From: Chitinophaga pinensis | GTDB taxonomy: Bacteria; Bacteroidota; Bacteroidia; 2-12-FULL-35-15 | DNA: 64,000 nucleotides | Assembly: GCA_945879015.1 (NCBI GenBank) | Contig: CAMCUO010000009.1 | Span: 6,444 to 70,443, forward strand | Direction: 5' to 3' | Part shown: positions 1 to 64,000 of the stretch, in pieces | How the letters are laid out: each line of letters opens with the position of its first letter | Position numbering within the stretch: position 1 is the first letter of the stretch | Position numbers and translations under genes: made by a program | Notes under the pieces: generated by a model | The model's database searches: none | What the model saw: only the letters and a program-made list of their open reading frames with translations | What the model was told of the DNA's origin: nothing

Positions 1-372
1 GCTATCCATTCCTATTTTTTGATATTCACTTTTAATAAGTAATACTTCCTTAATCTCCATTCCTCTCGCATCCAACGTTAATGTTGATGTTGGGTAGAAA
101 TAAGGTTTTGCTGTAATAGTAGCTTTACCAAACATATATTGTTTGGTCCAATCAAAGCTAACATCTAATTTTGTATGAAGAATATCATTCGTGCGGGTTT
201 CAGAGGCATGATATTGCTCCACTTCTACATTTGAAGAAAAAGCTTGAATGGTGTCCAAGTTCATCACAACCAAATCGTCATCTGCTTGAGTAGATTTTTT
301 AAATAAATTACAAGAAGACAGAATCCCGATAGCAATCGGGACAATAAGAAAAATACGTGTTTTAAAGATCAT
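1..372 (-). CDS. M1-family metallopeptidase (aminopeptidase N-like) lipoprotein, N-terminal 124 codons; gene continues past window start
   Basis: Own reverse-strand translation from ATG at 372-370: MIFKTRIFLIVPIAIGILSSCNLFKK... (lipobox-like ILSSC), then ...HTKLDVSFDWTKQYMFGKATITAKPYFYPTSTLTLDARGMEIKEV. This resembles the N-terminal beta domain of Bacteroidota aminopeptidase N. The frame is open to position 1. It is absent from the ORF track because it is truncated. Confidence 0.6.
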   Translation of the reverse strand, partial: MIFKTRIFLIVPIAIGILSSCNLFKKSTQADDDLVVMNLDTIQAFSSNVEVEQYHASETRTNDILHTKLDVSFDWTKQYMFGKATITAKPYFYPTSTLTLDARGMEIKEVLLIKSEYQKIGMDS

Positions 373-525
373 CACTTTTATTTTAGGAAATCAAAGGTTG
401 TAAAAATAATGCTGATTTCAAACAAATAAATGACAGGCGGTGAAACGAGAGAAAATATAGCCAGAACTCCGATTCCTACCTCTGAGATATTTTGAATCGC
501 GGTTAAATAATAATATATTTGCAAG

Positions 526-1050
526 ATGCTAAAAGTAAAAGTAAACCTGCCTACCGGACAGGCAGACAATCAGAAAGAGCACGTTATTGAGCTCGAAAAC
601 GCAAGTGCTGGAACCATTGATGGCAAGGCATTTGCTTGGGATGTGATTGAAGTAAAGAACGGTAGTTTTCATGTGATAAAAGATAATCGTTCGTACAATG
701 TGGAAGTGATAAAAGCGGATGCTTCCGAAAAAAGTTTTTTGGTAAGCGTGAACGGAAATAAGTATCAGCTGAATGTAAAAGATAAGTTTGATGAGTTGTT
801 GAAGAGTTTAGGATTTGATGATTTAAATGCTAAAAAAGTAAATGAGATAAAAGCTCCAATGCCTGGATTGGTTTTGGATGTGAGAGTTGCAGAAGGAGAT
901 ACAGTTAAAAAAGGAGATGCTATTTTAGTTTTAGAAGCCATGAAAATGGAAAACATTATCAAATCACCTACGGATGGAACCATCAAAAAAATCAATGTAA
1001 AGAAGGGTGTAGCAGTTGAGAAAAACCAGGTTTTGATAAATTTCGCATAG
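526..1050 (+). CDS. Biotin/lipoyl-attachment protein (biotin carboxyl carrier protein-like subunit of an acyl-CoA carboxylase/decarboxylase)
   Basis: 174-aa ORF. The C-terminal biotinyl domain has the canonical EAMKMEN motif (LVLEAMKMENIIKSP) and the flanking APMPG...V.GD.V..G..L hammerhead pattern. Confidence 0.85.
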   Translation: MLKVKVNLPTGQADNQKEHVIELENASAGTIDGKAFAWDVIEVKNGSFHVIKDNRSYNVEVIKADASEKSFLVSVNGNKYQLNVKDKFDELLKSLGFDDLNAKKVNEIKAPMPGLVLDVRVAEGDTVKKGDAILVLEAMKMENIIKSPTDGTIKKINVKKGVAVEKNQVLINFA

Positions 1051-1160
1051 GTTACGGATAGCGAATCTTTTCGAATATTTCGTATCTGTGTTTTCTAAAG
1101 CTGCCAAAAATAATTTTTAACCGTCTAGATTCGTAAAATTCGTTTTATTCGTTATCTGTA
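1051..1160. repeat. Imperfect inverted pair of ATTCGT-word repeat arms filling the BCCP-sod spacer
   Basis: Right arm at 1129-1160 is ATTCGTAAAATTCGTTTTATTCGTTATCTGTAC. Left arm at 1051-1090, GTTACGGATAGCGAATCTTTTCGAATATTTCGTATCTGTG, is approximately its reverse complement. The right arm is nearly identical to 42759-42793. Confidence 0.7.
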
Positions 1161-1173
1161 CAAAACTGAAATC

Positions 1174-1917
1174 ATGAACAATAGAAGAGACTTTATAAAA
1201 AAATCAGCGCTTGCTTTGGCAGCTATAACTGCCGGTTCAGCAATTGGAAACACATTAGGGACGAATGGATTCCTTGAAAGTGCTTTGGTTGACGGAGGAA
1301 AATATACGCTCCCTGCTTTACCTTATGCTTACGATGCTTTGGAACCTCACATTGATAAATTAACAATGGACATTCATCATAGCAAACATCACAAAGCTTA
1401 TGTAGACAACATGAACAAAGCATTGGAAACTGTTGATGGCAATGTGTTGGGAAGTCCTCAAACATTTGAAAATATTTTTGATAAAATAGCAAAATTACCT
1501 GCTGCTTTACGTAATAATGCTGGCGGTCATTACAACCATTCATTATTTTGGTCTTTAATGACGCCCAATGGTGGCGGTGAACCAAAAGGAAAATTAGCAG
1601 ATGCAATTAAAACAACATTCGGTTCTTTTGATGAATTTAAAAAACAATTTGCAGAAGCAGGAATGAAACGTTTTGGTTCAGGTTGGGCCTGGTTGGTAGA
1701 AACAAAAGAGGGAAAATTGGTTATCACCTCAACACCTAATCAGGATAATCCATTGATGAACTTAGAATCAGTAGAAGTAAAAGGGGCCCCGATTTTAGCT
1801 TTAGATGTTTGGGAACACGCCTACTATTTAAAAAATCAAAACAAACGCGCTGACTATATTGCTTCCTGGTGGAATGTGGTGAATTGGGAAACTGCAGAAA
1901 AAATATTTGAGTCCTAG
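1174..1917 (+). CDS. sodA: Fe/Mn-family superoxide dismutase with twin-arginine (Tat) signal peptide
   Basis: 247 aa. The N-terminus [21 protein letters not shown] fits the Tat motif (RRxFxK plus hydrophobic stretch). The mature part has Fe/Mn SOD signatures: [28 protein letters not shown]. Confidence 0.9.
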
Positions 1918-1920
1918 AAT

Positions 1921-2077
1921 TTTCACCACTAAGACACTGAGGTCACTTAGAAAATTTTTAGAGACTTAAGGAAATAAGTAAAAACAAAAACACCCAAATA
2001 AATAATTTGGGTGTTTTTGTTGTAAATAAAACTTAGTGTTCTTAGTGCCTTAGTGGTGAAAAAACTTAGTGGTGAAA
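1921..2077. repeat. 13-bp inverted repeat (TTTCACCACTAAG / CTTAGTGGTGAAA) plus four direct CTTAGTG words flanking the convergent terminator
   Basis: TTTCACCACTAAG lies at 1921-1933. Its exact reverse complement CTTAGTGGTGAAA occurs at 2049-2061 and 2065-2077. CTTAGTG also starts at 2032 and 2041. Confidence 0.8.
1991..2019. terminator. Bidirectional rho-independent terminator between sod (+) and pfkB-family kinase (-)
   Basis: Perfect 9-bp stem CACCCAAAT (1991-1999) / ATTTGGGTG (2005-2013), with an A-run upstream and a T-run downstream. Confidence 0.8.
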
Positions 2078-2078
2078 A

Positions 2079-3002
2079 TTACACCAACGCTATATCAAAC
2101 TGTACTAAATCAACAAACTCTTGTACTCGTCTATCTACTTGACCTTGAGTTAATTCTAATAAATTTTCCGTTCCAAATTTTTCTACACAAAACGATGCTG
2201 TTGCGGAACCAAAGATGATTGCACGTTTCATATTATCGAAAGAAATATCTTTTGTTTCTGCTAAATAACCTATGAATCCACCAGCAAAGCTATCTCCCGC
2301 ACCTGTTGGGTCAAACACATCTTCTAATGGTAATGCTGGAGCAAAGAAAACTTGTGTTTTATCAAATAACAAAGCACCGTGTTCTCCTTTTTTAATAATT
2401 AAATATTTTGGTCCCATCGCCAATATTTTTTGTGCTGCTTTCACTAAAGAATATTCTCCAGAAAGCTGACGAGCTTCTCCATCGTTGATTGCGAGTACAT
2501 CTACCATTGCAATTGTTTCCACTAAATCATTCATTGCAATGTCCATCCAAAAATTCATCGTGTCGAGCACAATTAATTTCGGACGATTTTTTAATTGCAG
2601 AATAACTTGCTGTTGAACTTTAGGAACTAAATTTCCCAACATTAAAAATTCGCAATCTTGGTAGGCATCAGGAACAATTGGATTAAAGCCTTCAAGTACG
2701 TTTAGCTCGGTGGTAATGGTATCTCGACTATTCATATCGTTGTGATATTTCCCTGACCAGAAAAAAGTTTTTTGATCTTTTAAAATTTGCAACCCATCTG
2801 TATCAATATGATGTTTTTTCATCATATCAATGTGTTTTTGAGGAAAATCACCCCCAACAACTGACACTAAATTTATTTTTTTTGTAAAATAAGAGGCCGC
2901 TAAAGAGATGTAAGTGGCTGCACCACCAAGAATTTTATCGGTTTTTCCAAAAGGCGTTTCAATTGCATCAAAGGCGACAGTACCAACTACTAATAAACTC
3001 AT
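2079..3002 (-). CDS. PfkB-family carbohydrate/nucleoside kinase
   Basis: Has the PfkB signature DPTGAGDSFAGGF near the C-terminus and an N-terminal GG dipeptide region (ILGGAATY). I prefer the ATG at 3002 (MSLLVVGTVAFD) over the track start at 3032. Confidence 0.8.
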   Translation of the reverse strand: MSLLVVGTVAFDAIETPFGKTDKILGGAATYISLAASYFTKKINLVSVVGGDFPQKHIDMMKKHHIDTDGLQILKDQKTFFWSGKYHNDMNSRDTITTELNVLEGFNPIVPDAYQDCEFLMLGNLVPKVQQQVILQLKNRPKLIVLDTMNFWMDIAMNDLVETIAMVDVLAINDGEARQLSGEYSLVKAAQKILAMGPKYLIIKKGEHGALLFDKTQVFFAPALPLEDVFDPTGAGDSFAGGFIGYLAETKDISFDNMKRAIIFGSATASFCVEKFGTENLLELTQGQVDRRVQEFVDLVQFDIALV

Positions 3003-3108
3003 GTTATCGATTATTATTAAAATTTCGCGCAAATATATTGCATATTTGCTTTGAACGTGCTAATATTGCACTCCTTTTTCGAAAGGGTTATTAACCAAGA
3101 CAAAAAAT

Positions 3109-3190
3109 TCCCTTTTATCCGCCCAGGCGGATGGTTAGAGTCCCGCAAGTGCGGGATTAATAAGAGGGTCCCTGGGAAAGTCCAGTAAGA
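3109..3190 (+). pseudogene. Decayed tRNA-Asn-like copy 1 (non-functional)
   Basis: Aligns by eye to the real tRNA-Asn at 3292. TCCCTTTTA matches the acceptor 5' half, TGGTTAGAG the D loop, and TTAATAAGAGGGTCCCTGGGAAAGTCCAG the anticodon 3' half, variable region and T arm. The 5' anticodon stem is replaced by the hairpin TCCCGCAAGTGCGGGA (3141-3156). An extra hairpin CCGCCCAGGCGG sits in the D arm. The 3' acceptor strand is not complementary. Confidence 0.6.
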
Positions 3191-3224
3191 ATTGAAAAGA
3201 TTGAAGTAAAAACCAGGTTATAAA

Positions 3225-3275
3225 TTCTCCAGTTCAGCTGGTTGAGTCCCGCATATGCGGGATTAATCAGAAGAA
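3225..3275 (+). pseudogene. Decayed tRNA-Asn-like copy 2 (fragment)
   Basis: AGTTCAGCTGGTTGAG (D-arm-like), then the hairpin TCCCGCATATGCGGGA (3247-3262), then TTAATCAGAAG (anticodon loop/stem 3' half). It has no T arm or acceptor 3' strand. Confidence 0.55.
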
Positions 3276-3291
3276 GACTGTAAAGATAAAT

Positions 3292-3365
3292 TCCCTCTTA
3301 GCTCAGCTGGTTAGAGCATCTGACTGTTAATCAGAGGGTCGCTGGTTCAAGTCCAGCAGAGGGAG
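3292..3365 (+). tRNA. tRNA-Asn (anticodon GTT)
   Basis: Manual cloverleaf: acceptor TCCCTCT/AGAGGGA, D arm GCTC-AGCTGGTTA-GAGC, anticodon arm TCTGA-CTGTTAA-TCAGA (GTT), variable GGGTC, T arm GCTGG-TTCAAGT-CCAGC, discriminator G. CCA is not encoded. Confidence 0.93.
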
Positions 3366-3370
3366 CAAAA

Positions 3371-3396
3371 GCCTCACAGAAATGTGGGGCTTTTTC
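3371..3396 (+). terminator. Rho-independent terminator after tRNA-Asn
   Basis: Stem GCCTCACA / TGTGGGGC (one G.U pair), loop GAAA, followed by TTTTTC. Confidence 0.7.
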
Positions 3397-3778
3397 TTTT
3401 TTAGGTTAAACACATTATCCCTTAAAAGGCACTTTTACCCCTGTAACTTACCAATAACTTACCAATAATTTATTCCTGTTTTAGCCATAAATAACATAAT
3501 ATGGCAACATTAAAACTTACAATTGATGGCTCACGCGCTTACTAGGGAATTCGCTTGCCTTTTTTAGCCCAATTCAAGAGTGCAGAAAGATCGCATTTTA
3601 GCTGCCTCAGACCGAGTTTAATACCCCTCAGGAGTTGGGGCTCAAAGTTTTGTTTCAATTCATTTAATTGATTTTCTAACCCCTTAGTTGCCACCCAGAT
3701 AGTGTCTTTTTTATCTTCGCAAATGATTTTACCTGAATTTACGCCAATCCCTAAAAGCCATCTTCGTAAGTATACTTT

Positions 3779-6280
3779 TTAAAAGGAAAACTTAAAAGAA
3801 GGTTTCACAATAAAGTAATAAACACCCGGATTGTAAACATCGGTTATTCGCCAGATAAAGTCGATTCTTGAAATTTTGAAAATGTTTTCAATCCCAAAGC
3901 CAACTTCATAATAAGGTTCATTTATTTTATTCAGATTTTCGGGAAACAGATAACGAGCATTGTAATTTGCATCACTTATCGTCCCGAAATACCCTTTAGC
4001 GAAAACAAAGTTCCGCCATTTTAATTTATTAATCAGGGGAATTCTATCTAACAACAGACCTTCGATATGTTGTTCCAAATGCACCGAAACATACTGATCG
4101 GAGGCGTACTCCAGAAAATTCATTAAATTAAAGGCATACTCATCCATAATAACGAGCTGATTTGCGAAAGGAAGATCCAAATACGGATAAGGAACCGTGT
4201 TGAATGTTTTACCTGCTTCAATATAATATTTAAAGTAGCCCAATTTCTGAGTTCTGATCTGCTGTTTAAAGGAGATCTTTAGTTTCTGGAAATTGAATTC
4301 TGATCCAAGGGTTTTATCCGCTAATTTCCACTGAACAGCTATGTCGGGAAATTTTTTAAAGGTGTTTTTATAATCGTCTTTATTATAAAAATTGCCATTC
4401 ACATCTTTGTTTTGCCAACTGTATTTTAAGGTAAGATCAATACCTGAAGTAAAATAATTCGAAGTACTATCCAGCTGATTGCTCTCATCCAGAGATTTAA
4501 AAAAACCATTATTTACTGGCGTTATAACAGAATTAAAATAATTTAGTTTAGTTGCAAGTCCGGTTGTCCAGTTATTTTCAAAATAAAGATTAAAATCCCT
4601 CACATAATTTTTGGAGACATTTGTTTGTCCAACCTGAATAAAAGAAGACAATACGTGATCCAATTCGATGTTATTAAAACTTCTGCTGAGTTGTTCAATA
4701 TCATCACGGTAATAAATTCCTAATTTGCTTTTTATTTTTTTTGTTCTGCCAAAATTAAATTCGGGTTTAATTTTATATTTCCATTTTTCATCCAATGTTC
4801 CATAAGCTACATATGTTGACAGTGAAAAAGGACCAGAGAGTTGGTCATTGGTTTTGAAACCCAACTTCATTCTTGATTTTTCGATATTGTTATAGCTGTA
4901 AAAGGAATATACATCGCCGATGTCAATTGACAGAATTGGATAATAACCTGTTGCAATTCCTTTAACAATATTTTTTCTCAATATAAATCGGGGATCATCC
5001 TCCAATTTTTCGGCCATTTTAAATACGCCTTTGTCCTGATCAGACAAATCAAAATGACGTGCTTGTTTCCAGTAATCTTCTGATTTGAGAGCTGAACTAT
5101 CCGATTCAACTACAATGCTGCTTCCTTTGAAGATCTTTTTAGGTAAAACAGTATCGATTTGATAATTTGTAAAGCTGGCATTTTTACGACCAAAAAAACC
5201 AGTCAGATCTGAGGAATTTTCTACCACCGTAAAGTCACCTATCACATCCGATTCGGTGAGCATCCAATGGGAAGAAGTCAACCGTTCATATTTTTGGTTG
5301 ATCCAGAAACTACGGACAAAATTAACATTGGCCATGATATCGAACCGAACAGTTATCTCTTTGAGAGCAGCATCCGCGGAATCAATGGTCATTTCTCCAA
5401 TGAAGGCAAGATCTCTTTTCTGCTTCGGCAAAAATGTAATTTTATATACTTTGTCTAAGCCTTTACCGAGACTGTCAGTTAAATAAAATTTATAATTGAA
5501 TTTATAATTATCATTTAACGGACTAGGAAAACTTTTATCTAAAATGGTAACATAATTGTCATAAAAATTGGGTGCCTGATATAGATCTTCCACAAACTTC
5601 ATGATCTTCGGCCCTTCCAAACCGGTTGTATTTACGGCAGTAACATAATCTTTCCTTTCGTTAGGGGAACTCTTATAATAATGTTCCACTACTTTTTCAA
5701 TGAGTAGTACTGGCAAGTAAGTGATTCCATCAGTAGTAGTATCGACATTATTCCAAATAAAATCAAAGGGGCGAAGTAAAATATTCTTCTTTATTTTATC
5801 TGTAAAATGATTCAGATCAAACCGAATTTTCGAATACTCTTCACAGAAATAGTTTACTTTATTATCCGGATTATTCTTTCCTTTATTATCGATAATTCTC
5901 CTAAGTACGCGCCAGGCAGGATTTTCACCAGGCCTTACAACAAACTCATTAAGTTGATAAAATTGCGGTGAAATTTCTACCGTTACTTTTTGACGTTGAT
6001 TAACTTTAAATCCAATCTTTTGAGTGTTATAACCTAAAGAAGAAATAATAAGGGAATCTTCTTTTAAATCAACTGTATTGATCGTAGCTTTGAAATATCC
6101 GGAAGTATCGCTTGTTGTACCTATTTGGGTTCCTTTAAAAAAAATGTGAACAAAAGGAATTGGTTCTTTGCTCCCCTTTTCTAAAATGAAACCTTCAACT
6201 GTGGTGGTCTGAGAATAACCAAACGAAACAATTGACAATAAAGCCACCAAAAAAAATAAACAGCGTTTAAGTAAGGTCAT
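3779..6280 (-). CDS. Large outer-membrane-type protein with N-terminal carboxypeptidase-regulatory-like domain (DUF5686-like family)
   Basis: 833 aa. It has a signal peptide (LFFLVALLSIVSFGYSQ) and a CarboxypepD_reg-like segment (VEGFILEKGSKEPIPFVHIFFKGTQIGTTSDTSGYF). The rest is long, aromatic-rich and predicted beta, ending in an aromatic residue (KPSFKFSF). The family assignment is from memory of similar ~830-aa Bacteroidota proteins. Confidence 0.65.
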   Translation of the reverse strand: MTLLKRCLFFLVALLSIVSFGYSQTTTVEGFILEKGSKEPIPFVHIFFKGTQIGTTSDTSGYFKATINTVDLKEDSLIISSLGYNTQKIGFKVNQRQKVTVEISPQFYQLNEFVVRPGENPAWRVLRRIIDNKGKNNPDNKVNYFCEEYSKIRFDLNHFTDKIKKNILLRPFDFIWNNVDTTTDGITYLPVLLIEKVVEHYYKSSPNERKDYVTAVNTTGLEGPKIMKFVEDLYQAPNFYDNYVTILDKSFPSPLNDNYKFNYKFYLTDSLGKGLDKVYKITFLPKQKRDLAFIGEMTIDSADAALKEITVRFDIMANVNFVRSFWINQKYERLTSSHWMLTESDVIGDFTVVENSSDLTGFFGRKNASFTNYQIDTVLPKKIFKGSSIVVESDSSALKSEDYWKQARHFDLSDQDKGVFKMAEKLEDDPRFILRKNIVKGIATGYYPILSIDIGDVYSFYSYNNIEKSRMKLGFKTNDQLSGPFSLSTYVAYGTLDEKWKYKIKPEFNFGRTKKIKSKLGIYYRDDIEQLSRSFNNIELDHVLSSFIQVGQTNVSKNYVRDFNLYFENNWTTGLATKLNYFNSVITPVNNGFFKSLDESNQLDSTSNYFTSGIDLTLKYSWQNKDVNGNFYNKDDYKNTFKKFPDIAVQWKLADKTLGSEFNFQKLKISFKQQIRTQKLGYFKYYIEAGKTFNTVPYPYLDLPFANQLVIMDEYAFNLMNFLEYASDQYVSVHLEQHIEGLLLDRIPLINKLKWRNFVFAKGYFGTISDANYNARYLFPENLNKINEPYYEVGFGIENIFKISRIDFIWRITDVYNPGVYYFIVKPSFKFSF

Positions 6281-6519
6281 TAATTAAAAATAAGTTCCAT
6301 TAATTGATGCGATAAAAATAGGAAAAAAGAGCTTGATTATGATGAATGTTTCCAATTTCATTCAAAGTCAAATCTCTTTGAAAGTGTTTTATATCGGGCT
6401 TTAAAATAAAATGCATGCCTTATAAATCTGTATATTTGCCTCCCTTAAAGCCATAGACATAAAACGTCAGAAGTGATGTTTGAAAATTGTTTCAGATAAT
6501 TTTAAAATGCGCATTTGAA

Positions 6520-7650
6520 ATGAATATAAAATACAGCAAAAAAAATTACCTTAATTTAACTACTCATACGGCTTTAGGAATGAGTCTGCCCGTTTGGATC
6601 AGGCTGTTGATCAAAAACAAACTTGCGATCGATATTCGCTTTTTACCCAAAGTGCTATTTTTGACAGGCAACATTCTTATAAATATTCCCTTTCAATTAT
6701 ATGAATCCCTCCGTTATAACAGAAAAATTAAAAACACCATTGTAAAAAGTCCGATTTTTATTTTGGGTCATCCGAGAAGCGGAACAACTTATTTACATTA
6801 TGTATTAAGTAAAGATCCCGATTTTTCATTCTGCTCGACCAACGAGGCACTTATCCCGAATACATTTTTAAGCATTGGAAAATTCACGACTAAGATTCTT
6901 GAGATGGCGATGCCCGAAACAAGACCGCAGGACAATGTAAAAGCAGGTGCCGCAAAGCCAAAGGAAGAAGAATTTGCAATGGGAAACATCAGCAGTACCT
7001 CCGTGGTGCACGGCTATTATTTTCCAAAAAGTATTAATAAAGTGTTTGATGAAACAGTAACTTTTGAAAAAGGGGATCCAGACATCCTTTCTCATTGGAA
7101 AGCCAGATTATCCTATTTTGTAAAAAAATTAAGCTATAAACATACTGGCAAAAGAATTTTACTCAAGAGTCCGGCAAACACAGGAAGAGTTAAAGAAATA
7201 CTTGAATTGTATCCGGACGCATGTTTCATTCATATCCACCGCGACCCATTTGAAGTGTATCAATCGAATGAAAAGCTATATGAAAAAATACTTCCTTTAC
7301 TTAGCTTTCAAAAAGTAGAAAATAAATTTATAGAAGACTACATCCTTTATTCTTATGAAAAGATGTACCGAAAATATTTAAAGGAGAGATCAATAATTCC
7401 GGAAAAACAATTGTTTGAAGTCTCTTATTCGGACTTTGTTTCTGCACCCATTGAATGCACCGAAAAAATTTATGCGCATCTGAATTTAGGTGATTTCGAA
7501 AAAGCCCGGCCGTTTTTAAATGAGGAAGTTCAGTCTGTCAAAAATTATCAAAACAATTTATACTCCGGAATGTCTGAAAAAACAAAGAGCCAAATAAAAG
7601 AAAAATGGGCTTTTTTCTTTGACGCCTTCGGATATGACAAAAACAACTAA
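6520..7650 (+). CDS. PAPS-dependent sulfotransferase family protein
   Basis: 5'-phosphosulfate-binding loop GHPRSGTTYLH and a 3'-phosphate-binding element HIHRDPFEVYQS. I prefer the ATG at 6520 (MNIKYSKK); the track start at 6487 is TTG. Confidence 0.8.
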   Translation: MNIKYSKKNYLNLTTHTALGMSLPVWIRLLIKNKLAIDIRFLPKVLFLTGNILINIPFQLYESLRYNRKIKNTIVKSPIFILGHPRSGTTYLHYVLSKDPDFSFCSTNEALIPNTFLSIGKFTTKILEMAMPETRPQDNVKAGAAKPKEEEFAMGNISSTSVVHGYYFPKSINKVFDETVTFEKGDPDILSHWKARLSYFVKKLSYKHTGKRILLKSPANTGRVKEILELYPDACFIHIHRDPFEVYQSNEKLYEKILPLLSFQKVENKFIEDYILYSYEKMYRKYLKERSIIPEKQLFEVSYSDFVSAPIECTEKIYAHLNLGDFEKARPFLNEEVQSVKNYQNNLYSGMSEKTKSQIKEKWAFFFDAFGYDKNN

Positions 7651-7659
7651 AGAATAAGT

Positions 7660-9096
7660 CTAAACTCTTTTTATTTTACCGCTGCCCGTCAACTCAATCT
7701 CATCAACAATCGTAATAAATTGCGGCAACTTGAAAGCGGACAATTTTTTTCTGCAATACATAATCAGTGCTTCCTTGTCAATCTCCTGATTTTTTTCAAC
7801 TTCAATTTCAACAGCAACAACTTCACCCATCAAGGGATGGACCTTAGCAAATGCTTTCGAGTTTTTTACCCCTTTATATGTATTGATCAGCTCCTCGATC
7901 TCATTTGGGAAAACTTTATTTCCCGAAACGTTGATCACATTCTTTTCCCTGCCTTTAATGATTATTAAGCCATCTTTTTTGCGCACAGCATAATCACCCG
8001 TCATGAACCAGCCGTTTATTAATACGTCATTTTTTAAGGTTGGCGGACTCAAATATCCACCAAACATTCCCGGACCCTTTATACCTAAAAGTCCGATCTC
8101 ACCATCAGGCAGGGGATTCATATCGGCATCCAAAATTACAACATCGTAAGCAGGAAGAGCATAGCCGACTGCTTCCGGAAACTCTTTAGAATGTTTCAGA
8201 TTAAGTATCGGTAAACCAATTTCTATAATACCGTATGCCTGACTAACAGGAATTGAATATTTTTTTTCGAAGGAATTACAAATTTCTGCGCTTATAGCAG
8301 TTGTTGTGGAAACAACTTTTGATAAACCGGGAAGCTCAATCGTTTGTGGATAGGACGCTAAAAGCTTAATGTGCATAGGCGAAGCATATAAAAATGTTCC
8401 TTTTTTATCCAGCACACTTTCGATAATACTTTCGGCAAGAAAATTAGTATTAATAATAATTCCAACTCCATACTTTATATATAAAACAATGGAAACAACA
8501 AAATGATATGCCATTGGAAGCACCCAAACAACTCTGTCGTTCTCAGAAAGCTGAAGTTGCTCATTGGCCGCAACAACCCTTTCCAATGCGGAAGTATGTG
8601 AGATCAGGACACCCTTGGCTTTACCCGTAGTGCCCGAGGTAAAACGAATAAAAGCGATATCTTCCACAAAATCAACAACAGGATCTTTTTCAGATCTTTT
8701 TGTTTGACTGATAAAAAGCGGGCTATCAAAAAGCGAAATTCGATTGCAGTTTTCTCCAATAGAAGCATGCTGTTCAGAATCAGAAATAATCAGATGAATT
8801 TTCACCTCCTCTAGTGCGTTGATAATTTCACTTGCTTTTTGCTGATGAGATATTGGCATTGCAACGGCATTACAGCCAACACTTGCATATAAAGAAATAA
8901 TAAAATAACGACTGTTATTAGTGATGATTCCAACACCAATTCCAGAACTTACACCCTTGCTAATCAAATAATCTTTTAGCAGTTCTGTTTGTTCAAATAA
9001 TTCAGAATATGTTAGTGCACCGTATTCATCAAAAATAGCCGTTTGATCGGGCCAGTTTTTTGCTGCATTAATTAATGTGTTATATATATTATTCAT
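7660..9096 (-). CDS. Adenylate-forming acyl-AMP/acyl-ACP (or CoA) ligase
   Basis: ANL-superfamily cores are present: FTSGTTGKAKGV, YGIIE, TGDYAVRKKDGLIIIKGREKNVINVSGNKVFPNEIE, SGKIKR. The ATG at 9096 overlaps the stop of the upstream FAD oxidoreductase gene. Confidence 0.85.
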   Translation of the reverse strand: MNNIYNTLINAAKNWPDQTAIFDEYGALTYSELFEQTELLKDYLISKGVSSGIGVGIITNNSRYFIISLYASVGCNAVAMPISHQQKASEIINALEEVKIHLIISDSEQHASIGENCNRISLFDSPLFISQTKRSEKDPVVDFVEDIAFIRFTSGTTGKAKGVLISHTSALERVVAANEQLQLSENDRVVWVLPMAYHFVVSIVLYIKYGVGIIINTNFLAESIIESVLDKKGTFLYASPMHIKLLASYPQTIELPGLSKVVSTTTAISAEICNSFEKKYSIPVSQAYGIIEIGLPILNLKHSKEFPEAVGYALPAYDVVILDADMNPLPDGEIGLLGIKGPGMFGGYLSPPTLKNDVLINGWFMTGDYAVRKKDGLIIIKGREKNVINVSGNKVFPNEIEELINTYKGVKNSKAFAKVHPLMGEVVAVEIEVEKNQEIDKEALIMYCRKKLSAFKLPQFITIVDEIELTGSGKIKRV

Positions 9097-10342
9097 TGCC
9101 AAATAATAATTCTTTATTTAATAAAGCTATCATTTCTTTCTGCTCTTCTAATGTTTCACAAGTCGCTATTTTACCTGCCGCGTAACCCGTTTGCAAACAA
9201 GTTCCAATCACTCTTGCGCTTGCAATTGCTTTTGTGGTAGCCGAAATATTTTTCCCTGCAAAAAACAAATTATCAAATGCATATGAGATCAGACAATCTG
9301 CAGGAATCATATATGCATCATCAGGTCCAAAATATTCCATCGACACATTTCCATCACTTTGCCATTCTTCGATCGGCCAGGTTCCAACAGCAATTCCCGT
9401 ATCCATTTTTTTACACGAAAGCACATCTGATTCAGTAAGTATGTATTTTCCCTTTGAACGTTTTAATGTACGAATTCCCAATTTAGGAAAAATTGTTTCG
9501 ATCAATGCGTATTTTAAACTTTCGACTTCTTCTGTTAAAAATGGAAATACTGTTTCAATACTTGTTCTTCCTTTTAAATATAGTTCATTGTTAGTTTCAT
9601 CAAGATCGGTGATCGCATCCGGAAATGTAATTTTAAAATCCGCTTGTTTGTTTTTTAATGAGCCGGGAACAACACTCAAAAATGTAAAACTTTGTGGCCA
9701 GCTATTTTTCTTCACCAACATTGACATCGCTTTTTTTAAAGACATATTCAACGAAAACTCTGAATCAGACAAAACGCCTTTCACTCTGAAAATTTGTGAT
9801 GCGGATTGATAACTTGGACTAGCAATCATTTCTAATCCTGCCAGTTGAGAAACAACTCCGTTTCCGCTGCAATCAATTACGGCCTTAGGAAGTATTTCAA
9901 CGCTTTCTTTTCCACTTGCTACAATCAGCCTGTTAATTGAATTCATTTTTTTATCCACGCGGATTATTTCGGAAAACTTCATGATGTGGATGCCATTAGC
10001 AAGAAGTTCTATTTCTAAAAAGGACTGCAAAACGGACCATTCATAAGAAAGAATAAACAACCCTTTGTGATAGTTTTTTGGAGTTTTTTCAATTGATATA
10101 GAAATCAGTTTATTCAAAAAAGCTGTTGAAAAAGAGTAGCCTGCAATTCGAGGATATTCGGAAAATGTGCGGTAATAAGCACCGCAAATTGTACCAACAT
10201 TACTTTGTGTGGCGTTGCCTCCGAGTGAATCGCTTTTTTCTATAATAAGTACTTTTTTCTTTTCTTTTGCAGCCGCAATTGCCGCGGAACATCCTGCAAT
10301 TCCGGCACCAACAATTACAACATCTACCTCGAAGGAAATCAT
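9089..10342 (-). CDS. FAD-dependent oxidoreductase
   Basis: N-terminal dinucleotide-binding fold VVIVGAGIAGCSAAIAAAKEKKKVLIIEK..LGGN. 417 aa. It shares an ATGA overlap with the upstream acyltransferase gene. Confidence 0.75.
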   Translation of the reverse strand: MISFEVDVVIVGAGIAGCSAAIAAAKEKKKVLIIEKSDSLGGNATQSNVGTICGAYYRTFSEYPRIAGYSFSTAFLNKLISISIEKTPKNYHKGLFILSYEWSVLQSFLEIELLANGIHIMKFSEIIRVDKKMNSINRLIVASGKESVEILPKAVIDCSGNGVVSQLAGLEMIASPSYQSASQIFRVKGVLSDSEFSLNMSLKKAMSMLVKKNSWPQSFTFLSVVPGSLKNKQADFKITFPDAITDLDETNNELYLKGRTSIETVFPFLTEEVESLKYALIETIFPKLGIRTLKRSKGKYILTESDVLSCKKMDTGIAVGTWPIEEWQSDGNVSMEYFGPDDAYMIPADCLISYAFDNLFFAGKNISATTKAIASARVIGTCLQTGYAAGKIATCETLEEQKEMIALLNKELLFGNE

Positions 10343-11634
10343 TCTATAAATTTTTTACCATTAATTAATTCGAATTTCAATTGCTTTTCTAATTGAACCA
10401 TTTCTACTTCAGAAAGAACTTCCTTGTAATACAAAACCATTATTTGTAATCGTCCTTTAAACCTCATAAATGCAATTGTTAGTCCGGGAGGATAAATATT
10501 CGGTGGAAAACTCAAGGCATCAGTCACGTTCAATCCATCAAATTTTAAAAGTTCTTCGGGATGATCTTCCGCAATCGTAAATAAAAATCCGGAAAGCGAA
10601 CCTCCTTGTGGACCCTTTATTAACTGGTAATACAAGCTAGATGGAATTCTTCTTAAAAAATGCATCAACACATCGTATGCGCGTGGAATCCCTTTTCGAA
10701 TCTGATCTACCATTTGATCATTGATTGTTTTTACGGCATGCTCCAGTGATTCCAACACCTCAGAATTTAGTCTGTAAAATAAAAAGGACAGGTGATTTCC
10801 CAAAAGAGGACCAACAGCCCCTTTTTTGCGTTTATTCTGCGGTACAGGAATCCAAAAATTACTGACTGTTGATTTACGCTGGATCAATATTTCTTTTACG
10901 GCTCTGGCGCTGCAAGCCAAATAAAAAGGGCTTCGTCCGAATTTCGCTCCAAGTTTAGGAGCATTCAAATCGATTTCCATTGTCTCTTCTTTCGTAAAAC
11001 GGATCACTTTTATTTTTTGATCCACTTCTGGATGTCTCGTTTCAGGACTGAGACCGGAAGTTGGTTTTTTGGAAGATGCAGACAAAAAAAACGTCGCTTT
11101 CACGGCTTCTTTTAATGTAGAGACATTAAATTTAATTTTAGTATTATCTGAAATGTATCCGCTGCTGCTCTCCGATCCATTTAGTTGTTTAAGAAACAAT
11201 ACTGCTCCATAACTATCCATGATCAGGTGATTCCAGGAAAATATAAGCGCAGTTTTCCTGTCAGATCTTCTAATAATATCAAAAGAAAAAAGCGGAGAAT
11301 TTACAGCCGAAATTTTTTTGTTGATCAACAGATCCGGAAGAAATGAATCGTTTTCATGTGCGGTTACCTCGATTTTCTTCCACTGATTCGATTCCCATTT
11401 TGGGAGTGCAAATAATCCATTTTTATTGATTGAAAGAGAAGCAAGATATTGTGATGCTTTGTTATTTGTTATTTTGTTTTTAAAATCAGCAACATTTAAT
11501 TCGCCATCAAGTTCCAGCAGATAACGGCACGTATTTCCGGATAAACCTTTATGATGATCATGTTTTTCTAAGGCCAAAATAAAACAATCTGCAGCCGTTA
11601 AGGGAACACTGTTTATTTGATTAGAATTATCCAT
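10339..11634 (-). CDS. HxxxD acyltransferase of the condensation / WS-DGAT / PapA-like superfamily
   Basis: The N-terminus VPLTAADCFILALEKHDHHKGL resembles the WS/DGAT start (PLSxxDxxFLxxE...). The candidate catalytic motif is NHLIMDSYGAVLF (HxxxD). 431 aa. Confidence 0.6.
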   Translation of the reverse strand: MDNSNQINSVPLTAADCFILALEKHDHHKGLSGNTCRYLLELDGELNVADFKNKITNNKASQYLASLSINKNGLFALPKWESNQWKKIEVTAHENDSFLPDLLINKKISAVNSPLFSFDIIRRSDRKTALIFSWNHLIMDSYGAVLFLKQLNGSESSSGYISDNTKIKFNVSTLKEAVKATFFLSASSKKPTSGLSPETRHPEVDQKIKVIRFTKEETMEIDLNAPKLGAKFGRSPFYLACSARAVKEILIQRKSTVSNFWIPVPQNKRKKGAVGPLLGNHLSFLFYRLNSEVLESLEHAVKTINDQMVDQIRKGIPRAYDVLMHFLRRIPSSLYYQLIKGPQGGSLSGFLFTIAEDHPEELLKFDGLNVTDALSFPPNIYPPGLTIAFMRFKGRLQIMVLYYKEVLSEVEMVQLEKQLKFELINGKKFIE

Positions 11635-11637
11635 AAA

Positions 11638-11889
11638 TTAAAGATACCTAAAAGTACATTCGGCCAATGTTTGAATGGATTTTAAATTCTCGGGAGTCAG
11701 GTCTTTCTCAGAAATGGCAACTTCAAATTTCCGTTCGATAAACAAAACCAATTCAATGATCGACATGGAATCTATTCCAATATCGCTGAAGAGAGTATCA
11801 GGAGTAATACTTAAGGAGCTATCTAAAATAGCAGACTGAACAAATAAAAGAAGTTCATTGCAAATATGTTCTTTGCTAATCTTTTCCAT
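11638..11889 (-). CDS. Stand-alone acyl carrier protein
   Basis: 83 aa, with the phosphopantetheine attachment motif GIDSMSIIEL. Confidence 0.85.
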   Translation of the reverse strand: MEKISKEHICNELLLFVQSAILDSSLSITPDTLFSDIGIDSMSIIELVLFIERKFEVAISEKDLTPENLKSIQTLAECTFRYL

Positions 11890-11897
11890 TATAAAAA

Positions 11898-13175
11898 TTA
11901 ATTAATGCGCGTTTTAAGTTTATACAAACGATAAGAGATCACGATGGAAAACACAAAGAAAAGTCCGAGTTTTAAAACCTGGTATTGGATTGCATACCAG
12001 TCGCCACCCTTAATAAATAACTCGTAATAACCCGTGAGTGCCCAGTTAAGCGGAGACAAGGAGCTGATGGTTTGCATAACAGGAGGCATAATATTTACGG
12101 GCACCCAGATACCTCCGAGCGCAGACATGATCAGAATACTAATGCCGCCAAAGACAGCAGATTGCTGTGGTGTGTTGAATAATGTTCCGATCAATAAGCC
12201 ATAACTAACTGCAGCCAAAGATAGCATCATTGTGAGTGCGGTCAATGCGAGCCAGTGCGTTCCAATATCTAAGACAGATAGGCCCAACAGTGGCATCACA
12301 TATTTCCCGAGTAAGATGATCACTACAAATTGAACAATTGCAACTAAAAAATAAACAAAAAGTTTACCTGATAATATTGATAGATAATTACCTGGAAATG
12401 TTCTCAACCTGATAAACATTCCTTCCGAGCGTTCATAAATGATACTGCCGCCCAAAGGCAGAACGATAAAAAATATTGAAAAAATAGCCCAGGCAGGAAT
12501 GTTATGCTGAACAGCACTAGGCTGATATGTTTTTTTAAGATCTCTGACAGCATATGCTTCCTCATAAACAAAAAAATCAGACTCAGGCAGCACCGCTTTT
12601 GAATCTGATTCTAATAGTTGTGCAATTTTTTCACCCATTATCTGAAACAATATCTTTGTTTTTATGGAAGAGATCAACTCTTTTAATCCACTATTTATAC
12701 CCATTACAAACGATTTGTTTGCTGTAGGATCGATGATGATCTCTACTTTTACCTGCTGCGGCTCTTTTATTACTGTGCTTTTCTGATCAAAAAAAACATT
12801 CACCATTTCGGCCACATTTTCCCGCAGTACATTTGTCGAATTTTTCGGTATCACTAATGCTGCAAGAAATTCGCCCTCAACAATTCTCTTTTTGATATCA
12901 TCGGATGATCTGTATTTTGTCCCGTCATCAACTGTTAAATCACAAATTCCGAATTTCTTAAACCCGTTTTCGATTGCTAAGCCAAGACTGTCATTATCAT
13001 TGTTAACGAGCAATACAGGGATTCCGGACTGAGAAAGACTTTTATATGCCTCGTGTTGAATGAGCGTCATAATGAATACTAGCAAAACGGGCATCACAAA
13101 AAGAACTGTGATACCGGTTTTGTCAACGATCAACAATTTGACTTCTTTAATTAAGGTTGAAATTAATCGATGCAT
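11898..13175 (-). CDS. ABC-2 type transporter permease
   Basis: 425 aa. The topology is one N-terminal TM, a large extracytoplasmic loop, then a cluster of about 5 C-terminal TMs, as is typical of ABC-2 exporters. It lies 1 nt downstream of the ATPase gene. Confidence 0.8.
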   Translation of the reverse strand: MHRLISTLIKEVKLLIVDKTGITVLFVMPVLLVFIMTLIQHEAYKSLSQSGIPVLLVNNDNDSLGLAIENGFKKFGICDLTVDDGTKYRSSDDIKKRIVEGEFLAALVIPKNSTNVLRENVAEMVNVFFDQKSTVIKEPQQVKVEIIIDPTANKSFVMGINSGLKELISSIKTKILFQIMGEKIAQLLESDSKAVLPESDFFVYEEAYAVRDLKKTYQPSAVQHNIPAWAIFSIFFIVLPLGGSIIYERSEGMFIRLRTFPGNYLSILSGKLFVYFLVAIVQFVVIILLGKYVMPLLGLSVLDIGTHWLALTALTMMLSLAAVSYGLLIGTLFNTPQQSAVFGGISILIMSALGGIWVPVNIMPPVMQTISSLSPLNWALTGYYELFIKGGDWYAIQYQVLKLGLFFVFSIVISYRLYKLKTRIN

Positions 13176-13176
13176 A

Positions 13177-13929
13177 TTAGTCCCTTATTTTTCTTCCAGT
13201 AAATTTTAAAAATACATCTTCCAAATCAGTTCCATTCTCTTGTCGTATCAACTCTAGAGGGCTTCCCAAACAAAGTATTTTCCCTTGATCCATAATTGCA
13301 ACTCTGTCGCAAAACAATTCAGCTTGTTCAAGATAGTGGGACGTATAGAGAATCGTCATTTTTTTATTAACATTAAGTTCCTTTAAATGTTCCATCATAG
13401 ACGTTCGTGTCTGTACATCCATTCCCACTATTGGTTCATCCAACAATAAAATGCTAGGCTCATGTAATATTCCACCGATCAGATTTATTCTACGCTTCAT
13501 TCCACCAGAATAATTTTTGACAGGCTTATCACTATTTTTATCAAATCCGAATTTGGACAAACATTCCTGCACTCTTTCTTTCAAGACTTTCCCTTTCAAG
13601 CCATACATTCGTCCAATAAAAAGCAGATTGTCCCTTCCGGATAAGGTTGGATAAAGTGCGATGTCTTGGGGAACCACACCAATTATTTTTTTAATAGATT
13701 CCAGATTTTTACTGATCGAGTATCCTGCAATTTCGGCATTTCCGCTACTTGCTTGGAGTAAACCACAAATGATTGAAAAGAAAGTCGTTTTTCCCGCTCC
13801 GTTTGGCCCCAACAATCCAAATATTTCTCCATTAAAAATATCCAGATTCATTTCCTTGAGAGCAAACGAATCATTCCCAGGATATTTTTTGGACAAATTT
13901 GAAATCCGTATGCAGCAATCCCCCTTCAT
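13177..13929 (-). CDS. ABC transporter ATP-binding protein
   Basis: Walker A GPNGAGKTT, signature SGGMKRR, Walker B LLLDEP. Confidence 0.92.
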   Translation of the reverse strand: MKGDCCIRISNLSKKYPGNDSFALKEMNLDIFNGEIFGLLGPNGAGKTTFFSIICGLLQASSGNAEIAGYSISKNLESIKKIIGVVPQDIALYPTLSGRDNLLFIGRMYGLKGKVLKERVQECLSKFGFDKNSDKPVKNYSGGMKRRINLIGGILHEPSILLLDEPIVGMDVQTRTSMMEHLKELNVNKKMTILYTSHYLEQAELFCDRVAIMDQGKILCLGSPLELIRQENGTDLEDVFLKFTGRKIRD

Positions 13930-14266
13930 TTATTTAATTTTTTAAGAAAAACAAAATTAGTCGTTTTAAAATAAAACAGGCTATTTTTTACGGATTTAAA
14001 TAAACGCAAATGTGCCACTTCAACAATAAAAAAAAGAAGGTCATCGTACTGCGAATCCAAAACTGGATGAACAAACTCGCTTGTCTGTTTTGGTGGCCTT
14101 TCAGACGCAAAAAAAGGCATTTTAGGACAAACGGATAATCGATACAGAAAATTGATTCTTAGCAAAGAACCGACTCTATTGCAGCAGCAACAGCCCTTAC
14201 AAAAGATTTTTCAATAAAATTATTAAAATTCCGTATCATTGTAATTCAAAATCGTTTATTGGTAAA

Positions 14267-15754
14267 ATGAAGAAATCGTGTGCGGTAGTTGGTTCGGGAA
14301 TTGCAGGATTGGCTGCTGCAATTCGGATTGCAGCAAAAGGGTATGCCGTTGATGTTTATGAGACCAATGATTATGCAGGAGGCAAAATGAGGGAACTGCG
14401 AAAAGACGGATATCGTTTTGATATGGGTCCGTCTGTTTTTATGTTGCCCGAACTTATTGACGAATTATTTGAACTTTGCCACAAAAACCCGCGCGATTAT
14501 TACACCTACAACCCGCTGGATATTTCGTTTAAATATTTTTTTGAGGACGGCTGTGTTATAAATGCTTATGCCGATGTAGAAAAATTCGGAGAAGAAATAG
14601 CACTTAAAACAATTGATACCAAGAAAACATTTGACAACTATCGGAAGGACATAGAAACGAAATTCAAGATAACGAATGGGGTATTTATTGAAAATTCGTT
14701 ACATGTATTCCTTAACTTCATTAATTGGAGAACAATTTACGGTCTGTTCAATTTTCACAAGATCGATGCATTTAAGTCGATGAATAAAGGAAACAAATCC
14801 TTTTTTAAGGATCCCCGTTTGGTTCAATTACTCAATAATTTCGCAACGTATGTCGGATCAAACCCTTTTGTTGCACCTGCCACACTAAACGTTATCCAAC
14901 ATTTAGAAATTAATTTAGGAACTTATATCCCTGAAAAGGGCATGTATTCTATTGTTTCTGCGCTTGTAAAATTAGCAGAAGACATGTCCGTAAAATTTCA
15001 CTACAACACTACTGTTGAAGAAATTATTACAGCATCAGCAGACAATGGAGGGAAAAAGAAAAAAGTGATCGGAATAAAAACAAAAAAAGCTGACCTTATT
15101 TCTTACAATCGTGTGATTAGCAACATGGATATCTACTACACATTTAACAAATTATTGCCTAAAGAACCTGCGCCTAAAAGAATTCTGGAACAACCAAAAT
15201 CAAGTTCGGTAATTGGATTTTTCTGGGGTGTAGATAAAAAACATGAAACTTTGGGAATACACAATATGCTTTTTTCGAATGATGATGAAGCAGAATACAA
15301 AGCGATATTCAATAACAATATAGTAAGTGATGACCCTTCTATATATATTTCCATCTCATCCAAACAGATAAGGGAAGATGCTCCAAAAGATTGCGAGAAT
15401 TGGTTTCTGTTTGTAACGGCCCCAAATGATCAAGGTCAGAATTGGGATGAATTAGTGATTCGGACACGTAAAAATGTTTTTGAAAAAGTGAACAGGATGC
15501 TTAGAACAGATATCGAAAAACACATTCAGTTCGAGGAGTTGTTGACGCCACCAATGATCAAGGAAAACTATTCAAGTCCCTTTGGTGCTGTATACGGAAA
15601 TAGCTCAGATGATAAATTTGCATCCTTTTTCCGTCATTCTAATTTTTCTAAAAACATAAGCGGTTTATATTTTGTAGGAGGAAGTGTTCATCCCGGAGCG
15701 GGAATTCCGATGTGTTTGAATTCTGCAAAAATAATGGGCAAGGTTTTTTCTTAA
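14267..15754 (+). CDS. Phytoene-desaturase-family carotenoid desaturase (CrtI/CrtD-like)
   Basis: 495 aa. N-terminal FAD fold AVVGSGIAGLAAAIRIAAKGYAVDVYETNDYAGGK, and a C-terminal GLYFVGGSVHPGAGIPM motif typical of CrtI/CrtD enzymes. Confidence 0.8.
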   Translation: MKKSCAVVGSGIAGLAAAIRIAAKGYAVDVYETNDYAGGKMRELRKDGYRFDMGPSVFMLPELIDELFELCHKNPRDYYTYNPLDISFKYFFEDGCVINAYADVEKFGEEIALKTIDTKKTFDNYRKDIETKFKITNGVFIENSLHVFLNFINWRTIYGLFNFHKIDAFKSMNKGNKSFFKDPRLVQLLNNFATYVGSNPFVAPATLNVIQHLEINLGTYIPEKGMYSIVSALVKLAEDMSVKFHYNTTVEEIITASADNGGKKKKVIGIKTKKADLISYNRVISNMDIYYTFNKLLPKEPAPKRILEQPKSSSVIGFFWGVDKKHETLGIHNMLFSNDDEAEYKAIFNNNIVSDDPSIYISISSKQIREDAPKDCENWFLFVTAPNDQGQNWDELVIRTRKNVFEKVNRMLRTDIEKHIQFEELLTPPMIKENYSSPFGAVYGNSSDDKFASFFRHSNFSKNISGLYFVGGSVHPGAGIPMCLNSAKIMGKVFS

Positions 15755-15778
15755 AGATAAATTTGAAAAAAGATACGT

Positions 15779-16270
15779 CTACTCTCCTCTAATCTTCTTC
15801 TTTTTTTTTGCAATCAAATAATATTTAAAAGGAACCAAAAGCATCCCATAACAAACGTCATCCTCTTTTTTATAATCCGGCTTTCCATCATTTTGATGAT
15901 GCGCAAGGTGTCCGTATTTTAGTGCCAACAAATGAGGGCTCTTGGTTTTTGCCAATAAATTTATTCTCTTATGAATCAAACCATCGTGTATAAGAGCATA
16001 ACATACTCCATAAAGTGTAATTCCAATCCCCACATACATCTTGTAATCACAACCATGCCGAATGCCAAACATTATTAACATCCAACTGGGAATCACGAAT
16101 ATTAATGCGAAAAAATCGTTTTTTTCGAATTTATTTTTGTGGGGGATGTGATGATCTCTATGTAATTTCCAGAGAAAGCCGTGCATAATAAAACGGTGCA
16201 TCGTCCAAGCAACAGCTTCCATCAGGATAAATGAAACAATTATTATAAGGGCATTCCAGAGATAAATCAT
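15779..16270 (-). CDS. crtZ: Beta-carotene hydroxylase (fatty-acid-hydroxylase superfamily)
   Basis: 163 aa with four histidine boxes in the CrtZ arrangement: HRFIMH, HRDHH, HDGLIH, HLAHH. Confidence 0.8.
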   Translation of the reverse strand: MIYLWNALIIIVSFILMEAVAWTMHRFIMHGFLWKLHRDHHIPHKNKFEKNDFFALIFVIPSWMLIMFGIRHGCDYKMYVGIGITLYGVCYALIHDGLIHKRINLLAKTKSPHLLALKYGHLAHHQNDGKPDYKKEDDVCYGMLLVPFKYYLIAKKKKKIRGE

Positions 16271-16499
16271 TATTCAAAAATTTGTTCAATAAGCACTATT
16301 ATTCCTATTCAATTATTCCATTTAATATAAAACCGAAAAATCCAGGTTTATATTCCAAATCCATATAAATTTTATCAAAACTCGGTTTACTTATATACTT
16401 TTTCAGTAAGCAAAGATAAATAAAAATTACCCTTTTGAAGGATTTTTAACCTTTATTAATACTCGTATATTTTCTATAGTGAATCTTGATTGTCTGTGG

Positions 16500-16938
16500 T
16501 TAATTGAACCTCCAGTAGCGGAGTTGGAATAGTTGCAAGTGCAGGAGTTGTTTGGAATATGAATTGGTAATAGTTAGTGATTTTTGGAGTGTTGCACAGC
16601 CTTGTGTTGGTTGCAATGGCGTAGCTGTTTGGGATGGCGTTTCATGGACACCACTCGTAAATGGCGTTAACAATGATGTACTTTCGATAACAGTATGGAA
16701 CAATGAAGTAGTAATTGCGGGAGATTTCACTCAAGCCAATGGTGTTCCAATTGCAAGAATCGCGAAATGGAATGGCACCGTTTGGGAATCTGTTGGACCA
16801 ATTGGAAGTTTTACTAATGATACCCGTGCCATGGTAGAATGCGATGGTGAACTTTGGGTGGGTGGCGATTTTAATAATGTTGGAGGAAATTCAGCATTGC
16901 ATGGTGATTTTTTTATTGTAAAACGAGGGGGGAAATAG
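16500..16938 (+). pseudogene. Stranded fragment of a beta-propeller-repeat (secreted/T9SS-type) protein
   Basis: The 128-aa ORF shows only repeated blades: VAVWDGVSWTPL...VIAGDFTQANG...IAKWNGTVWESVG...LWVGGDFNNVGG. It has no signal peptide and no C-terminal sorting domain. A similar WN..W fragment lies in another frame just upstream (16540-16570). Confidence 0.5.
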
Positions 16939-17359
16939 AAAAATTTTTGGTAATTAAATCAAATAAACAGCTTTTAAACAATCATTGCTGGGTTTTTATT
17001 GGAAAGTTATCTATATTTTGATTAGTGAGGATCCGACTTTAAATGCAAAAACCCTAGGGTTTTAATATTCTCATAATATAAAGCAGCATTAGATATTAAA
17101 GCAAATTCCAATACAGCAATAATGATTTTACATCCTTTTTCTTGTCATTTTTATTTCTGAAATTTTACCAAGACGGATTTTAGTTTGTGCTATAAAAAAG
17201 TATTTCTTTCGGATTTCTTAGGAAAGAAAAATCGAACAACAAACAATTCGAACACACTTTTCTTTCCTCTATGATACGCTAGTAACTATTTGTCGAAATT
17301 ATAATGCCTATATGTCTTTATTATTTAGTAATTTCGTGTGCTAAATATTCAACCCCATT

Positions 17360-19348
17360 ATGGGCAAAGACCATCATCACGTTCACAAACTATCCGCAGC
17401 GGGCTTACTTGTAACATTAGGAATTATTTTTGGAGACATTGGAACTTCTCCTCTATACGTATTGAAAGCTATTGTTGGTGAAGGGCCAATCGATAGCATA
17501 ACAGTGCTTGGTGGCATCTCTTGTATTTTTTGGACACTTACTTTACAAACAACTTTAAAATATGTTATTCTAACTCTTCGTGCTGATAACAAAGGTGAAG
17601 GTGGAATTTTTGCACTTTACACTTTAGTAAAAAAGACCAAAGTAAAATGGCTGATGTTTCCTGCTGTTATTGGAGGAAGCGCAATTCTTGCAGAAGGCAT
17701 TATCACTCCTCCTATTTCCGTTTCCTCTGCAATTGAAGGATTGCGAATGGTGGATTCCTTAAAACACATTCCTACTGTTCCCATTGTAATTGTAATTATT
17801 ATTATTCTTTTTGCAATTCAGCAATTCGGTACTAAATCAATTGGAAAATTATTTGGCCCAATAATGCTTGTTTGGTTTTTGATGTTGGGAATACTTGGAG
17901 TATCACAACTTTCTGATAACTGGTCGGTGTTAAGTGCATTAAATCCAATGTACGGATACGATTTATTAGTAAAACATCCTGGAGGGTTTTGGGTCTTAGG
18001 CGCTGTTTTCCTTTGTACAACTGGAGCGGAGGCTTTGTATTCCGATTTAGGACATTGTGGTAAAGAAAATATTCGCATCAGTTGGATGTTTGTTAAAGTT
18101 ACTTTGGTGCTGAATTACTTCGGTCAAGGTGCTTGGCTTATTGCTCATCAAGGAGAACATTTGAACGGATCTAGTCCTTTCTACACCATAATGCCAACCT
18201 GGTTTTTACCCTTCGGAATTGCATTAGCAACTGTTGCAACAATAGTTGCCAGTCAGGCATTAATAAGTGGATCGTTTACGCTCATAAACGAAGCTATTCG
18301 CTTAAACTTTTGGCCAAAAGCCAAAATCAAATATCCTAGCGACCTCAAAGGTCAGTTATATATTCCATCTGTGAATTGGTTATTGTGTGCTGGTTGTATT
18401 TTGGTTGTTTTGTATTTTGAGGAGTCTACTAAAATGGAGGCGGCATACGGGTTAACAATTATTTTAGGAATGTTAATGTCCTCGCGTTTACTTGCATACT
18501 ATATGCGCATCAAACGTTTCTGGAAACCAATTATTTCAGGATTTATTGTTGTTTATCTTTTTGTTGAGATAGCTTTTTTGGTGGCACAGATGGATAAATT
18601 CTTGAAAGGTGGTTGGATTAGTTTAATGATTGCAGTGTTGCTTACATCCATTATGCTTATCTGGTATTATGCACGCAAAATCAGAAACAGATATGTGGAG
18701 TTTGTAAAACTTGCAGATCATTTACCCATTCTTGAAGACTTAAGTAGAGACTTAAGTGTTCCTAAATATGCAACACATTTAGTTTACTTAACAAGTGCAG
18801 ATAATAGAGAAGAAATTGAATCGAAAATTATTTATTCGATAATGCAGAAGCAGCCGAAACGTGCCGATATCTATTGGTTTGTACACGTTGATGTTGTAGA
18901 TGAGCCCTATCGAATGGAATACAAAGTTTGTGAATTTATTCATGATGATGTAATTCGAATCGATTTCAGATTAGGTTTCCGTGTTGCTCCTCGGGTGAAT
19001 TTAATGTTTAGAAAAGTGGTGGAAGATATGGTTAAGAACAAAGAAGTAGATATTACAAGTAGATACAAATCATTGAATAAAAATAATATCATTGGTGATT
19101 TTAGATTTATTGTAATCGAAAAATTCTTGTCGTACGAAAACGAATTGCCTATTCACGAAAAACTTATTTTGGATGTTTACAGTGTATTGAAACATTTGAG
19201 TTTATCAGAAGAAAAAGCATTTGGATTGGATACCAGCTCCGTAACAGTGGAAACCGTTCCATTGATTATTGCGCCACCAAAGGCTATTAACTTAAAACGG
19301 ATTATAGATTCTGAAGACATTATTCATCCCCCAGAACATAAAGAATAA
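17360..19348 (+). CDS. kup: KUP/HAK/KT family potassium uptake transporter
   Basis: 662 aa. It has the hallmark GIIFGDIGTSPLYV, about 12 TMs and a C-terminal cytoplasmic domain. Confidence 0.92.
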   Translation: MGKDHHHVHKLSAAGLLVTLGIIFGDIGTSPLYVLKAIVGEGPIDSITVLGGISCIFWTLTLQTTLKYVILTLRADNKGEGGIFALYTLVKKTKVKWLMFPAVIGGSAILAEGIITPPISVSSAIEGLRMVDSLKHIPTVPIVIVIIIILFAIQQFGTKSIGKLFGPIMLVWFLMLGILGVSQLSDNWSVLSALNPMYGYDLLVKHPGGFWVLGAVFLCTTGAEALYSDLGHCGKENIRISWMFVKVTLVLNYFGQGAWLIAHQGEHLNGSSPFYTIMPTWFLPFGIALATVATIVASQALISGSFTLINEAIRLNFWPKAKIKYPSDLKGQLYIPSVNWLLCAGCILVVLYFEESTKMEAAYGLTIILGMLMSSRLLAYYMRIKRFWKPIISGFIVVYLFVEIAFLVAQMDKFLKGGWISLMIAVLLTSIMLIWYYARKIRNRYVEFVKLADHLPILEDLSRDLSVPKYATHLVYLTSADNREEIESKIIYSIMQKQPKRADIYWFVHVDVVDEPYRMEYKVCEFIHDDVIRIDFRLGFRVAPRVNLMFRKVVEDMVKNKEVDITSRYKSLNKNNIIGDFRFIVIEKFLSYENELPIHEKLILDVYSVLKHLSLSEEKAFGLDTSSVTVETVPLIIAPPKAINLKRIIDSEDIIHPPEHKE

Positions 19349-19359
19349 TTACTAAAAAA

Positions 19360-19386
19360 GGCTGCCTCAAAAGAGACAGCCTTTTA
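19360..19386. terminator. Bidirectional terminator between kup (+) and the TPR gene (-)
   Basis: Stem GGCTGCCTC / GAGACAGCC (one mismatch), loop AAAA, flanked by A-run and T-run. Confidence 0.65.
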
Positions 19387-19405
19387 ATTTTATTCCATTT
19401 AACTA

Positions 19406-21001
19406 TTAACACTTCAATCCTGCAATTACTTTCTTCGCTTGAGCGTTTGTTGGATCCAACTCTAATACCTTTTGCATATATAATTTAACATTCGGACAAT
19501 CTTTTTTCTCAGCATAATATGCTGCTAAATAATTATACGCACCAATTAAATCGTTTTTATTTTTTTCAGCTTCTTCTGGTTTTACTTTCGTTAAATAGGT
19601 TTCATAGAAAGCTTTTGCTGCCCAATTTTTATTACCTGGATCCAATTGCACATTTGCTTTGGCTCTCCATAAATACCCGTATTGTGATTCTGGTTGAATT
19701 TTAATAATTTGTACTGCAGCAGAATCTGTATTTATAAAATCTTTTGCCGGATAGTATGCTCGAACCAATCCAAGATAATCATTTACTGAAGGCTTCCCTT
19801 TTTCCATTTTCACTTTGTAAGCAGCGATAGCTTCTGGAAATCTTTTCATTTTGATGTAAGCATTTGCGAGGTCTAAATTCAGATCAATTTTTTCAGGTTG
19901 CAACTCTAATGCTTTCTTAAAATCATTAACAGCAGAATTAAATCCAATAGAATCTTTAGCTGTCTTTAAAAGCAACTTTGCACGGTATTCGTAATCCAAA
20001 GGAATTATTTTATCAGCAGGTTGATTTGTAAACAAGTTGTTTATGTTTTCTAATCCTCCAACGTAGTCAGCAGTTTCATATTGGCTATAAGCCATATATC
20101 TATATGTAAATGGATTTACCGGCACACATTTTAAAGCTTCTTTTCCTGCTTCAACAGATTCTTTATAATTCTTAGCTTGATTTAAAATTCCAGAATATTG
20201 ACTTTTTGCACTACAATCATTATTTAATTGTAAGTAACGTTTTGCATTGTATGCAGCATTTCCATATTGTGTAGCACGTAAATAAATCTCAGCTAACTCA
20301 CGGTAAGCAGGCGCAAACATCGAGTCAATTAGTTTCGCTTTTTTGTATGTATCAATAGCCAACTGAAAATTCTTAGCACGATTCCAAACTTGTCCTTGTT
20401 TCAATAATGCTCTAGATGATTTAGGGTCAAGTGCTCCTGCTTTTTCGTAATTCTCCACTGCTTTTGTTCCGTTGTTTTGTTCTAAAAAAGCATCTCCAGT
20501 TAAAATATAAACTTCTGAATTTTTTGGTTCTAGCTTCGTAGCCTTTGCCAATAAAGTAAATGCGTCTGTTAAGTTTTTTGTTGGAGCGGCAATGTATGCT
20601 TCTGCAATTTTCATAAACACTGTTGCATTTTTTTCTGCACCTAAAGTAGTTGCTTTAAAAAAGTTTGCTTTTGCTTCAGCAGTTTGTCCTTTATACCACT
20701 GAACTTTTCCTAGTCCAACATAAGGCAACGGATTTGTTGGGTTTACATCAGCACCTTTTTGATACATAGTGTTTGCCATTTCCATGTTATCATTTTTAAA
20801 ATAGTTTTCACCATAATAAAAATAATAATCACCACTGTTGGGTTGAGTTTGAATCAACAATTTATAAGCAGCGTCTGCTGATTCAAATTGTTCGTTGGTA
20901 GTAAGTTTTAATGCATCATTTAAAGTTTGTGCAAACATGGTTGAAGAGGCAACCAAAAACAATCCTACTATTAATTTCGACTTTTTAATCTGGGCTTTCA
21001 T
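19406..21001 (-). CDS. Secreted tetratricopeptide-repeat protein (last gene of the Ton cluster)
   Basis: Signal peptide MKAQIKKSKLIVGLFLVASSTMFAQ from the ATG at 21001. TPR-like A/Y/L periodicity runs throughout (for example AIDTYKKAKLIDSMFAPAYRELAEIY). Confidence 0.8.
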   Translation of the reverse strand: MKAQIKKSKLIVGLFLVASSTMFAQTLNDALKLTTNEQFESADAAYKLLIQTQPNSGDYYFYYGENYFKNDNMEMANTMYQKGADVNPTNPLPYVGLGKVQWYKGQTAEAKANFFKATTLGAEKNATVFMKIAEAYIAAPTKNLTDAFTLLAKATKLEPKNSEVYILTGDAFLEQNNGTKAVENYEKAGALDPKSSRALLKQGQVWNRAKNFQLAIDTYKKAKLIDSMFAPAYRELAEIYLRATQYGNAAYNAKRYLQLNNDCSAKSQYSGILNQAKNYKESVEAGKEALKCVPVNPFTYRYMAYSQYETADYVGGLENINNLFTNQPADKIIPLDYEYRAKLLLKTAKDSIGFNSAVNDFKKALELQPEKIDLNLDLANAYIKMKRFPEAIAAYKVKMEKGKPSVNDYLGLVRAYYPAKDFINTDSAAVQIIKIQPESQYGYLWRAKANVQLDPGNKNWAAKAFYETYLTKVKPEEAEKNKNDLIGAYNYLAAYYAEKKDCPNVKLYMQKVLELDPTNAQAKKVIAGLKC

Positions 21002-21082
21002 ATTATTTTTTTTTGTCAGATTGAACAACCATATATTATCCTGTTTTAAAATTATAGGATATGGTGGTTTCATAATATTATA

Positions 21083-22039
21083 TTATTCTATATTAACTTC
21101 TACTAATCTTACCGGAGCAATAGCTGGGATCAATCCTGCTTTTAAAATCATTAGTTGTCCTTTGTCTCCAGCCACAAAGGATACAAATCCCATACCAAGT
21201 CCCGCACGTGTTTGTCTGCTAATCATATACACGTTTCTGGTAAATGGGTATTCTTTCGTTTTAATGTATGCCTGATAGGCTTTTAATGGCTTTGAGCCCT
21301 CTTCTTTTGCTATTGCAACCACTTTCACTTTTTTGAGGATATTCGTTGATGCTGAGTCGTCCATGTCGCTAATCCAGTTAACGCTTAAAAACCCTATTGC
21401 ATTTTTATGAGTGCTAACATATTCAATTACTTCGTTATTTGATTTTACAGCAAACACATTTTTTGAAAACCCCTTTCCTTCAAGCAGTGTATCTCTCATG
21501 TATCTAGCGTTTGCAGAACCTGCATTATCAAAAACAACATTTATTCCTTCTAATTCTGATTTATCATTTAGTTGTTTCCAAAGAGAATCACTCCCAGTTA
21601 AAATGGATTTTACTTGCGCTACAGTTAATGTTGTATCTGTGTTTTCAGGGTTTACAAGCAGCACAATCGCATCTTCTGCAATTTTGGTTGAAATAGGAAA
21701 CAAGTTCTTTGCCTCAAAGGATTTTCGTTCTGTTGGAGTAAGATCTCGACACATCACCACCACTTTACAGGAATCGTTTATCATCCGAGTAAGTGCTTCA
21801 TTTTCGGGAAGATAATTTACGTGAATTTTTGCGTTTTTGTAAATCGCCTCGAATGTAAACACTTGATTGTCAAATAGTTTCTGAAAAGATTCGTCCACCA
21901 CAACATTTACTTCTCCTGATGTTGGTGTATCTGTAGGGGCTGGTTTTCCCCCGTCACTTGAACACGACAACATCGTTGCAAAAACTACACTTATGCCAAC
22001 AAAAAAAATATTTTTAATATTAAAATTCTTATTCAGCAT
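21083..22039 (-). CDS. PstS-family (phosphate-binding-protein-like) periplasmic lipoprotein without cognate ABC genes
   Basis: Lipobox ATMLSCSSDGG, and a type-2 periplasmic-binding fold resembling PstS/PhoT-family proteins (VVVDESFQKLF..., NAIGFLSVNW). I prefer the ATG at 22039. No pstCAB genes are nearby. Confidence 0.65.
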   Translation of the reverse strand: MLNKNFNIKNIFFVGISVVFATMLSCSSDGGKPAPTDTPTSGEVNVVVDESFQKLFDNQVFTFEAIYKNAKIHVNYLPENEALTRMINDSCKVVVMCRDLTPTERKSFEAKNLFPISTKIAEDAIVLLVNPENTDTTLTVAQVKSILTGSDSLWKQLNDKSELEGINVVFDNAGSANARYMRDTLLEGKGFSKNVFAVKSNNEVIEYVSTHKNAIGFLSVNWISDMDDSASTNILKKVKVVAIAKEEGSKPLKAYQAYIKTKEYPFTRNVYMISRQTRAGLGMGFVSFVAGDKGQLMILKAGLIPAIAPVRLVEVNIE

Positions 22040-22298
22040 TTGCTGTTTCTTTCGATTCAATTTTTGTTTTTATTCTAATTGATTTGTTGATGTATCTACG
22101 ATAAGCAATATAAAAACGTAATGCACCGAACAAAATTAGAACAATTCCTATGATACTTCTTCCTTTTGGCATAAGATCGATCCAAGTGTCGGTGAAAAGG
22201 AACATTATGCCGATGGCAAGATAAAAAGCAAAAAGCAAAAAACTAAGGTAAAACCTTGGTTTGTTCCATGAATATTTTAGTTTGATTCTAAAACTCAT
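22029..22298 (-). CDS. Small two-TM membrane protein (paralog A)
   Basis: 89 aa with two hydrophobic helices (FYLSFLLFAFYLAIGIMFLF and IIGIVLILFGALRFYIAY). It is similar in layout and sequence to the adjacent 67-aa ORF, and its ends overlap both neighbours by 11 nt. Confidence 0.6.
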   Translation of the reverse strand: MSFRIKLKYSWNKPRFYLSFLLFAFYLAIGIMFLFTDTWIDLMPKGRSIIGIVLILFGALRFYIAYRRYINKSIRIKTKIESKETANAE

Positions 22299-22491
22299 TT
22301 TTTTGTTCTTTCTTGTGTTTGCGAATAATTAAAAAAGTTCTGATTACTGAGTAAATAAGCATGGTTGCGCCAAGTTCTTTTCTATAATTAGGAAATGTGT
22401 TGAGGGCAATATCCGTGAAAAAAAACAGCAATCCCAAGCCTAGATAAACTGCTATCATTAAAAAATTTGAATAATAGCGTATTTTATTCAC
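22288..22491 (-). CDS. Small two-TM membrane protein (paralog B)
   Basis: 67 aa, GTG start. FLMIAVYLGLGLLFFFTD...GATMLIYSVIRTFLIIRK parallels paralog A (AFYLAIGIMFLFTD...GIVLILFGALRFYIAYRR). Confidence 0.55.
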   Translation of the reverse strand: MNKIRYYSNFLMIAVYLGLGLLFFFTDIALNTFPNYRKELGATMLIYSVIRTFLIIRKHKKEQKNEF

Positions 22492-22539
22492 GGACGAATT
22501 GCTGTTAGTTTATTTTCAAGTAGAAAAAAATCTACAATA

Positions 22540-23355
22540 CTATCTTAAAATAAATTTAATTGGTAAGTTAAATTGAACACGAACTTCGCGACCATTTTGC
22601 TTACCTGGCTTCCAATTAGGCATTGATTTAACAACACGCATTGCTTCTTTATCGCAACCTGGTCCGCCCGAAACACCTCTTAATACTTTAACATCAGTGA
22701 TACTTCCATCTTTTTCAACAACAAATGTTACGTAACACGTACCTTGAATTTGTCCTTCTTTTTCCATTTGAGGATAAGAAACATTTTTTTGAATGTATTT
22801 CATCATCGCTGCTTCACCGCCTGGGAAAGCAGGCATTTGCTCAACAATAGTAAGTGGAGTTTCAATTACCGCTTCTACTACACCAGTCCCTTTTTCTTCA
22901 GGAATAATAATTTCATCTCCTGTTCCTTCAACCGTTTCTGTACTAATTTGTGGAGTTTCTTCTGTTTGAAGTGGTGGTGGTTCATCTATAACTTCATCAT
23001 CCGTAACAACAGGAGGAGTAAACTTCACCGTTTCCATTACTGGTGGTGGCGGTGGCGGTGGCGGTGGTGGCTCCGATTCGTCAATTGGAGGAGGAGCCGT
23101 AAGATCAACAATGGTGTTGTCGATAGGCACTTCCACTTCTTCCATTTTATTATTTATCCAATCAATAATTGCCGGCATACTAACGGCTAAAATAAATGTA
23201 GCTCCAGTAATTAATACAGCAAACGCAACACTACGATTATGATTTCTACGTAAGTCGTATGCTCCGTATGATTTATGTCTGTCTTCGAAAACTAGGTCGT
23301 TGCGCACAGGGGCAACTACACTGTTCCAATTATTAAATATGGATGATTCTGCCAT
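22540..23355 (-). CDS. tonB: Energy transducer TonB
   Basis: N-terminal TM anchor, a proline-rich spacer (EPPPPPPPPPPV) and a C-terminal TonB domain (YPQMEKEGQIQGTCYVTFVVEKDGSITDVKVLRGV...EAMRVVKSMPNWKPG). Confidence 0.9.
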   Translation of the reverse strand: MAESSIFNNWNSVVAPVRNDLVFEDRHKSYGAYDLRRNHNRSVAFAVLITGATFILAVSMPAIIDWINNKMEEVEVPIDNTIVDLTAPPPIDESEPPPPPPPPPPVMETVKFTPPVVTDDEVIDEPPPLQTEETPQISTETVEGTGDEIIIPEEKGTGVVEAVIETPLTIVEQMPAFPGGEAAMMKYIQKNVSYPQMEKEGQIQGTCYVTFVVEKDGSITDVKVLRGVSGGPGCDKEAMRVVKSMPNWKPGKQNGREVRVQFNLPIKFILR

Positions 23356-23362
23356 CTTTATT

Positions 23363-24016
23363 TTATTTAGCTGTTGACTTTAATAATTCTAATTCTTTTG
23401 CTCCTAAATCTACAACTGCGTATTTACCAATGTTGCAAATATTTAATTCATCAATTAAATCAATTACATTTTTATAAACTGCCTTGTCGTCTGATTTAAC
23501 CAATACTGTTAGAGCTGACGCTATTCCCTTTTCTCTTCTTACCAAGCGCTTAAATGTAGTATCAGCAATTTCTTTTTTCTTAAACTTTTCGGCTAAATCG
23601 TTTATGTTTTTAATTGTTGGAGCGTTTCTATCTAGTAAAATTTTATGCAATCCTTCTGATGAAAAATCTGTTTTAGTCAGTTTTGTTAATGGTTTCCCTT
23701 CTTTGTTTTCCATTCCTTCTGCAAAAAATTCTCCGTAATAATAATATGCTTGTTCTTTTCCGTCTTTATCTTTTTCTGTTAAAATAAAGGTAAGAGCATT
23801 GGTAACCTTAATTCTATCCTTTTCATCTTTTGGATCTGCTGGATAATTAATTTCCAATGTTTTTGGCTTTGCGAACGTAGACGTCAAAACGAAAAACGTA
23901 AGGAGCAAAAATGCCAAATCCACCATTGGTGTCATATCTATTCGTGTTGATGATTTTTTAGCCCGCTTTTTTTCGTGCTTTCCACCACCGCCACCACCTG
24001 TATTTACTTCTGCCAT
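23363..24016 (-). CDS. exbD: ExbD/TolR-family biopolymer transport protein (long form)
   Basis: IDMTPMVDLAFLLLTFFVL TM motif. 217 aa. Confidence 0.85.
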   Translation of the reverse strand: MAEVNTGGGGGGKHEKKRAKKSSTRIDMTPMVDLAFLLLTFFVLTSTFAKPKTLEINYPADPKDEKDRIKVTNALTFILTEKDKDGKEQAYYYYGEFFAEGMENKEGKPLTKLTKTDFSSEGLHKILLDRNAPTIKNINDLAEKFKKKEIADTTFKRLVRREKGIASALTVLVKSDDKAVYKNVIDLIDELNICNIGKYAVVDLGAKELELLKSTAK

Positions 24017-24082
24017 TTTATTCCGATTAAATGTTTTTAGTGCAAGAATTATTTATTAGATGCATTCCATAAATAATATTTT

Positions 24083-24751
24083 TTATTCTTTTGCTGGTGC
24101 AGGACCTTGTTCTAAGTCAGTAATCAAATTAAAAGAGTAAATTTCTAAATCGGTAAACACTTCGATTACTTCTTTTACTGCAATGTAATTTGCTTCTCCA
24201 TCTGCTTTGATAGCAAATCGCAAAGGCTCATATTTAAATTCTCTGCCAAGTTTTTCCGCTTTATCCTTTTCGCTTTTAGCTTGCTTAGCCGCTTCTATTC
24301 TGCCGAATTGAATCCAGTCGCCTAACTCATTGTGTAAAGAATCGTGAGGTATACCAGGAGATTTGCTTTTTACTCTATCCGCATCTTCCATGTTTATATA
24401 CTTCTTTAAGCTTGCCATTGGAACTCCAATACTAGTCATTCCACCAAAAGTTTCTACTTCTTTTGCTGTGAATTCGATTCTATATTGTTGCGCCATTTTC
24501 TGCAAAGTTCTTTTGCGAACATCCGAGTCGTTGATATTATAAAAAGGGTGCCCTTTGTCATCAATAGAGATTAATATTACATTTTTAGGTAATAACTTAT
24601 CTGCGGTAGAAGAAGGAGTATCAACAATAACGGGTTCAGTAACTCTAGAAGTAGCAGTAAGCATAAAGAAGGTAACCAAAAGGAAAGCTAAATCCACCAT
24701 TGGAGTCATGTCCAACGTGGGGCTACCTTTAGATGATTGTACTTCAGCCAT
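24083..24751 (-). CDS. exbD: ExbD/TolR-family biopolymer transport protein (long form)
   Basis: LDMTPMVDLAFLLVTFFML TM motif. 222 aa. Confidence 0.85.
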   Translation of the reverse strand: MAEVQSSKGSPTLDMTPMVDLAFLLVTFFMLTATSRVTEPVIVDTPSSTADKLLPKNVILISIDDKGHPFYNINDSDVRKRTLQKMAQQYRIEFTAKEVETFGGMTSIGVPMASLKKYINMEDADRVKSKSPGIPHDSLHNELGDWIQFGRIEAAKQAKSEKDKAEKLGREFKYEPLRFAIKADGEANYIAVKEVIEVFTDLEIYSFNLITDLEQGPAPAKE

Positions 24752-24791
24752 ATCTGTTTTTTTAAAAAATTAATTTATCTACTACCGAGAA

Positions 24792-25589
24792 TTATTTAGA
24801 TGTTTTCAAAGTGTGCAATAAGCTGTATCCAGCTTCGTCCATACTGTGAGTAATTGAATCTACACGGCTAGAGAAATAGTTGTAAGAAATAATTCCAACA
24901 ACAGAACCCAAGATACCGATAGCTGTATTGATAAGTGCTTCAGAGATACCTGTTGCAAGTGCAGCTGTATCAGGGGAACCTGCAGCAGACATAGCTGCAA
25001 ATGAACGAATCATACCTAATACTGTTCCAATCAAACCCCAAAGAGTTGCAATTGTAGCACAAGTTGTGATGATTGATAAATTTTTAGATAGCATTGGCAA
25101 TTCCAATGAAGTTGCTTCTTCTAATTCTTTTTTAACAGCGTCAATTTTATCTTCGCTATTTAAAGAACTATCGTTTTGAACTGTCTGAAGTTTTTCAACA
25201 CCAGCACGAACAACATTTGCAAGTGAACCTTGTTGTTTATCACATGCAGCAATTGCTTCCTCGTGTTGGTTGCTTGCTAATAAAGATTTGATAGTACGTA
25301 AAAATTCGTCTGATCTTCCTTTTCCTTTAGCTTTTGAAATGGTAATAAATCTTTCAATTGAAAAAGTAACAACAACCATAAAAATTGCCATCAATAAAGG
25401 CACGATTACTCCACCAGAATACATCATTCCTAGATAATCTCCTTGTTTTGGATGACCTTCTGCATCAAAGTGTGACGCATCACCTAATATAAAGACATAA
25501 ATTAGAATTCCAATTCCTAAACAGATTGAAATTGCTACAAGTGCGGTCATAAAGCTAAATCCGCCTGATGTTGATTTTTGATTACTCAT
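24792..25589 (-). CDS. exbB: MotA/TolQ/ExbB proton-channel protein
   Basis: 265 aa with three TMs and the conserved C-terminal channel region (LWGLIGTVLGMIRSF...TGISEALINTAIGILGSV). Confidence 0.88.
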   Translation of the reverse strand: MSNQKSTSGGFSFMTALVAISICLGIGILIYVFILGDASHFDAEGHPKQGDYLGMMYSGGVIVPLLMAIFMVVVTFSIERFITISKAKGKGRSDEFLRTIKSLLASNQHEEAIAACDKQQGSLANVVRAGVEKLQTVQNDSSLNSEDKIDAVKKELEEATSLELPMLSKNLSIITTCATIATLWGLIGTVLGMIRSFAAMSAAGSPDTAALATGISEALINTAIGILGSVVGIISYNYFSSRVDSITHSMDEAGYSLLHTLKTSK

Positions 25590-25822
25590 ATTTATTTGAT
25601 TTTGGTTAATTTTATTATTTAGTTTTTAATACATGCAAATTCGTGAAAATATATTCTTTTTTTTCTACTAAAATTTTCTTCAATAGGGCATCAAACATAC
25701 TAAATCTATTTCTAAAGTAAAAATTTTTCATGTGTAAATAAATGGTTAATTATCTTAAAGTAAAGCTAGCTTATAACCGCAAATTACTATAAAAGATTGC
25801 ATTGAGAATTTCCCTTTTATTA

Positions 25823-25857
25823 AATGGTGGGATTTGAGACGTTAATGGTGGGATTTG
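25823..25857. repeat. Direct 14-mer doublet AATGGTGGGATTTG x2 (21-nt period)
   Basis: Exact copies at 25823-25836 and 25844-25857, in the dedA-exbB spacer about 235-270 nt upstream of the exbB start. Confidence 0.8.
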
Positions 25858-25871
25858 GTATTTAAAGGAAG

Positions 25872-25919
25872 CCTCATCCGTCCCGCTTATAGCGGAACAC
25901 CTTCTCCAAATGGAGAAGG
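25872..25919. repeat. Double-hairpin REP-like element, copy A
   Basis: CCTCATCCGTCCCGCTTATAGCGGAACACCTTCTCCAAATGGAGAAGG. Hairpin 1 is CCGC-TTAT-AGCGG and hairpin 2 is CCTTCTCC-AAA-TGGAGAAGG. Its homolog is at 39717-39762. It lies 12 nt past the dedA stop codon. Confidence 0.8.
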
Positions 25920-25930
25920 AAAAAGAAAAA

Positions 25931-26560
25931 TTAGCGGTTTTTGGTCGCTTTTGTTTTCACAAAGAGTGAGGCTATCGTTATGATTATCAGTCCGATAATG
26001 ATATAACCAATGTTGTTGAACACCCATGGATCGGAACCTAAATAATATCCTATTCCAGCCAGAGAACCCACCCAAATAATGGCTCCAATTATATTGTAAA
26101 ATATATATTTTTTATAGTCCATTTGAATCATCCCACCTATCACTGGTGCAAAATTGCGGATCAAAGGAAGAAAGCGCCCTACTATCAATATTTTTCCGCC
26201 ATGTTCATCATATAAATTTATGGTACGGTCTATCCACCATTTTTTGAATATAAAGATCTTAGTATCTGGCTTCATGCATCTTGGCCCCATCGTTTTAAAG
26301 CCAAACCAATAGCCAATGTAATAACCAACTATTGCAGCGATGGAAAGCAAAATGATTAAGACAGGAAGATTTACTCCCAATGTTTCGGCCTTTGAATGAC
26401 AAAGAATCCCTGCCATAAAGATGAGGGAGTTTCCTGGCAGGAAAAACCCTGCTAGAAAAGAACATTCAGCAAAAACTATAAAGATTAGGAAAGCCAGACT
26501 ACCCCAATTAATGATATATTGGGCATCACTAAAATTCCTGATAAATTGTATTACTTCCAT
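25931..26560 (-). CDS. DedA-family (VTT domain) membrane protein
   Basis: 209 aa with DedA motifs: FLPGNSLIFMAG, GRFLPLIRNFAPVIGG. Confidence 0.88.
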   Translation of the reverse strand: MEVIQFIRNFSDAQYIINWGSLAFLIFIVFAECSFLAGFFLPGNSLIFMAGILCHSKAETLGVNLPVLIILLSIAAIVGYYIGYWFGFKTMGPRCMKPDTKIFIFKKWWIDRTINLYDEHGGKILIVGRFLPLIRNFAPVIGGMIQMDYKKYIFYNIIGAIIWVGSLAGIGYYLGSDPWVFNNIGYIIIGLIIITIASLFVKTKATKNR

Positions 26561-26583
26561 TCGGGGTGCAAAAATACAATTTT

Positions 26584-26603
26584 CCGTTGACTAAAGTCAA
26601 CGG
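26584..26603. repeat. Perfect 8-bp/TAAA-loop hairpin CCGTTGAC-TAAA-GTCAACGG between the dedA paralogs
   Basis: It has the same CCGT....TAAA....ACGG-CAA architecture as 33489-33508. Confidence 0.75.
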
Positions 26604-26617
26604 CAACAAGCCAATAA

Positions 26618-27250
26618 TCATTTTTTGTTCTTTCTTTCTCTGAAGAAAGTAACGGCCACCGGAATAGTAGTAATAATGATCAGTCCTATTACAATATAAC
26701 CGATGTTTTTCTGCACCCATTCATAGGTTCCGAGAAAATAACCGATGCTGCACAAGGTTCCGATCCAGGCAAGAGCTCCTACAACATTATACAGCATGAA
26801 TTTTTTAAAATCAATTTTCACAACACCTGCCAGGATGGGCGCAAAGGTGCGGATGATGGGCAAAAAGCGGCCAATGATCAATGTCTTTCCGCCATTCTTA
26901 TTGTAGAATTCCTGCGTCACCTCCAGGTATCTTTTTTTAAAAATGAGTGAATCTTTTCTTTCAAATAAGGGTGGTCCTACTTTATAACCGAACCAGTAAC
27001 CTACAATGTTTCCAAGTATTGCAGCAGCACACAGTAATAAAATCAGAACCGGCAAATTCACCCCGAGTAATTCCGGTTTAGAAACACAAATCATTCCTGA
27101 GATAAAAATAAGTGAATCACCGGGAAGAAAAAATCCGATGAGGAGTCCGGTTTCAGCAAACACGACAAAAAGCAGCAATGCCAAACCACCATATGCAATA
27201 ATGGATTGAGGATCGGTAAGTTGTTTGAGGAATTCGACTACGGATTGCAT
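26618..27250 (-). CDS. DedA-family (VTT domain) membrane protein, tandem paralog
   Basis: 210 aa: FLPGDSLIFISG, GRFLPIIRTFAPILAG. The start codon overlaps the gltP-family stop by 1 nt (TAATG). Confidence 0.88.
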   Translation of the reverse strand: MQSVVEFLKQLTDPQSIIAYGGLALLLFVVFAETGLLIGFFLPGDSLIFISGMICVSKPELLGVNLPVLILLLCAAAILGNIVGYWFGYKVGPPLFERKDSLIFKKRYLEVTQEFYNKNGGKTLIIGRFLPIIRTFAPILAGVVKIDFKKFMLYNVVGALAWIGTLCSIGYFLGTYEWVQKNIGYIVIGLIIITTIPVAVTFFRERKNKK

Positions 27251-28494
27251 TAATCCAGTTTTACTTTATCGATACTTGCATCTGTAGGAATACCTAATTC
27301 TCCTTCCCATTTAGAGATAACGGCTGTTGCCACTGCGTTTCCTACAACGTTAGTTGCGGAGCGGCCCATGTCTAAAATTTGATCTATCCCAAGCAACAAC
27401 AATAATCCCGCTACCGGAATATTAAAATGTGCCAGCATGCCTGCAATTACAACCAAGGATGCGCGGGGAATTCCAGCCATTCCTTTGCTTGTCACTAATA
27501 AAATTAAGAGCATAGTTACCTGTTGTCCAACCGTCATTTCAATGCCGTATGCTTGCGCGATGAACACGGTTGCAAAAGTCATGTACATCATTGAACCGTC
27601 TAAATTAAAGGAGTATCCGAGTGGTAACACAAAACTCACAATTCGATTTCCACAACCAAAACGCTCTAGCGATTCGATTGTTTTTGGCATTGCAGCTTCT
27701 GAACTAGCTGTGCTGAATGCTAGTAAAATTGGTTCTTTGATATAGTTTAACAATTTGAAAAAATTAATTTTCATAAAGAAACAAATCAAGAAAAGAATAA
27801 CAAAGACGAATAAAAACAATCCTAAATAAAATGTTCCAATTAAATAAACGTATCCTGCAAGCACACCCAATCCTTGTTTTGCGACCACTGCTGCTAATGC
27901 ACCAAACACTCCAAACGGAGCGAATGCCATTACATAGTTGGTGACTTTAAACATGATGTGTGAAACGGAATCGAAAAAATCAACGACTACCTTCCCTTTA
28001 TTCCCAACAGATGCCGCTGCAATTCCAAAAAATAATGCAAAGATTACAATTGGTAAAATTTCATTTTTTGCCATTACATCCACAATACTTTCTGGAATAA
28101 TATGATTGATGAAATTTTTTGTGTCGAATTGTTTAGCTGCTTCAACCCCTACTGCAGCATCTGCTGCAGGTAATTCTAAATGCATTTTTTTCCCCGGAGC
28201 AAAAACATTCACCAACATTAATCCCAATAACAAAGAAATAATAGCTGCAGTTGTAAAATATAAAAGTGTTTTAATTCCGATGCGCCCGACCGATTTAAAA
28301 TCACCCACCTTCGCTACACCCACTACCAATACAGAGAATACCAAAGGCGCAATGATCATTTTTATGAAGCGCATAAAAATATCGCTAAGAATATGTAGAC
28401 TTGGTGCAAAGTCTTTCCAGAAATATCCAACGATAATTCCCAGGAGCATTCCTGCAAATATTTGAACGATGAGAGAGGGTGCTTTAAATTTCAT
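27250..28494 (-). CDS. Dicarboxylate/amino acid:cation symporter (DAACS, GltP/DctA family)
   Basis: 414 aa, multi-TM, with DAACS hallmarks (SSEAAMP, NLDGSMMY, VDMGRSATNVVGNAVA). Confidence 0.88.
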   Translation of the reverse strand: MKFKAPSLIVQIFAGMLLGIIVGYFWKDFAPSLHILSDIFMRFIKMIIAPLVFSVLVVGVAKVGDFKSVGRIGIKTLLYFTTAAIISLLLGLMLVNVFAPGKKMHLELPAADAAVGVEAAKQFDTKNFINHIIPESIVDVMAKNEILPIVIFALFFGIAAASVGNKGKVVVDFFDSVSHIMFKVTNYVMAFAPFGVFGALAAVVAKQGLGVLAGYVYLIGTFYLGLFLFVFVILFLICFFMKINFFKLLNYIKEPILLAFSTASSEAAMPKTIESLERFGCGNRIVSFVLPLGYSFNLDGSMMYMTFATVFIAQAYGIEMTVGQQVTMLLILLVTSKGMAGIPRASLVVIAGMLAHFNIPVAGLLLLLGIDQILDMGRSATNVVGNAVATAVISKWEGELGIPTDASIDKVKLD

Positions 28495-28662
28495 ATTTTT
28501 TGCTCGCAGTTTTCGCGGATTTTCGCAGATCTGCTTTTTGTTTAAAACAAATATAGGTTTTGTGGGGCAATTATGCGAAAGAAAATAAGCCGCAGACTCG
28601 CAGATTATATATGGTGTGGTAATTACTTCAGATTTATTGCCTTTGGCAATGATTAGAAAGTT

Positions 28663-30033
28663 CTACAACAACTTAATCACAAAATCAGGGAACAAGCCCA
28701 TTACGATGATTATGATTGCAATAAATAACAATAATAATTTATGGTTGCTTTCAACCGGAACAGCTTCTGTACTTGTGCTTTCTTTGAAATACATTGCGAT
28801 GATTAATCTGAAATAATAATACACTCCGACTAAAGATGCGATGATTGCAATTAAAACTAATCCTACATTTCCTGCAACAAATGCTGAGGTGAAAATGTAA
28901 TACTTTGCGAAGAAGCCTGCTGTAGGCGGAATTCCTGCTAAAGATAAAAGCGCAATTGTCATCACAACTGCAAGGAACGGATTTGTTTTTGCTAGACCGT
29001 TGAATGAATCTACTCCGTCTCCGTTTTTTGCATTTGAAATAATATGCACGATACAGAATGTTCCGATAGAACCAATTGAATATGCTGCTGCATAAAATAA
29101 AATCGCGCTATTCGAATAATCGTTTCCTGCTAATAAAGCCAACAACATATATCCAGCATGTGCCACACTTGAATAAGCAAGCATACGTTTTGTGCTTGTT
29201 TGAACGACAGCTGTTATGTTTCCAACCAATAATGTTAATGCCGCCATTACCCAAACTACATTCATCCATGTTCCACTTACTTCCATAAATGTTGTAGAAA
29301 ACAATCTTAAGAAAGCTGCAAAAGCTGCTGTCTTCACAATGGTCGACATGAATGCAGTAATCACAGTTGGTGCACCTTGATAAACATCAGGAGCCCAGAA
29401 ATGAAATGGCGCAGCAGAAACTTTAAATGCCATTCCGATTAACATTAATAATACTCCAACAGAAAAAATTGCAGTAGATGCCGTTCCAGCAGAAACAGCA
29501 TCAGCAATTTCAGAAAGATCGAACGAGCCTGTCGCTCCGTAAATTAAAGCAATTCCGAAAAGCAAGAATCCAGTTGCAAAAGCACCCATGATTAAATATT
29601 TGAATGCGGCTTCGTTTGATGAAATATCTGATTTGCTACTTCCAGCTAAAATGTACATTGGAATAGATAAAATTTCGATTCCTAAAAATAACATCGCCAT
29701 GTTGTTGTACGAAACCATCATTACAGCTCCTACCAAGGCAAACAATACTAATGCAAAATGATCTGTTAAGTTTGATTCTTCTTTAAAAAACCCTTCTGCC
29801 ATGATGAACCACAGAAATGCTACCACAATAATTACTCCTGTAAATGCTACAGCGTAATTATCATATTGCATCATTTTATAATACGTATGATTTGTATCCC
29901 AATCAAAAACGTTTAGCACAAATGCAGTAACTAAACCAAGCAATACAATTGGGTACAACAATTTTTTGAAGCTGAAAATTTCAGCTAATAATGCAATAAC
30001 ACCTAAAGAAGAAAGTAATACTAATGCTTTCAT
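28663..30033 (-). CDS. nuoN: NADH-quinone oxidoreductase subunit N
   Basis: 456 aa polytopic antiporter-like subunit, last in the nuo order. Confidence 0.9.
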   Translation of the reverse strand: MKALVLLSSLGVIALLAEIFSFKKLLYPIVLLGLVTAFVLNVFDWDTNHTYYKMMQYDNYAVAFTGVIIVVAFLWFIMAEGFFKEESNLTDHFALVLFALVGAVMMVSYNNMAMLFLGIEILSIPMYILAGSSKSDISSNEAAFKYLIMGAFATGFLLFGIALIYGATGSFDLSEIADAVSAGTASTAIFSVGVLLMLIGMAFKVSAAPFHFWAPDVYQGAPTVITAFMSTIVKTAAFAAFLRLFSTTFMEVSGTWMNVVWVMAALTLLVGNITAVVQTSTKRMLAYSSVAHAGYMLLALLAGNDYSNSAILFYAAAYSIGSIGTFCIVHIISNAKNGDGVDSFNGLAKTNPFLAVVMTIALLSLAGIPPTAGFFAKYYIFTSAFVAGNVGLVLIAIIASLVGVYYYFRLIIAMYFKESTSTEAVPVESNHKLLLLFIAIIIIVMGLFPDFVIKLL

Positions 30034-30043
30034 ATATATTCCT

Positions 30044-30074
30044 ACGAATTACGAATTTTAGCGAATTACGAATA
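30044..30074. repeat. Heptamer word run ACGAATT ACGAATT tta GCGAATT ACGAATA in the nuoM-nuoN spacer
   Basis: Read directly at 30044-30074. Confidence 0.8.
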
Positions 30075-30091
30075 TTTCGCTTATTCTATTT

Positions 30092-31558
30092 TTAATGTCC
30101 TAATGCAACTCTAAGTCCTGCTAACAATTGATCTACTGCTGGTGACACAATATCTGTTAATGGTTTTGGAAATACTCCAAACACAATAATTGCTGCACAT
30201 ATAATTAACAATACTGCTTTTTCACTTTTCTCCAATGGCGCAAATGAAGAAGTGATTCCGTTTGTTTCACCCAACATAATGGATTGGTAACTGCGCAACA
30301 TATATACTGCTCCAAGAATCACAGACAATCCTGCAAACCCCGCCATCCATGGGTTGAATTGATACACACCATTCAGCAATAAAAATTCTCCAACAAATCC
30401 GTTTGTTAATGGAAGCGCAACACTTCCTAATAACACGATTAAAAACAAAAAAGCAAATTGTGGATTCACATTTCTGATTCCACCTAAAGCTGCTATTTCT
30501 CGAGTGTTTGTGCGTTTTTGAATTAAATCAACAATGAAGAATAATCCAACAACGTTAACACCGTGACTCAACATCTGAATCATTGCACCCTGAACACCTT
30601 GTGTATTCATAGATAAAATTCCTGCAGCAATTAATCCAACGTGAGCGATAGATGAATACGCAATTAATCGTTTAAAATCTTTTTGTACGATAGCAATACA
30701 TGAAGCATAAACAACTCCGAATACCGCTAGTCCAATTGCAAGGTTTGCATATTTTTCGACTCCTAATGGTGCTAATGGTAACAACCAACGAATAACTCCA
30801 AAGGTTCCCATCTTTAACATGATTCCCGAAAGCATCATTGTTCCTTGTGTTGGAGCTGTTGTATAAGTATCAGGTTGCCAAGTGTGGAAAGGGAAAACTG
30901 GCATCTTCACAGCAAATGCTATAAACATTGCCCAAAACACATATCCTTGATGAACAACATCTAAACTTTGTCCGGCTGAATACAATGCAGCAATATCAAA
31001 ACTATGTCCCCCTGGTGTGTGTAGATATAAATAAATTAATCCTCCCAGCATAAACAAACTTCCAGCTAATGTGTAAACAAAAAACTTGAAAGTGATTCTT
31101 GCTCTGTCTTCTCCGCCCCACAACAAACAAATAAAGTAAATCGGAATAAGTGCAAGCTCCCAGAACACATAAAATAAGAATCCATCCAATGAAACAAATA
31201 CTCCAACCAATGCCATTTGCATGATTAGAATTAATGAATAAAATGCAGAAGGATTTTTATGTTCTGTTTTAAATGAAGTAAGAATAATAACTGGAACTAA
31301 AAATGTAGTAAGTAAAACCAACAACATCGAAATCCCATCAATGCCCACATGGAAGGTTATTCCAAGAGATTGAACCCATGCATAATTCCATTCGAATTGT
31401 GTAGTTGCATCTTGATGAAAATGTCCCAATGCAAAAACTGCAATTGCAAATTCTAAAATTGCAGCACCCAATGCAAGCGTTTTAACTTGTGGTCCTTTTA
31501 CAAACAACAAGAGTAAACCTGCGACTAAAGGAAAAAATATTAATAATAATGTGATCAT
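30092..31558 (-). CDS. nuoM: NADH-quinone oxidoreductase subunit M
   Basis: 488 aa, ND4-like antiporter subunit, by operon position. Confidence 0.9.
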   Translation of the reverse strand: MITLLLIFFPLVAGLLLLFVKGPQVKTLALGAAILEFAIAVFALGHFHQDATTQFEWNYAWVQSLGITFHVGIDGISMLLVLLTTFLVPVIILTSFKTEHKNPSAFYSLILIMQMALVGVFVSLDGFLFYVFWELALIPIYFICLLWGGEDRARITFKFFVYTLAGSLFMLGGLIYLYLHTPGGHSFDIAALYSAGQSLDVVHQGYVFWAMFIAFAVKMPVFPFHTWQPDTYTTAPTQGTMMLSGIMLKMGTFGVIRWLLPLAPLGVEKYANLAIGLAVFGVVYASCIAIVQKDFKRLIAYSSIAHVGLIAAGILSMNTQGVQGAMIQMLSHGVNVVGLFFIVDLIQKRTNTREIAALGGIRNVNPQFAFLFLIVLLGSVALPLTNGFVGEFLLLNGVYQFNPWMAGFAGLSVILGAVYMLRSYQSIMLGETNGITSSFAPLEKSEKAVLLIICAAIIVFGVFPKPLTDIVSPAVDQLLAGLRVALGH

Positions 31559-31571
31559 ATGTTGTTAAATT

Positions 31572-33470
31572 CTAAAATAATTGAGTGAATAATATCAATA
31601 CAATACTAATCACCATTACAAAAATGTAAAACCCAATGTTTCCTGTTTGTGCTAAACGTATTGTTCCGCTCATCCAGCTAACCGCAGAACCTACACCATT
31701 TACAATTCCATCTACCAATTGATTGTCGATTACTTTATGGAATGCTTCTGATAATAAATTCAATGGTTTTGTAATTAATGTTTCGTAAATTTCATCTACC
31801 CAATATTTATTATAGACTAATTTATGTAATGGTTTTAATTCTTCGTCCTCATCAACTGGAATTGTATTTTTCTTAGAGTAAATTGTGTATGCATAATATA
31901 TTGCTGCGATCATAACAACTGTTGCAACGCCCATTAAAATGTATTCTGTTTGGTGAGATAAATGATGAACCAAACGGAAAGAAGAAGCTTCGAATACTGG
32001 ACTTAAAAATTCTTCTAAATAATGAGTGCCGTGTAATACAGCTGGAATGCCAACCAATCCACCAACGATAGATAAAACCGCCAACACAATTAAAGGAATT
32101 GTCATTGATGGTGGTGATTCATGTAAATGATGTTCTTGTTCGTGAGTTCCTCTAAATTTTCCGTGAAAGGTTAAGAAGTACAATCTAAACATGTAGAAGG
32201 TTGTCATTGCTGCACCTAAAATTCCAAAGAACCAAAGTAGTTTATTGTGAGCAAAAACATTTGCTAATATTTCATCTTTAGAAAAGAATCCAGAAAATGG
32301 GAAACAACCAGCGATTGCGAGTGTTCCGATTAAGAAGGTGATATGTGTTTTAGAAATATACTTTTTCAATCCGCCCATTTTACGAATGTCTTGTTCGCCA
32401 CCCATTGCGTGAATCACACTTCCAGCACCAAGGAATAACAATGCTTTGAAGAATGCGTGAGTCATTACGTGAAACACCGCTCCGGTATAAGCACCCACTC
32501 CAAGTGCGAGGAACATATATCCTAATTGTGAAACAGTAGAATAAGCCAATACTTTTTTAATATCGTTTTGAGCCAAGCCGATTGTTGCAGCAAACAAAGC
32601 CGTACAAATTCCGATTATTGCAACTACATTCATTGCCTCTGGAGAAAGTGTATATAAAATGTTTGAACGAGCAATCATGTAAATACCTGCAGTTACCATC
32701 GTTGCAGCGTGGATCAATGCAGACACAGGAGTTGGTCCCGCCATCGCATCAGGCAACCAAGTGTATAATGGAAGCTGTGCGCTTTTTCCCATTGCTCCGA
32801 CAAATAACAACAAAGCAATAATCGTAATAGTTGTATTTCCCGAGCCCATATTTTTTGCTTGTTCAAACACATCGTGATAACCGATACTTCCGAACGTTAC
32901 AAAAATTAAAATGATGCCTAATAAAAATCCTAAGTCGCCCACACGATTCATGATGAATGCTTTTTTCGCGGCATTATTATAAGCTGTGTTTTTAAACCAG
33001 AATCCAATTAATAAATAAGAACACAATCCAACACCTTCCCAACCCACAAACATGATTAGATAATTTGAACCCATCACCAACAACAACATGAAGAAAATAA
33101 AGAGATTCAAATAAGCGAAGAAACGAGAGAAGCCTTCATCGTGACTCATATACCCAACAGAGTAAACGTGAATCAAGAATCCAACTCCTGTAATGATTAA
33201 TAAGAATAAAGAAGAGAGTGGGTCGATTAAAAAAGAAAATGGAATAGAAAGTTTTCCTGCAGAAATCCAATTGAATAATTCGATAGTGTATTCTTTTTGA
33301 ACACCATTTTTTAATTCAAAAAATATTCCAACAGCAATTGCTAGAGCACCAAAAATTACTCCGCTTCCAATTGTACCAACAAGTCCTTTCGATAATTTTT
33401 TCCCAAACAATCCAATGATAATAAATCCCATCAAGGGAAGAAGAGGAACTAACCAAACTAATTTTATCAT
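31572..33470 (-). CDS. nuoL: NADH-quinone oxidoreductase subunit L
   Basis: 632 aa, ND5-like, with the C-terminal lateral-helix extension. Confidence 0.9.
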   Translation of the reverse strand: MIKLVWLVPLLPLMGFIIIGLFGKKLSKGLVGTIGSGVIFGALAIAVGIFFELKNGVQKEYTIELFNWISAGKLSIPFSFLIDPLSSLFLLIITGVGFLIHVYSVGYMSHDEGFSRFFAYLNLFIFFMLLLVMGSNYLIMFVGWEGVGLCSYLLIGFWFKNTAYNNAAKKAFIMNRVGDLGFLLGIILIFVTFGSIGYHDVFEQAKNMGSGNTTITIIALLLFVGAMGKSAQLPLYTWLPDAMAGPTPVSALIHAATMVTAGIYMIARSNILYTLSPEAMNVVAIIGICTALFAATIGLAQNDIKKVLAYSTVSQLGYMFLALGVGAYTGAVFHVMTHAFFKALLFLGAGSVIHAMGGEQDIRKMGGLKKYISKTHITFLIGTLAIAGCFPFSGFFSKDEILANVFAHNKLLWFFGILGAAMTTFYMFRLYFLTFHGKFRGTHEQEHHLHESPPSMTIPLIVLAVLSIVGGLVGIPAVLHGTHYLEEFLSPVFEASSFRLVHHLSHQTEYILMGVATVVMIAAIYYAYTIYSKKNTIPVDEDEELKPLHKLVYNKYWVDEIYETLITKPLNLLSEAFHKVIDNQLVDGIVNGVGSAVSWMSGTIRLAQTGNIGFYIFVMVISIVLILFTQLF

Positions 33471-33488
33471 ACTCTTTATTATTTTAAT

Positions 33489-33532
33489 CCGTCAGATAAA
33501 TCTGACGGCAATGAATTATCGGCAATGAATTA
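33489..33532. repeat. Hairpin CCGTCAGA-TAAA-TCTGACGG followed by the direct 13-mer doublet CGGCAATGAATTA x2
   Basis: Hairpin at 33489-33508. 13-mers at 33506-33518 and 33520-33532; the second overlaps the nuoK stop codon. Confidence 0.8.
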
Positions 33533-33847
33533 CCATTTTAATTTGTTCAAAATATTTATGTCGGATGATTTTGTATTTCTGTACACCATCATCAAAATTG
33601 CTAATCCTACAGCTACTTCTGCAGCAGCTACAGCCATAATAAAAAATACAAATACTTGTCCTTTACTATCAGATAAATAACTAGAGAAAGCAACAAGCAA
33701 TAAATTCACTGCGTTCAACATCAACTCTATTGACATGAAAATGATAATTGCGTTTCGTCTAAGTAAAACACCAGCCACACCAATGGTAAAAAGCACTATG
33801 CTTAAAAATAAATACCACTCGATAGGAACTATTTGTATTGCGCTCAT
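33530..33847 (-). CDS. nuoK: NADH-quinone oxidoreductase subunit K
   Basis: 105 aa, three TMs, ND4L-like. Confidence 0.9.
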
Positions 33848-33849
33848 TC

Positions 33850-33884
33850 TAGATATTAGATATTAGATTTGAGATGTTAGATTT
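33850..33884. repeat. Five tandem heptamers TAGATAT TAGATAT TAGATTT GAGATGT TAGATTT
   Basis: Read directly in the nuoJ-nuoK spacer. An AATCTGCACA doublet also lies at about 33945-33970. Confidence 0.85.
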
Positions 33885-33971
33885 AATTCTGCTCATCTGT
33901 AAATCTTGTTTTTTATTTTTTAATTTCTTTTTTTAATAATTTTCAAATCTGCACATCAGTAATCTGCACAG

Positions 33972-34472
33972 CTACTTTATACTTTTCTTTCCTAACATTA
34001 CCGCTCCAACCATTGCTGCTAATAATAATATAGATGCCAATTCAAATGGCAATAAAAATTCGTTGAACAATGTCATTCCTAAATTTTCTATTAAACCGAT
34101 ATTCGAATTAAATGTATTGGTTGTTTGAATTGCCTCTGCCCCTCTTAATGCCCCAACCAAAACCACAAGCAATAATCCTGAAGCAACTACTGCCGACGAT
34201 TTTAACCAAACACTTTTATGAGGTTCTGTTTCCTTGTTCAAGTTTAAAAGCATAATAACAAACAGAAACAAAACCATAATCGCACCTGCATAAACAATAA
34301 TGTGAACCACTGCTAAAAATTGCGCGTTCAATAAAATATAATGACCAGCAATTGCAAAAAAGGTAAGTACTAAATACAATACACTGTGTATTGGATTTTT
34401 AGTAGATACCACTCTCAATGCGAAAAAAATTGCCAGGAAGGTGAGAAAAATAAATAGAGCTTTTGTAATCAT
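33972..34472 (-). CDS. nuoJ: NADH-quinone oxidoreductase subunit J
   Basis: 166 aa, ND6-like, by operon position. Confidence 0.88.
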   Translation of the reverse strand: MITKALFIFLTFLAIFFALRVVSTKNPIHSVLYLVLTFFAIAGHYILLNAQFLAVVHIIVYAGAIMVLFLFVIMLLNLNKETEPHKSVWLKSSAVVASGLLLVVLVGALRGAEAIQTTNTFNSNIGLIENLGMTLFNEFLLPFELASILLLAAMVGAVMLGKKSIK

Positions 34473-34529
34473 AATATTTTTGTTAGTTATTGGTTACTTC
34501 CCTTCGACTACGCTCAGGGTGACGTTTAT

Positions 34530-35135
34530 TTAATGACCACTAACTTTTGTTTTTTTGTTTTTATCAAATGTCTGATTGTGTGCATAGTGTTTATCTAATT
34601 TAAACTCTTTCACATCTGGCGTTTGGCGTTTTGTTAAATCAATCGGATTTTCTTTTGATTCTACTAAAATGCTTTTGCCATAAATAAATTCTTTACGTGT
34701 ATAAAAGCTATCCACTTTTCTGTCTGTTAAAAAGATTGCTTCTTTCGGACAAGCTTCTTCGCAATCGCCACAGAAAATACAACGCAACATATTTATTTCG
34801 TAAATCGTAGCATATTTTTCTTCGCGATATAAATGCTCTTCTCCTGGTTTGCGTTCTGCAGAAACCATTGTGATTGCTTCTGCTGGACAAGCTACTGCAC
34901 AAAGCCCACAAGCAGTACAACGTTCTGCACCTTTTTCGTCACGTTTTAAAACATGTTGTCCACGATAAATTCCGCTATACTCACGTGTTTGTTCAGGATA
35001 TCTTATGGTTGCTGATTTCTTAAAAAGGTGAGTAAATGTAATCCACATACCGCTGAAAATAGCGGGGAAGTACATTCGTTCCATGAATGTCATCTCCTTT
35101 TTTGAAACAACTTGTGATCTGTTTGTTAATTGCAT
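34530..35135 (-). CDS. nuoI: NADH-quinone oxidoreductase subunit I (2x[4Fe-4S] ferredoxin)
   Basis: Two CxxCxxCxxxCP motifs (CTACGLCAVACP, CIFCGDCEEACP). I prefer the ATG at 35135 (MQLTNRSQ), because the longer track ORF runs into the inverted-repeat arm at 35144-35177. Confidence 0.88.
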   Translation of the reverse strand: MQLTNRSQVVSKKEMTFMERMYFPAIFSGMWITFTHLFKKSATIRYPEQTREYSGIYRGQHVLKRDEKGAERCTACGLCAVACPAEAITMVSAERKPGEEHLYREEKYATIYEINMLRCIFCGDCEEACPKEAIFLTDRKVDSFYTRKEFIYGKSILVESKENPIDLTKRQTPDVKEFKLDKHYAHNQTFDKNKKTKVSGH

Positions 35136-35143
35136 TTTATAAT

Positions 35144-35704
35144 CAGTTGGCAGTTGGCAATTTTTAAAAGTTGGCAATGTTTTTAGTTAATACTTTACCT
35201 CTTCCTTAATTTTCAACTTTATATTTTTACTAAATTTAGTTAATTCCGTTTTTACAATATTAGCTATTGCTTTCCTGTGTATTTTTCTGGGTTTTCAATC
35301 ATATGCCCAATCATTCTTCCTATTTCTTCAGAACGTTTTAAATAATCATCATACTGCTCTTTCTCAATATATTCACAAGCCAAAGCAAAATCCAACCACA
35401 CCTGAGTCTCGCTATTTTCCATGTCTGCATCTGAACATTTGCTTACAAAATGAGCAGGGTAAAGTCTTTTTCTGTAGCCTTCGCCAACATTCGAACAAAC
35501 AGAACGAGATGATCTTCTAATTTGACTCGTTAGACCAAATTTCTCTTCATTTGGAATTTTTTTGATTCTTTAAAAATTAGCACTGATAAATCAAATGCTT
35601 TTTTATAAACATTCAAATCTCTGAAACTTCCCATATATTAAAAGAACTATTTATTTTTATTTTTTTCCCTTTGCCAACTATTTTCTTTTGCCAACTGCCA
35701 ACTA
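35144..35704 (-). mobile_element. IVS-like cassette 1: frameshifted four-helix-bundle gene bracketed by a bipartite inverted repeat, filling the nuoH-nuoI spacer
   Basis: The outer arms CAGTTGGCAGTTGGCAA (35144-35160) and TTGCCAACTGCCAACTA (35688-35704) give 16 perfect pairs, plus a terminal G.U in the minus sense. The inner arms are AGTTGGCAA (35169-35177) and TTGCCAACT (35671-35679). An 8-nt unpaired spacer lies on each side. Confidence 0.5.
35264..35634 (-). pseudogene. Four-helix-bundle protein (23S rRNA intervening-sequence protein family, PF05635/TIGR02436-like) with one frameshift
   Basis: Own translation. Frame 1 reads MGSFRDLNVYKKAFDLSVLIFKESKK and then stops. The continuation is in another frame: PNEEKFGLTSQIRRSSRSVCSNVGEGYRKRLYPAHFVSKCSDADMENSETQVWLDFALACEYIEKEQYDDYLKRSEEIGRMIGHMIENPEKYTGKQ*. 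Restoring one nucleotide in the A7TT run (forward about 35555-35565) gives an intact ~122-aa family member (..KKFPNEEKFGLTSQIRRS..). Confidence 0.75.
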
Positions 35705-36748
35705 TTTTCCAAAATAAGCCATAATCTCATGACGCATCATCCATGCGCCAGTTAATACCATATTCAATATCGATAATGGAATTAATATTTTCCATCCTAA
35801 ATTCATTAATTGATCGTAGCGGAAACGTGGCAATGTCCAACGAACCCACATGAAGAAGAAAATGAATCCTACAATTTTCATGAACAAGAAAACAAATCCT
35901 AAAATGGCTAACCAGTTTGGATCCTGTACCCAGCGACCAATCAGAGGCATATTGTATCCACCAAAATAGAATGTAGAAATTACCGCAGAAGAAATAAACA
36001 TGTTAATGTATTCTGCAAATAAGAACAATCCTAATTTCATAGAACTATATTCTGTGTGATATCCACCCACTAATTCTGTTTCACATTCTGGTAAATCAAA
36101 CGGAGCTCTATTCGTTTCTGCGAAAGCGCAAATAATAAAAATCAAACAACCAAGAGGTTGATATAAAACATTCCAATGCCAAGTAGTTTGTTGTGCAGCA
36201 ATTTCTCCTGTGCTTAATGTTCCGGTTACCATTACTAAAGCAATGATGGAAATTCCCATCGCAACTTCATAGCTAATCATTTGTGATGATGCACGAATTG
36301 CCCCCAACAAAGAATATTTATTATTAGATGCCCAACCACCAATCATAATTCCGTAAACACCTAATGAAAGAACACCAAACAAATAAAGAATTCCAATATT
36401 CACATCTGCAATTTGCATTGGATAATCAACACCACCAATGTTGATTGATTTTCCCCAAGGAATAATTACACCAGTCATACAAGCAGTAAGCATACACAAT
36501 CCCGGACCAATAATAAAAAGCACTTTGTTGGAAACACTTGGAATCATTTCTTCCTTCATGAACATTTTCACTGCATCCGCTAATGGCTGAAGAATTCCGA
36601 AAGGACCAGCTCTATCAGGACCAATACGGTCTTGAAGGAATGCCGCAACTTTACGTTCCATGTATGTGCTATATGTTGCAACCAATAATGTGATTGAAAA
36701 AACAATCAACACTAAAATGGCTTTATATATTAAAAAATTCCACTCCAT
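35702..36748 (-). CDS. nuoH: NADH-quinone oxidoreductase subunit H
   Basis: 348 aa, ND1-like (RKVAAFLQDRIGPDRAGPFGILQPLADAVK). Confidence 0.92.
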   Translation of the reverse strand: MEWNFLIYKAILVLIVFSITLLVATYSTYMERKVAAFLQDRIGPDRAGPFGILQPLADAVKMFMKEEMIPSVSNKVLFIIGPGLCMLTACMTGVIIPWGKSINIGGVDYPMQIADVNIGILYLFGVLSLGVYGIMIGGWASNNKYSLLGAIRASSQMISYEVAMGISIIALVMVTGTLSTGEIAAQQTTWHWNVLYQPLGCLIFIICAFAETNRAPFDLPECETELVGGYHTEYSSMKLGLFLFAEYINMFISSAVISTFYFGGYNMPLIGRWVQDPNWLAILGFVFLFMKIVGFIFFFMWVRWTLPRFRYDQLMNLGWKILIPLSILNMVLTGAWMMRHEIMAYFGK

Positions 36749-36760
36749 AAATTATTTTTT

Positions 36761-36780
36761 CCGTCAGATGAATCAGACGG
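36761..36780. repeat. Degenerate copy of the CCGTCAGA...ACGG hairpin (CCGTCAGATGAATCAGACGG) in the nuoG-nuoH spacer
   Basis: 17/20 identical to 33489-33508, but only a 5-bp stem remains. Confidence 0.6.
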
Positions 36781-36792
36781 CTATGACATTAA

Positions 36793-37785
36793 TTATTTTT
36801 TACTTGCTATTTGTTTTTGTTGTTTACCAATATCCAATTTCAATTGCGCTAAATTTTCATAATGATTTTGAGAAATTACAGAATGGCGACTGATGTGAGA
36901 TGGTTTTTCTATCACCCAATCTTTCGCATCTTTTTTCTCAAAACGACAATCGTTACAAATCCAATCGATTGCTTCGCCCCACTGATCTTTGCGAGAAGTC
37001 ACACGTAACACTTCGTTTCCTTTCATCCAAATAGCAACTTTGCCTGAACACTTTGTACAATTACGATGAGCATCCATTGGTTTAGTAAACCAAACACGAC
37101 TCTTGAAGCGCCATGTTCTATCGGTTAATGCGCCAACTGGACAAACATCAATTACGTTTCCAGAGAAATCGTTATCGATTGCTTTCTCGATGTATGTGCT
37201 GATTTCAGAAGCATCGCCACGGAACAACATTCCTTGGAAACGGTTATTTGTAATTTGATCGGCCACTTTAATGCAACGGAAACACATGATACAACGAGTC
37301 ATGTGTAATTTGATGTAAGGACCAATATCTATTTGAGCAAAAGTTCTTCTTGAAAAATCGTAACGTGTTTTTGCTAATCCGTGTTCGTAGCCTAAATCTT
37401 GTAAATGACATTCACCTGCTTGATCGCAGATTGGACAATCTAATGGATGATTGATTAATAAAAATTCAACAACCCCTTTGCGAGCTTCTAACAATTCTGG
37501 AGAAGTGATATTTACTACTTCCATTCCATCCATCACATTTGTTCTGCAAGATGCAACAGGCTTTGGCATTGGACGAGGATCTTTTTCAGAACCTTTTGTT
37601 ACTTTCACAATACAAGTACGACAATATCCACCACTCGTTTTTAATTTCGAATAATAACACATTGTAGGAGGTGCAATTTTTGCATCCACCTCAGGATTTT
37701 TATCTACAAGCATACGTGCTGCTTGCAAGATGGTTGTTCCATCAGGCACTTCTATTGTATGTCCGTCTATCGTTACTTTAGCCAT
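36793..37785 (-). CDS. nuoG: NADH-quinone oxidoreductase subunit G, short form (Fe-S domains only)
   Basis: 330 aa with 2Fe-2S (CYYSKLKTSGGYCRTC) and 4Fe-4S (HPLDCPICDQAGEC, CIMCFRC) cysteine motifs. It has no molybdopterin-like C-terminal domain. Confidence 0.88.
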   Translation of the reverse strand: MAKVTIDGHTIEVPDGTTILQAARMLVDKNPEVDAKIAPPTMCYYSKLKTSGGYCRTCIVKVTKGSEKDPRPMPKPVASCRTNVMDGMEVVNITSPELLEARKGVVEFLLINHPLDCPICDQAGECHLQDLGYEHGLAKTRYDFSRRTFAQIDIGPYIKLHMTRCIMCFRCIKVADQITNNRFQGMLFRGDASEISTYIEKAIDNDFSGNVIDVCPVGALTDRTWRFKSRVWFTKPMDAHRNCTKCSGKVAIWMKGNEVLRVTSRKDQWGEAIDWICNDCRFEKKDAKDWVIEKPSHISRHSVISQNHYENLAQLKLDIGKQQKQIASKK

Positions 37786-37786
37786 T

Positions 37787-39130
37787 TTATGCTCCTGCTA
37801 ATTGATGTACACTATAATAATGTTTAACGTCTTTAATTTTTTCTGGATGATTGATGTATTCTTCAAACTCCGCACGGAAGTGACGAATAGCACTTGCCAC
37901 AGGCCACGCAGCTGCATCACCTAATGGACAAATTGTATTCCCTTCAATTTTTCTTTGAATATCCCAAAGCAAATCAATATCACTTGGCTTACCATGTCCT
38001 TCAACAATACGGTGAAGAATTTTTTCCATCCAACCTGTTCCTTCACGACAAGGAGAACATTGTCCGCAACTTTCATGATGATAGAAACGAGCAAATGTGT
38101 AAAGATTTTTTACGATGCTCGTTGTTTCATCATACACAATGAATCCACCTGAACCCAACATTGTTCCTGTTGCAAATCCACCTTCACTTAATGATTCGTA
38201 CGACATCAAACGCGGTTCGCCTTTGTCGTTTTTCAAAATTAATTCTGCTGGTAAAATAGGAACAGAAGAACCTCCAGCAACAACTGCTTTTAGTTTTCGT
38301 CCGTTAATAATTCCACCGCAATATTCTTCCGAGTATATAAATTCTTCAACAGGTAATCCCAATTCAATTTCGTAAACACCAGGTTTATTAATGTGTCCAG
38401 ATGCTGAAATTAATTTTGTTCCTGTGCTTCTTCCAATTCCGATTTTTGCATATTCGTCTCCACCCATCATGATGATTGGACAAACAGTTGCAATTGTTTC
38501 CACGTTATTTACAACAGTCGGACAGCCCCATACACCAGCGATTGCCGGGAATGGTGGTTTGATACGCGGGTTTCCACGTTTTCCTTCTAATGATTCTAAC
38601 AATGCTGTTTCTTCACCACAGATGTATGCACCTCCACCCACTTGCACGTAGCAGTCGTGTGAGAAATCTGATCCTAAAATATTTTTTCCTAATAATCCAG
38701 CAGCGTATGCTTCATCTAAGGCTTTCTCTAAAATTCTTGCAACATAAAAATATTCTCCACGGATATAGATGTAAGATGTTTTTGCTCCTAATGCATAAGA
38801 CGAAGTGATCATTCCTTCAATCAATAAATGAGGAATTACTTCCATCAAGTAACGATCTTTGAATGTTCCCGGTTCCGATTCATCAGCATTACAAACTAAG
38901 TAACGCTCAACACCTTCTGGTCGTGCAAGGAAACTCCATTTCATTCCTGTTGGGAAACCTGCACCACCACGCCCTCTTAATCCTGATTTTTTTACTTCTT
39001 CCAACACTTCAGGAGGAGTCATTGTTTTCAATGCTTTTTCTACTGATGCGTAACCGCCATGTTGACGATACACTTCAAGTGTTGCGATTCCCGGAACTTT
39101 GTCGTTATGAATTAATAATTTCTTCCCCAT
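37787..39130 (-). CDS. nuoF: NADH-quinone oxidoreductase subunit F
   Basis: GLRGRGGAGFPTG (FMN/NADH site) and ESCGQCSPCREG (4Fe-4S). Confidence 0.93.
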   Translation of the reverse strand: MGKKLLIHNDKVPGIATLEVYRQHGGYASVEKALKTMTPPEVLEEVKKSGLRGRGGAGFPTGMKWSFLARPEGVERYLVCNADESEPGTFKDRYLMEVIPHLLIEGMITSSYALGAKTSYIYIRGEYFYVARILEKALDEAYAAGLLGKNILGSDFSHDCYVQVGGGAYICGEETALLESLEGKRGNPRIKPPFPAIAGVWGCPTVVNNVETIATVCPIIMMGGDEYAKIGIGRSTGTKLISASGHINKPGVYEIELGLPVEEFIYSEEYCGGIINGRKLKAVVAGGSSVPILPAELILKNDKGEPRLMSYESLSEGGFATGTMLGSGGFIVYDETTSIVKNLYTFARFYHHESCGQCSPCREGTGWMEKILHRIVEGHGKPSDIDLLWDIQRKIEGNTICPLGDAAAWPVASAIRHFRAEFEEYINHPEKIKDVKHYYSVHQLAGA

Positions 39131-39672
39131 TACAAAGTATTTTTATAATCCATGTCTGTGTAACTTCTTCTTTTTCCAGCAGCACGATAATCTTCTAGTA
39201 ATTTATCTACTTTTTCAAGAGTTAAATTTTCGTGATACGATGCCCCGCATTGCAATAATGGTGCTGTTCCGCAACTTCCTAAACATTCTACTGTTTTAAT
39301 AGTGAACATTCCGTCTTTCGTTGTTTCTCCTTCTTTGATTCCTAATTTTTTCTCTAAGTGCTTAACAACATCTTCAGCTCCACGTGTCCAGCACGATGAC
39401 GTACGACATACTTCCAACAAACATTTTCCAACCGGTTTTAAATTATACATCGAATAAAAAGATGCTACTTCATAAACTTCAATTGGTTTGATGTTTAAAA
39501 CTGAAGCAACGTAATCCATTGTTTCCGGACTTAACCAGCCGCCAAATTCAGCCTGAGCAATGTGCAGAATCGGAAGCAATGCCGACTTGTGTTTGCCTTC
39601 AGGATAACGCTTGATCATCTTGTGAACCAAGGCAAGCGTTTCTTCGTTAAATTTTATTTCTACTTGTGCCAC
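39130..39672 (-). CDS. nuoE: NADH-quinone oxidoreductase subunit E
   Basis: 180 aa, 2Fe-2S thioredoxin-like (CRTSSC...CLGSCGTAP). GTG start; 1-nt overlap with nuoF. Confidence 0.9.
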   Translation of the reverse strand: MAQVEIKFNEETLALVHKMIKRYPEGKHKSALLPILHIAQAEFGGWLSPETMDYVASVLNIKPIEVYEVASFYSMYNLKPVGKCLLEVCRTSSCWTRGAEDVVKHLEKKLGIKEGETTKDGMFTIKTVECLGSCGTAPLLQCGASYHENLTLEKVDKLLEDYRAAGKRRSYTDMDYKNTL

Positions 39673-39716
39673 TAATTATAATTTATTTTTAATAATAGTC
39701 ACTCTCTTCCTTAACA

Positions 39717-39762
39717 CCTCATCCGTCCGCCCTTGCGGACACCTTCTCCAAAATGGAGAAGG
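39717..39762. repeat. Double-hairpin REP-like element, copy B (nuoD-nuoE spacer)
   Basis: CCTCATCCGTCCGCCCTTGCGGACACCTTCTCCAAAATGGAGAAGG. It has the same order and orientation as copy A (25872-25919) and begins 27 nt past the nuoD stop codon. Confidence 0.8.
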
Positions 39763-39788
39763 GAAATCGCTCCGTTTGTTTATTTATC

Positions 39789-41006
39789 CTATGCGTCTAA
39801 TTCTCCAGCAATCACATTCATACTACTCATTGTTAAAATTGCATCAGAAAGCATTCCGCCTCTGATCATTTCTGCGTAAGCTTGATAATAAATAAAACAC
39901 GGTCTGCGCATATGCAAACGATAAGGTGTTCTTCCTCCATCACTAATTAAGTAGTAACCTAATTCTCCGTTACCACCTTCTACTGCATGATATACTTCTC
40001 CTTTCGGAATTTCTGTTTCACCCATCACAATTTTAAAGTGATAGATTAATGCTTCCATATTATTGTATACTTCTTCTTTCGGAGGAAGGAAAAATTCAGG
40101 AACATCAGCATGAAAAATTCCAGCAGGTTCTTTTTTTATTTTTGCAATTGCTTGATGAATAATTTTTACACTCTCCCACATTTCTTGTTGACGCACCATA
40201 AAACGATCGTAAGTGTCGCCTTGTGTTCCAACAGGAATAATAAAATCAAAATCTTCGTAAGAGCAATATGGATTCATTACACGAACATCATAATCAACTC
40301 CAGCCGCACGTAAATTCGGACCAGAGAAACTATAATTCAATGCACGCTCTGCAGTTATTGGTCCGCAGTTAATTGTGCGATCCATAAAAATTCTGTTTCT
40401 CATTAAAAGATTTTCGAATTCTTTTAATGCAGAAGGAAAGTCAATTAAAAATTTATCTAATAAGTCCCAAGCTTTCGGGGTAAAATCTCTTTCTAATCCA
40501 CCTATGCGACCAATGTTAGTTGTTAAACGTGCTCCACATAATTCTTCATAGATATCATAAATACGTTCACGCATTTGGAAGATGTATAAGAAGCCGGTCA
40601 TTGCACCTGTATCCACACCAATAACAGAATTACAAATAACGTGATCAGAAATTCTTGCTAATTCCATAATGATAACGCGCATATATTGTACACGTTTGGG
40701 AATTTCAATTCCCAATAATTTTTCTACTGTCATGTGCCAACCCATGTTGTTGATTGGCGATGAACAATAATTTAAACGATCGGTGATTGGAGTGATTTGA
40801 TAGTATGGTCTGCGCTCAGCTAATTTTTCGAATGCACGGTGAATGTATCCGACAGTTGCTTCGGAATCCATAATTATTTCGCCATCCATTTTCAACACGT
40901 TCTGAAAAATACCGTGTGTCGCGGGATGCGTTGGCCCTAAGTTAAGAGTGGAGTATTCTGTCTCTATTAACTCTTGATTTGTATTTGTATTTTTTTCTTT
41001 GCTCAT
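39789..41006 (-). CDS. nuoD: NADH-quinone oxidoreductase subunit D
   Basis: LNLGPTHPATHG hallmark. I prefer the ATG at 41006 (MSKEKNTNTN), because the longer track ORF reads through the repeat arm at 41018-41049. Confidence 0.92.
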   Translation of the reverse strand: MSKEKNTNTNQELIETEYSTLNLGPTHPATHGIFQNVLKMDGEIIMDSEATVGYIHRAFEKLAERRPYYQITPITDRLNYCSSPINNMGWHMTVEKLLGIEIPKRVQYMRVIIMELARISDHVICNSVIGVDTGAMTGFLYIFQMRERIYDIYEELCGARLTTNIGRIGGLERDFTPKAWDLLDKFLIDFPSALKEFENLLMRNRIFMDRTINCGPITAERALNYSFSGPNLRAAGVDYDVRVMNPYCSYEDFDFIIPVGTQGDTYDRFMVRQQEMWESVKIIHQAIAKIKKEPAGIFHADVPEFFLPPKEEVYNNMEALIYHFKIVMGETEIPKGEVYHAVEGGNGELGYYLISDGGRTPYRLHMRRPCFIYYQAYAEMIRGGMLSDAILTMSSMNVIAGELDA

Positions 41007-41017
41007 TAGCCTCTTTA

Positions 41018-41463
41018 AGTCAAAAGTTTTAAAGTCAAAAGTCAAAAAGACTTTATCTTATTTTTTTAAGTTAATAATTATTGTTCCAAGAACTTTTGAA
41101 ATTTCTAATAATTCACTTTTATCGTTTTTCATTAAACTAATATCTAAATCATATCCCTCTTCAATTGTTTCCATCCAAAAATCTGTTTCATTTGCTGAAC
41201 GTAAAGCAATTTCATAATACCTTATCAACTCCCTTTTTGAACTACTCGCTTTTCCTTCTCTAACATTTGCTCCCACCGATGTGCCGCTTCGCAATATTTG
41301 ATCTCTTAAAGAATATTCAACGCCCTGAACTTTTAATTCAAGTACTAACTTAATTATTCTAACCGCAAACTTCTTTGTCCTAACACGAATGTCCTTATCG
41401 TATTCCATAAATCCCTTCAACCATCAAAAGCTTTTTTGACTTTTGACTTTCTCTCTTTTAACT
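41018..41463 (-). mobile_element. IVS-like cassette 2: intact four-helix-bundle gene bracketed by a bipartite inverted repeat, filling the nuoC-nuoD spacer
   Basis: Long arms: AGTCAAAAGTCAAAAA (41033-41048) and TTTTTGACTTTTGACT (41433-41448), 16 perfect pairs. Short arms: AGTCAAAAG (41018-41026) and CTTTTAACT (41455-41463), 8 pairs plus one position that is G.U in the minus (mRNA) sense. A 6-nt unpaired spacer lies on each side. Confidence 0.5.
41058..41420 (-). CDS. Four-helix-bundle protein (23S rRNA intervening-sequence protein family, PF05635/TIGR02436-like)
   Basis: 120 aa. RTKKFAVRIIKLVLEL...LRDQILRSGTSVGANVREGKASSSKRELIRYYEIALRSANETDFWMETI matches the family pattern (KFA..I..L....L..Q.LRS.TSIGAN..E...A.S..DFI.K..IALKEA.ET.YWL), recalled from memory. 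Confidence 0.8.
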   Translation of the reverse strand: MKGFMEYDKDIRVRTKKFAVRIIKLVLELKVQGVEYSLRDQILRSGTSVGANVREGKASSSKRELIRYYEIALRSANETDFWMETIEEGYDLDISLMKNDKSELLEISKVLGTIIINLKK

Positions 41464-41467
41464 TTAT

Positions 41468-41977
41468 TTATCTTCCAAACATTTTATCATCTTTATCTTC
41501 ACGTGTTCCATCTTCCAATGCATATTCTTTTCTCATTGGGAAATATCCCAAATCATCCATATTTAAAATGCGTTTTAAGTTTGGATGTCCTCTAAAAATT
41601 ATTCCGTAAAAATCATACTCCTGTCGTTCCATCCAATTAGCAGCAGAAAACACAGGTGTTAATGAAGGAACATTTACATCGCTAGTGCTGAAAAATATTT
41701 TTATTCTGATTCTTAAATTTTTTGGAAGGTTGTGTAATTGATACATCACAGCAAATTCTTGTCCTGCATTATCAGGATAATGAATTGTTGCCATGGTTGT
41801 TAAATATTGAAAAGCTAGCTCTTCATCTTTGTAAAGAAAATCAGCTACATCACAAATGATATCACGCTTCACAACAAACTCAGGATAATCAACATTCATT
41901 TTAGATGAAATAAATCCATCTCCGAATTGAGCTTTTAATTTGTTTTCTACTAAGGTTAATAATGCTTGTGTTTCCAT
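41468..41977 (-). CDS. nuoC: NADH-quinone oxidoreductase subunit C
   Basis: 169 aa: ERQEYDFYGIIFRGHPNLKRIL. Confidence 0.92.
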   Translation of the reverse strand: METQALLTLVENKLKAQFGDGFISSKMNVDYPEFVVKRDIICDVADFLYKDEELAFQYLTTMATIHYPDNAGQEFAVMYQLHNLPKNLRIRIKIFFSTSDVNVPSLTPVFSAANWMERQEYDFYGIIFRGHPNLKRILNMDDLGYFPMRKEYALEDGTREDKDDKMFGR

Positions 41978-41984
41978 GGTCTCA

Positions 41985-42017
41985 CCCCCAACCCCTCTCC
42001 TTGTTCAAGGAGAGGGG
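41985..42017. repeat. C-rich leader plus 11-bp hairpin (CCCCCAA-CCCCTCTCCTT-GTTC-AAGGAGAGGGG) just upstream of the nuoC start codon
   Basis: Read directly. A related, shorter element is at 42696-42720. Confidence 0.75.
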
Positions 42018-42066
42018 GGAAGAATTCGTTTTAGTTATATGATATATTTTCTATTCTCAATTTTTG

Positions 42067-42087
42067 CTTTTGACTTTTGACTTTTTT
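42067..42087. repeat. Solo extra copy of the cassette-2 right arm (CTTTTGACTTTTGACTTTTTT) in the nuoB-nuoC spacer
   Basis: It contains TTTTGACTTTTGACT, complementary to 41033-41047, in the same orientation as the arm at 41433-41448. Confidence 0.75.
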
Positions 42088-42101
42088 CCCTTTTGATTTA
42101 T

Positions 42102-42662
42102 TTATTCCATTCCGTATTTATTCAACAACGCTTTATATTCAGGAGAATCTCTTCTTCTGATAGATTCTGACTCCACTAATTTTTGAATTTGTAAAATTCC
42201 GTCTAATACTTGTTCAGGGCGAGGAGGACAACCAGGAATGTAAACATCTACTGGAATAACTCTATCAATTCCTTGAAGAACGCTGTATGTATCAAAAATT
42301 CCACCGCTAGAAGCACATGCGCCCATTGATAAAACCCATTTAGGCTCTGCCATTTGTTCGTATACTTGTTTTAGTACCGGAGCCATTTTTTTAGAGATGG
42401 TTCCCATTACCATTAATAAATCTGCTTGACGAGGAGAGAAACTTAAACGTTCAGCTCCGAAACGACCTAAATCGTAAGTAGAAGCCATGGTTGCCATAAA
42501 TTCGATTCCGCAACAAGAAGTAGCAAACGGCAAAGGCCACAATGAATTTGCACGTGCCATACCAACTACCTTATCAATACGTGTAGCAAAAAATCCTGGC
42601 CCTTCAATTCCCGGAGGAGCATCAGCATCTAATTCTATTTTTGATTTTTCTTTTGTACTCAT
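42102..42662 (-). CDS. nuoB: NADH-quinone oxidoreductase subunit B
   Basis: [26 protein letters not shown] prefer the ATG at 42662 (MSTKEK); the track start at 42680 is TTG. Confidence 0.92.
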
Positions 42663-42695
42663 TATGTTTTTCGCTTTCAATGAAGATCTTTTAAT

Positions 42696-42720
42696 CCCCC
42701 CAACCCCCTTTTTAAGGGGG
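42696..42720. repeat. C-rich leader plus 7-bp hairpin (CCCCCCAA-CCCCCTT-TTT-AAGGGGG) upstream of nuoB
   Basis: It shares the CCCCCAACCCC leader with 41985-42017. Confidence 0.7.
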
Positions 42721-42758
42721 AATTTGTTCTAACAATAATTTTATTGCAATTTACACAG

Positions 42759-42793
42759 ATTCGTAATATTCGTTTTAATTCGTTATCCGTAAC
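42759..42793. repeat. ATTCGT-word repeat ATTCGTAATATTCGTTTTAATTCGTTATCCGTAAC, abutting the nuoA stop
   Basis: Near-identical to 1129-1160, apart from one substitution in each of the first and last words and small indels. Confidence 0.8.
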
Positions 42794-43171
42794 CTATTCC
42801 CATTTTAGCGCACCCTTTTTCAGGATGTAATAAAATCCAACTAATAAAAAGCCTACAAACGTTAGCATTTCTACAAATCCTGCTAATCCTAATTCCTTAA
42901 AATTTACTGCCCATGGATACATAAAAATCACCTCCACATCAAACAGTACAAATAAAATTGCGATTAAAAAGTATTTGATTGAAAAAGGTAAACGCGCATT
43001 GCCTTGTACCTCAATACCACACTCAAATGTTTCTGATTTAATTTTTGATTTCTTTTTTGGTCCAAGCTGATGAGTAAGGAACAACATGAACATTACAAAA
43101 CCAATAGCAACCAAAAACATTAAAGCAATAGGGAGAAAATCTACAGGAGCACTTTGTACAGATAAAAGCAT
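42794..43171 (-). CDS. nuoA: NADH-quinone oxidoreductase subunit A
   Basis: ND3-like: FECGIE...FSIKYFLIAILFVLFDVEVIFMYPW. I prefer the ATG at 43171 (MLLSVQSAP). Confidence 0.9.
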   Translation of the reverse strand: MLLSVQSAPVDFLPIALMFLVAIGFVMFMLFLTHQLGPKKKSKIKSETFECGIEVQGNARLPFSIKYFLIAILFVLFDVEVIFMYPWAVNFKELGLAGFVEMLTFVGFLLVGFYYILKKGALKWE

Positions 43172-43331
43172 ATAAATAGGTTTTTCTTTTCGAATCAATT
43201 TTAGGTATTTTTTTTGAAATAACCCAAATTTTGCGAACAAATTTAGTGTTTTATAGATAGGAGAATATACTAATTTGATTATTTAGACAGAATACATTTT
43301 ATTCCCGCTGAAACACAGAGGACTATAAATA

Positions 43332-43360
43332 AAAAATCCCACCTCATTTGCTGAGACGGG
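43332..43360 (-). terminator. Probable terminator after the giant adhesin gene
   Basis: The minus-sense reading CCCGTCTCAGCAAATGAGGTGGG forms an imperfect stem, followed by ATTTTTTATTT. Confidence 0.5.
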
Positions 43361-43384
43361 ACTTCTATTCTTTTATTATCTTGA

Positions 43385-46300
43385 TTAATACACAATAATT
43401 TTCTTCACTACATCGTGTTTATCATTTGTCAAGATAATGGTATAAACTCCTTTTCCATAATCAACAACGCTGAATGGTTTGTTATAATTACCAGAGAAGT
43501 TTTTCAATTCTTCCTTATAAATCAACTGACCTAAAGCATTCGTTAATTCTAACGTATAGTTCGCAGGAGTATATACATTAAATGTAATGTTAAAATTACC
43601 ATCACTTGGATTAGGATAGATGTTTAAACCATACTGATTACTTGCATCACTAATTCCAACATTTATAATTACTTCTGGAGCAGATTCTGCGGATGCACAA
43701 CCACTTGTTGTTACAATTACGGTATAGGTTCCATTTGATGTAAATGTATAGTTTTGGTTAGTAGCACCAGCAATCAATACTCCATTTAAATACCACTGAT
43801 TTCCTGTTGCAGAACTTGATGTTAACGTTGTTCCTGATACAGAAATTGTTGGTGTTGGAGGAATTGGATTTACAACCATTGTAATTCCTGTACTAGTTGC
43901 GGTAAGCGGACTAGCACAAGTTGCATTAGATGTTAAGATACACGTTACGATATCTCCATTCGCTAATGTTGTGGTTGTATAAGTAGTTCCACCTGTTCCA
44001 ACGTTAGTTCCATTTACTTGCCATTGATAAGTTGGAGTAGTTCCACCATTTGTTGAAGTTGCTGTAAATAAAACTGATGTTCCTGCACATATTGGTCCTG
44101 CAGGACTTGCAACAACACTCACTGACGGAGTAACAGTAGCATTTACTGTCATTGTGATAGCATTTGAAGTTGCTGTAGCTGTACTTGGACAAGCTGCATT
44201 CGATGTCATAATACAAGTTACAATGTTTCCATTTGCCAATGTTGTGCTTGTATAAGTTGTTCCGCCTGTTCCAACATTCAATCCATTCACTTGCCACTGG
44301 TATGTTGGAGTTGTTCCACCATTCGTTGGTGTTGCAGTAAATGTTACAGATGTTCCTGCGCATATTGCTCCTGTTGGACTAGCAACAATAGTTACCGAAG
44401 GAACTACAACTGGATTTACAGTCATTGTAATTGCATTGGATGTTACAGTAGCTGATGGGCTAGGACATGTTGCATTAGATGTTAAAATACACGTTACAAT
44501 TTGTCCGTTTGTTAAAGTACTAGAAACGTATGTCGGACTATTTGTTCCAACGTTACTTCCGTTAACTTGCCATTGATAAACAGGTGTTGTTCCTCCGTTT
44601 GTAATACTAGCAGTAAATGTAACAGATGTTCCTGCACATATTGCTCCTGCAGGACTAGCAACTATACTAATAGTTGGAGTCACTGTTGGAGTCACTGTCA
44701 TTGAAATGGAATTAGATGTTAACGTAACAGGACTTGGACAAACAGCATTAGAACCCAAAATACAAGTTATAATATCGCCATTGTTTAATAAAGCGGATGA
44801 ATATAATGGACTATTGGTTCCAACGTTAGCGCCATTTATTTGCCATTGATATGTTGGTGCTGCACCACCATTGGTTATTGTAGCAGTAAAGTTAACTACT
44901 GTTCCTGAACAAATTGTTCCTGTTGGACTAGCTACAATACTTATTGTTGGTGTAACCGTTGGATTCACCGTCATCGTAATTGCGTTAGATGTTGCAGTTA
45001 TTGGAGCAGCACATGGAGAACTTGAAGTTAATATACACGTTACAATATCGCCATTTGCTAAAGTTGTTGATGTATAAGTTGTTCCGCCTGTTCCAACGTT
45101 TAATCCATTTAATTGCCATTGATAAGTTGGAGTTGTTCCACCTCCACCAGCAGTTGCAGTGAATGTTACAGACGTACCAGAACAAATCGGTCCAGTAGGA
45201 CTTGCAACAATACTATTTGTTGGAACAACGCTACCACTAACAACAACCGCTACTGTTGAAACTGGACTAGTACAGCCCAACACAGTAACTGTTAAGCTAT
45301 AAGTACCAGCCATACCTGCTGTTGCAGATGGACGAGAAGGATCTTCAAGAGCAGAAGTATAAGCCAAGGGACCTGTCCATGCATATGTTGCACCAGCTAC
45401 AGTATTGGATGTCAATAAAATTGTTGAACCAGTACAAACAGGAGAATTACTTCCAACTGTTGGTGCTGCAGGGATTGGATTCACAACAATAGTAACCGTT
45501 CCAGCTAAACTAGTACAACCACCATTTGTAACTGTTAATGAATATGTCCCGCCCATAACTGTTGTAACACTTGTTAATGCTGGAGGATTTCTCACTGCTG
45601 CTGCATAACTATTTGGGCCAGTCCAGCTATAAGTATACCCACCACCTAAGTTAGGAGTAGTTAAAGTAATTGTACCACCTGCACAAATTGCGGCAGGAGT
45701 TGTACTTCCGTTAATACTTGGAACCGGAGTTGCCGGCAATGCGTTCACAACAACTGTTGTTGTTGCAACTGCACTTGTACATCCACCAACTGTAACTGTT
45801 AAACTATATGTTCCTGCCATCGCAAGTGTTGCAGAAGGACGAGTTGGATCTTCTAAAGAAGAAGAAAAGGCTGCAGGTCCTGTCCATGAATAAGTTGCAC
45901 CTGCTATTGTATTTGATGTCAAACTAATTGTTTGTCCAACACAATCAGGAGTACTACTTCCAACTGTCGGTGTTGCTGGTGTAGTGTTTACAGCAACTAC
46001 TGTTGTAGCAACGGCACTTGTACATCCACCAACTGTTACTGTTAAACTATATGTTCCTGACATGGCTGTTGTTGCAGATGCAATGCTTGGATCTTCCAAT
46101 GCTGAAGTATATGCAAGAGGTCCAGTCCAACTATATGTTGCACCTGCTACTGTGTTTGATGTTAATAATATAGTAGAGCCAACACAAACCGGGGAATTGC
46201 TTCCTGCTGTTGGTGTTGCTGCGGCTGTGTTGACAGCTACTGTTGTTGTCGCTATAGCACTTGTACATCCGCCTACAGTAATTGTTAAGCTATATGTTCC

Positions 46301-49300
46301 TGCCATACCAGCTGATGAAGATGCAATACTTGGATCTTCTAATGCTGAAGTATATGCAAGAGGTCCAGTCCAACTATATGTTGCACCTGCTACTGTATTT
46401 GATGTCAATAAAATTGTTGAGCCAACACAAACTGGTGTATTACTTCCTGCTGTTGGTGTTGCTGGAGATGTGTTTACAACTACTGTTGCAGTTGCCATTG
46501 CACTTGTACATCCGCCAACAGTTACTGTTAAACTATATGTTCCTGCCATTGCTGCTGTAGCAGCTGGACGAGTTGGATCTTCTAATGCAGAAGAATATGC
46601 GCTCGGTCCTGTCCATGAATATGTTGCACCAGCAACGGTATTCGATGTTAATAATATTGTTGAACCAGCACAAACAGGAGAATTACTTCCTGCTGTTGGT
46701 GTTCCAGGAACGGCATTCACAGCTACTACCGTAGTTGCAATTGCACTTGTACAACCTCCAACTGTTACTGTTAAACTATATGTTCCAGCCATTGCTGCTG
46801 TTGCGCCTGGACGAGTTGGATCTTCTACTGATGAACCAAAAGCACTCGGCCCTGTCCATGAATAAGTTGCGCCTGCAACAGTATTAGAAGTCAATAAAAT
46901 TGTTGAGCCCATACAAACTGGGGAATTACTTCCTGCTGTTGGTGTTGTTGGAGCTGCATTGATAACAACAGTAGTAGTTGCTTGCGCACTAGCACAACCA
47001 GCAACTGTTAATGTTAAGCTATATGTTCCTGCCATTGCCAATGTAGCTAATGGAATAGATGGATCTTCTAAAGCAGAGGCAAATGCTGCTGGTCCAGTCC
47101 AAGCATAAGTTGCGCCTGCAACTGTATTGGAAGTTAAACTAATCGTATTCCCCTCACAAACAGGAGAATTACTTCCTGCTGTTGGTGTTGCTGGAATAGC
47201 GTTTACAACTACCGCAGTTGTTGCAACTGCACTTGTACACCCACCAACTGTTACAGTCAAACTATATGTTCCAGCCATTGCAACTGTTGCTGCTGGACGA
47301 GTTGGATCTTCTAATGCAGAGCTGAAAGCTGCTGGTCCTGTCCAAGCATACGTTGCCCCGGCAACAGTATTCGAAGTCAATAAAATTGTTGCCCCTGCAC
47401 AAACAGGAGTGTTGCTACCCGCTGTTGGTGTTGCGGGAACTGCATTTACAACAACTGTTGTTGTTGCAACTGGGCTAGTACAACCAGCTACAGTTACGGT
47501 TAAACTATATGTTCCAGCCATTGCTAATGTTGCAGCTGGACGAGTTGGATCTTCCAATGCAGAGGTGAAAGCTGCTGGTCCGGTCCAAGAATATGTTGCA
47601 CCTGCAATTGTATTTGAAGTCAACAAAATTGTACTTCCAACACAAACTGGTGTGTTACTTCCAACTGTTGGAGCAGCCGGAATAGCATTCACTGTCATTG
47701 TAATTGCGTTAGATGTTGCTGGACTTCCAGTAACACCTGGTAAATTAGAAACCATAACACAAGTAACAATGTTTCCGTTTGCCAATGTAGTTGATGTAAA
47801 TGTTGATGCTGTTGCGCCACCTACAGGCGTTCCGTTTATATACCATTGATATGTTGGAGCAGACCCACCATTTGTTGGAGTTGCAGTAAATGTTGCAGAA
47901 GCTCCCACACACGTTGGATTTGTTCCGGTAGTTTGCGCTATCACTACACTTGCAACTGGCGCACTAACGCCTGTAATATTAATATTATCTAAATAAAGCA
48001 TTTGTCCCCAACCAGATTTGTTTTGGAATTTCACCATCACATTTGCTTGTCCGGCATACGGAGTCATGCTTACTGTTTCTGTTCTCCACTGCGCTGCTGT
48101 AGGGACAAACACTGTTGTTGCATTATCAGGAGCAGTAGATAAAAGAGTTGACCCTTTCGCATAAACTCTTGACCACGTTGAACCACAATTTGTAGAAACA
48201 AACACAATTAATGAATCGAAATACGTTGCATTGTATCTACAATAGGCAACATCAAAAGTCATTGTTGCAGAAGAAACTCCAGTAAAATTATATTTTGGAG
48301 TAATCATTTCGTCAAGATATCCCGCTGTTGAAGTTGGTGGAGTTAAATTGTCCATTGCAGCACATTGTGTGCTTGTTCCGAATCCTCCACAGGCAGTTGA
48401 TTGCGTCCAAGCAAAATCAGCATCTGGATTTATCAATTGCCAATTAGGAGGAATAAATGTTGCTTGAAATCCTTCTACCAAAGGCAATGCAATGGGTGAA
48501 GAAACTGTTATATAAGCTGTTTTTGTTTCAGTATCACTTCCGTTTGCATTTGTTGCAACCAATGTAACCGCATAAGTTCCTGCAGTATTGTAACAAATGT
48601 TTGTTGGATTTTGAATTGTTGATGTTCCCGGAGTTCCTCCGGTAAATGTCCAACTCCAAGATGTAGGAGATCCTGCAGAAATATCTGTAAAGTTGATACA
48701 ATCGCCCACGCAAATATTTACTCTGCTTGCTGTAAAATCCGCAACTGGTGGAGATGTTCCTGGTGAAGCTAAATCTGATTGCCAAATGCTGCGACCAAAA
48801 GTGGCAGCTCTCAATTTCAAAGCAGTATAATGAATTTCTAATTCTCTTACCGATACATTTGGCAAACCAGTATTGTATGGAGTCCAAGAACCGGCAGTGT
48901 TATCGCGGTAATAAACCCCAACATCTGTTCCAACATATAATGGATCATTTACCGAACTTCCTTGGTAAACAATACAGTTTGCAGGTAAATTAGGTAATCC
49001 TGTAGTATAATTGCTCCATGTAACACCTGCATCTGCTGAGTACCAAACTTTATTTGCTGCTGAGTAACCTGAAAAAGTTACCCAAACTCTGTTAGCGTTT
49101 AGTGGGTCTATTGCAATGTAAGAAATAGCAGCAGATGCTGTAGGAAGCCCTGCAGTTCTATCTATAAAGGCCGCTCCCGTAGTGCATGCATAAAATTTAT
49201 CGATTTTTGCAGCATAAATATAATTAATGTTTGAAGCCGCATTTGCTATTGCAATTACGTTTCCTGTTCCGCCTGAAATTGTTCCTACTTGTGTCCAACC

Positions 49301-51199
49301 ACCGCCACCGGTAGTGCTTTTATAAACTTGTGCTTTTCCAACAAAAAGTGTTAGCGCATTACTTGGCGCCATACAATATGGTGTAACCCAATCTCCATCA
49401 GCATTAACTCCTGTTCCTCCACTTGCTACAATTTGTGTTGTATAATTTCCGCCTGTTGTTGTTTTTCTAATATCTCCATAATATAATTCCCCATATTGAA
49501 TATTTGCGTTCGACCAATCAATAATAGATTCCATTCCATCGCCACCTAATGGTCGATTCCATGCTGTTCCTCCTACCCATCGAGCTGTTCCGTTATCTTG
49601 CCAACCTGTATTTAAAAGATTTGCATTGGTTGCTGATAATCCTATTCTGTATGCTTGAGAAATTTGTAATCCATTACTTAAGTCGCTCCAAGAAGTTCCA
49701 CTAGTTGTTGTTCTAAACAAACCACCATCGCAACCTGCAAAATAAGTTGTTCCGCTACCTGGTAAATATTCAATCGCGTGAACATCTGCATGCACATAAG
49801 GCGCACCCGAACCAGTCCATTCAGCATTTAATGTCCACCCTGTTCCACCATTTGTAGAACGCCAAATATTAATTCCGCCCACCATTACTTGATCAGCATT
49901 TAAAGGAGAAACAGCAAGTGCTAAATCATACCAGCCTTGTCCACCAGCAGTAGCACCTGTGTTAGAATATCCTAATATATTGGGAGTTGTAGAACGTGCT
50001 GTAAATGTTGCTCCGTTATCTGTTGAACGATATAATCCTTGAAATCCAAAAGCCGTATTTGCCGCTAAAACATATACATAAGCGGAGTTTGCTGCAGTTA
50101 CTGCAACTGATAAACGAGATACAGATGCTGCTGTTGGCAAACCTGTAGATGTTGTTGCGAAGGTTGTTCCAGCATTTGTTGATCTATAGAATAATGTTGT
50201 TGAAGTTGCATAAACAATGGTTGTGTCACCGGGACGATATTCAATGTCTTTCATGTTAGCTGCTGCTGATGCAATTTGCACCCAACTAACACCGCCATTA
50301 CGAGTACGATAAACACCATTGCTTGTTGCTGCAAAAAGTGTATTTGGATTTTGTGGATTAATTAATAATCGACTGATTGTTCTTCCTTGTGTAATTAACC
50401 AACTTAAGCCTGTTGGGTTCCAAGTGGTTCCACCATTTGTTGTTTTTAATACTCCGATTGAATAAGTGTCTTGTGCTTCTCCGTCACCTGTAGCAAGGTA
50501 TTGAATCAATGGACTGGTTGGATGAATTGCCAAATCGGTTGTTCCGATTACTGCTAACTGATCTGTTCCAGTTGTCCAAGTTGTTCCGCTATTAGTTGTT
50601 TTCCAAAGTCCGCCACCTGGAGAACCAACATAAATTGTTGTCGAAACTAATGGGTCGAATCTAACGAAATTACAACGACCTGCACCGCCACCACCAGAAG
50701 GAATTGCAGTTGTAGGACCAATGATTGTCCAGTTTGCCGCCAATGTTGTTGGAGTTGTTGGTCCGCCTGCTCTTGTTCCGCCTGCTGCTCCAGCATAAAA
50801 GTCATTTAAATAATCGTTCCACGCATTTACCATAACCGAACGGTCTCCAGAAGGATATAATCTCGATTCCATTTGATTTTCCCAACGCTTATATGCTTTC
50901 CAGCCTCCTTCCATTTTTCCTTTTTGAAGCGCTTCAGGAACAGTAGTTGGAACAGCAACACCTTTAGCAGGAATCAAAGGTGCTTTTGCCGAAGGCAATT
51001 TTGCTCTTTCTGCTTCCTTGAGTTTTTCAGTCTCTCTAAACTTTGGCTCGGAGTCTTTATAATAATCGTTAAATGCTTTTTGAACGTCATAAAAATTGAT
51101 AGTCGGATCTTGCATTTTATCCACCCATGTTTGGGAAAAAGCTGTGTTTACAATCGATGTAAGTGCAAAGAATGAAGAAAAAAGTAAAAATTTTTTCAT
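43385..51199 (-). CDS. Giant (2604 aa) T9SS-secreted repeat adhesin: signal peptide, Asp-box/BNR beta-propeller region, PKD domain, jelly-roll (MAM/choice-of-anchor-J-like) domain, 6 YQW-type and 10 Cys-pair Ig-like repeats, C-terminal sorting domain
   Basis: Signal MKKFLLFSSFFALTSIVNTAFSQ. There are about 9 Asp-box-like motifs (TTNSGTTW, TTNGGTTW, TRNGGVSW, STDNGATF, STNGGTGW, SADAGVTW...). PKD domain: PVADFTAS...GTYAVTLVATNANGSDTETKTAYITV. The C-terminal Por_Secre_tail-like domain is NIYPNPSDGNFNITF...GVYTIILTNDKHDVVKKIIVY. Confidence 0.88.
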   Translation of the reverse strand: MKKFLLFSSFFALTSIVNTAFSQTWVDKMQDPTINFYDVQKAFNDYYKDSEPKFRETEKLKEAERAKLPSAKAPLIPAKGVAVPTTVPEALQKGKMEGGWKAYKRWENQMESRLYPSGDRSVMVNAWNDYLNDFYAGAAGGTRAGGPTTPTTLAANWTIIGPTTAIPSGGGGAGRCNFVRFDPLVSTTIYVGSPGGGLWKTTNSGTTWTTGTDQLAVIGTTDLAIHPTSPLIQYLATGDGEAQDTYSIGVLKTTNGGTTWNPTGLSWLITQGRTISRLLINPQNPNTLFAATSNGVYRTRNGGVSWVQIASAAANMKDIEYRPGDTTIVYATSTTLFYRSTNAGTTFATTSTGLPTAASVSRLSVAVTAANSAYVYVLAANTAFGFQGLYRSTDNGATFTARSTTPNILGYSNTGATAGGQGWYDLALAVSPLNADQVMVGGINIWRSTNGGTGWTLNAEWTGSGAPYVHADVHAIEYLPGSGTTYFAGCDGGLFRTTTSGTSWSDLSNGLQISQAYRIGLSATNANLLNTGWQDNGTARWVGGTAWNRPLGGDGMESIIDWSNANIQYGELYYGDIRKTTTGGNYTTQIVASGGTGVNADGDWVTPYCMAPSNALTLFVGKAQVYKSTTGGGGWTQVGTISGGTGNVIAIANAASNINYIYAAKIDKFYACTTGAAFIDRTAGLPTASAAISYIAIDPLNANRVWVTFSGYSAANKVWYSADAGVTWSNYTTGLPNLPANCIVYQGSSVNDPLYVGTDVGVYYRDNTAGSWTPYNTGLPNVSVRELEIHYTALKLRAATFGRSIWQSDLASPGTSPPVADFTASRVNICVGDCINFTDISAGSPTSWSWTFTGGTPGTSTIQNPTNICYNTAGTYAVTLVATNANGSDTETKTAYITVSSPIALPLVEGFQATFIPPNWQLINPDADFAWTQSTACGGFGTSTQCAAMDNLTPPTSTAGYLDEMITPKYNFTGVSSATMTFDVAYCRYNATYFDSLIVFVSTNCGSTWSRVYAKGSTLLSTAPDNATTVFVPTAAQWRTETVSMTPYAGQANVMVKFQNKSGWGQMLYLDNINITGVSAPVASVVIAQTTGTNPTCVGASATFTATPTNGGSAPTYQWYINGTPVGGATASTFTSTTLANGNIVTCVMVSNLPGVTGSPATSNAITMTVNAIPAAPTVGSNTPVCVGSTILLTSNTIAGATYSWTGPAAFTSALEDPTRPAATLAMAGTYSLTVTVAGCTSPVATTTVVVNAVPATPTAGSNTPVCAGATILLTSNTVAGATYAWTGPAAFSSALEDPTRPAATVAMAGTYSLTVTVGGCTSAVATTAVVVNAIPATPTAGSNSPVCEGNTISLTSNTVAGATYAWTGPAAFASALEDPSIPLATLAMAGTYSLTLTVAGCASAQATTTVVINAAPTTPTAGSNSPVCMGSTILLTSNTVAGATYSWTGPSAFGSSVEDPTRPGATAAMAGTYSLTVTVGGCTSAIATTVVAVNAVPGTPTAGSNSPVCAGSTILLTSNTVAGATYSWTGPSAYSSALEDPTRPAATAAMAGTYSLTVTVGGCTSAMATATVVVNTSPATPTAGSNTPVCVGSTILLTSNTVAGATYSWTGPLAYTSALEDPSIASSSAGMAGTYSLTITVGGCTSAIATTTVAVNTAAATPTAGSNSPVCVGSTILLTSNTVAGATYSWTGPLAYTSALEDPSIASATTAMSGTYSLTVTVGGCTSAVATTVVAVNTTPATPTVGSSTPDCVGQTISLTSNTIAGATYSWTGPAAFSSSLEDPTRPSATLAMAGTYSLTVTVGGCTSAVATTTVVVNALPATPVPSINGSTTPAAICAGGTITLTTPNLGGGYTYSWTGPNSYAAAVRNPPALTSVTTVMGGTYSLTVTNGGCTSLAGTVTIVVNPIPAAPTVGSNSPVCTGSTILLTSNTVAGATYAWTGPLAYTSALEDPSRPSATAGMAGTYSLTVTVLGCTSPVSTVAVVVSGSVVPTNSIVASPTGPICSGTSVTFTATAGGGGTTPTYQWQLNGLNVGTGGTTYTSTTLANGDIVTCILTSSSPCAAPITATSNAITMTVNPTVTPTISIVASPTGTICSGTVVNFTATITNGGAAPTYQWQINGANVGTNSPLYSSALLNNGDIITCILGSNAVCPSPVTLTSNSISMTVTPTVTPTISIVASPAGAICAGTSVTFTASITNGGTTPVYQWQVNGSNVGTNSPTYVSSTLTNGQIVTCILTSNATCPSPSATVTSNAITMTVNPVVVPSVTIVASPTGAICAGTSVTFTATPTNGGTTPTYQWQVNGLNVGTGGTTYTSTTLANGNIVTCIMTSNAACPSTATATSNAITMTVNATVTPSVSVVASPAGPICAGTSVLFTATSTNGGTTPTYQWQVNGTNVGTGGTTYTTTTLANGDIVTCILTSNATCASPLTATSTGITMVVNPIPPTPTISVSGTTLTSSSATGNQWYLNGVLIAGATNQNYTFTSNGTYTVIVTTSGCASAESAPEVIINVGISDASNQYGLNIYPNPSDGNFNITFNVYTPANYTLELTNALGQLIYKEELKNFSGNYNKPFSVVDYGKGVYTIILTNDKHDVVKKIIVY
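43865..45235 (-). repeat. Five tandem ~91-aa Ig-like repeats (YQWQ.NG type) inside the adhesin gene; a sixth copy lies at about 47680-47950
   Basis: The unit IVASPTG.IC.GTSVTFTAT.TNGGTTPTYQWQVNG.NVGT....Y.S.TL.NG.IVTCI.TSN..C......TSN.ITMTVN repeats back to back. Confidence 0.85.
45235..47680 (-). repeat. Ten tandem 81-aa (243-nt) repeats, consensus ATPTAGSN.PVC.GSTILLTSNTVAGATYSWTGP.A..SALEDP.RP.AT.AMAGTYSLTVTVGGCTSA.ATT.V.VN
   Basis: The period was measured on DNA: TATATGTTCC at 46048 and 46291 are 243 nt apart. Unit 9 is divergent and slightly longer. Units 6 and 7 are nearly identical. Confidence 0.9.
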
Positions 51200-51602
51200 T
51201 TTTATCTAATTTAAAGAGCTATTTAATTTAACGAATCTATTCTTTAATTTTCAGGAAAAAAAACTTTTAGACTGGATTTAGATAAATGTCCTTTTTTAGT
51301 CGGTTAATGGTTTTTTGCTCTGTATTAACAAGATTGATTTTTCTTGCAATAGGTTGCACTAAAAACCCTTAAAATCGAATAAGAGAATCGACTTACATCA
51401 TTCCATTTTTCGCAAAATTATGTTGTTAAAAAACTCTGATTTAACAATGACATGTTCATTACTTTATGTCGTGTTTAAAAAATAGCCGTTTTTGTTTTAT
51501 AGTTTTATGCCGAAACTAAACCGCTATTCTAGAGTATAACCTTATAGGTAATATTGAAAATGTTTAGTTTGTGAAATATCAACCTGTAAAATCGTTCTGT
51601 TT

Positions 51603-52934
51603 ATGGTGAAAGAGAAAAAAATTTTCGTTCTTGATACGTCTGTAATTATTTATGACCACATGGCCGCTAAGAGTTTTAAGGAACATGATGTGGTAATTCC
51701 GATAACTGTTTTAGAGGAATTAGATAATTTCAAAAAAGGTAATGACACCAAAAATTTTGCAGCACGAGAGTTTACTCGATACATCGATAAAATATCCAAT
51801 GGTATTATTCTGCAAGATTGGATAAACATCAATGGCAAAGGCCACGGGATGATAAAAATAGAAATGCATCAAGATTCTAAAATCGATGCAGAAAGAGTTT
51901 TCGGAGAAAAAAAAGCTGATCACCGTATTTTAAATACTGCACTTTATGTTTCGGAAAAACATCCGAACAGAAAAGTAGTGATGGTTACGAAAGATATTAA
52001 TCTTCGCATCAAAGCAAAGTCACTCGGACTAAATGCGGAAGATTATGAAACCGGAAAAATTAAAGATGTTAACGAACAACTTTATACTGGAAGAAGTGAA
52101 ATACAAAAAGTTTCTACCGAAGTAATAAATGAAATTTACGAAAAAGGATTTTGTGAGCCATCCATTTTATTAAAAAAACAAAAACCAACTTCCAATCATT
52201 TTTATGTTTTAAAAAACGGAACAAAATCTGTACTTGCATCATATAGTCCGAGTAAAGATACATTAGAAAGAGTAAAAAAAGTTTCTGCATTTGGAGTAAA
52301 TCCACGCAATGCCGAACAAGCTTTTGCTTTGGATGCAATCATGAATCCGGATATAAAATTAGTTTCTATTCAAGGTGTTGCAGGAACGGGAAAAACACTG
52401 CTGTCGTTGGCTGGAGCGCTAGAACAGCGAAGAACGTTTCATCAAATTTATTTAGCGCGACCGATTGTTCCATTGAGCAATAAAGACATCGGATATTTAC
52501 CTGGAGATATTAAATCGAAGTTGAATCCATACATGGAACCGTTGTGGGATAATTTAAAGTTTATCAAAAATCAATTCAACGAAAAAGATAAAGAGTACAA
52601 ACAAATTACTGAAATGGTAGAACATGAAAAGTTAGTTGTTTGTCCGCTTGCATACATTCGTGGAAGAAGTTTATCAGATGTGTTTTTTATTGTTGATGAA
52701 GCACAAAATTTAACTCCACACGAAGTAAAAACAATTATTTCGCGTGCGGGAGAAAACACAAAAATGATTTTCACTGGTGATATTCATCAAATTGATACAC
52801 CATATTTAGACTCACAAAGTAATGGCTTGTCGTACTTAATTGATAAATTAAAAGACCAAGGACTGTATGCTCACATCACTTTAGAAAAAGGTGAAAGATC
52901 TGAGTTGGCGAATTTGGCTAATGAGTTCTTGTAA
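51603..52934 (+). CDS. PhoH-like ATPase with N-terminal PIN domain (PhoH2/YlaK type)
   Basis: PIN-like N-terminus (IFVLDTSVIIYD...VVIPITVLEELD), Walker A GVAGTGKT, Walker B FFIVDEAQN. 443 aa. Confidence 0.85.
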   Translation: MVKEKKIFVLDTSVIIYDHMAAKSFKEHDVVIPITVLEELDNFKKGNDTKNFAAREFTRYIDKISNGIILQDWININGKGHGMIKIEMHQDSKIDAERVFGEKKADHRILNTALYVSEKHPNRKVVMVTKDINLRIKAKSLGLNAEDYETGKIKDVNEQLYTGRSEIQKVSTEVINEIYEKGFCEPSILLKKQKPTSNHFYVLKNGTKSVLASYSPSKDTLERVKKVSAFGVNPRNAEQAFALDAIMNPDIKLVSIQGVAGTGKTLLSLAGALEQRRTFHQIYLARPIVPLSNKDIGYLPGDIKSKLNPYMEPLWDNLKFIKNQFNEKDKEYKQITEMVEHEKLVVCPLAYIRGRSLSDVFFIVDEAQNLTPHEVKTIISRAGENTKMIFTGDIHQIDTPYLDSQSNGLSYLIDKLKDQGLYAHITLEKGERSELANLANEFL

Positions 52935-52984
52935 GGTTCACCACAGATTACACAGATTTGCACGGATAATAATTTAAAACAAAA

Positions 52985-53016
52985 ACGCCTCGAGAATTTA
53001 TCTAGAGGCGTTTTTG
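52985..53016. terminator. Bidirectional terminator between phoH-like (+) and the propeller gene (-)
   Basis: Stem GCCTCGAGA / TCTAGAGGC (one mismatch), with an A-run before and TTTTTGTTTT after. Confidence 0.7.
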
Positions 53017-53034
53017 TTTTATAATCGTTTTCAA

Positions 53035-54132
53035 TTACTCTACAATCACAATCTTTTTTGTTTCAGTTGTATTCGTATTTGAAATAGTAAAGAAATAATT
53101 TCCTGCTGAAAGACTTGATTTATCAAAGCTTAGTGAGTGTTTTCCTTTTGGTTGATTTTCATCAACAATTATTTTTACACTTTTTCCTGTTACATCAAAC
53201 AATTCAATTTTCACATTTCCTTGTTCAGCAATTTCATATTTTATTTCTGCTGTTTTAGTAATTGGGTTTGGAGAAACAGAAAACTGAAATGCATCCGTTA
53301 CGGATTCATTTATTGATGTTGCGCTACCAAAATAATAGTACGTTGTATTATTACCAGAACCGGAATTGGGAACACCCAATGTATCAGTCAAGGCATTATA
53401 AAAAATATCTGCTGGACTACTTAATCCCATTCCTGTACCTACTGCTGTTGTGGCCGCTGTAAAAGTATTGTCATAGCGAGTAATTCGTGTTGGACTCCAA
53501 GAAGAAAGATAATAATATGTCCCTGCGCCATCTTTTGTAATTCCATCTATGCTGCTTAGGCCACTTGAAGCCACCAAAGTAGTAACAGTAGAATCGTTCA
53601 AGGCAACCGCTTTAATTGCACCGGTCCACTGAACAAAAACACAACGGTTATTCGGTTGATCATAAATAATTCCATTCGGGCTCGAAAGACCTGTAGAAAC
53701 AAATGTAGTGAACAGCCTAGTGTTGGTGTTGAAGCGGAAAATTCTATTTGCACTGTAGTCAGTAACATAAAGATTTCCTGCTAAATCGTGTGTGATTCCG
53801 TTCAAAAAACTTGCACCAGTAATTACTTTACTAAATACCAGTGCTGCTGTATTAATATTATAAGCTCTCAAACTTCCTCCTGCACAAGCATAAAGTGTAT
53901 CACCAACAATTTCTAATCCGTGAGGGCCTCCTCCCGAAAAACCAGTTGATACAAAAACAGCTATCGCTCCTGTTGCACTATTGCGAGTTAATATATTATT
54001 TCCACCATTGTTGGCAATAAACCAGCGATTGTTGGCGTAGTCGAACTCTATGCTTTCTGGACTGTTATACGCTTGTGAAAACATTGTAGTTGTAAACAAT
54101 AGCGCACATAAAGAGGCGATTAATTTTTTCAT
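53035..54132 (-). CDS. Secreted six-bladed beta-propeller (SGL/NHL-like) protein with T9SS C-terminal sorting domain
   Basis: Signal MKKLIASLCALLFTTTMFSQA, propeller-like repeats (GPHGLEIVGDTLY, LNGITHDLAGNLYVTDY, SPNGIIYD, IDGITKDGAG) and a C-terminal sorting domain (FSVSPNPITKTAEIKYEI...GNYFFTISNTNTTETKKIVIVE). Confidence 0.75.
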   Translation of the reverse strand: MKKLIASLCALLFTTTMFSQAYNSPESIEFDYANNRWFIANNGGNNILTRNSATGAIAVFVSTGFSGGGPHGLEIVGDTLYACAGGSLRAYNINTAALVFSKVITGASFLNGITHDLAGNLYVTDYSANRIFRFNTNTRLFTTFVSTGLSSPNGIIYDQPNNRCVFVQWTGAIKAVALNDSTVTTLVASSGLSSIDGITKDGAGTYYYLSSWSPTRITRYDNTFTAATTAVGTGMGLSSPADIFYNALTDTLGVPNSGSGNNTTYYYFGSATSINESVTDAFQFSVSPNPITKTAEIKYEIAEQGNVKIELFDVTGKSVKIIVDENQPKGKHSLSFDKSSLSAGNYFFTISNTNTTETKKIVIVE

Positions 54133-54140
54133 TGTGTTTT

Positions 54141-54353
54141 TTAGCTTTTAGTGATTTTTTCTAATTCCATTCCGCAAACCGTGCATGTGCCCGGTTTATC
54201 TAATATTTCCTCCGTGCATTTCATTGGACACTGGTATTGTTCTTTTGCTGTTTCAATAGGTCCTTCTTGCTTCTTTTCTGCGCTACCACACGAAACAAAA
54301 GTTGTTGACACCAAAGCAATTACGGTAAAAAGTAAAAAGGCTTGCTTTTTCAT
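54141..54353 (-). CDS. Small lipoprotein consisting of a single heavy-metal-binding domain (HMBD, CxxC...CxxC)
   Basis: 70 aa. Lipobox TFVSCGS. YQCPMKCTEEILDKPGTCTVCGMELEK matches the YxCPMH....PGxCPxCGMxL pattern found at the N-termini of Bacteroidota metal-efflux proteins. Confidence 0.7.
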   Translation of the reverse strand: MKKQAFLLFTVIALVSTTFVSCGSAEKKQEGPIETAKEQYQCPMKCTEEILDKPGTCTVCGMELEKITKS

Positions 54354-54470
54354 TTGATAAAAAATTATTAATTATTCACTAAATTACATATTTTTATGAG
54401 CGAATGAAATAAAATTGAAACTAATAATTATATTTGTCGTTAACATACACGCAAAACACATTTGTCTATA

Positions 54471-54746
54471 ATGAAAAAACTAATTTTTTTACTTTTATTC
54501 TGTTTGGGATTAAGCTCATTTGGGTTTTCTCAGGCGGCAGGAAAAGGTGGTGCAGAAAAGGGGTCTGAATCAAAAGTAAAACCTCGCGGACAGATGCGTC
54601 ACTTTGAAAAAAGAAAGCGCGATCCAAAGATGAAGCACAACGGCACAACATATAAAAAGAAAAAATCAGAACACAAAGTTGATGGAGATGGCTTTAGCAA
54701 CTCTCCTAGCAAGGGCAGAAGAAGATTATTTAAAAGGAAGAAATAA
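54471..54746 (+). CDS. Small secreted, highly basic protein (hypothetical)
   Basis: MKKLIFLLLFCLGLSSFGFSQA signal, then a K/R-rich low-complexity tail. A strong terminator follows. Confidence 0.5.
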   Translation: MKKLIFLLLFCLGLSSFGFSQAAGKGGAEKGSESKVKPRGQMRHFEKRKRDPKMKHNGTTYKKKKSEHKVDGDGFSNSPSKGRRRLFKRKK

Positions 54747-54760
54747 ATTTTCATATAAAA

Positions 54761-54788
54761 ATCCCTACTCAAACGAGTAGGGATTTTT
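54761..54788. terminator. Rho-independent terminator (bidirectional)
   Basis: Perfect 9-bp stem TCCCTACTC / GAGTAGGGA, loop AAAC, with an A-run before and a T-run after. Confidence 0.8.
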
Positions 54789-54810
54789 ATATTTAGAATA
54801 CTAACTTTAA

Positions 54811-55251
54811 TTACCGAATTGCGAACTCCGCATTAATAGAATAATTGAGTTTTATTGTTTTATCACCGATTGTGCTTCCCGCTCCAAAACTTTCACCTAA
54901 GTCAGAATAGCCAGACCCACCATACGATTGCGATATTATGTTAGAAATTTTTCCACGGTAATTACTTTCTCTTCCGTTATCATATGTTCCATCGTTCACA
55001 GAAACAAATCCTGTTTTTCTTCTACACAAATTGCTTTGCCAACTTTTTCTCCAATCGCTCTTATATTGTAAACTTCTTTTTGTCTTTATTAATGTATTCT
55101 CGAAGTATAACCGACATGTAAATTTCAGCTCGAACAATTTCCAATTAGGCCGATCCTATTACTTTAATACTGCGTTCTTCTTGTGTTTCTTGTGCTTTTG
55201 TTGTAAAAGTAAATGCCCAAATTACGGAAAGGATAAAGATTGTTTTTTCAT
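54811..55251 (-). pseudogene. Degraded SIMPL/DUF541-like periplasmic protein gene (multiple frameshifts and in-frame stops)
   Basis: Own translation from the ATG at 55251 gives MKKQSLSFP*. Shifted frames continue with FILSVIWAFTFTTKAQETQEERSIKVIGSA*, then LEIVRAEIYMSVILREYINKDKKKFTI*ERLEKKLAKQFV*. These pieces resemble the N-terminus of SIMPL-domain proteins. The 108-aa track ORF (54811-55137) is probably an out-of-frame remnant. Confidence 0.45.
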
Positions 55252-55263
55252 GTTTTATGCTTT

Positions 55264-56082
55264 TTAATTGTGTGAACTGCTCCAAAGATCAACGTTGATC
55301 TGTGATTCTAAATTGTTTTCAATTGCATCAGGAAGTGCTGGAAAAAAATTAATTTGTGTTAAACGTTCTACCGAATCGATGCTTACAGCAAAATCAAAAA
55401 TGCTTTGTTTACTTCCTTCGTTAGGCATTATAAAAGCAATTCCTTTTTTTTCTTTCCCATATACATCCAATATAATTTTATAATAATATTTTGGAATAGC
55501 TACTTTGTTTTTTTCTCCAATAGTTGGCAAACCCTTTTCTAAAACACCTGCCGTTACAATAAATAGCTCCTCTTCTTTTTTTGCCCAAGTACGCACCGCC
55601 GATTCTAACGTTTTCCAAATGCCTCGGTTGAACTTTGGTGTTTGCGGACTCATATTACTCATATAAAAAGATTCGCTCATGGCAATTTCACTCCAGGCCA
55701 TGTCTCCTGCCGGACAAAGATGTCCACGATCATAACCCGATTTTTTATAATCCTCTGGAATAGCTGAGCCCGTTTTAATTGCTTTGTCTTCACGAAAATC
55801 ATCTGTTCTTTCTTCCTCGTTATTATTGCACATTCCTGCTGTCAATCTGTAGGCAACCCATTTTGCTTGTTCATAGTTTTCGTCATAACAAAGAGTATAG
55901 CCAAGATGCTTCACCACTTGTTCTTTTTTTTTAAATTTTGGGTAGAACGTTTTTGCGAAATTTCTAATACTGTCAGAACTTATTAGTTTATCAAGAATTT
56001 CTGGTGATCTCTTTTTTACAGAGTTAAAATTCCCGACATAAAAAACAACAAAAAGTGGGAGGAATATCCTTATAAATAGCAT
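55264..56082 (-). CDS. DNA/RNA non-specific endonuclease (EndoG/NucA family), membrane-anchored or secreted
   Basis: Active-site SGYDRGHLCPAGDM and downstream SNMSPQTPKFNRGIW. N-terminal hydrophobic anchor MLFIRIFLPLFVVFYVG. I prefer the ATG at 56082; the track start at 56133 is GTG and would overlap sixA. Confidence 0.82.
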   Translation of the reverse strand: MLFIRIFLPLFVVFYVGNFNSVKKRSPEILDKLISSDSIRNFAKTFYPKFKKKEQVVKHLGYTLCYDENYEQAKWVAYRLTAGMCNNNEEERTDDFREDKAIKTGSAIPEDYKKSGYDRGHLCPAGDMAWSEIAMSESFYMSNMSPQTPKFNRGIWKTLESAVRTWAKKEEELFIVTAGVLEKGLPTIGEKNKVAIPKYYYKIILDVYGKEKKGIAFIMPNEGSKQSIFDFAVSIDSVERLTQINFFPALPDAIENNLESQINVDLWSSSHN

Positions 56083-56123
56083 AACTTTACCTATATAATT
56101 TCTGTTTAAAGATAGTTTAAAAA

Positions 56124-56615
56124 ATGAAAACACTCTACCTTATTCGTCATGCAAAGTCTGATTGGTCAATCGGCTACGTTTCGGATATTGATCGCCCATT
56201 AAACGAAAGAGGATATAGTGATGCTCATACAATGAGCTTGATAGTTAAGGAGAAAAAAATTGTTCCTGATTTGATAATAAGCAGTCCCGCGGTTAGAGCA
56301 ATTTCAACAGCATTACTATTTTGCAGAATTTTAAATTACGACCCTAAATCAATTTTGATAAATAAAAATTTATACGACACATCTGCAAAAGAGTATATTC
56401 ACGCTATTTCTAAAATAGACAACAAACATAAAGTTGTTTTTTTATTTGGTCACAATCCCACAATTACAAATACGGCAAATGCATTAACCAATGCAATGAC
56501 TGAAGAAATGCCGACTTGTGCCATTGCAGGAATACAGTCTGATGTAAGTGATTGGGATGTTTTTAGCAAAAAAAACAATGGGTTAGTTTACTTCGATATT
56601 CCTAAAAATCACTAA
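56124..56615 (+). CDS. sixA: Histidine-phosphatase-superfamily protein (SixA-like phosphohistidine phosphatase)
   Basis: 163 aa: LYLIRHAKSDW (RHG motif) and FGHNP. Confidence 0.75.
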   Translation: MKTLYLIRHAKSDWSIGYVSDIDRPLNERGYSDAHTMSLIVKEKKIVPDLIISSPAVRAISTALLFCRILNYDPKSILINKNLYDTSAKEYIHAISKIDNKHKVVFLFGHNPTITNTANALTNAMTEEMPTCAIAGIQSDVSDWDVFSKKNNGLVYFDIPKNH

Positions 56616-56704
56616 TAGTGGTCGGTTAATAAATTGTTAAGGTTTGGTTACACTGTATATTGCGTCTATAGTTTTCAGACATTTAAATACTAAAACATAA
56701 AAAC

Positions 56705-56974
56705 ATGAACAAAAAAGAACTTCGCAAAGAGCTTGAACTTACTTTGGTAAAAACAATTGAAGAAGTGTTAAGTAAAAAAAACGCTGAGGCCTCCAAAAAA
56801 GGTCGTAAAACAACTTATGAAGCTAGCAAAACAATTGCAAAAAAGTTTTATAAGTCTTTGAAAGAAAAACCTAAAGCAAAACAAAAGCCTGCAGCAGAAA
56901 ACAAATCTAAGAACAAGCCTAAAACAAAGGCTCTTGCTGCACAATCAACAAAGAAAGCAAAAAGCAAAAAATAA
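56705..56974 (+). CDS. Small lysine-rich histone-H1-like protein
   Basis: 89 aa with a C-terminal tail KEKPKAKQKPAAENKSKNKPKTKALAAQSTKKAKSKK. It has no signal peptide and lies 34 nt upstream of ppk1. Confidence 0.6.
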   Translation: MNKKELRKELELTLVKTIEEVLSKKNAEASKKGRKTTYEASKTIAKKFYKSLKEKPKAKQKPAAENKSKNKPKTKALAAQSTKKAKSKK

Positions 56975-57008
56975 ATCCGTAAATTAGAGCTGTTATTTTT
57001 TGTGAGGT

Positions 57009-59069
57009 ATGACTAAGAAAGGTATAGTTTTAATCAATCGTGAATTAAGTTGGCTGGCTTTTAATGAACGTGTTTTGCAAGAAGCAGAAGACAAGACTGT
57101 TCCTCTTATTGAACGCTTAAAATTTCTAGGAATATATTCCAACAATCGAGATGAATTTTTTCGTGTTCGTGTTGCTACGCTTAAGCGTGTTGTAAAACAT
57201 CAAAAGAAAGCAGAAGAATTAATGGGCGAAAATCCTGTTCGTCTATTAGATAAAATTCAAAAAGCCGTAATTACTCAGCAAGAAAAATTTGAGCGCACTT
57301 ATCAGCTTATTATACGAGAATTAAAAAAACAGAACATCTCTATTTTAAATGAAAACCAACTTACACCTGTTCAAGGCGCTTTCGTAAAAAATTATTTTCA
57401 TGAAAAAGTAAAGTCTTCGCTTTTCCCAATCATGCTTGACAATACAGCTGCGTTTCCTTATTTAAAAGACCGTTTAGGATATTTAATTGTTAAGCTCGGC
57501 AGAAAAGATAAAAGCAAAAAAAATAAATTTGCCATTATCGAAGTTCCTACTGATAACATCTCTCGATTTTTGGTTTTGCCAAAAGACAAGGATAAAAATT
57601 TTATTATTTTACTAGACGATGTTATTCGTTTTTGTTTAGATGACATTTTTCAAAATTTTGAATACGATTATGTGAAAGCTTATAATATTAAGCTGACACG
57701 CGATGCTGAAATTGATATCGACAACGACCTTTCAAAAAGTTTTGTTGAAAAAATTTCAAAAGGCTTAAAGGCTCGCAAAAAGGGGCAACCTGTTCGATTG
57801 GTTTATGATAGCGCTATTGCTCCTGACATGTTAGACTTTGTTATGAAAAAAGTAAAGTTGGGAAAAGAAGACAATCCTATTCCAGGAGGACGCTATCATA
57901 ATTTCAAAGATTTTATTTCGTTCCCAAATGTTGGTCACCCCGATTTGAGTTATAAAAAAATCAACCCATTAAAACATCCCGATTTAAAAGATCAATCGTC
58001 AATTATCAAAGTAATTAAAAAGAAAGATGTTCTTCTTACTTATCCATATCAATCGTTTGATCATATTATTGATTTTTTACGCGAGGCTTCTATCGATCCG
58101 AAAGTTCAAAGCATAAAAATAACATTGTATCGAGTTGCAAAAAATTCTAGTATTGTTCAGGCTTTAATAAATGCTTTAAAGAACGGGAAACAAGTGACTG
58201 CCGTAATTGAATTGCAAGCAAGGTTTGATGAAGAGGCAAATATCTATTGGTCGGATAAACTCAAAGAAGAAGGCGCAAATGTAATTTATGGTGTACCAGG
58301 ATTAAAAATCCATTCCAAAATGTTTTTGATTTCTAGAAAGGAATCTGGAATAATCAATCATTATGCTCATATCGGAACAGGCAATTTTAATGGCGATACA
58401 GCAAGAGTTTATACCGATCATACATTGCTTACATCCGACAATCAAATTACCGAAGAAGTAGAAAAGGTCTTCAATTTTTATTCTGATAACTTTAAAGGTG
58501 GCACCTATAAGCATTTATTGGTTTCTCCATTTTATATGCGTAAGCGTCTTTATCAACTTATTAACAAAGAAATTCAACATGCAAAAGCTAACAAGCCTGC
58601 TTCTATTTTTTTAAAACTAAATAATTTAGTCGACCCAGACATGATTCATAAATTGTATGAAGCAAGTTCAGAAGGGGTAGAAATAAAATTAATTGTAAGA
58701 GGAATTTGTTCATTGGTGGCAGGCTTAAAAGGCTTGAGTGAAAACATTGAAGCAATTAGTATTGTAGATAAATACTTAGAACACAGCAGAGTGTTCATAT
58801 TTCATAACAAAGGGAAAGAGAAATACTTTATATCTTCGGCCGACTGGATGACAAGAAACTTAGACCATCGTTCAGAAGTAGCTGTTCCAATTTATGATGA
58901 AATAGTTCAAAAACAATTAAAATCACTTATGGACGCGCTTTGGTCTGATAATAAAAAAGCTCGAATGTTAGGAAGTACACAAAACAATGAATATCGTATT
59001 ACAAGTGATAAAGTGAAAGTTCGTTCACAAGAAAAAATAGTTCATATGCTAAGATCAACCAGAAGATAA
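57009..59069 (+). CDS. ppk1: Polyphosphate kinase 1
   Basis: 686 aa. N-terminal NRELSWLAFNERVLQEA, and two PLD-like HxK motifs (KIHSKMFLI, EHSRVFIF). Confidence 0.93.
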   Translation: MTKKGIVLINRELSWLAFNERVLQEAEDKTVPLIERLKFLGIYSNNRDEFFRVRVATLKRVVKHQKKAEELMGENPVRLLDKIQKAVITQQEKFERTYQLIIRELKKQNISILNENQLTPVQGAFVKNYFHEKVKSSLFPIMLDNTAAFPYLKDRLGYLIVKLGRKDKSKKNKFAIIEVPTDNISRFLVLPKDKDKNFIILLDDVIRFCLDDIFQNFEYDYVKAYNIKLTRDAEIDIDNDLSKSFVEKISKGLKARKKGQPVRLVYDSAIAPDMLDFVMKKVKLGKEDNPIPGGRYHNFKDFISFPNVGHPDLSYKKINPLKHPDLKDQSSIIKVIKKKDVLLTYPYQSFDHIIDFLREASIDPKVQSIKITLYRVAKNSSIVQALINALKNGKQVTAVIELQARFDEEANIYWSDKLKEEGANVIYGVPGLKIHSKMFLISRKESGIINHYAHIGTGNFNGDTARVYTDHTLLTSDNQITEEVEKVFNFYSDNFKGGTYKHLLVSPFYMRKRLYQLINKEIQHAKANKPASIFLKLNNLVDPDMIHKLYEASSEGVEIKLIVRGICSLVAGLKGLSENIEAISIVDKYLEHSRVFIFHNKGKEKYFISSADWMTRNLDHRSEVAVPIYDEIVQKQLKSLMDALWSDNKKARMLGSTQNNEYRITSDKVKVRSQEKIVHMLRSTRR

Positions 59070-59071
59070 TT

Positions 59072-59968
59072 TTGAAATTTGCAGCTATTGATATAGGCTC
59101 TAATGCCGTTCGATTATTGTTTTGTAATGTTTACGAAGACAATGGCAAAACGTATTTTAAAAAGGCAGAATTAATTCGTGTGCCCATTCGTTTGGGCGAA
59201 GATTCTTTTCTTCATAAAAAAATTTCCACAAAAAAAGCCGACAAATTAGTTACTGCCATGAAAGCGTTTAAACATTTGATCGATGTTTACGATGCTGTTG
59301 ATTATCGTGCATGTGCAACTTCGGCTATGCGAGATGCAGAAAACGGATATGATGTTGTTGCTCGTGTTAGAAAAGAAGCAGGAATAAAAATTGAAATCAT
59401 AGACGGAAAAACAGAGGCAGATATTATTTTTTCCAATCACATAGAAGAACATTTAGACAAAGCGAATAACTATTTGTATGTTGACATTGGTGGCGGAAGC
59501 ACAGAAATAACTTTATTCTCTAAAAACAAAGTAGTGGTTTCTCAATCTTTTAATGTTGGGACTATACGAATGCTGCACGAACAGATCGACAAAGAATATT
59601 GGAGTTATTTTAAAAACTGGGTGAAAGAACAAACAAGTGGCTACAAGCCTCTTATTGCAATTGGTTCGGGTGGAAACATTAACAAACTTTTTAAAATGAT
59701 AGGTAGAAAACCAACCAAACCTATCTCTACTTTAAAAATAAAAAATCTCTACGAAGTGCTCGAATCGTATACATACGAAGAGCGCATGCAAGTATTTGGC
59801 TTAAACCCTGATCGCGCCGATGTAATTATTCCAGCCTCAAAAATCTTGTTGAGCGTATTAAAGAAAGCGGAAATAGAAAAGATCATCGCCCCTCAAATTG
59901 GGCTTTCCGATGGAATGGTGCATTTATTATACGAAAAATATTTGGAGAAAAAAGCGGAGAAGGTATAA
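59072..59968 (+). CDS. ppx: Exopolyphosphatase (Ppx/GppA family, short two-domain form)
   Basis: AAIDIGSNAVRL and DIGGGSTE ASKHA phosphate-binding motifs. TTG start 2 nt after the ppk1 stop. Confidence 0.88.
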   Translation: MKFAAIDIGSNAVRLLFCNVYEDNGKTYFKKAELIRVPIRLGEDSFLHKKISTKKADKLVTAMKAFKHLIDVYDAVDYRACATSAMRDAENGYDVVARVRKEAGIKIEIIDGKTEADIIFSNHIEEHLDKANNYLYVDIGGGSTEITLFSKNKVVVSQSFNVGTIRMLHEQIDKEYWSYFKNWVKEQTSGYKPLIAIGSGGNINKLFKMIGRKPTKPISTLKIKNLYEVLESYTYEERMQVFGLNPDRADVIIPASKILLSVLKKAEIEKIIAPQIGLSDGMVHLLYEKYLEKKAEKV

Positions 59969-60199
59969 TCAACTTTTGTTGAACACATAGAAAAAAACTC
60001 ATTCTTGTAGATACTTTTTCCACTCCTCCGATTCAGCAAACTTCTTTATTATTTGATTTCGATGTTGCAAAAAGCGTTTCATGTAATTTGTAAGGACTAA
60101 AAAATTAAAGTGCTATTAGATTTTATCAATTGTTAATCGAATTGTTTGCATTTTTAATTCGTTTTTAATCTGCTAAATTTGAATCTTATAAAACAAAAA

Positions 60200-60238
60200 C
60201 GGTATCAAAACCAGAATTTGGCTGAGATACCGTTTTTG
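60200..60238. terminator. Possible terminator hairpin in the ppx / anti-sigma-like convergent spacer
   Basis: Stem CGGTATC / GATACCG with a large 19-nt loop, flanked by A-run and T-run. Confidence 0.35.
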
Positions 60239-60426
60239 TTTTAATTCCTATTGGAGTAGCAACAGGTTTCAAAATATTTTAAAAAATTGGAGACACCGGC
60301 AACAAAAATCGCGTATGTAGTGGTGGTAGAGCTAAAAACAGGATTAATATTTTTGAATTTCTTTTTGTTTGACGTTGGACCAAACTAAAAAAACTCTTCC
60401 CGATGCCCCAATTTTATTTTGCTTTT

Positions 60427-61383
60427 CTATCTTGATAAATTAATTTTTCCTTTTTTCTCATAGGTCTTTCCATCCTTTCCGATGGCAGAAACGATGTAAT
60501 AATAAATTCCTTCTTGTGCTTTTTTACCATTTGGTGTTTTGCCATCCCACTTTCCATCTGTCCCAGAATAATCATAAACTACGTTTGCATTTTTGTCCAC
60601 AATCATAATGGTATATCTTTCTACGTTTACACGATTAAAAACAAATAAATCATCTTTCCCATCTCCATTTGGAGAAAATTCTGACGGAGTAGTAATAGAT
60701 GAATTTGCTAAGGCTTCTACTTTAATACTATCAACCGCTGTTTTTCCATCTGAGCTTATTGAAGTAAGGGTAATGGTATAAATTCCTGGCTCATCAAAAT
60801 ATTTTACTGGTTCAGCACCTGTCATTGGTTTTGTTCCATCATTAAATGTCCATTTGTTTATTTTTCCGCTTCCTAAATTTGAAAGACTAATAATCAAAGG
60901 AACGGCTCCACCAACACAACTAGAAGAAATAGAAGCAATACGATTATCTGATATTAATGCTTCAATCGCTTTTTTGTCTTTTTTAATTACAGGTATTTTA
61001 ATTGGTACTATTTCATTCTTAACAACTGCCGGAGTTTCTTTTACTACAGCTTTTTCAGGTGTTAAAAATAATTTTATTTCATCCGCACTCGGTTTCACTA
61101 CTTCAGATACAACTTTTAGCTGAACTACTTTTTTAGGTTCTGCTGTTTTTGTTTCTGTTTTTGTTCCATTCATCACAAATACTGTAGCAATAATAGCAGC
61201 AGCAGAAGACACGATTGAAATAACGGCGCTTGAACCAAGTTTGTTTAAAAGCATTTTGCCTAACAACCCTAAGCTAAAACCTTTCAATGCGGTTTGAACG
61301 TTTTTCCAAACAGTTGGGTTAACGTCCGCCTCAAAGTTTTCAAAGGACTCTTTAAACAAATCTTCTAAATTATCTTTCTTCAT
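60427..61383 (-). CDS. Anti-sigma-like single-pass membrane protein with PKD-like domain and T9SS type B (CHU_C / gliding-associated) C-terminal sorting domain
   Basis: The N-terminus MKKDNLEDLFKESFENFEADVNPTVWKNV is typical of ORFs downstream of Bacteroidota ECF sigmas. TM at SSAVISIVSSAAAIIATVFVM. PKD-like WTFNDGTKPMTGAEPVKYFDEPGIYTITLTSISSDGK. C-terminus FSPNGDGKDDLFVFNRVNVERYTIMIVDKNANVVYDY....WDGKTPNGKKAQEGIYYYIVSAIGKDGKTYEKKGKINLSR. Confidence 0.75.
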   Translation of the reverse strand: MKKDNLEDLFKESFENFEADVNPTVWKNVQTALKGFSLGLLGKMLLNKLGSSAVISIVSSAAAIIATVFVMNGTKTETKTAEPKKVVQLKVVSEVVKPSADEIKLFLTPEKAVVKETPAVVKNEIVPIKIPVIKKDKKAIEALISDNRIASISSSCVGGAVPLIISLSNLGSGKINKWTFNDGTKPMTGAEPVKYFDEPGIYTITLTSISSDGKTAVDSIKVEALANSSITTPSEFSPNGDGKDDLFVFNRVNVERYTIMIVDKNANVVYDYSGTDGKWDGKTPNGKKAQEGIYYYIVSAIGKDGKTYEKKGKINLSR

Positions 61384-61391
61384 TTTTTGTA

Positions 61392-61919
61392 TTATCTATC
61401 TATTGGTATAATTTTCTGTAAATGTGCTTTTGCCCTTGAGTATTGTGATTTAGAAGTGCCTTCTGAAATATTAAGCATTTCTCCTATCTCTTTATGTGAA
61501 TAACCCTCAATAGCATAAAGGTTAAAAACCGTTTTAAATCCAACAGGTAGTGATTGTATAATCTTTAAAAGATCCTTGGTCGCAAAACTGTCGTTTGTAT
61601 GTATATTAGATGGAAGCATAAATTCTACACTATCCAGCTCAATGTTTTGTTTTAATTTTTTGTTTTTACGAATATTGGTAAGTGCTGTGTTTACCATAAT
61701 CTTTCTAACCCAACCTTCTAAAGAACCTGTCCCTTTAAAGGACTCAATATTTTCAAAAATGCTAATAAATGCATTTTGTACTACATCTTCTGCTTCTTCT
61801 GTACTATCGCAATATCTTAGGCAAACACCCATCATCTTGCGAGAGAATTTTTCGTACAAGTTCTTCTGAGCAATTGCATTCTTATCGATGCACCCTTTTA
61901 CTATTTGCTCATCAGTCAT
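61392..61919 (-). CDS. ECF-type RNA polymerase sigma-70 factor
   Basis: 175 aa. Region 2 (EDVVQNAFISIFENIESF) and region 4 HTH (EGYSHKEIGEMLNISEGTSKSQYSRAK). Confidence 0.9.
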   Translation of the reverse strand: MTDEQIVKGCIDKNAIAQKNLYEKFSRKMMGVCLRYCDSTEEAEDVVQNAFISIFENIESFKGTGSLEGWVRKIMVNTALTNIRKNKKLKQNIELDSVEFMLPSNIHTNDSFATKDLLKIIQSLPVGFKTVFNLYAIEGYSHKEIGEMLNISEGTSKSQYSRAKAHLQKIIPIDR

Positions 61920-62044
61920 AATCGATTTCTAGTGTATAGACGCAAAGTTGCATTATTTGGTTGCATGGATAATGTTTTTTTTAGTTTTTATCAACAAATC
62001 TTTATTTATCCATAAATCAATAGCACTTTTGGGGTATGGCAAAG

Positions 62045-64000
62045 AAATTTCAAAGCAAAACGCAGGGAAAGAAAAAGAGCTTTTTTTTCGAAGAAATACT
62101 AAAAGTATTGTCTGCCAACCGAAATAAATCGCTCAATTACAAGCAGATAGCTGCCGAATTAAAGATTACCGATTTTGCTCAAAGGCAATTAATCAACGTT
62201 ATTTTAGAGGAATTAAAGAACAGTGGATCTGTAATAGAGCACGAAAGAGGGAAATTTAAAATAAAAAGCGTTGAAATGTATATAACAGGCAAGGTGGATA
62301 TGACTTCCACTGGTAGCGCTTATATTATATCTGAAGAAACCGAAAAAGATGTAGTAGTTGCCCCTAAAAAAACGCTCAATGCAATGCATGGCGACATTGT
62401 TAAAGTGCGTGTATTTCCTCAAGGAAAAGGAAAGCAAGAAGGTGAAATTGTGGAGGTAATTGAGCGCAATAAGACCGAATTTGTAGGAACGATACAGGTT
62501 TCACCAAAATTTGCCTTTTTAGTTCCTAGTAATATTAAAATGCATGTAGACATCTATATTCCTATAGAAAAACTAAATGGGGCAAAAGATGGACAAAAAG
62601 CCATTGCTAGAATTGTAGAATGGCCTAAAAACGGGGTAAATCCAATCGGAGAAATCAAAACGGTTTTGGGTGATGTAGGCGAAAATAACACCGAAATGCA
62701 TGCAATTTTAGCAGAATATGGTTTGCCTTATGAATTTCCGAAAGATGTAGAACGAGCAGCCGACCTTATTCCTATAAAGATTACAGAAGAAGAGATTTCG
62801 AAAAGAAGAGATTTTAGAAAAATAACCACTTTTACTATCGATCCTGTTGATGCAAAAGATTTTGATGATGCTCTTTCTATCCAAAAATTAATAAACGGAA
62901 ACTGGGAAATTGGCGTCCACATTGCTGATGTGAGCCATTATGTAAAACCCGATTCGATGATTGACAAAGAGGCAATTTCTCGTGCTACCTCTGTTTACCT
63001 TGTAGACAGGGTTGTTCCAATGCTTCCAGAAGTTTTATCAAACAATGTTTGCTCTCTTCGTCCAAATGAAGAAAAATTGTGCTTCTCTTCTGTGTTTGAA
63101 ATGACGGACGATGCAGAGGTAGTTGCTGAATGGTTTGGAAGAACAATTATTAATTCCGACAGAAGATTTACTTATGAAGAAGCACAATTAGTAATAGAAA
63201 CAGAAGAAGGTGATTTTAAAGAAGAAATTTTAACGATGGATCGTCTTGCAAAAACGTTGCGCTCTAATCGTTTTAAAAAAGGAAGTATTGCTTTTGAAAA
63301 AATGGAAGTGAAATTTCATTTGGATGAAGTTGGAAATCCTACGGGAGTATTTTTTAAAGTGGCAAAAGATTCCAATCAATTGATTGAAGATTTTATGCTT
63401 TTAGCAAATAGAAAAGTAGCGGAATTTGTTGGGAAAAAGAAGCAAGACATAAGACACAAGACACAAGACCAAAAGGAAAGTAGCAAAGAAAGTCAACGAC
63501 CATTTGTATATCGTATTCACGACAAACCGAATCCAGATAAGTTGGCAAACTTTTCAGAATTTGTGGCGAAGTTTGGTTATAAATTAAATGTAAAAAACAT
63601 TAACACTGTTGCGGATTCATTGAATAATTTATTGAAAGAAGTCAATCAGAAAAAAGAATCGGGGATGATTGAAATGTTGGCTATTCGTACGATGGCGAAG
63701 GCGGTTTACACCACAAAAAACATTGGTCACTACGGATTAGGATTTGATTATTACACACATTTTACTTCCCCAATCAGAAGATATCCTGATGTAATGGTGC
63801 ATCGGTTATTACAACATTATTTAGATGGAGGAAAAAATCCTGACATCGATAAATTAGAAGAACAATGCAAGCACTCCTCCGACATGGAGAAACTAGCAGC
63901 TGATGCGGAGCGCTCTTCTATCAAATACAAACAAGTACAATATTTAACGGATAAAATCGGACAAGAGTTTGATGGTGTGATTTCGGGTGTTACGGAGTGG
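62045..64000 (+). CDS. rnr: Ribonuclease R (RNB family 3'-5' exoribonuclease), 5' part; continues past window end
   Basis: Own translation from the ATG at 62045: MAKKFQSKTQGKKKSFFFEEILKVL..., cold-shock-like region (GKVDMTSTGSAYIIS), RNB motifs (TFTIDPVDAKDFDDALS, VYLVDRVVPMLPE, HYGLGFDYYTHFTSPIRRYPD). The frame is open to 64000. It is absent from the ORF track because it is truncated. Confidence 0.9.
63444..63471 (+). repeat. Four tandem heptamers AAGACAT AAGACAC AAGACAC AAGACCA inside the rnr coding sequence
   Basis: Read directly. They encode part of the K/Q/D-rich segment KKKQDIRHKTQDQKESSKESQR, between LANRKVAEFVG and PFVYRIHD. Confidence 0.85.

Follow-up and report, generated by a model that had tools for sequence, protein, structure and literature searches.

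A conserved Bacteroidota gene set linked to carotenoid genes and its possible role in the acylation, sulfation and export of a hydroxylated pigment

The stretch of DNA analysed herein (the window) spans 64,000 nt of Chitinophaga pinensis (assembly GCA_945879015.1, contig CAMCUO010000009.1, positions 6,444-70,443 of the forward strand) and includes six closely packed minus-strand genes onto which a sulfotransferase gene converges (Table 1). Every one of these open reading frames was found where the first-pass annotation had placed it, and a per-base check of the junctions returned the packing it had described: the ligase and FAD enzyme genes overlap by 8 nt (9089-9096), the FAD enzyme and transferase genes share a 4-nt ATGA (10339-10342), and the convergent sulfotransferase and ligase genes have stop codons separated by 9 nt. 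The remaining gaps are +3 (transferase/ACP), +8 (ACP/permease) and +1 (permease/ATPase). The reported absence of a ketosynthase, PKS or NRPS module also held, as Pfam and NCBIfam found none across 3.7-16.3 kb. The conserved unit is however larger than the 6520-13929 interval originally proposed, running from the DUF5686 gene (from 3779) through crtD and crtZ (to 16270), and the intergenic region upstream of crtD is presumed to hold a promoter region shared with the cassette operon.

Table 1 Features of the conserved unit, with positions counted from the first letter of the window.
Feature	Position	Strand	Evidence
DUF5686 protein, 833 aa	3779..6280	-	Pfam DUF5686 155.9 bits; CarbopepD_reg_2 56 bits
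PAPS-type sulfotransferase, 376 aa	6520..7650	+	Sulfotransfer_3 PF13469 117.7 bits
Stand-alone adenylate-forming ligase, 478 aa	7660..9096	-	AMP-binding 181.5 bits; AMP-binding_C 38.9 bits
FAD-dependent oxidoreductase, 417 aa	9089..10342	-	FAD_oxidored PF12831 214.4 bits
Stand-alone condensation-domain-fold acyltransferase, 431 aa	10339..11634	-	Fold and HxxxD motif
Dedicated ACP, 83 aa	11638..11889	-	PP-binding PF00550 35.4 bits vs 20.8; GIDSM serine
ABC-2 type permease, 425 aa	11898..13175	-	ABC2_membrane_3 110.6 bits
ABC transporter ATPase, 250 aa, DrrA/NodI-like	13177..13929	-	ABC_tran 109 bits
Divergent intergenic region, 337 bp, between ABC/cassette operon and crtD	13930..14266	.	Spacing from sequence
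CrtD, 1-hydroxycarotenoid 3,4-desaturase, 495 aa	14267..15754	+	NCBIfam NF042421 530.1 bits vs cut-off 500
CrtZ-like carotenoid beta-ring hydroxylase, 163 aa	15779..16270	-	Histidine boxes; orthologue with PF04116

The transferase had been described as WS/DGAT- or PapA-like, and neither identity was borne out. Its TIGR02946 score (14.8 bits) is far below the cut-off of 309.95, no Pfam WS/DGAT domain was found in it at E ≤ 0.01, and PF06974 occurred in just one of 120 homologues, while no PapA structure (PapA5, PapA1 or PapA2) appeared in the top 50 Foldseek matches to the PDB or among the PDB profile matches. Its structural neighbours were instead NRPS domains: the AlphaFold model (pLDDT 83, pTM 0.86) best matched AzeD (8s6l, TM 0.73), with further matches to the C domains of SrfA-C, LgrA and TycC (C-domain E 1e-23 to 1e-18) and to Cy and E domains. 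The model thereby assigns to the protein the predicted two-lobed, chloramphenicol-acetyltransferase-like fold of an NRPS condensation domain. At the sequence level, its profile matched NRPS C domains in the PDB weakly (E=2e-6), and the score against Condensation PF00668 was 16.7 bits, under the gathering score of 30.6, with some orthologues carrying a precomputed PF00668 match. The family comprises 303 representative clusters at E ≤ 1e-30; His136 and Asp140 were invariant across 16 aligned sequences and are retained in distant members, and the window motif NHLIMDSYG corresponds to a family consensus of WHHLLMDGYG, i.e., HHxxxDG. Stand-alone condensation-fold enzymes fed by free carrier proteins are known from PapA5/Mas (phthiocerol dimycocerosate), SgcC5/SgcC1/SgcC2 (C-1027) and VibH. 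These systems resemble the window in combining a discrete adenylating enzyme, a carrier protein and an HHxxxDG enzyme to pass an acyl group from its thioester to a free nucleophile, and the SgcC system also has an accompanying flavoenzyme. The window transferase differs from them in having no sequence-level membership (PapA5 and WS/DGAT lie outside the Foldseek top 50), in its setting among Bacteroidota carotenoid/aryl-polyene pigments, and in its flavoenzyme, which belongs to PF12831.

The proposal that the ACP, adenylating ligase and HxxxD transferase constitute a carrier-protein-dependent acyl-transfer system was upheld. The ACP gene lies immediately upstream of the transferase gene in nearly all loci, and the stand-alone ligase is the presumed loader of this ACP. 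The earlier name for the ligase, fatty acyl-AMP ligase (FAAL), is not established. In the PDB the ligase is best matched by CoA ligases, with feruloyl-/fatty-acyl-CoA synthetase (8wev/8weu, 142.6 bits) as the top single-domain match and aryl-acid ligases ranking high. Its best 25 NCBIfam matches were acyl-CoA synthetase, MenE and adenylation-domain families, headed by long-chain fatty-acid-CoA ligases, and all were under their cut-offs; judged by these matches, the enzyme resembles acyl- or aryl-CoA synthetases. An amino-acid-activating adenylation domain was rejected, as His or Val stands where both LgrA A domains have the conserved amino-binding Asp (FD motif). The FAD enzyme (AlphaFold pLDDT 91.5) returned distant relatives only in Foldseek (TM 0.36-0.48), namely the geranylgeranyl-reductase-like Ta0516, group-A flavin monooxygenases and the carrier-protein-dependent halogenases PltA and Bmp2. 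Permease and ATPase travel together, immediately ahead of the ACP, in both the window clade and a clade embedded in carotenoid clusters (see below). The pair resembles DrrAB and NodIJ, exporters of lipophilic products, in that the ATPase scores best against DrrA and NodI models (TIGR01188 drrA 242.9 bits, under its cut-off), the permease against ABC-2 families, and both are encoded beside biosynthetic genes; all scores are however under equivalog cut-offs.

The sulfotransferase is predicted to be PAPS-dependent from its Sulfotransfer_3 score, far above the threshold of 27 bits, and from the HPRSGTT and R-x7-S (RDPFEVYQS) motifs in its translation, which correspond to 5'-phosphosulfate and 3'-phosphate binding. 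Its N-terminal ~75 aa are hydrophobic, and the reading frame is likewise open upstream of the ATG at 6520, to a TTG at 6487. In the PDB it is closest to Stf9/Stf1 of mycobacteria (2z6v, 2zq5; E ~3e-8), and JGI labels several orthologues omega-hydroxy-beta-dihydromenaquinone-9 sulfotransferase. The mycobacterial Stf1, Stf9 and Stf3 have the PAPS-type Sulfotransfer_3 fold in common with the window enzyme and supply its nearest solved structures; Stf3 acts on omega-hydroxy-dihydromenaquinone-9, making a long isoprenoid alcohol a precedent substrate, but the relationship is distant (E ~1e-8) and no P450 partner occurs here. One orthologue adjoins the PAPS-synthesis genes CysN/CysD/APS kinase, with a GldF/G-like ABC transporter nearby and the cassette absent. 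Divergent from the sulfotransferase gene, the DUF5686 gene encodes what is probably an outer-membrane protein, with a signal-peptide-like N-terminus, a CarboxypepD_reg-like domain and a C-terminal ...FKFSF, for which a solved homologue was not found. DUF5686 is also known in Tannerella forsythia. The sulfotransferase-DUF5686 pair is kept even apart from the cassette in Chryseolinea (L051, L053), in one genome 440 kb from it, and in L053 it lies beside LpxK, a porin and a PAP2 phosphatase.

A comparison of gene neighbourhoods showed that the genes form one co-conserved unit. Dozens of genomes carry this gene set, with protein identities of 36-92%, which is far beyond chance, and they span Cytophagales, Saprospiraceae, Sphingobacteriales-like MAGs and Flavobacteriales. 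Reichenbachiella ulvae keeps the gene order of the window. It is a genuine and compact gene set, broadly conserved in Bacteroidota, for which we found no published characterisation in the literature. Among 30 well-flanked loci from relatives in the window clade, crtD/crtZ were adjacent in 22, the sulfotransferase was present in 23, adjoining the ligase or the transferase, and DUF5686 in 20, beside the sulfotransferase. Eight of the 30 loci have no crt gene inside 10 kb, among them all Crocinitomicaceae/Fluviicola loci, Reichenbachiella agariperforans (L031) and L126, where the neighbourhood holds a two-component system and a PPTase only, the latter directly adjoining the cassette. In Crocinitomicaceae (L032) the eight non-crt genes are reordered and all lie inside ~11 kb as two blocks, C-ST-DUF5686 and LIG-FAD-ACP-PERM-ATPase, the transferase having been relocated beside the sulfotransferase-DUF5686 pair and the remaining cassette inverted close by. 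FAD enzyme and ligase are gained or lost as a pair across loci; L010-L013 and L130 have neither and keep the ACP, transferase and sulfotransferase.

The first-pass annotation had named a hydroxy-carotenoid as one candidate acceptor, for which the adjacency of crtD/crtZ and the arrangement in a sister clade provide strong comparative support. In that sister clade (transferase ~30% identical), the ABC, ABC-2, ACP, transferase, FAD enzyme and ligase genes sit within a complete carotenoid cluster in the order crtI-crtB-crtD-[ATPase-PERM-ACP-C-FAD-LIG]-crtYcd-crtZ-cruF, co-directional with the crt genes (L123, L133, L129, L131); the CrtI and CrtD proteins there score 732 (cut-off 640) and 630 (cut-off 500) bits, and sulfotransferase and DUF5686 are both missing. 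The window CrtD is 50% identical to that of the complete L123 cluster. Its CrtZ-like neighbour has no Pfam or NCBIfam match, carries the histidine boxes HRFIMH, HRDHH, HDGLIH and HLAHH, is 41% identical to the CrtZ-like protein of L123, and has an orthologue in L002 with PF04116 (FA_hydroxylase). None of crtI, crtB, crtY and cruF occurs within the window. The divergent layout of crtD and cassette is kept in Cytophagales, Saprospiraceae and other lineages down to 40% identity. In Algoriphagus, crtD is located outside the main crt cluster (PMC10784355), and hence the recurrent adjacency of crtD and cassette is not merely crt-operon membership. The carotenoid link of the cassette is well supported by gene context, and as the tree places the two carotenoid-linked clades as sisters, it may have a single origin. 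Known carotenoid acyltransferases include CruD (green sulfur bacteria, Salinibacter), CrtO (Staphylococcus) and the plant xanthophyll acyltransferases. Their outcome, a hydroxylated carotenoid or carotenoid glycoside esterified with an acyl group, is the one proposed here, but they belong to unrelated families (LpxL-like, membrane-bound, GDSL) and use acyl-lipid or acyl-CoA donors, and to our knowledge none works through a ligase, ACP and C-domain enzyme of its own.

Distant homologues of the ACP-C-FAD-ligase cassette were found in aryl-polyene/flexirubin-type clusters (L058, L059, L066, L068, L093), linking the family to polyene pigments of the membrane. Their neighbours include ketosynthases, ApeP/ApeI-like dehydratases, LolA, MMPL, GT2-DUF2062, a polysaccharide deacetylase, an aromatic ammonia-lyase (TAL-like) and a halogenase, and in many cassette relatives a flavin halogenase/monooxygenase-like gene lies directly upstream of the ACP. 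The earlier remark that flexirubin/aryl-polyene KS genes are lacking is correct for the window, yet the cassette itself has clear homologues inside such clusters. The window is not itself a cluster of this kind, having no ApeO/R/C, ApeI/P or LolA/MMPL genes: only the accessory cassette is common to it and the aryl-polyene/flexirubin/xanthomonadin-type clusters, and its partners are instead crtD/crtZ, the ABC-2 exporter, the sulfotransferase and DUF5686. A role for the cassette was not described in the aryl-polyene literature that we found. In comparison with these cassettes, no component is better conserved than the ligase (40-41%), and the transferase is at 27-28%, a pattern consistent with a shared donor and acceptors that differ.

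The analysis shows which genes are present, that they are co-conserved, which folds their products have been assigned and that they are linked to carotenoid and aryl-polyene clusters; from this we infer a pathway together with its chemical steps, donor, acceptor and destination. Our best reading is a dissociated, carrier-protein-dependent module for pigment tailoring and export that acts on a monocyclic xanthophyll, and with moderate confidence we consider it most likely that the gene set acylates, and probably sulfates, a hydroxylated carotenoid before exporting the product. The ligase would adenylate some carboxylic acid and load it onto the dedicated ACP, where the FAD enzyme would probably modify the tethered acyl group. 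The condensation-fold enzyme would then use the ACP thioester to acylate a hydroxyl on the xanthophyll, a candidate being of the saproxanthin or flexixanthin type, with the neighbouring CrtZ and CrtD contributing to its synthesis. In the window clade, the sulfotransferase would sulfate a remaining hydroxyl. The ABC-2 exporter would take the amphiphilic product out of the inner membrane, and the DUF5686 protein may accept it in the outer membrane.

Several readings compete with this pathway as a whole or in part. A real possibility, albeit not a likely one, is that two systems are involved, the ABC, ACP, transferase, FAD enzyme and ligase tailoring the pigment and the sulfotransferase-DUF5686 pair being independent and often merely syntenic, so that the product is acylated and not sulfated. 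The free-standing divergent pair in Chryseolinea, its absence from the crt-embedded clade, the CysNDC-linked orthologue without the cassette and the occurrence of DUF5686 in T. forsythia all favour such a split, which is countered by the frequency with which the sulfotransferase abuts the ligase or transferase in the window clade, by its abutting the transferase where ligase and FAD enzyme are lost (L010-L013), and by the transferase having moved to the pair in Crocinitomicaceae. We find it rather unlikely that what the module produces and exports is an envelope lipid other than a carotenoid (for example one that is acylated and sulfated, or a modification of lipid A/LPS), with crtD/crtZ adjacent through shared regulation (light/oxidative stress) or inherited synteny. 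Stand-alone versions without crt neighbours (L126, L132, Crocinitomicaceae), the L053 pair beside LpxK, the sister relationship of the carotenoid-linked clades, and the general suitability of ABC-2 exporters and an outer-membrane protein for envelope-lipid traffic are consistent with it. Against it stand the co-directional placement inside complete crt clusters, the deep conservation of the divergent crtD layout, the ties of other family members to another polyene pigment class, and a unit without genes for any other acceptor (sugar, amino acid, glycerolipid).

The nature of the donor is a separate matter, and an aromatic or other specialised acid in place of a fatty acid, tailored by the flavoenzyme on the ACP (hydroxylation/halogenation) and attached by the C enzyme, seems to us doubtful. 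Its model is the SgcC1/C2/C3/C/C5 logic of C-1027 biosynthesis, and the feruloyl-CoA synthetase match of the ligase, the halogenase/monooxygenase-like genes upstream of many ACPs, the weak likeness of the FAD model to group-A monooxygenases, PltA and Bmp2, and the presence of the cassette in clusters making hydroxyaryl acids all point towards it; the long-chain fatty-acid-CoA ligases heading the sub-cut-off NCBIfam matches, the lack of an aryl-acid biosynthesis gene in the window unit and the low fold similarity of the FAD enzyme to each class (TM <0.5) point away. Finally, the first-pass comparison with the mycobacterial sulfolipid-1 locus (the trehalose sulfotransferase Stf0, Pks2, the FAAL FadD23, PapA1/PapA2, MmpL8) survives as an analogy of logic, i.e., sulfotransferase, HxxxD acyltransferase, adenylating ligase and exporter, and the sulfotransferase is distantly related to Stf1 and Stf9. 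Homology of the locus is effectively refuted and highly improbable, as there is no PKS, MmpL or trehalose-related gene, the exporter belongs to the ABC-2 class, the transferase scores as neither PapA nor WS/DGAT, the 478-aa ligase is FACS-like, and the neighbouring genes are carotenoid genes. If the carotenoid-tailoring reading is true, these genes would be the first gene candidates for carotenoid acylation/sulfation in Bacteroidota.

The cluster itself was recovered as the first-pass annotation had described it, with every ORF and junction in place, and Pfam and NCBIfam agree with the assigned family for each protein except the transferase, the HxxxD protein treated below. On the minus strand, the junctions from the ligase end to the ATPase measure -8, -4 (ATGA), +3, +8 and +1 nt, the stop codons of the ligase and the convergent sulfotransferase are separated by a 9-nt gap, and the cluster was confirmed to contain no ketosynthase, PKS or NRPS module. 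The G+C content of the region (0.34-0.37) is similar to that of most of the window, the flanks consist of housekeeping genes, and no crt genes besides those of the unit were found across the 64 kb. The spacer between crtD and the divergent ABC genes is AT-rich (337 bp) and may hold divergent promoters; the 79-aa ORF with a TTG start within this intergenic region is probably spurious. All four histidine boxes known from carotene hydroxylases are present in the CrtZ-like protein. At the thresholds applied it matched no model of Pfam or NCBIfam, while its L002 orthologue (from a related locus) has PF04116; the window protein belongs to a divergent subfamily missed by current models. Elsewhere in the window, a stretch of raised G+C (0.40-0.44 vs about 0.35) encodes a protein of 2604 aa that combines PKD, Ig-like and sortilin-like repeats with a C-terminal T9SS sorting domain and so identifies the organism as one of the Bacteroidota that possess a T9SS.

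Genes and other features of the window discussed in the text
Feature	Position	Strand	Remark
2604-aa T9SS-sorted protein	43385-51199	minus	
CrtZ-like protein	15779-16270		
79-aa ORF	13926-14165	minus	
ABC ATPase	13177-13929	minus	
ABC-2 permease	11898-13175	minus	
ACP, 83 aa	11638-11889	minus	
Transferase, HxxxD protein, 431 aa	10339-11634	minus	
FAD oxidoreductase	9089-10342	minus	
Adenylate-forming ligase	7660-9096	minus	
Sulfotransferase	6520-7650	plus	convergent with ligase

The conserved unit exceeds the boundaries first drawn for it and is strongly co-conserved. The transferase homologues are nearly all unnamed Bacteroidota proteins; the neighbourhoods of three of them were inspected, and 46 loci from species-representative genomes were typed in tblastn searches with ten proteins of the window. 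The order that recurs is CrtZ and CrtD, divergent from [ATPase, permease], ACP, transferase, FAD enzyme and ligase, followed by the convergent sulfotransferase and a DUF5686 gene divergent from it. Among the 30 loci of the window clade (the window-type loci) with enough flanking sequence, 22 have adjoining crt genes, 23 the sulfotransferase, 20 DUF5686, 25 the FAD enzyme and ligase and 13 the ABC pair, the latter being missing from the Chryseolinea and Cyclobacteriaceae loci. In L010-L013 and L130 the FAD enzyme and ligase are missing together and the sulfotransferase lies directly next to the transferase. In Crocinitomicaceae/Fluviicola the transferase is placed with the sulfotransferase and DUF5686, and ligase-FAD-ACP is inverted downstream, either a few kb away (L032, L041) or immediately after DUF5686 (L047, L049), with permease-ATPase following in L032, where the locus extends far enough. 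Genes that stay together despite rearrangement are a classic sign of functional coupling. In L003 (66% identity) the ligase and sulfotransferase lie about 6 kb apart (13976-19623), and the extra sequence, which looks like an insertion splitting the unit, contains one Y1 transposase-like gene, three whose products end in a T9SS C-terminal sorting domain, and two small ones that match nothing in Pfam. L126 carries a free-standing six-gene version without crt genes, sulfotransferase or DUF5686, has a 4'-phosphopantetheinyl transferase gene (14009-14626) convergent with the ligase, and has a histidine kinase/LytTR two-component system ahead of the ABC genes; a LytTR regulator and histidine kinase likewise lie upstream in L003 and L004.

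Against Pfam and NCBIfam, the transferase gave only sub-threshold Condensation and WS/DGAT matches. Its AlphaFold model (16 input sequences; pLDDT 83, pTM 0.86) matches NRPS condensation, cyclisation and epimerisation domains as well as the stand-alone AzeD (E 1e-23 to 1e-18, TM <=0.73), and the catalytic His and Asp of the HHxxxDG motif are invariant; the modelled fold and these residues together identify it as a free-standing C-type enzyme. Membership of the WS/DGAT family was ruled out by Pfam, NCBIfam, PDB profile and structure searches, and membership of the PapA family was rejected as well, the PDB profile hits and the 50 best structural hits revealing no specific PapA affinity; the earlier label of a WS/DGAT- or PapA-like acyltransferase is not supported. 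Among single-domain PDB entries, the ligase best matches a feruloyl-/fatty-acyl-CoA synthetase (a high LgrA score is the sum over two A domains), and the A-domain Asp that binds the alpha-amino group is substituted. Amino-acid activation is thereby ruled out, and both features point to a ligase that activates a carboxylic acid; the initial designation as a fatty acyl-AMP ligase (FAAL) remains tentative. The FAD enzyme is modelled well (pLDDT 91.5) and has no close solved relative, all PDB matches having TM <0.5, so that no function was assigned from structure; its weak neighbours include a geranylgeranyl-reductase-like protein, group-A monooxygenases and carrier-protein-dependent halogenases. 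A protein of some cassettes without a Pfam match ('X476') was considered as a new component and rejected, as it is a divergent FAD-enzyme homologue.

A profile search of 1.8 billion representatives retrieved 303 members of the transferase family at E<=1e-30, currently annotated as hypothetical. The contexts of distant members were typed, 80 further loci were added by a metagenome scan, and a neighbour-joining tree of 119 transferases resolved three groups. In group a, some cassettes (ACP, transferase, FAD enzyme, ligase) lie inside aryl-polyene/flexirubin-type clusters with ketosynthases, ApeP/ApeI-like dehydratases, LolA, MMPL, GT2-DUF2062, polysaccharide deacetylase, an aromatic ammonia-lyase (TAL-like) and a halogenase, and others are flanked by B12-radical-SAM genes. 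A peat and sediment branch seen in metagenomes (L064, L072-L079, L086, L092) shows the order B12-radical-SAM, ACP, transferase, B12-radical-SAM, FAD enzyme, ligase, followed in L064, L072, L075 and L077-L079 by a distant CrtI-family (amine-oxidase-type) gene with about 22% identity to the CrtI of L123. In group b, a flavin halogenase-like gene precedes the cassette, and some loci also have ketosynthases and ketoreductases. In many low-GC loci of L094-L134 (e.g., L105, L107, L115), ACP-transferase-FAD-ligase is immediately preceded by a flavin halogenase/monooxygenase-like gene, with ketosynthase and ketoreductase genes downstream in L107 and L115; these are probably Bacteroidota flexirubin-type clusters, where the cassette is without a published role.

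Group c, the ABC-linked group, is made up of two sister clades, that of the window and one whose transferases share only 28-32% identity with that of the window. In the latter, crtI-crtB-crtD and crtYcd-crtZ-cruF flank ATPase-permease-ACP-transferase-FAD-ligase on either side, as seen in L123 and in the concordant fragments L119, L127, L129, L131 and L133. The L123 CrtI and CrtD exceed their NCBIfam equivalog cut-offs, and Pfam domains of phytoene synthase, lycopene cyclase and CruF type are present; judged by these genes, the set is predicted to form a complete pathway to a monocyclic 1'-hydroxy-3',4'-didehydro xanthophyll, and the six-gene unit lies mid-cluster. This placement is the strongest evidence for a carotenoid as the substrate of the window unit. 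The repeated pairing of crtD with the cassette is made more telling by Algoriphagus, whose crtD is located away from its main crt cluster (PMC10784355). Across contexts the ligase is the best conserved component (40-41%, vs 27-30% for transferase and FAD enzyme), which fits a similar donor acid and diverged acceptors.

The sulfotransferase has PAPS-binding motifs, its nearest relatives are the mycobacterial Stf1 and Stf9, and several orthologues were named by JGI after Stf3, an isoprenoid-alcohol sulfotransferase. In L052 (11130-13924), an orthologue (50% identity) sits beside CysN, split CysD-like ORFs and APS kinase and adjoins a GldF/GldG-like ABC-2 system, with cassette and DUF5686 absent; these neighbours support PAPS use and show that the enzyme can serve in other contexts. 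The DUF5686 protein, with its signal-peptide-like N-terminus, CarboxypepD_reg domain and C-terminal Phe, is read as an outer-membrane protein; no solved homologue was found, and a literature search gave a single incidental mention. In one Chryseolinea genome (L053, 3472-12074) a free-standing DUF5686/sulfotransferase pair has LpxK, Porin_10, MiaE and PAP2 phosphatase genes as neighbours, which may point to a setting related to the outer membrane or lipid A.

From the observed gene set, conservation, folds and genomic links we infer a route of which each step is conditional: the ligase would load an acid onto the ACP, the flavoenzyme would tailor the bound acid, the C enzyme would esterify a xanthophyll hydroxyl, the sulfotransferase would sulfate another hydroxyl, and the ABC-2 pump, possibly with DUF5686, would move the product outward. 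The first reading of the cluster is supported in part: the hydroxy-carotenoid acceptor, earlier one candidate, is considerably strengthened, and the WS/DGAT, PapA, FAAL and sulfolipid-1 (SL-1) labels first given to the locus lack support. Carotenoid tailoring as a whole we nevertheless put at an even chance, and sulfation of the same molecule below that, because of the crt-less loci, the sister relationship and the separability of sulfotransferase and DUF5686. In 8 of the 30 window-clade loci crt genes are not nearby, none were found beside the Crocinitomicaceae transferases, and the two carotenoid-linked clades are sisters, so that the association may reflect a single ancestral event. These points count towards a non-carotenoid envelope lipid as the product, which we consider unlikely given the unit embedded in the L123 pathway.

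The sulfotransferase and DUF5686 could also form an independent system, which would be compatible with an acyl-carotenoid product: the pair also stands alone, is separated from the cassette by 440 kb in a Chryseolinea genome, and is missing from the crt-embedded clade. Set beside its recurrence in the window-clade order, this arrangement appears somewhat unlikely. That the donor is aryl and not fatty is quite unlikely in our estimate. True homology to the mycobacterial SL-1 locus is extremely improbable. On a broader and doubtful view, the cassette, NRPS-like but dissociated into ligase, ACP, flavoenzyme and stand-alone C enzyme, would be a general esterifier of membrane polyene pigments, common to aryl-polyene and carotenoid pathways. 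In the window clade it would be joined by a carotenoid sulfotransferase, the first to be identified, and by a dedicated route through ABC-2 and DUF5686, and together they would deliver an acylated, sulfated xanthophyll to the Bacteroidota outer membrane.

PapA5 and SgcC5 are discrete carrier-protein/C-enzyme systems which the cassette would resemble in logic, and aryl-polyene clusters have a homologous cassette in common with the window. The carotenoid acyltransferases known to us all belong to unrelated enzyme families, different from that of the cassette transferase, and to our knowledge the route of hydrophobic pigments to the outer membrane is poorly understood. Carrier-protein-dependent acyl transfer is itself known; its application to polyene pigments, with sulfation and dedicated export, would be a new variation. 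In the literature searched, flexirubin and aryl-polyene papers included, neither the cassette or cluster nor any sulfotransferase or acyltransferase of this kind for carotenoids was described; a 2019 study of Erythrobacter carotenoid sulfates called the sulfation genes unexplored (PMC6627997). Cultured carriers exist (Reichenbachiella ulvae, R. agariperforans), which makes knockouts and LC-MS feasible. If the proposed reading is true, the locus would provide concrete candidates for carotenoid sulfation, acylation and pigment transport to the outer membrane, and a testable role for a transferase family annotated as hypothetical that recurs in carotenoid, aryl-polyene and radical-SAM-rich contexts, across several hundred clusters.

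Follow-up and report, generated by a model that had tools for sequence, protein, structure and literature searches.

The spacer between nuoH and nuoI in the 64,000-nucleotide stretch of DNA analysed here (the window) holds an insert that is probably a passenger cassette of the rRNA intervening sequence (IVS) type, namely a promoter-less four-helix-bundle gene with its own inverted arrays of the heptamer CAGTTGG. The spacer runs from 35136 to 35701 on the minus strand and is filled entirely by the cassette, whose gene belongs to TIGR02436/PF05635, supporting the first-pass annotation of an IVS-like cassette co-oriented with nuo at this site (Table 1). The downstream limit is set by the ATG of nuoI at 35133-35135, the encoded N-terminus of which, MQLTNRSQVVSKKEMTF, is conserved in relatives. 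Direct reading of the plus strand gave CAGTTGGCAGTTGGCAA at 35144-35160 and TTGCCAACTGCCAACTA at 35688-35704, confirming the outer inverted repeat of 16 bp, which is perfect, the inner repeat of 9 bp and the symmetric 8-nt spacers between them, as well as the overlap of one arm with the nuoH stop codon and the 8-nt distance of the other from the nuoI start, as annotated before; both repeats are built from CAGTTGG. A repeat search of the cassette returned one arm pair with 33 nt per arm and 82% complementarity, and the predicted RNA fold closes on these arms (z = -3.7 vs shuffles). Arm pair and fold together give the enclosing stem that terminal inverted repeats form in an IVS, and terminal inverted repeats are equally a mark of transposons and miniature inverted-repeat elements. 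The word AGTTGGCA occurs 10 times in the window, compared to 2.1 expected, with six of the ten inside the arms. A flanking inverted repeat score of at least 16 was found for two of the 49 window genes, which are the two four-helix-bundle genes (16 and 18), the rest scoring 14 or less. Word counts, this 49-gene control and the 269 control positions described below agree in placing the arms beyond chance.

Table 1 Features of the nuoH-nuoI cassette, its host genes and the sister cassette in the window (5' and 3' in mRNA sense).
Feature	Position	Strand	Remark
nuoH (PF00146), upstream host gene	35702-36748	-	
5' outer arm, UAGUUGGCAGUUGGCAA	35688-35704	-	two tandem CAGTTGG heptamers; overlaps nuoH stop codon 35702-35704
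Internal loop, 5' half	35680-35687	-	symmetric, 8 x 8 nt
5' inner arm, AGUUGGCAA	35671-35679	-	one word only
Cassette 5' untranslated stretch	35635-35670	-	motif AATAGTTCTTT (within 35635-35651) kept in closer same-spacer orthologues
Four-helix-bundle gene (TIGR02436/PF05635)	35264-35634	-	frame broken by 1-nt deletion
Frameshift site	35555-35563	-	A7 35557-35563, then TT 35555-35556
Cassette 3' untranslated stretch	35178-35263	-	little conserved among orthologues
3' inner arm, UUGCCAACU	35169-35177	-	
Internal loop, 3' half	35161-35168	-	8 nt
3' outer arm, UUGCCAACUGCCAACUG	35144-35160	-	ends 8 nt ahead of nuoI ATG (35133-35135)
nuoI (4Fe-4S)	34530-35135	-	start at 35135 backed by conserved N-terminus in relatives
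Sister cassette, nuoC-nuoD spacer	41017-41465	-	ORF 41058-41420
Sister cassette, 5' words	41455-41465, 41431-41450	-	
Sister cassette, 3' words	41031-41049, 41017-41026	-	

The cassette ORF is interrupted, leaving frames of 34 and 52 amino acids, and one added base restores a 123-aa protein that scores 104 bits against TIGR02436 (cut-off 24). Its intact C-terminal fragment (35264-35422) matches PF05635 (30.6 bits vs a cut-off of 33.8) and bAvd, both below cut-off, and homologues of the protein fall into PF05635 plus PF22296. The motif RxxxSxxxNxxE, given for the family in PMC3936711, is present in the restored protein as R41, S45, N49 and E52; in alignment A1, R41, S45 and E52 show little or no variation and position 49 is Asn in most rows. 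The protein is very basic, with a conserved stretch SQIRRSSRSV...YRKR, and its relatives in the PDB, 2RLD and 2GSC, contain five chains each, such solved relatives forming a basic pentameric ring. No match to PADLOC defence-system models was observed for either cassette protein of the window. With respect to the broken frame, the three closest relatives read TCAAAAAAATTTCC where the window reads TCAAAAAAATTCC (A7T3 to A7T2), so that the first-pass annotation was right about a single lost base, but the base is a T rather than an eighth A. As assembled, the window copy has no intact reading frame and lacks this T, which may reflect either a real, very recent mutation or an assembly error. The A_AAA_AAA at this site is also a classical -1 slippery heptamer.

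All 20 loci that were found to have a gene at least 74% identical at the protein level (including L001-L017 and L019) lie between nuoH and nuoI. The carrier of the cassette belongs to a freshwater lineage of Bacteroidota. The dN/dS of the cassette gene ranges from 0.03 to 0.1, with dS to the nearest relatives of 0.36-0.41, and sequence comparison shows strong purifying selection on the gene in relatives and retention of the cassette in the nuoH-nuoI spacer through long divergence. Such long vertical retention and strong purifying selection would be as compatible with a gene of use to the host as with a selfish gene. Repeated loss of the cassette through deletion is also shown by the comparison: a remnant of the last ~25 codons and the 3' words is left at nuoH-nuoI in L118, nothing but decayed 3' words remains in L117, where the spacer measures 64 nt, and L119 and L120 are empty sites with spacers of 8 and 17 nt. 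L117, the closest relative by nuoI, has lost both cassettes. Filled and empty sites (L119, L120) share no recognisable duplicated target, and the losses in L117 and L118 are ragged. The AGTTGGC word is kept in both arms of orthologues with saturated synonymous sites. Some intact orthologues (L013, L017 and L019) have arms that are non-complementary or only very weakly so, suggesting that the stem is dispensable for the gene. The possibility that the cassette had recently passed as a whole between L008 and the window lineage was considered, given that the ORF is 93-97% identical at the nucleotide level compared to ~80% in the flanks, but was rejected as identity is not elevated in spacers and arms; the high ORF identity may reflect synonymous constraint or a short recombination tract.

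The window carries a sister cassette in the nuoC-nuoD spacer, which had been described as having the same bipartite layout with unrelated arms. A bipartite stem does recur, but the order is mirrored, with a short stem outside and an 18-bp stem inside in the nuoC-nuoD cassette. The claim that the arms share nothing could not be upheld, since both cassettes use heptamers in AGT phase, AGTTGGC (nuoH-nuoI) and AGTCAAA (nuoC-nuoD). Judged by their letters, the arms of both cassettes follow one AGTnnnn scheme and hence are not unrelated. Both also display the polarity seen throughout the family, the 5' arm being rich in purines and the 3' arm in pyrimidines. The same heptamer-array layout is found in the subfamily of the sister cassette and in cyanobacterial plasmid homologues. 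Genes of the sister type occupy the A-B, C-D, D-E or F-G spacers of nuo, and arrays of TTTTGAC or TTTTAAC type were detected beside most of them, whichever spacer they are in. The nuoJ-nuoK spacer, tried as a candidate ORF-less cassette, was discarded as its fold is no better than shuffles (z = -0.35).

Comparison of about 130 related loci (subsets of 75 or 77 were used for particular counts) placed the related genes in operon spacers, and 68 of 75 cassettes (91%) are co-oriented with both neighbours, with one opposed to both. It is shown from these sequences that the unit is housed mainly in spacers between co-oriented protein-coding genes. Arms were tested by ungapped matching, as folding of whole flanks in RNAduplex gave sprawling, uninformative duplexes. 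A flanking inverted repeat score of at least 12 was found at 65% of 77 loci, compared to 0.7% of 269 control positions. The lag-7 self-match is 0.41 in the flanks vs 0.255 distally, and the density of period-7 arrays is 1.42 per kb close to cassettes vs 0.063 per kb far away, with no enrichment of other periods near cassettes. The arrays consist of purine-rich tandem heptamers 5' of the gene and complementary heptamers 3', with a unit consensus of AGTnnnC (AGT 5' of the gene, ACT 3' of it), and the purine polarity is significant in each of two subfamilies (p = 0.002 and 0.0008). Within single arrays, the units share a conserved core of 4 nt and differ in a spacer of 3 nt, word copy number and spacing vary freely, and additional local word hairpins occur. 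Many cassettes mix several word variants, which weakens a strict one-word-per-protein specificity. In five loci (L025, L027, L044, L050 and L055) a perfect 16-nt arm match spans two different words, such that mixed-word arms are mirrored exactly in the opposite arm, showing that complementarity itself is maintained. The heptamer arrays of L019 persist despite lost complementarity. The homologous genes of cyanobacteria have G-rich arrays of 7-8-nt units on their flanks.

Evidence that the arms travel with the gene came from two near-identical cassettes, L033 and L042, the ORFs of which are 94% identical at the nucleotide level in unrelated flanks, with homology starting at the first heptamer and ending ~35 nt past the last. 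Together with the AGTTGGC word retained in orthologues and the pairing of sister-type proteins with TTTTGAC-type words across nuo spacers, this indicates that arms and gene share both inheritance and relocation, at odds with the earlier conclusion that common descent of the arms was not involved. At the sequence level, gene and arrays are shown to be one unit, widespread among bacterial operons, that is inherited as a whole and relocates as a whole between spacers and genomes.

This architecture resembles that of the ORF-bearing 23S rRNA IVSs of Leptospira, Coxiella, Xanthomonas and Brucella, which encode a protein of the same family in sense to the host transcript, have terminal inverted repeats that close a stem around the ORF, and contain ORFs that decay in some lineages, likewise seen here. 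Indeed, one related locus, on Azospirillum lipoferum plasmid AZO_p2 (L126), is a genuine IVS embedded in a 23S rRNA gene (Rfam LSU) and is flanked by CAGAGGA-type heptamers 5' and their complement 3'. In Coxiella, the IVS stem contains two to three GACAGAT heptamers in strain-variable copy number, the first of which is the site of RNase III cleavage (PMC4990558). Tandem heptamers in the arms combined with a sense ORF are thus found in the nuoH-nuoI cassette as in L126 and Coxiella. Unlike the IVSs, which reside in helix 45, 25 or 9 of 23S rRNA, the cassette lies outside any 23S rRNA helix, in a protein-coding operon spacer. Also, the Coxiella IVS protein appears to be decaying, whereas purifying selection on the cassette protein is strong in relatives, and RNase III cleavage, demonstrated for rRNA IVSs, is predicted by analogy for the cassette. 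According to this model, the cassette would be transcribed solely within the nuo mRNA, where the two arms of 33 nt each would form an interrupted stem of ~25 bp, looping out the insert of 0.5 kb and placing the nuoH stop beside the nuoI start. The stem would then serve as an RNase III site, as in rRNA IVSs, releasing the cassette RNA and leaving the host transcript unharmed.

Within the cassette, no site resembling a promoter or a terminator was detected, nor a -7 box of the Bacteroidota type, which, like the co-orientation with both neighbours and the completely filled spacer, fits a reliance on transcription of the host operon. A permissive Rfam search of the nuo region (33400-43500) gave no match. 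A G.U pair possible only in the mRNA sense had been annotated at the end of the arms; this is true of the 17th position of the outer arms (C35144/A35704, pairing as G.U on the minus strand only) but is not general, as arm mismatches across the loci include 28 sense and 30 antisense wobbles, giving no strand-specific signal. The sense strand gives the better duplex energy in 54 of 77 loci, and control positions are equally biased (p = 0.32). Both proxies are neutral on an RNA-level function, which we infer from the likeness to the RNase III stem of rRNA IVSs. Counting against the IVS-type passenger cassette are these neutral proxies, the weak or non-complementary arms of some intact orthologues and the conservation of the word sequence itself where purely structural selection would permit drift.

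The conserved words, in both arms, could also be accounted for if the arrays were terminal inverted repeats acting as DNA-level ends, each with several direct sub-repeats like those of Tn7 or Mu, which an enzyme encoded elsewhere recognises to move the cassette, the RNA stem being a by-product. This is possible, though not the favoured explanation, and is compatible with the IVS-type passenger cassette. It is consistent with the finding of one cassette in otherwise unrelated surroundings, where the arrays delimit the homology, the hopping of sister-type relatives among nuo spacers, the presence/absence polymorphism among relatives and the lack of a strand-specific wobble signal. However, the cassettes have no linked transposase or recombinase, a comparison of filled with empty sites reveals no target-site duplication, and the deletions in L117 and L118 are ragged rather than precise excisions. 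The free variation in word copy number and spacing, with extra local word hairpins, also argues against this explanation, and the 91% co-orientation with host genes would need an extra selection argument.

Considering the five chains per entry in the solved relatives, it was speculated that the arrays are binding sites of a pentameric ring formed by the cassette's own protein, each protomer reading a single unit of CAGU plus 3 nt in single-stranded RNA or DNA, much as TRAP reads GAG repeats, for autoregulation, protection or mobilisation. Avd, a homologue, binds nucleic acids, and the very basic cassette protein with its conserved SQIRRSSRSV...YRKR stretch would suit such a role, as would the conserved 4-nt core with a variable 3-nt spacer, the fixed polarity with the purine-rich array 5' and the persistence of arrays without complementarity in L019. 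Two paralogues in one genome have different words, and protein type and word stay paired across locations, but co-inheritance alone explains this link. We consider this role unlikely, given that several word variants occur within one cassette, that the complementary 3' array could not be read by the same single-strand site, and that the units of cyanobacterial relatives are 7-8 nt long.

The presence of the same cassettes in unrelated operons (fadJ-thiolase, sensor kinase-response regulator, type IV secretion and cas) makes it doubtful that stem and gene are a domesticated operon element serving the host, for example through differential stability or stoichiometry of two nuo mRNA halves. Neither does the loss of both cassettes in L117, or the absence of the nuoH-nuoI one from L119 and L120, fit such a role, although long retention in the same spacer, strong purifying selection and the occupation of several nuo spacers in the lineage would. 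Bacteroidota is a phylum rich in invertons, and the gene is flanked by inverted repeats, but flipping by a recombinase is highly improbable and was rejected on the orientation counts (68 co-oriented, one opposed), no recombinase being adjacent. Chance, or simple intergenic repeats of a generic kind with no relation to the gene, for which other short repeats in the nuo spacers of the window might speak, have a negligible probability in view of the word-count, window-gene, control-position and period-7 controls.

The IVS-type passenger cassette was further compared with other known elements. Avd of diversity-generating retroelements (DGRs) has a homologous four-helix-bundle fold and is related to the cassette protein family, and the restored protein scores 35 bits against the Avd model NF033474, far below the equivalog cut-off of 80, besides a weak match to Pfam bAvd. 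No template/variable repeat pair was found among the repeats of the locus (35050-35760), and no reverse transcriptase is adjacent, the neighbours being nuoH and nuoI; a DGR component was ruled out by the Avd cut-off and the nuo context. Integron cassettes are promoter-less ORFs expressed by read-through, with imperfect inverted repeats on 7-bp core sites. The likeness to attC cassettes consists in the promoter-less ORF bounded by imperfect inverted repeats; unlike these, the nuoH-nuoI cassette has no integrase or attI, carries tandem arrays on both sides of the ORF and is single, inside a housekeeping operon. An integron gene cassette was ruled out by the two-sided arrays and the nuo neighbours. 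ERIC/IRU, REP/BIME, other palindromic elements and miniature inverted-repeat elements are small inserts with inverted repeats in transcribed spacers that fold in mRNA. In contrast to these elements, which have no gene and are near-identical and multicopy, each cassette contains a conserved gene and the word differs between cassettes.

ORF-bearing rRNA IVSs have been known since the early 1990s. A 2024 survey still termed the family functionally uncharacterised, and our full-text search of openly accessible literature returned no paper on heptamer-flanked PF05635 cassettes in operon spacers. 23S_rRNA_IVP genes inside cas operons have been read as a functional CRISPR-Cas link (Zhang and Ye 2014, PMC3936711). 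These genes also lie between co-oriented genes with tiny spacers (e.g. cmr3/cmr2) and share RxxxSxxxNxxE with the cassette gene, and flanking heptamer arrays are not described in that paper. The many unrelated operons occupied by the cassettes suggest that the cas location, too, is operon hitch-hiking. Intergenic heptameric simple repeats, arranged in tandem and of unexplained function, have been reported as GGGGA(C/T)T in Anabaena, GGGAATC in Xanthomonas and the cyanobacterial STRR (PMC4692102). AGTCCCC fits the CAGTnnn scheme of the cassettes. The STRR units CCCCAGT and CAACAGT fit it as well. The connection between such repeats and the PF05635 gene family is offered as a lead only, drawn from the likeness of the units.

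The gene with its inverted heptamer arrays turns an rRNA curiosity into a general, testable element with defined ends, for which cultured carriers, such as Emticicia sp. W12TSBA100-4 (L062), are available for experiments. As a more speculative extension, PF05635 genes might be the cargo of very widespread transcription-dependent mobile cassettes with inverted purine-rich (CAGnnnn)n arrays as ends, the 23S rRNA IVSs being a special case that landed in rRNA and the pentameric ring protein reading the arrays, one unit per protomer. The cassettes are a candidate explanation for the excess of heptamer repeats long noted in bacteria, which, if this extension were true, would cover the cyanobacterial STRR too and would also account for the mosaic of small inserts between operon genes, nuo among them. 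'Guilt by association' for the PF05635 family, for example the link to CRISPR-Cas, may merely reflect operon hitch-hiking, and would be spurious if the genes are indeed cargo of mobile cassettes.

The nuo genes of the window are encoded on the minus strand, and nuoH and nuoI are separated by 566 nt, compared with 8–17 nt in relatives. The insert carries a four-helix-bundle gene enclosed by two nested inverted repeats of heptamer words, with symmetric internal loops of 8 nt per side; the nuoH stop codon falls within the right arm, and the left arm ends 8 nt from the conserved nuoI start. All of these boundaries, as drawn in the first-pass annotation, were recovered on re-reading; its observation as a whole was confirmed and its interpretation partly supported. 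The arms exceed chance: flanking inverted repeats scoring at least 16 were found only at the two four-helix-bundle genes among the 49 genes of the window, and the 8-mer AGTTGGCA occurs 10 times in the window against 2.1 expected, with six of the ten copies lying within arms. The predicted mRNA-sense fold of the cassette closes on the arms (z = -3.7).

Features of the nuoH–nuoI cassette and of neighbouring repeats and inserts (positions in the window)
Feature	Position	Strand	Remark
nuoH	35702-36748	minus	Pfam
nuoI	34530-35135	minus	Pfam
Interrupted ORF of the insert	35264-35634	minus	frameshift splits the frame in two
Outer inverted repeat	35144-35160 / 35688-35704		16 bp, perfect
Inner inverted repeat	35169-35177 / 35671-35679		9 bp
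Solo array AAGTCAAAAGTCAAAAGC	42066-42083	minus	nuoB-nuoC spacer, without its own gene
GC-rich hairpin with (T/C)TGGGGG(T)G tail	41981-42019		nuoB-nuoC spacer
GC-rich hairpin with (T/C)TGGGGG(T)G tail	42696-42720		nuoA-nuoB spacer
GC-rich hairpin with (T/C)TGGGGG(T)G tail	39725-39763		nuoD-nuoE spacer
ACGAAT words	42759-42784		nuoA-nuoB spacer
ATTCGTA x 4	30043-30073		nuoM-nuoN spacer
Hairpin and 14-nt direct repeat	33506-33532		nuoK-nuoL spacer
TAGATAT x 4.7	33850-33882		nuoJ-nuoK spacer
2604-aa ORF	43385-51199	minus	just upstream of nuoA; contains long tandem repeats (243 and 273 nt)

Addition of one base to the cassette ORF gives a 123-aa protein. It scores 104 bits against TIGR02436 'four helix bundle protein' (cut-off 24); its database relatives with PF05635 and bAvd number more than 7,900, and it matches two solved structures, 2RLD and 2GSC, both of which have five chains in the deposited entry. 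The cassette protein is a TIGR02436/PF05635 member. Identity as Avd, the accessory protein of diversity-generating retroelements, was rejected because the protein scores 35 bits where the cut-off is 80 bits and because there is no adjacent reverse transcriptase; an integron cassette and an inverton were also rejected, and none of the PADLOC defence models matched the cassette.

The three closest relatives (protein 96–97% identical) read TCAAAAAAATTTCC where the window has TCAAAAAAATTCC, indicating that the missing base is a T of their T3 run and not the eighth A that had been proposed. Comparison with these relatives gave dN of 0.010–0.014 and dS of 0.36–0.41, showing that strong purifying selection acted on the gene up to the very recent past; the frameshift either arose very recently by mutation or reflects an error of assembly. 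As the A7 run at the frameshift (A_AAA_AAA, 35557–35563) is a classical slippery heptamer for -1 shifts, a certain amount of full-length protein is conceivable, and a -1 slip there would restore the frame as ...KKIPNEE..., with I replacing the invariant F27. A conserved programmed frameshift was rejected because the relatives are in frame. Against L008 (2501–2869), one of the related loci gathered for comparison (L-numbers), the window gene shows 93–97% nucleotide identity with about 80% for the flanking nuoH and nuoI, dS is 0.36 in the gene versus 1.55–1.9 in its neighbours, and the identity of the cassette spacers is not raised; the high identity reflects either constraint on synonymous sites or recombination over a short tract limited to the ORF.

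All 20 loci found with a gene protein identity of at least 74% (L001–L017, L019), from metagenomic Bacteroidota, lie between nuoH and nuoI, and dN/dS across these orthologues is 0.03–0.11 (median 0.07). A search for nuoI relatives revealed alternative states of the site. It is empty in L119 and L120 (spacers of 8 and 17 nt), while the 262-nt spacer of L118 opens with the gene's final ~25 codons followed by 3' words and is a 5'-truncated cassette remnant. L117, with the closest nuoI from this search (90% aa), retains only decayed 3' words in a 64-nt spacer and also lacks the sister cassette of the nuoC–nuoD spacer (cassette 2, 41017–41465). Taken together, the orthologues, remnants and empty sites demonstrate that the cassette is long-standing at nuoH–nuoI, dispensable and removed through ragged deletion.

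Three lines of evidence show that the arms belong to the gene. AGTTGGC is retained in both arms of orthologues with saturated synonymous sites (dS >1 to L002, L004 and L009), with the remaining spacer sequence, word number and word spacing all altered. The ORFs of L033 and L042 are 94% identical at the nucleotide level between unrelated flanking genes, and their homology runs from precisely the first 5' heptamer to ~35 nt past the last 3' heptamer, a pattern also seen in L043 and L050. Finally, cassette-2-type genes occupy nuo spacers C–D (window, L087, L097), A–B (L088), F–G (L089–L094, L118) and D–E (L095, L096, L102), and TTTTGAC- or TTTTAAC-type arrays accompany those of L087, L088, L091, L095–L097, L102 and L118; a few loci have no such array or a different word. 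The first-pass description of the arm sequence as unrelated is therefore not supported, and neither is its argument against common descent of the arms. Its proposal of selection on structure is backed by words that are often mixed within a single arm and mirrored exactly by the opposite arm. L043 and L050 carry an additional inverted pair, ATGTAACTATTCA ... TGAATAGTTAC, beyond the heptamer arrays (~115 nt before and ~100 nt after the gene), at which their shared homology seems to end; AATAGTTAC is also present downstream in L033 and L039.

The family-wide survey covered the subfamily of the window cassette (80 genomic loci), that of cassette 2 (26 metagenomic loci) and plasmids (10 loci), the majority of loci being derived from metagenome bins, with ungapped arm matching and neighbours called by a simple longest-ORF rule. 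Flanking inverted repeats scoring at least 12 were found in 65% of cassettes versus 0.7% of 269 shifted control positions, and those scoring at least 16 in 38% versus none. Lag-7 self-match reached 0.41–0.42 in cassette flanks versus 0.255 distally, exact period-7 arrays occurred at 1.42 per kb near cassettes versus 0.063 elsewhere, and periods 5, 6 and 8–10 showed no enrichment in the flanks. Co-orientation with both neighbours was observed for 68 of the 75 cassettes with two callable neighbours. Recurrent contexts outside nuo include sensor kinase–response regulator operons, plasmid type IV secretion operons and the spacer that separates a thiolase gene from the long gene preceding it, read as fadJ–thiolase from sequence motifs; occurrence inside cas operons was noted in 2014 (PMC3936711).

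The unit of the window-cassette subfamily is A-G-T-n-n-n-C, i.e. (CAGTnnn)n, with AGT units 5' of the gene in 18 of 24 arrays, ACT units 3' in 19 of 26, and words that vary from clade to clade (AGTTGGC, AGTCGGC, AGTAGGC, AGTTGAC, AGTCTTC and others). Cassette-2 relatives use AAGTCAA, AAGTCAC, AAGTTAA, AAAGCGG, AATGATG and AAGGGTT, and in both subfamilies the purine content is higher in 5' than in 3' arrays (p = 0.002 and 0.0008). Nostoc-type plasmid homologues have 7–8-nt units of GCAGGGGA or GCAGAGGA, with the C-rich complement downstream. Arrays reach ~18 units (L031), and those in the 3' flanks of L031 (~9 copies of GCCGACTGGAGACT) and L036 (8 copies of GGAGACT) are very long, expanding in a microsatellite manner.

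The nuo operon of the window lineage is a hot spot of passenger genes. Inserts in relatives (L002 1187–1836, L004 1263–1742, L119 465–1442, L118 1–41) include a nucleotidyltransferase/HepT toxin–antitoxin pair and a TonB_C gene (nuoF–nuoG), a cytochrome c gene (nuoG–nuoH) and, preceding nuoG, a gene of the cassette-2 type. The solo array matches the 5' arm of the nuoC–nuoD cassette in word and orientation, one spacer upstream, and may be a footprint or a landing pad, or else serve as an alternative pairing partner; in L117 nuoB and nuoC have no spacer between them. The GC-rich hairpins (e.g. CCCCTCTCC...GGAGAGGGGTTGGGGGTGAG), with similar copies in the E–F and L–M spacers of L117, look like a separate small repeated element family. 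The ACGAAT words and their complement ATTCGTA lie 12.7 kb apart on the same transcript. The nuoJ–nuoK spacer measures 124 nt versus 12–13 nt in L002, L004 and L117, and its fold is no better than those of shuffles.

L126 is carried by Azospirillum lipoferum plasmid AZO_p2. This homologue, 38% identical, falls within a 23S rRNA gene (Rfam LSU_rRNA_bacteria, 514 bits) and is a genuine 23S rRNA intervening sequence (IVS). It is flanked by CAGAGGA CGGATGA CAGAGGA CGGAGGA upstream and TCCGTCC TCTGTCT TCTGTCA TCCGTCT downstream. The terminal stem of the Coxiella IVS likewise contains two or three GACAGAT heptamers, varying between strains, the first of which is where RNase III cleaves (PMC4990558). 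By comparison with these layouts, the window cassette has the anatomy of a true IVS and would work alike, yet it sits within mRNA and so fails the defining location in 23S rRNA. We read the locus as an IVS-type cassette within an mRNA spacer, apparently freshly inactivated in the window.

No promoter-like site above expectation, terminator-like site or Bacteroidota -7 box was detected in the cassette; a TAAATTTG box is present immediately before nuoA. Combined with the 91% co-orientation and the rRNA-IVS homology, this favours an element that would live on the host transcript with its arms pairing in RNA. G.U-compatible arm mismatches (28 sense versus 30 antisense) gave no signal of RNA-level selection, nor did duplex stability, the sense duplex being more stable in 54 of 77 loci with control positions matching. 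In some intact orthologues the arms are weak or not complementary, and L019 carries different heptamers on each side. The stem is thus real and maintained, and it may act in RNA or in DNA. The conserved CAGT core, followed by 3 variable nt as a spacer, the fixed polarity and the persistence of unpaired arrays leave room for a word-reading protein, for which the cassette's own basic pentameric ring is an obvious candidate. In the full-text literature outside subscription journals we found the Coxiella and cas-operon notes and papers on unexplained heptamer repeats, and no description of heptamer-flanked PF05635-family cassettes in operon spacers. The main value of the nuoH–nuoI cassette and its relatives is that they expose a general, testable unit with defined ends.

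Follow-up and report, generated by a model that had tools for sequence, protein, structure and literature searches.

The spacer between nuoC and nuoD in the 64,000-nt stretch of DNA analyzed here (the window) is filled by a four-helix-bundle gene of the PF05635/TIGR02436 family, which lies within an interrupted stem of ~30 bp built from AGTCAAA-type heptamers. Such a bracket of inverted arms is a family rule for PF05635 genes and not a local oddity. On balance, and with some reserve, we favor the view that the cassette is of the type known from the intervening sequences (IVSs) of 23S rRNA but housed in an mRNA, i.e., an arm–ORF–arm unit that is gained and lost whole and is cut by RNase III; in this view, cleavage, co-transcription, and movement are all inferred.

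The window comes from a member of the Bacteroidota, has a GC content of 36%, and carries a full nuo operon (nuoA to nuoN) on its minus strand; its closest public relatives are uncultured Bacteroidia MAGs with a NuoD identity of 94–97%. The host gene upstream of the cassette is nuoC (41468..41977, minus strand; PF00329, Complex1_30kDa, E=2.7e-35), and the one downstream is nuoD (39789..41006, minus strand; PF00346, Complex1_49kDa, E=1.4e-106). The nuoC stop codon lies 4 nt ahead of the outer 5' arm of the cassette, and the nuoD ATG 11 nt past the end of the outer 3' arm. An Rfam scan found no known RNA family at the nuoC-nuoD locus and no rRNA in the window. Between 40900 and 42200, a sigma-70 promoter scan, whose coverage does not extend to Bacteroidota promoters, gave no excess, and a scan for intrinsic terminators found none.

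The identity and integrity of the gene are established. It is intact, encodes 116 aa, and occupies 41058..41408 on the minus strand, with an ATG at 41408 and a TAA at 41060-41058. A length of 120 aa had initially been claimed for this ORF and has to be corrected: the longer form, from a TTG at 41420, is a mechanical call, and since the listed homologues are mostly 116 aa, the likely start is the ATG. The product matches PF05635 (E=7e-19; 68.5 bits against a cut-off of 33.8) and TIGR02436 (E=1e-23; 83.6 bits against a cut-off of 24). An AF2 model of the monomer (pLDDT 95) has helices at residues 7-27, 32-54, 58-85, and 94-115. In Foldseek, the window protein aligns with 2RLD (BT_0352) at a TM of 0.86-0.92 and with 2GSC (Xcc0516) at 0.70-0.79, while the DGR protein Avd (4DWL, 8UBE) is more distant (TM ~0.74). 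Xcc0516, a solved relative, is a pentamer (cited in PMC4990558); by analogy with the solved relatives, the window protein may assemble in the same way, only the monomer having been modelled. Compared with the orthologue at locus L001 (80% amino acid and 74% nucleotide identity; pN 0.13, pS 0.74), the window gene has a dN/dS of ~0.05, similar to that of nuoC (0.03). Thus, the window protein is under purifying selection.

Read in mRNA sense, the bracket runs AGUUAAAAG, 6 nt, AAAGUCAAAAGUCAAAAA and, beyond the gene, UUUUUGACUUUUGACUUU, 6 nt, CUUUUGACU, all on the minus strand. The outer 5' arm (AGUUAAAAG, 41455..41463) pairs in both the MFE and the centroid structures with the outer 3' arm at 41018..41026 (CUUUUGACU), which is a third copy of the heptamer. 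The inner 5' arm (AAAGUCAAAAGUCAAAAA, 41433..41450) is a doubled heptamer and forms an 18 bp perfect complement with the inner 3' arm (UUUUUGACUUUUGACUUU, 41031..41048), itself inside a 37-nt stretch identical in L001. On the plus strand, the inner inverted arms appear as AGTCAAAAGTCAAAAA at 41033-41048 and TTTTTGACTTTTGACT at 41433-41448. The single arm position that is not Watson–Crick forms U.G in the mRNA (minus) orientation, and C.A when the plus strand is read. For the ATG form of the gene, 24 nt separate the 5' arm from the start codon, and 9 nt separate the stop codon from the 3' arm.

That these arms belong together is supported by several measures. A repeat search reports the whole nuoC-nuoD bracket as a 38-nt inverted repeat with 82% complementarity. 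Flank-to-flank alignment gives a score of 41, where shuffles give 16.8 +/- 2.1 (maximum 21; z=11.8), and the arms joined by a GAAA loop have a folding energy of -33.6 kcal/mol (z = -7.4). In RNAfold, the arms pair as the closing stem in contexts of both 471 nt and 701 nt, in the MFE and the centroid structures alike; the arm stem is thus predicted to dominate the fold of the nuoC-nuoD region. The preliminary description of the locus, made from sequence alone, had set out the inner arms, the outer 9-mers, the 6-nt spacers, and the lone mismatch, and had proposed that the arms pair around the ORF. All of its coordinates and sequence statements held, as did the pairing when folded in the full 471-nt and 701-nt contexts.

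The window holds a second cassette. The nuoH-nuoI spacer (524 nt) contains another family member (35264..35634, minus strand), highly divergent from the first copy and frameshifted by one missing nucleotide near 35553-35556; once repaired, it matches PF05635 at E=8e-33. A tblastn search with copy 1 missed this gene because of its divergence, and an iterated HMM was required to find it. Intact orthologues lie at the same nuoH-nuoI site in L004 and L007. The second copy is also bracketed, here by AGTTGGC heptamers: its 5' arm (AGTTGGCAGTTGGCAA, 35688..35703, minus strand) overlaps the nuoH stop codon, with a third heptamer copy 14 nt downstream, and its 3' arm (TTGCCAACTGCCAACT, 35145..35160, minus strand) is directly ahead of the nuoI ATG (35135). 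These arms pair in the MFE structure when the fold includes both. In addition, the nuoB-nuoC spacer carries an orphan arm of the 5' type (AGTCAAAAGTCAAAA(G), or AGTCAAAAGTCAAAAG; 42068..42082, minus strand), for which neither a complementary partner nor an ORF was found.

The generality of the bracket was assessed in relatives and in metagenomes. Among 80 nuoD loci sampled from GTDB species genomes, eight carry a family gene, in every case co-oriented in a nuo spacer: nuoC-D in L001 and L010, nuoD-E in L019, nuoF-G in L015 and L020, nuoG-H in L037, and nuoH-I in L004 and L007. Inverted sets of short tandem units bracket all ten nuo copies (the eight relatives and the two in the window), and the unit varies by lineage (AGTCAAA, AGTTGGC, ATGTAAA, GTTAATN, GGGTATT). 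By comparison, 19 ORFs of other kinds inserted in the nuo spacers of relatives (ORF6N, GGACT, TonB_C/TPR, PDDEXK_3, DUF5615, and several without a Pfam match) have no arms, with scores of 14-24. A metagenome scan that used the subfamily alignment as a query yielded 80 further loci, with proteins 35-59% identical. A flank-to-flank score of >=30 is reached by 46/80 family genes (58%), which come from unrelated genomes, and by 20/1184 controls (1.7%), where the family genes counted are those with full flanks and the controls are other genes of <=400 aa in the same loci. At a threshold of 27, the figures are 52/80 for family genes and 7/225 and 11/231 for controls. About a third of the family genes have no significant arms, some of them being mis-called starts. 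Similarly, at least 20 flank-to-flank pairs are present in the MFE folds of 53/69 cassettes and of 21/103 size-matched controls.

The arms share a form rather than a sequence. Their period is 7 or 14 nt in 43/49 cassettes, and a typical arm is ~32 nt long, or ~4.5 heptamers. They are also polar, the 5' arm being purine-rich in 42/47 cassettes, with G>C in 38/45 (p=3e-6). This polarity favors a role tied to one strand, whether in RNA or in translation from the two downstream start codons, and disfavors purely symmetric DNA termini. Two other candidate signals were rejected. Co-orientation with both neighbors, found in 44/60, equals the background rate of 75%. An asymmetry between G.U and A.C mismatches, considered as a test of RNA-level selection, is not seen across 47 cassettes (32 sense G.U against 30 A.C), and a hand comparison found no G.U excess in the arms of the rRNA IVS at metagenome locus L151 either. 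Since L151 is a true IVS without such an excess, wobble pairing is uninformative on the choice between RNA and DNA.

The distribution of the cassette is patchy. At nuoC-nuoD, the four-helix-bundle gene is present in only 2/80 nuoD loci (L001, L010); L002-L008, L012, and L014 have no cassette there, the junctions being near-empty (2-11 nt) in L003, L005, and L014, and holding unrelated short spacers in L002, L004, L006, L008, and L012. At nuoH-nuoI, the window, L004, and L007 have a cassette, and L002, L006, and L014 have an empty site. Arm-like motifs at nuoC-nuoD of L007 and L004 were considered as ORF-less "empty hairpins" and rejected, their folds not being significant (z about -1). Where the nuoC-nuoD cassette is common to the window and L001, its arms are conserved: the 3' arm is identical over 37/37 nt despite saturated synonymous sites (pS=0.74), and the 5' arm of L001 retains the AAAGTCAAAAG unit but has grown to six copies of it, in tandem blocks of 38 nt. 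In L161, too, arm units have expanded in tandem.

The cassette is found at different sites in closely similar hosts. The protein P0023, 76% identical to the window protein, is encoded between nuoF and nuoG in GCA_023251805.1 (L164), whose NuoD, NuoF, and NuoG are 96-98% identical to those of the window; the nuoF-nuoG junction of the window is 1 nt. In a pairwise alignment, the 5' arm, the ORF, and the 3' arm up to its end are homologous between the two cassettes, with TTTTGACTTTAAAACTTTTGACTTA identical in the 3' arm; the homology goes no further once the host genes are reached. All subfamily copies found with >=57% identity are in nuo operons, at nuoC-D, D-E, or F-G. Elsewhere in the same loci, arm 11-mers recur at 27 sites (7.6 expected), among them arm pairs that lack an ORF (L129, L131, L133) and more arrays in the L151 rRNA operon. 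Unit-like relocation and ORF-less derivatives favor mobility at the DNA level, which is compatible with a strand-specific role. Together with the frameshifted second copy and the orphan arm, the relocation and the ORF-less pairs probably reflect the life cycle of a selfish insertion. Comparing filled with empty sites at nuoC-D, nuoH-I, and nuoF-G revealed no obvious target-site duplication, although AT-rich ends could mask short ones; no recombinase or transposase was found in or beside the cassettes, and no reverse transcriptase was found.

The link to rRNA rests on direct comparison with known and newly found IVSs. The 23S rRNA IVSs and their "S23p" ORFs have remained unexplained since the early 1990s. 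Those with an ORF, as in Leptospira, Coxiella burnetii (helix 45), Xanthomonas, and Brucella, encode the same protein family as the window. Like the window cassette, they have the ORF co-oriented with the host transcript, an inverted-repeat stem that closes the insert, and a 5' arm, ahead of the ORF, that carries heptamers in tandem; their sporadic distribution and signs of ORF decay also have parallels in the window region. In the C. burnetii IVS, Warrier et al. 2016 described a run of three to four GACAGAT heptamers ahead of the S23p ORF; their number differs among strains, and RNase III makes its 5' cut at the first of them (PMC4990558). At metagenome locus L151, Rfam identifies a bacterial LSU rRNA gene (2333 bits). 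A TIGR02436 ORF (E=1.6e-33) interrupts its helix-45 region and is preceded by the array GACGG-ACAGTTG-ACAGTGG-ATAGTTG-AAAGTGG-ATAGTTG and followed by a complementary array of CAACTAT/CAACTGT. A three-part layout is thus common to the window and L151: a 5' arm of purine-rich tandem heptamers, a PF05635 ORF, and a complementary 3' arm. This match with L151 and with the C. burnetii IVS identifies the window cassette as an ORF-bearing IVS architecture in mRNA. There are also differences. The host RNA of the window cassette is the spacer of a protein-coding operon (nuoC-nuoD) rather than an rRNA helix, and its excision by RNase III is only an inference. Moreover, purifying selection on the window ORF is clear; the S23p ORF of Coxiella, by contrast, is reported to be in decay and probably unexpressed (PMC4990558).

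The nuo operon is not the only mRNA setting. BT_0352 (PDB 2RLD), a crystallized member of the family, is encoded between araD (Aldolase_II) and araA in Bacteroides thetaiotaomicron. Its upstream arm is (AATTGAC)4 and its downstream arm (GTCAATT)4, and the two are predicted to form a stem of 31 uninterrupted bp.

In the reading we favor, a promoterless PF05635 gene would be transcribed within the nuo mRNA, and its arms would zip in the RNA into an interrupted duplex of ~30 bp, shutting the gene in a loop of ~380 nt; the foot of the stem would stand 4 nt after the nuoC stop, with the nuoD start 11 nt beyond it. By analogy with the 23S rRNA cassettes, this duplex would most likely be a substrate of the host RNase III, and the insert would be cut from its host transcript. 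Such excision may be what lets the same element occupy either an rRNA helix or an operon spacer, and the arm–ORF–arm unit would behave as one piece in gain, relocation, decay, and loss. Cleavage and co-transcription are inferences drawn from the rRNA precedent and the absence of a terminator; any means of movement is likewise inferred, and there are no transcript data. Several observations weigh against this reading. There is no G.U excess, hence no mark specific to RNA-level selection; about a third of the family genes lack significant arms, and co-orientation is at the background rate; an insertion mechanism, a target-site duplication, and a recombinase were all not found. A nuo mRNA cut between nuoC and nuoD could be costly, and no benefit to the host is evident.

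The other claims of the preliminary description can be judged against these data. Its proposal of an IVS-like cassette in an mRNA operon is supported by the comparison with L151 and C. burnetii, and the alternative it offered, a small mobile cassette, is also supported, L164 having a homologous arm–ORF–arm unit in nuoF-nuoG. It had envisaged that other family members would be bracketed and that relatives would show empty sites with conserved arms; the former held for the nuoH-nuoI copy in the window, and so did the latter. Its argument from the G.U or C.A mismatch is true at the locus and fails as a general test (32 against 30 in 47 cassettes). The suggested processing of the nuo transcript by RNase III remains an inference from the rRNA precedent.

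The most serious rival explanation is that the arms work mainly at the DNA level, as terminal inverted repeats or hairpin-forming termini of a mobile cassette that is not autonomous and depends for its movement on functions encoded elsewhere (a recombinase or replication-linked template switching), with the RNA stem as a by-product. This is possible, and it is compatible with the explanation we prefer. It would account for the patchy presence of the cassette, its location in different nuo spacers of near-identical hosts, and the exact stop of homology at the arm ends, and it draws further support from the recurrence of arm 11-mers (27 sites against 7.6 expected, with the ORF-less pairs of L129, L131, and L133), the orphan arm at 42068-42082, the lack of G.U bias, and the arm units multiplied in tandem in L001 and L161. 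Against it, the arms are wholly different among subfamilies, which leaves no terminal motif for a common transposase; no target-site duplication is evident in three filled/empty comparisons, and there is no recombinase in or beside the cassettes. The steady polarity, with a purine-rich 5' arm, is not expected of symmetric DNA termini, and the rRNA stem is known to act in RNA (PMC4990558). An artefact of chance or low complexity, in which A-rich and T-rich spacers happen to flank an ordinary accessory ORF, can be all but dismissed. The 36% GC of the genome and its sense-strand A-rich spacers with many doubled heptamers speak for it, but the bracket stands at z=11.8 against shuffles, arms occur in 58% of family genes and 1.7% of controls, 19 other inserted ORFs have none, and the arm is invariant where synonymous sites are saturated.

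We consider it improbable that the heptamer arrays are binding sites of the encoded protein (a pentamer by analogy), each paralogue having its own repeat, for autoregulation or packaging of its own transcript as well as action on orphan arrays. The type of heptamer does follow the protein subfamily across insertion sites; the arms hold ~4.5 heptamers and solved relatives crystallize as pentamers; the fold matches that of Avd, a partner of reverse transcriptase in a ribonucleoprotein complex (8UBE); there are orphan arrays nearby that consist of the same heptamer; and intergenic arrays without a known partner have been reported (PMC4679880; bioRxiv 2022.06.06.494920). However, co-inheritance of arm and gene accounts for the co-variation without any binding, the complementary pairing of the sites is left unexplained, and there are no binding data; the Coxiella S23p protein is reported as probably unexpressed (PMC4990558). 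A bolder reading, which is speculation and in our opinion unlikely, would unite the PF05635 cassettes and the intergenic arrays of Bacteroidota, Cyanobacteria, and Beggiatoaceae into one system, in which an Avd-like protein recognizes its own array. In this unlikely scheme, the cassettes would be autonomous; orphan arrays, ORF-less hairpins, and short rRNA IVSs would be non-autonomous; and the whole would spread through transcribed regions, possibly via an RNA intermediate, as in DGR retrohoming.

Other known systems resemble the cassette in part. Avd, the DGR accessory protein, has the same fold; copy 2 scores 35 bits against the Avd model NF033474, below its cut-off of 80, and copy 1 does not match it. 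Unlike Avd, the window protein is encoded beside nuoC and nuoD, without a reverse transcriptase or a template or variable repeat in the vicinity. MITEs and REP/BIME elements share with the cassettes inverted arms, an intergenic location, a patchy distribution, and ORF-less derivatives. In contrast to both, the cassette carries a conserved gene, and its tandem-heptamer arms differ among subfamilies; unlike MITEs or transposons with terminal inverted repeats, the copies have no terminal sequence common to all, and no cognate transposase was found. Integron cassettes are like the nuo cassette in that a promoterless single gene with an imperfect inverted repeat is co-oriented in a transcribed array. 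They differ in having one attC at the 3' end rather than arms on both sides of the ORF; moreover, the cassettes described here have no integrase and no attI, and their sites are ordinary operon spacers.

ORF-bearing IVSs and the PF05635 protein family are already known, while the bracketed cassette in mRNA operons is, as far as we can judge, likely to be new: the literature searched contained no description of bracketed PF05635 genes outside rRNA, nor of the bracket as a family-wide signature. The rRNA IVS may be only one of the niches open to a general type of stem-bracketed cassette, which colonizes operons as well (nuo, and ara in B. thetaiotaomicron). The question can now be addressed experimentally in a model organism amenable to genetics. 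The cassette is also suggested to supply the PF05635 family with a recognizable nucleic-acid partner. Annotation and operon biology are affected as well: polycistronic mRNAs may be broken up by such inserts, whose presence also marks a spacer as highly dynamic. To our knowledge, PF05635 has no characterized relative other than DGR Avd. The family is very large, one search having returned 3988 proteins at E <= 1e-30.

The cassette further suggests a tie between PF05635 and unexplained intergenic heptamer arrays. Such arrays, made of TAACTGA repeats, have been published, without explanation, in Beggiatoaceae, Cyanobacteria, and Bacteroidetes (PMC4679880), and those of Nostoc (STRR, TTTTGAA/TTCAAAA) have also been reported, their binding partner still being sought (bioRxiv 2022.06.06.494920). 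The TAACTGA and STRR arrays are like those of the window in their 7-nt period, their confinement to spacers near start codons, and their phyla; TAACTGA itself occurs in the L015 arm, and TTCAAAA in the arms of L164 and L020. The published arrays have no link to a gene family and are almost all direct (169 direct and 1 indirect among 170 sets; PMC4679880), whereas the window arms are two inverted sets around one specific family. The orphan array at 42068-42082 would fit direct-repeat arrays without an inverted partner; the cassette arms do not. The window as a whole contains 15 perfect doubled heptamers against 3.6 expected, ten of them intergenic, where intergenic DNA makes up 14% of the sequence. 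Periods 5, 8, and 9 show no excess, one 11-nt repeat is present, and doubled units of period 6 number 28 against 13.4 expected, of which one is intergenic.

The cassette in the nuoC-nuoD spacer is not the only one of its kind in this nuo operon. A second PF05635 cassette lies on the minus strand of the nuoH-nuoI spacer (window 35145-35703), bounded by the arms AGTTGGCAGTTGGCAA and TTGCCAACTGCCAACT. Its ORF carries a 1-nt frameshift near 35553-35556, and two comparison loci (L004 and L007) hold intact orthologues of the gene at the same nuoH-nuoI site.

Family genes also occur outside nuo operons. One four-helix-bundle ORF (L151 3149-3508) sits in the helix-45 region of an LSU rRNA gene (L151 1748-5012). 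More ACAGTTG-type arrays were seen at other positions of the same rRNA operon; these might be IVSs without an ORF. In a Bacteroides arabinose operon, BT_0352, the protein of PDB 2RLD, is encoded between araD and araA (L166 2435-2932) with the arms (AATTGAC)4 and (GTCAATT)4, and its 5' side also holds a local palindrome, GACAATTGTC. On an IMG/VR viral contig, a family gene (L172 2986-3348) likewise lies between heptamer-type arms, GGTTTAGGAGTTTATTGGTTTA on one side and the complementary sequence on the other, with a flank-to-flank alignment score of 30, while the family genes of L169 to L171 scored 18 and lacked heptamer-type arms.

The nuoC-nuoD cassette of comparison locus L161 (2837-3446) has three copies of its 5' arm block and a doubled 3' arm, and a nested local hairpin stands directly upstream of its ORF. 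Tandem duplication is the way in which the arms grow, judging from sequence.

Many further co-oriented ORFs have been inserted into the nuo operons of this clade (nuo spacers of L001-L008 and L037-L070). The nuoF-nuoG spacer reaches at least 300 nt in 15 of 63 loci and the nuoD-nuoE spacer in 8 of 76. Pfam matches of the inserted ORFs include ORF6N, GGACT, TonB_C/TPR, PDDEXK_3, and DUF5615; several others, of 130-555 aa, match no Pfam family. None of these non-family ORFs in the spacers of L001-L008 and L037-L070 has flanking inverted arms. A PDDEXK_3 (GxxExxY-type) ORF in the nuoE-nuoF spacer of L060 (12015-12434) has a doubled 9-mer, CACTGATTG, in its flank and a borderline inverted match (score 24), leaving it possible that another small scattered gene family also has weak arms.

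Directly past the nuoB stop, an orphan doubled heptamer, AGTCAAAAGTCAAAA(G) (window 42068-42082), repeats the sequence of the nuoC-nuoD cassette 5' arm with neither a complementary partner nor an ORF. The window holds 15 perfect doubled heptamers against 3.6 expected, ten of them intergenic (e.g., 22223-22241, 30043-30057, 33850-33868, 54325-54339, and 56954-56970). Repeats of period 5, 8, and 9 are not in excess in the window, and the period-6 excess is almost wholly coding (1 of 28 intergenic). Within the window, tandem 7-nt arrays are a general feature of the spacers of this genome.

Other repeats were observed in the nuo spacers. ACGAAT-type repeats 3' of nuoA (nuoA-nuoB spacer, 42681-42793) are complementary to ATTCGTA repeats 3' of nuoM (nuoM-nuoN spacer, 30034-30091). 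The two sets, separated by 12.7 kb, make an inverted pair with the genes from nuoB to nuoM between them; this could be either coincidence or two half-elements. Short GC-rich hairpins, such as CCCCTCTCCTTGAACAAGGAGAGGGG and CCGTCAGATTTATCTGACGG, stand in this 36% GC genome at 42681-42793, 41978-42101, 39673-39788, 36749-36792, and 33471-33529, and similar hairpins (CCCCTCTCC...GGAGAGGGG) flank nuoE or nuoJ in L002, L007, and L012. They resemble REP-type elements. Directly upstream of nuoA, a repeat-rich minus-strand ORF of 2604 aa (window 43385-51199) contains numerous near-identical domains of ~80 aa each.
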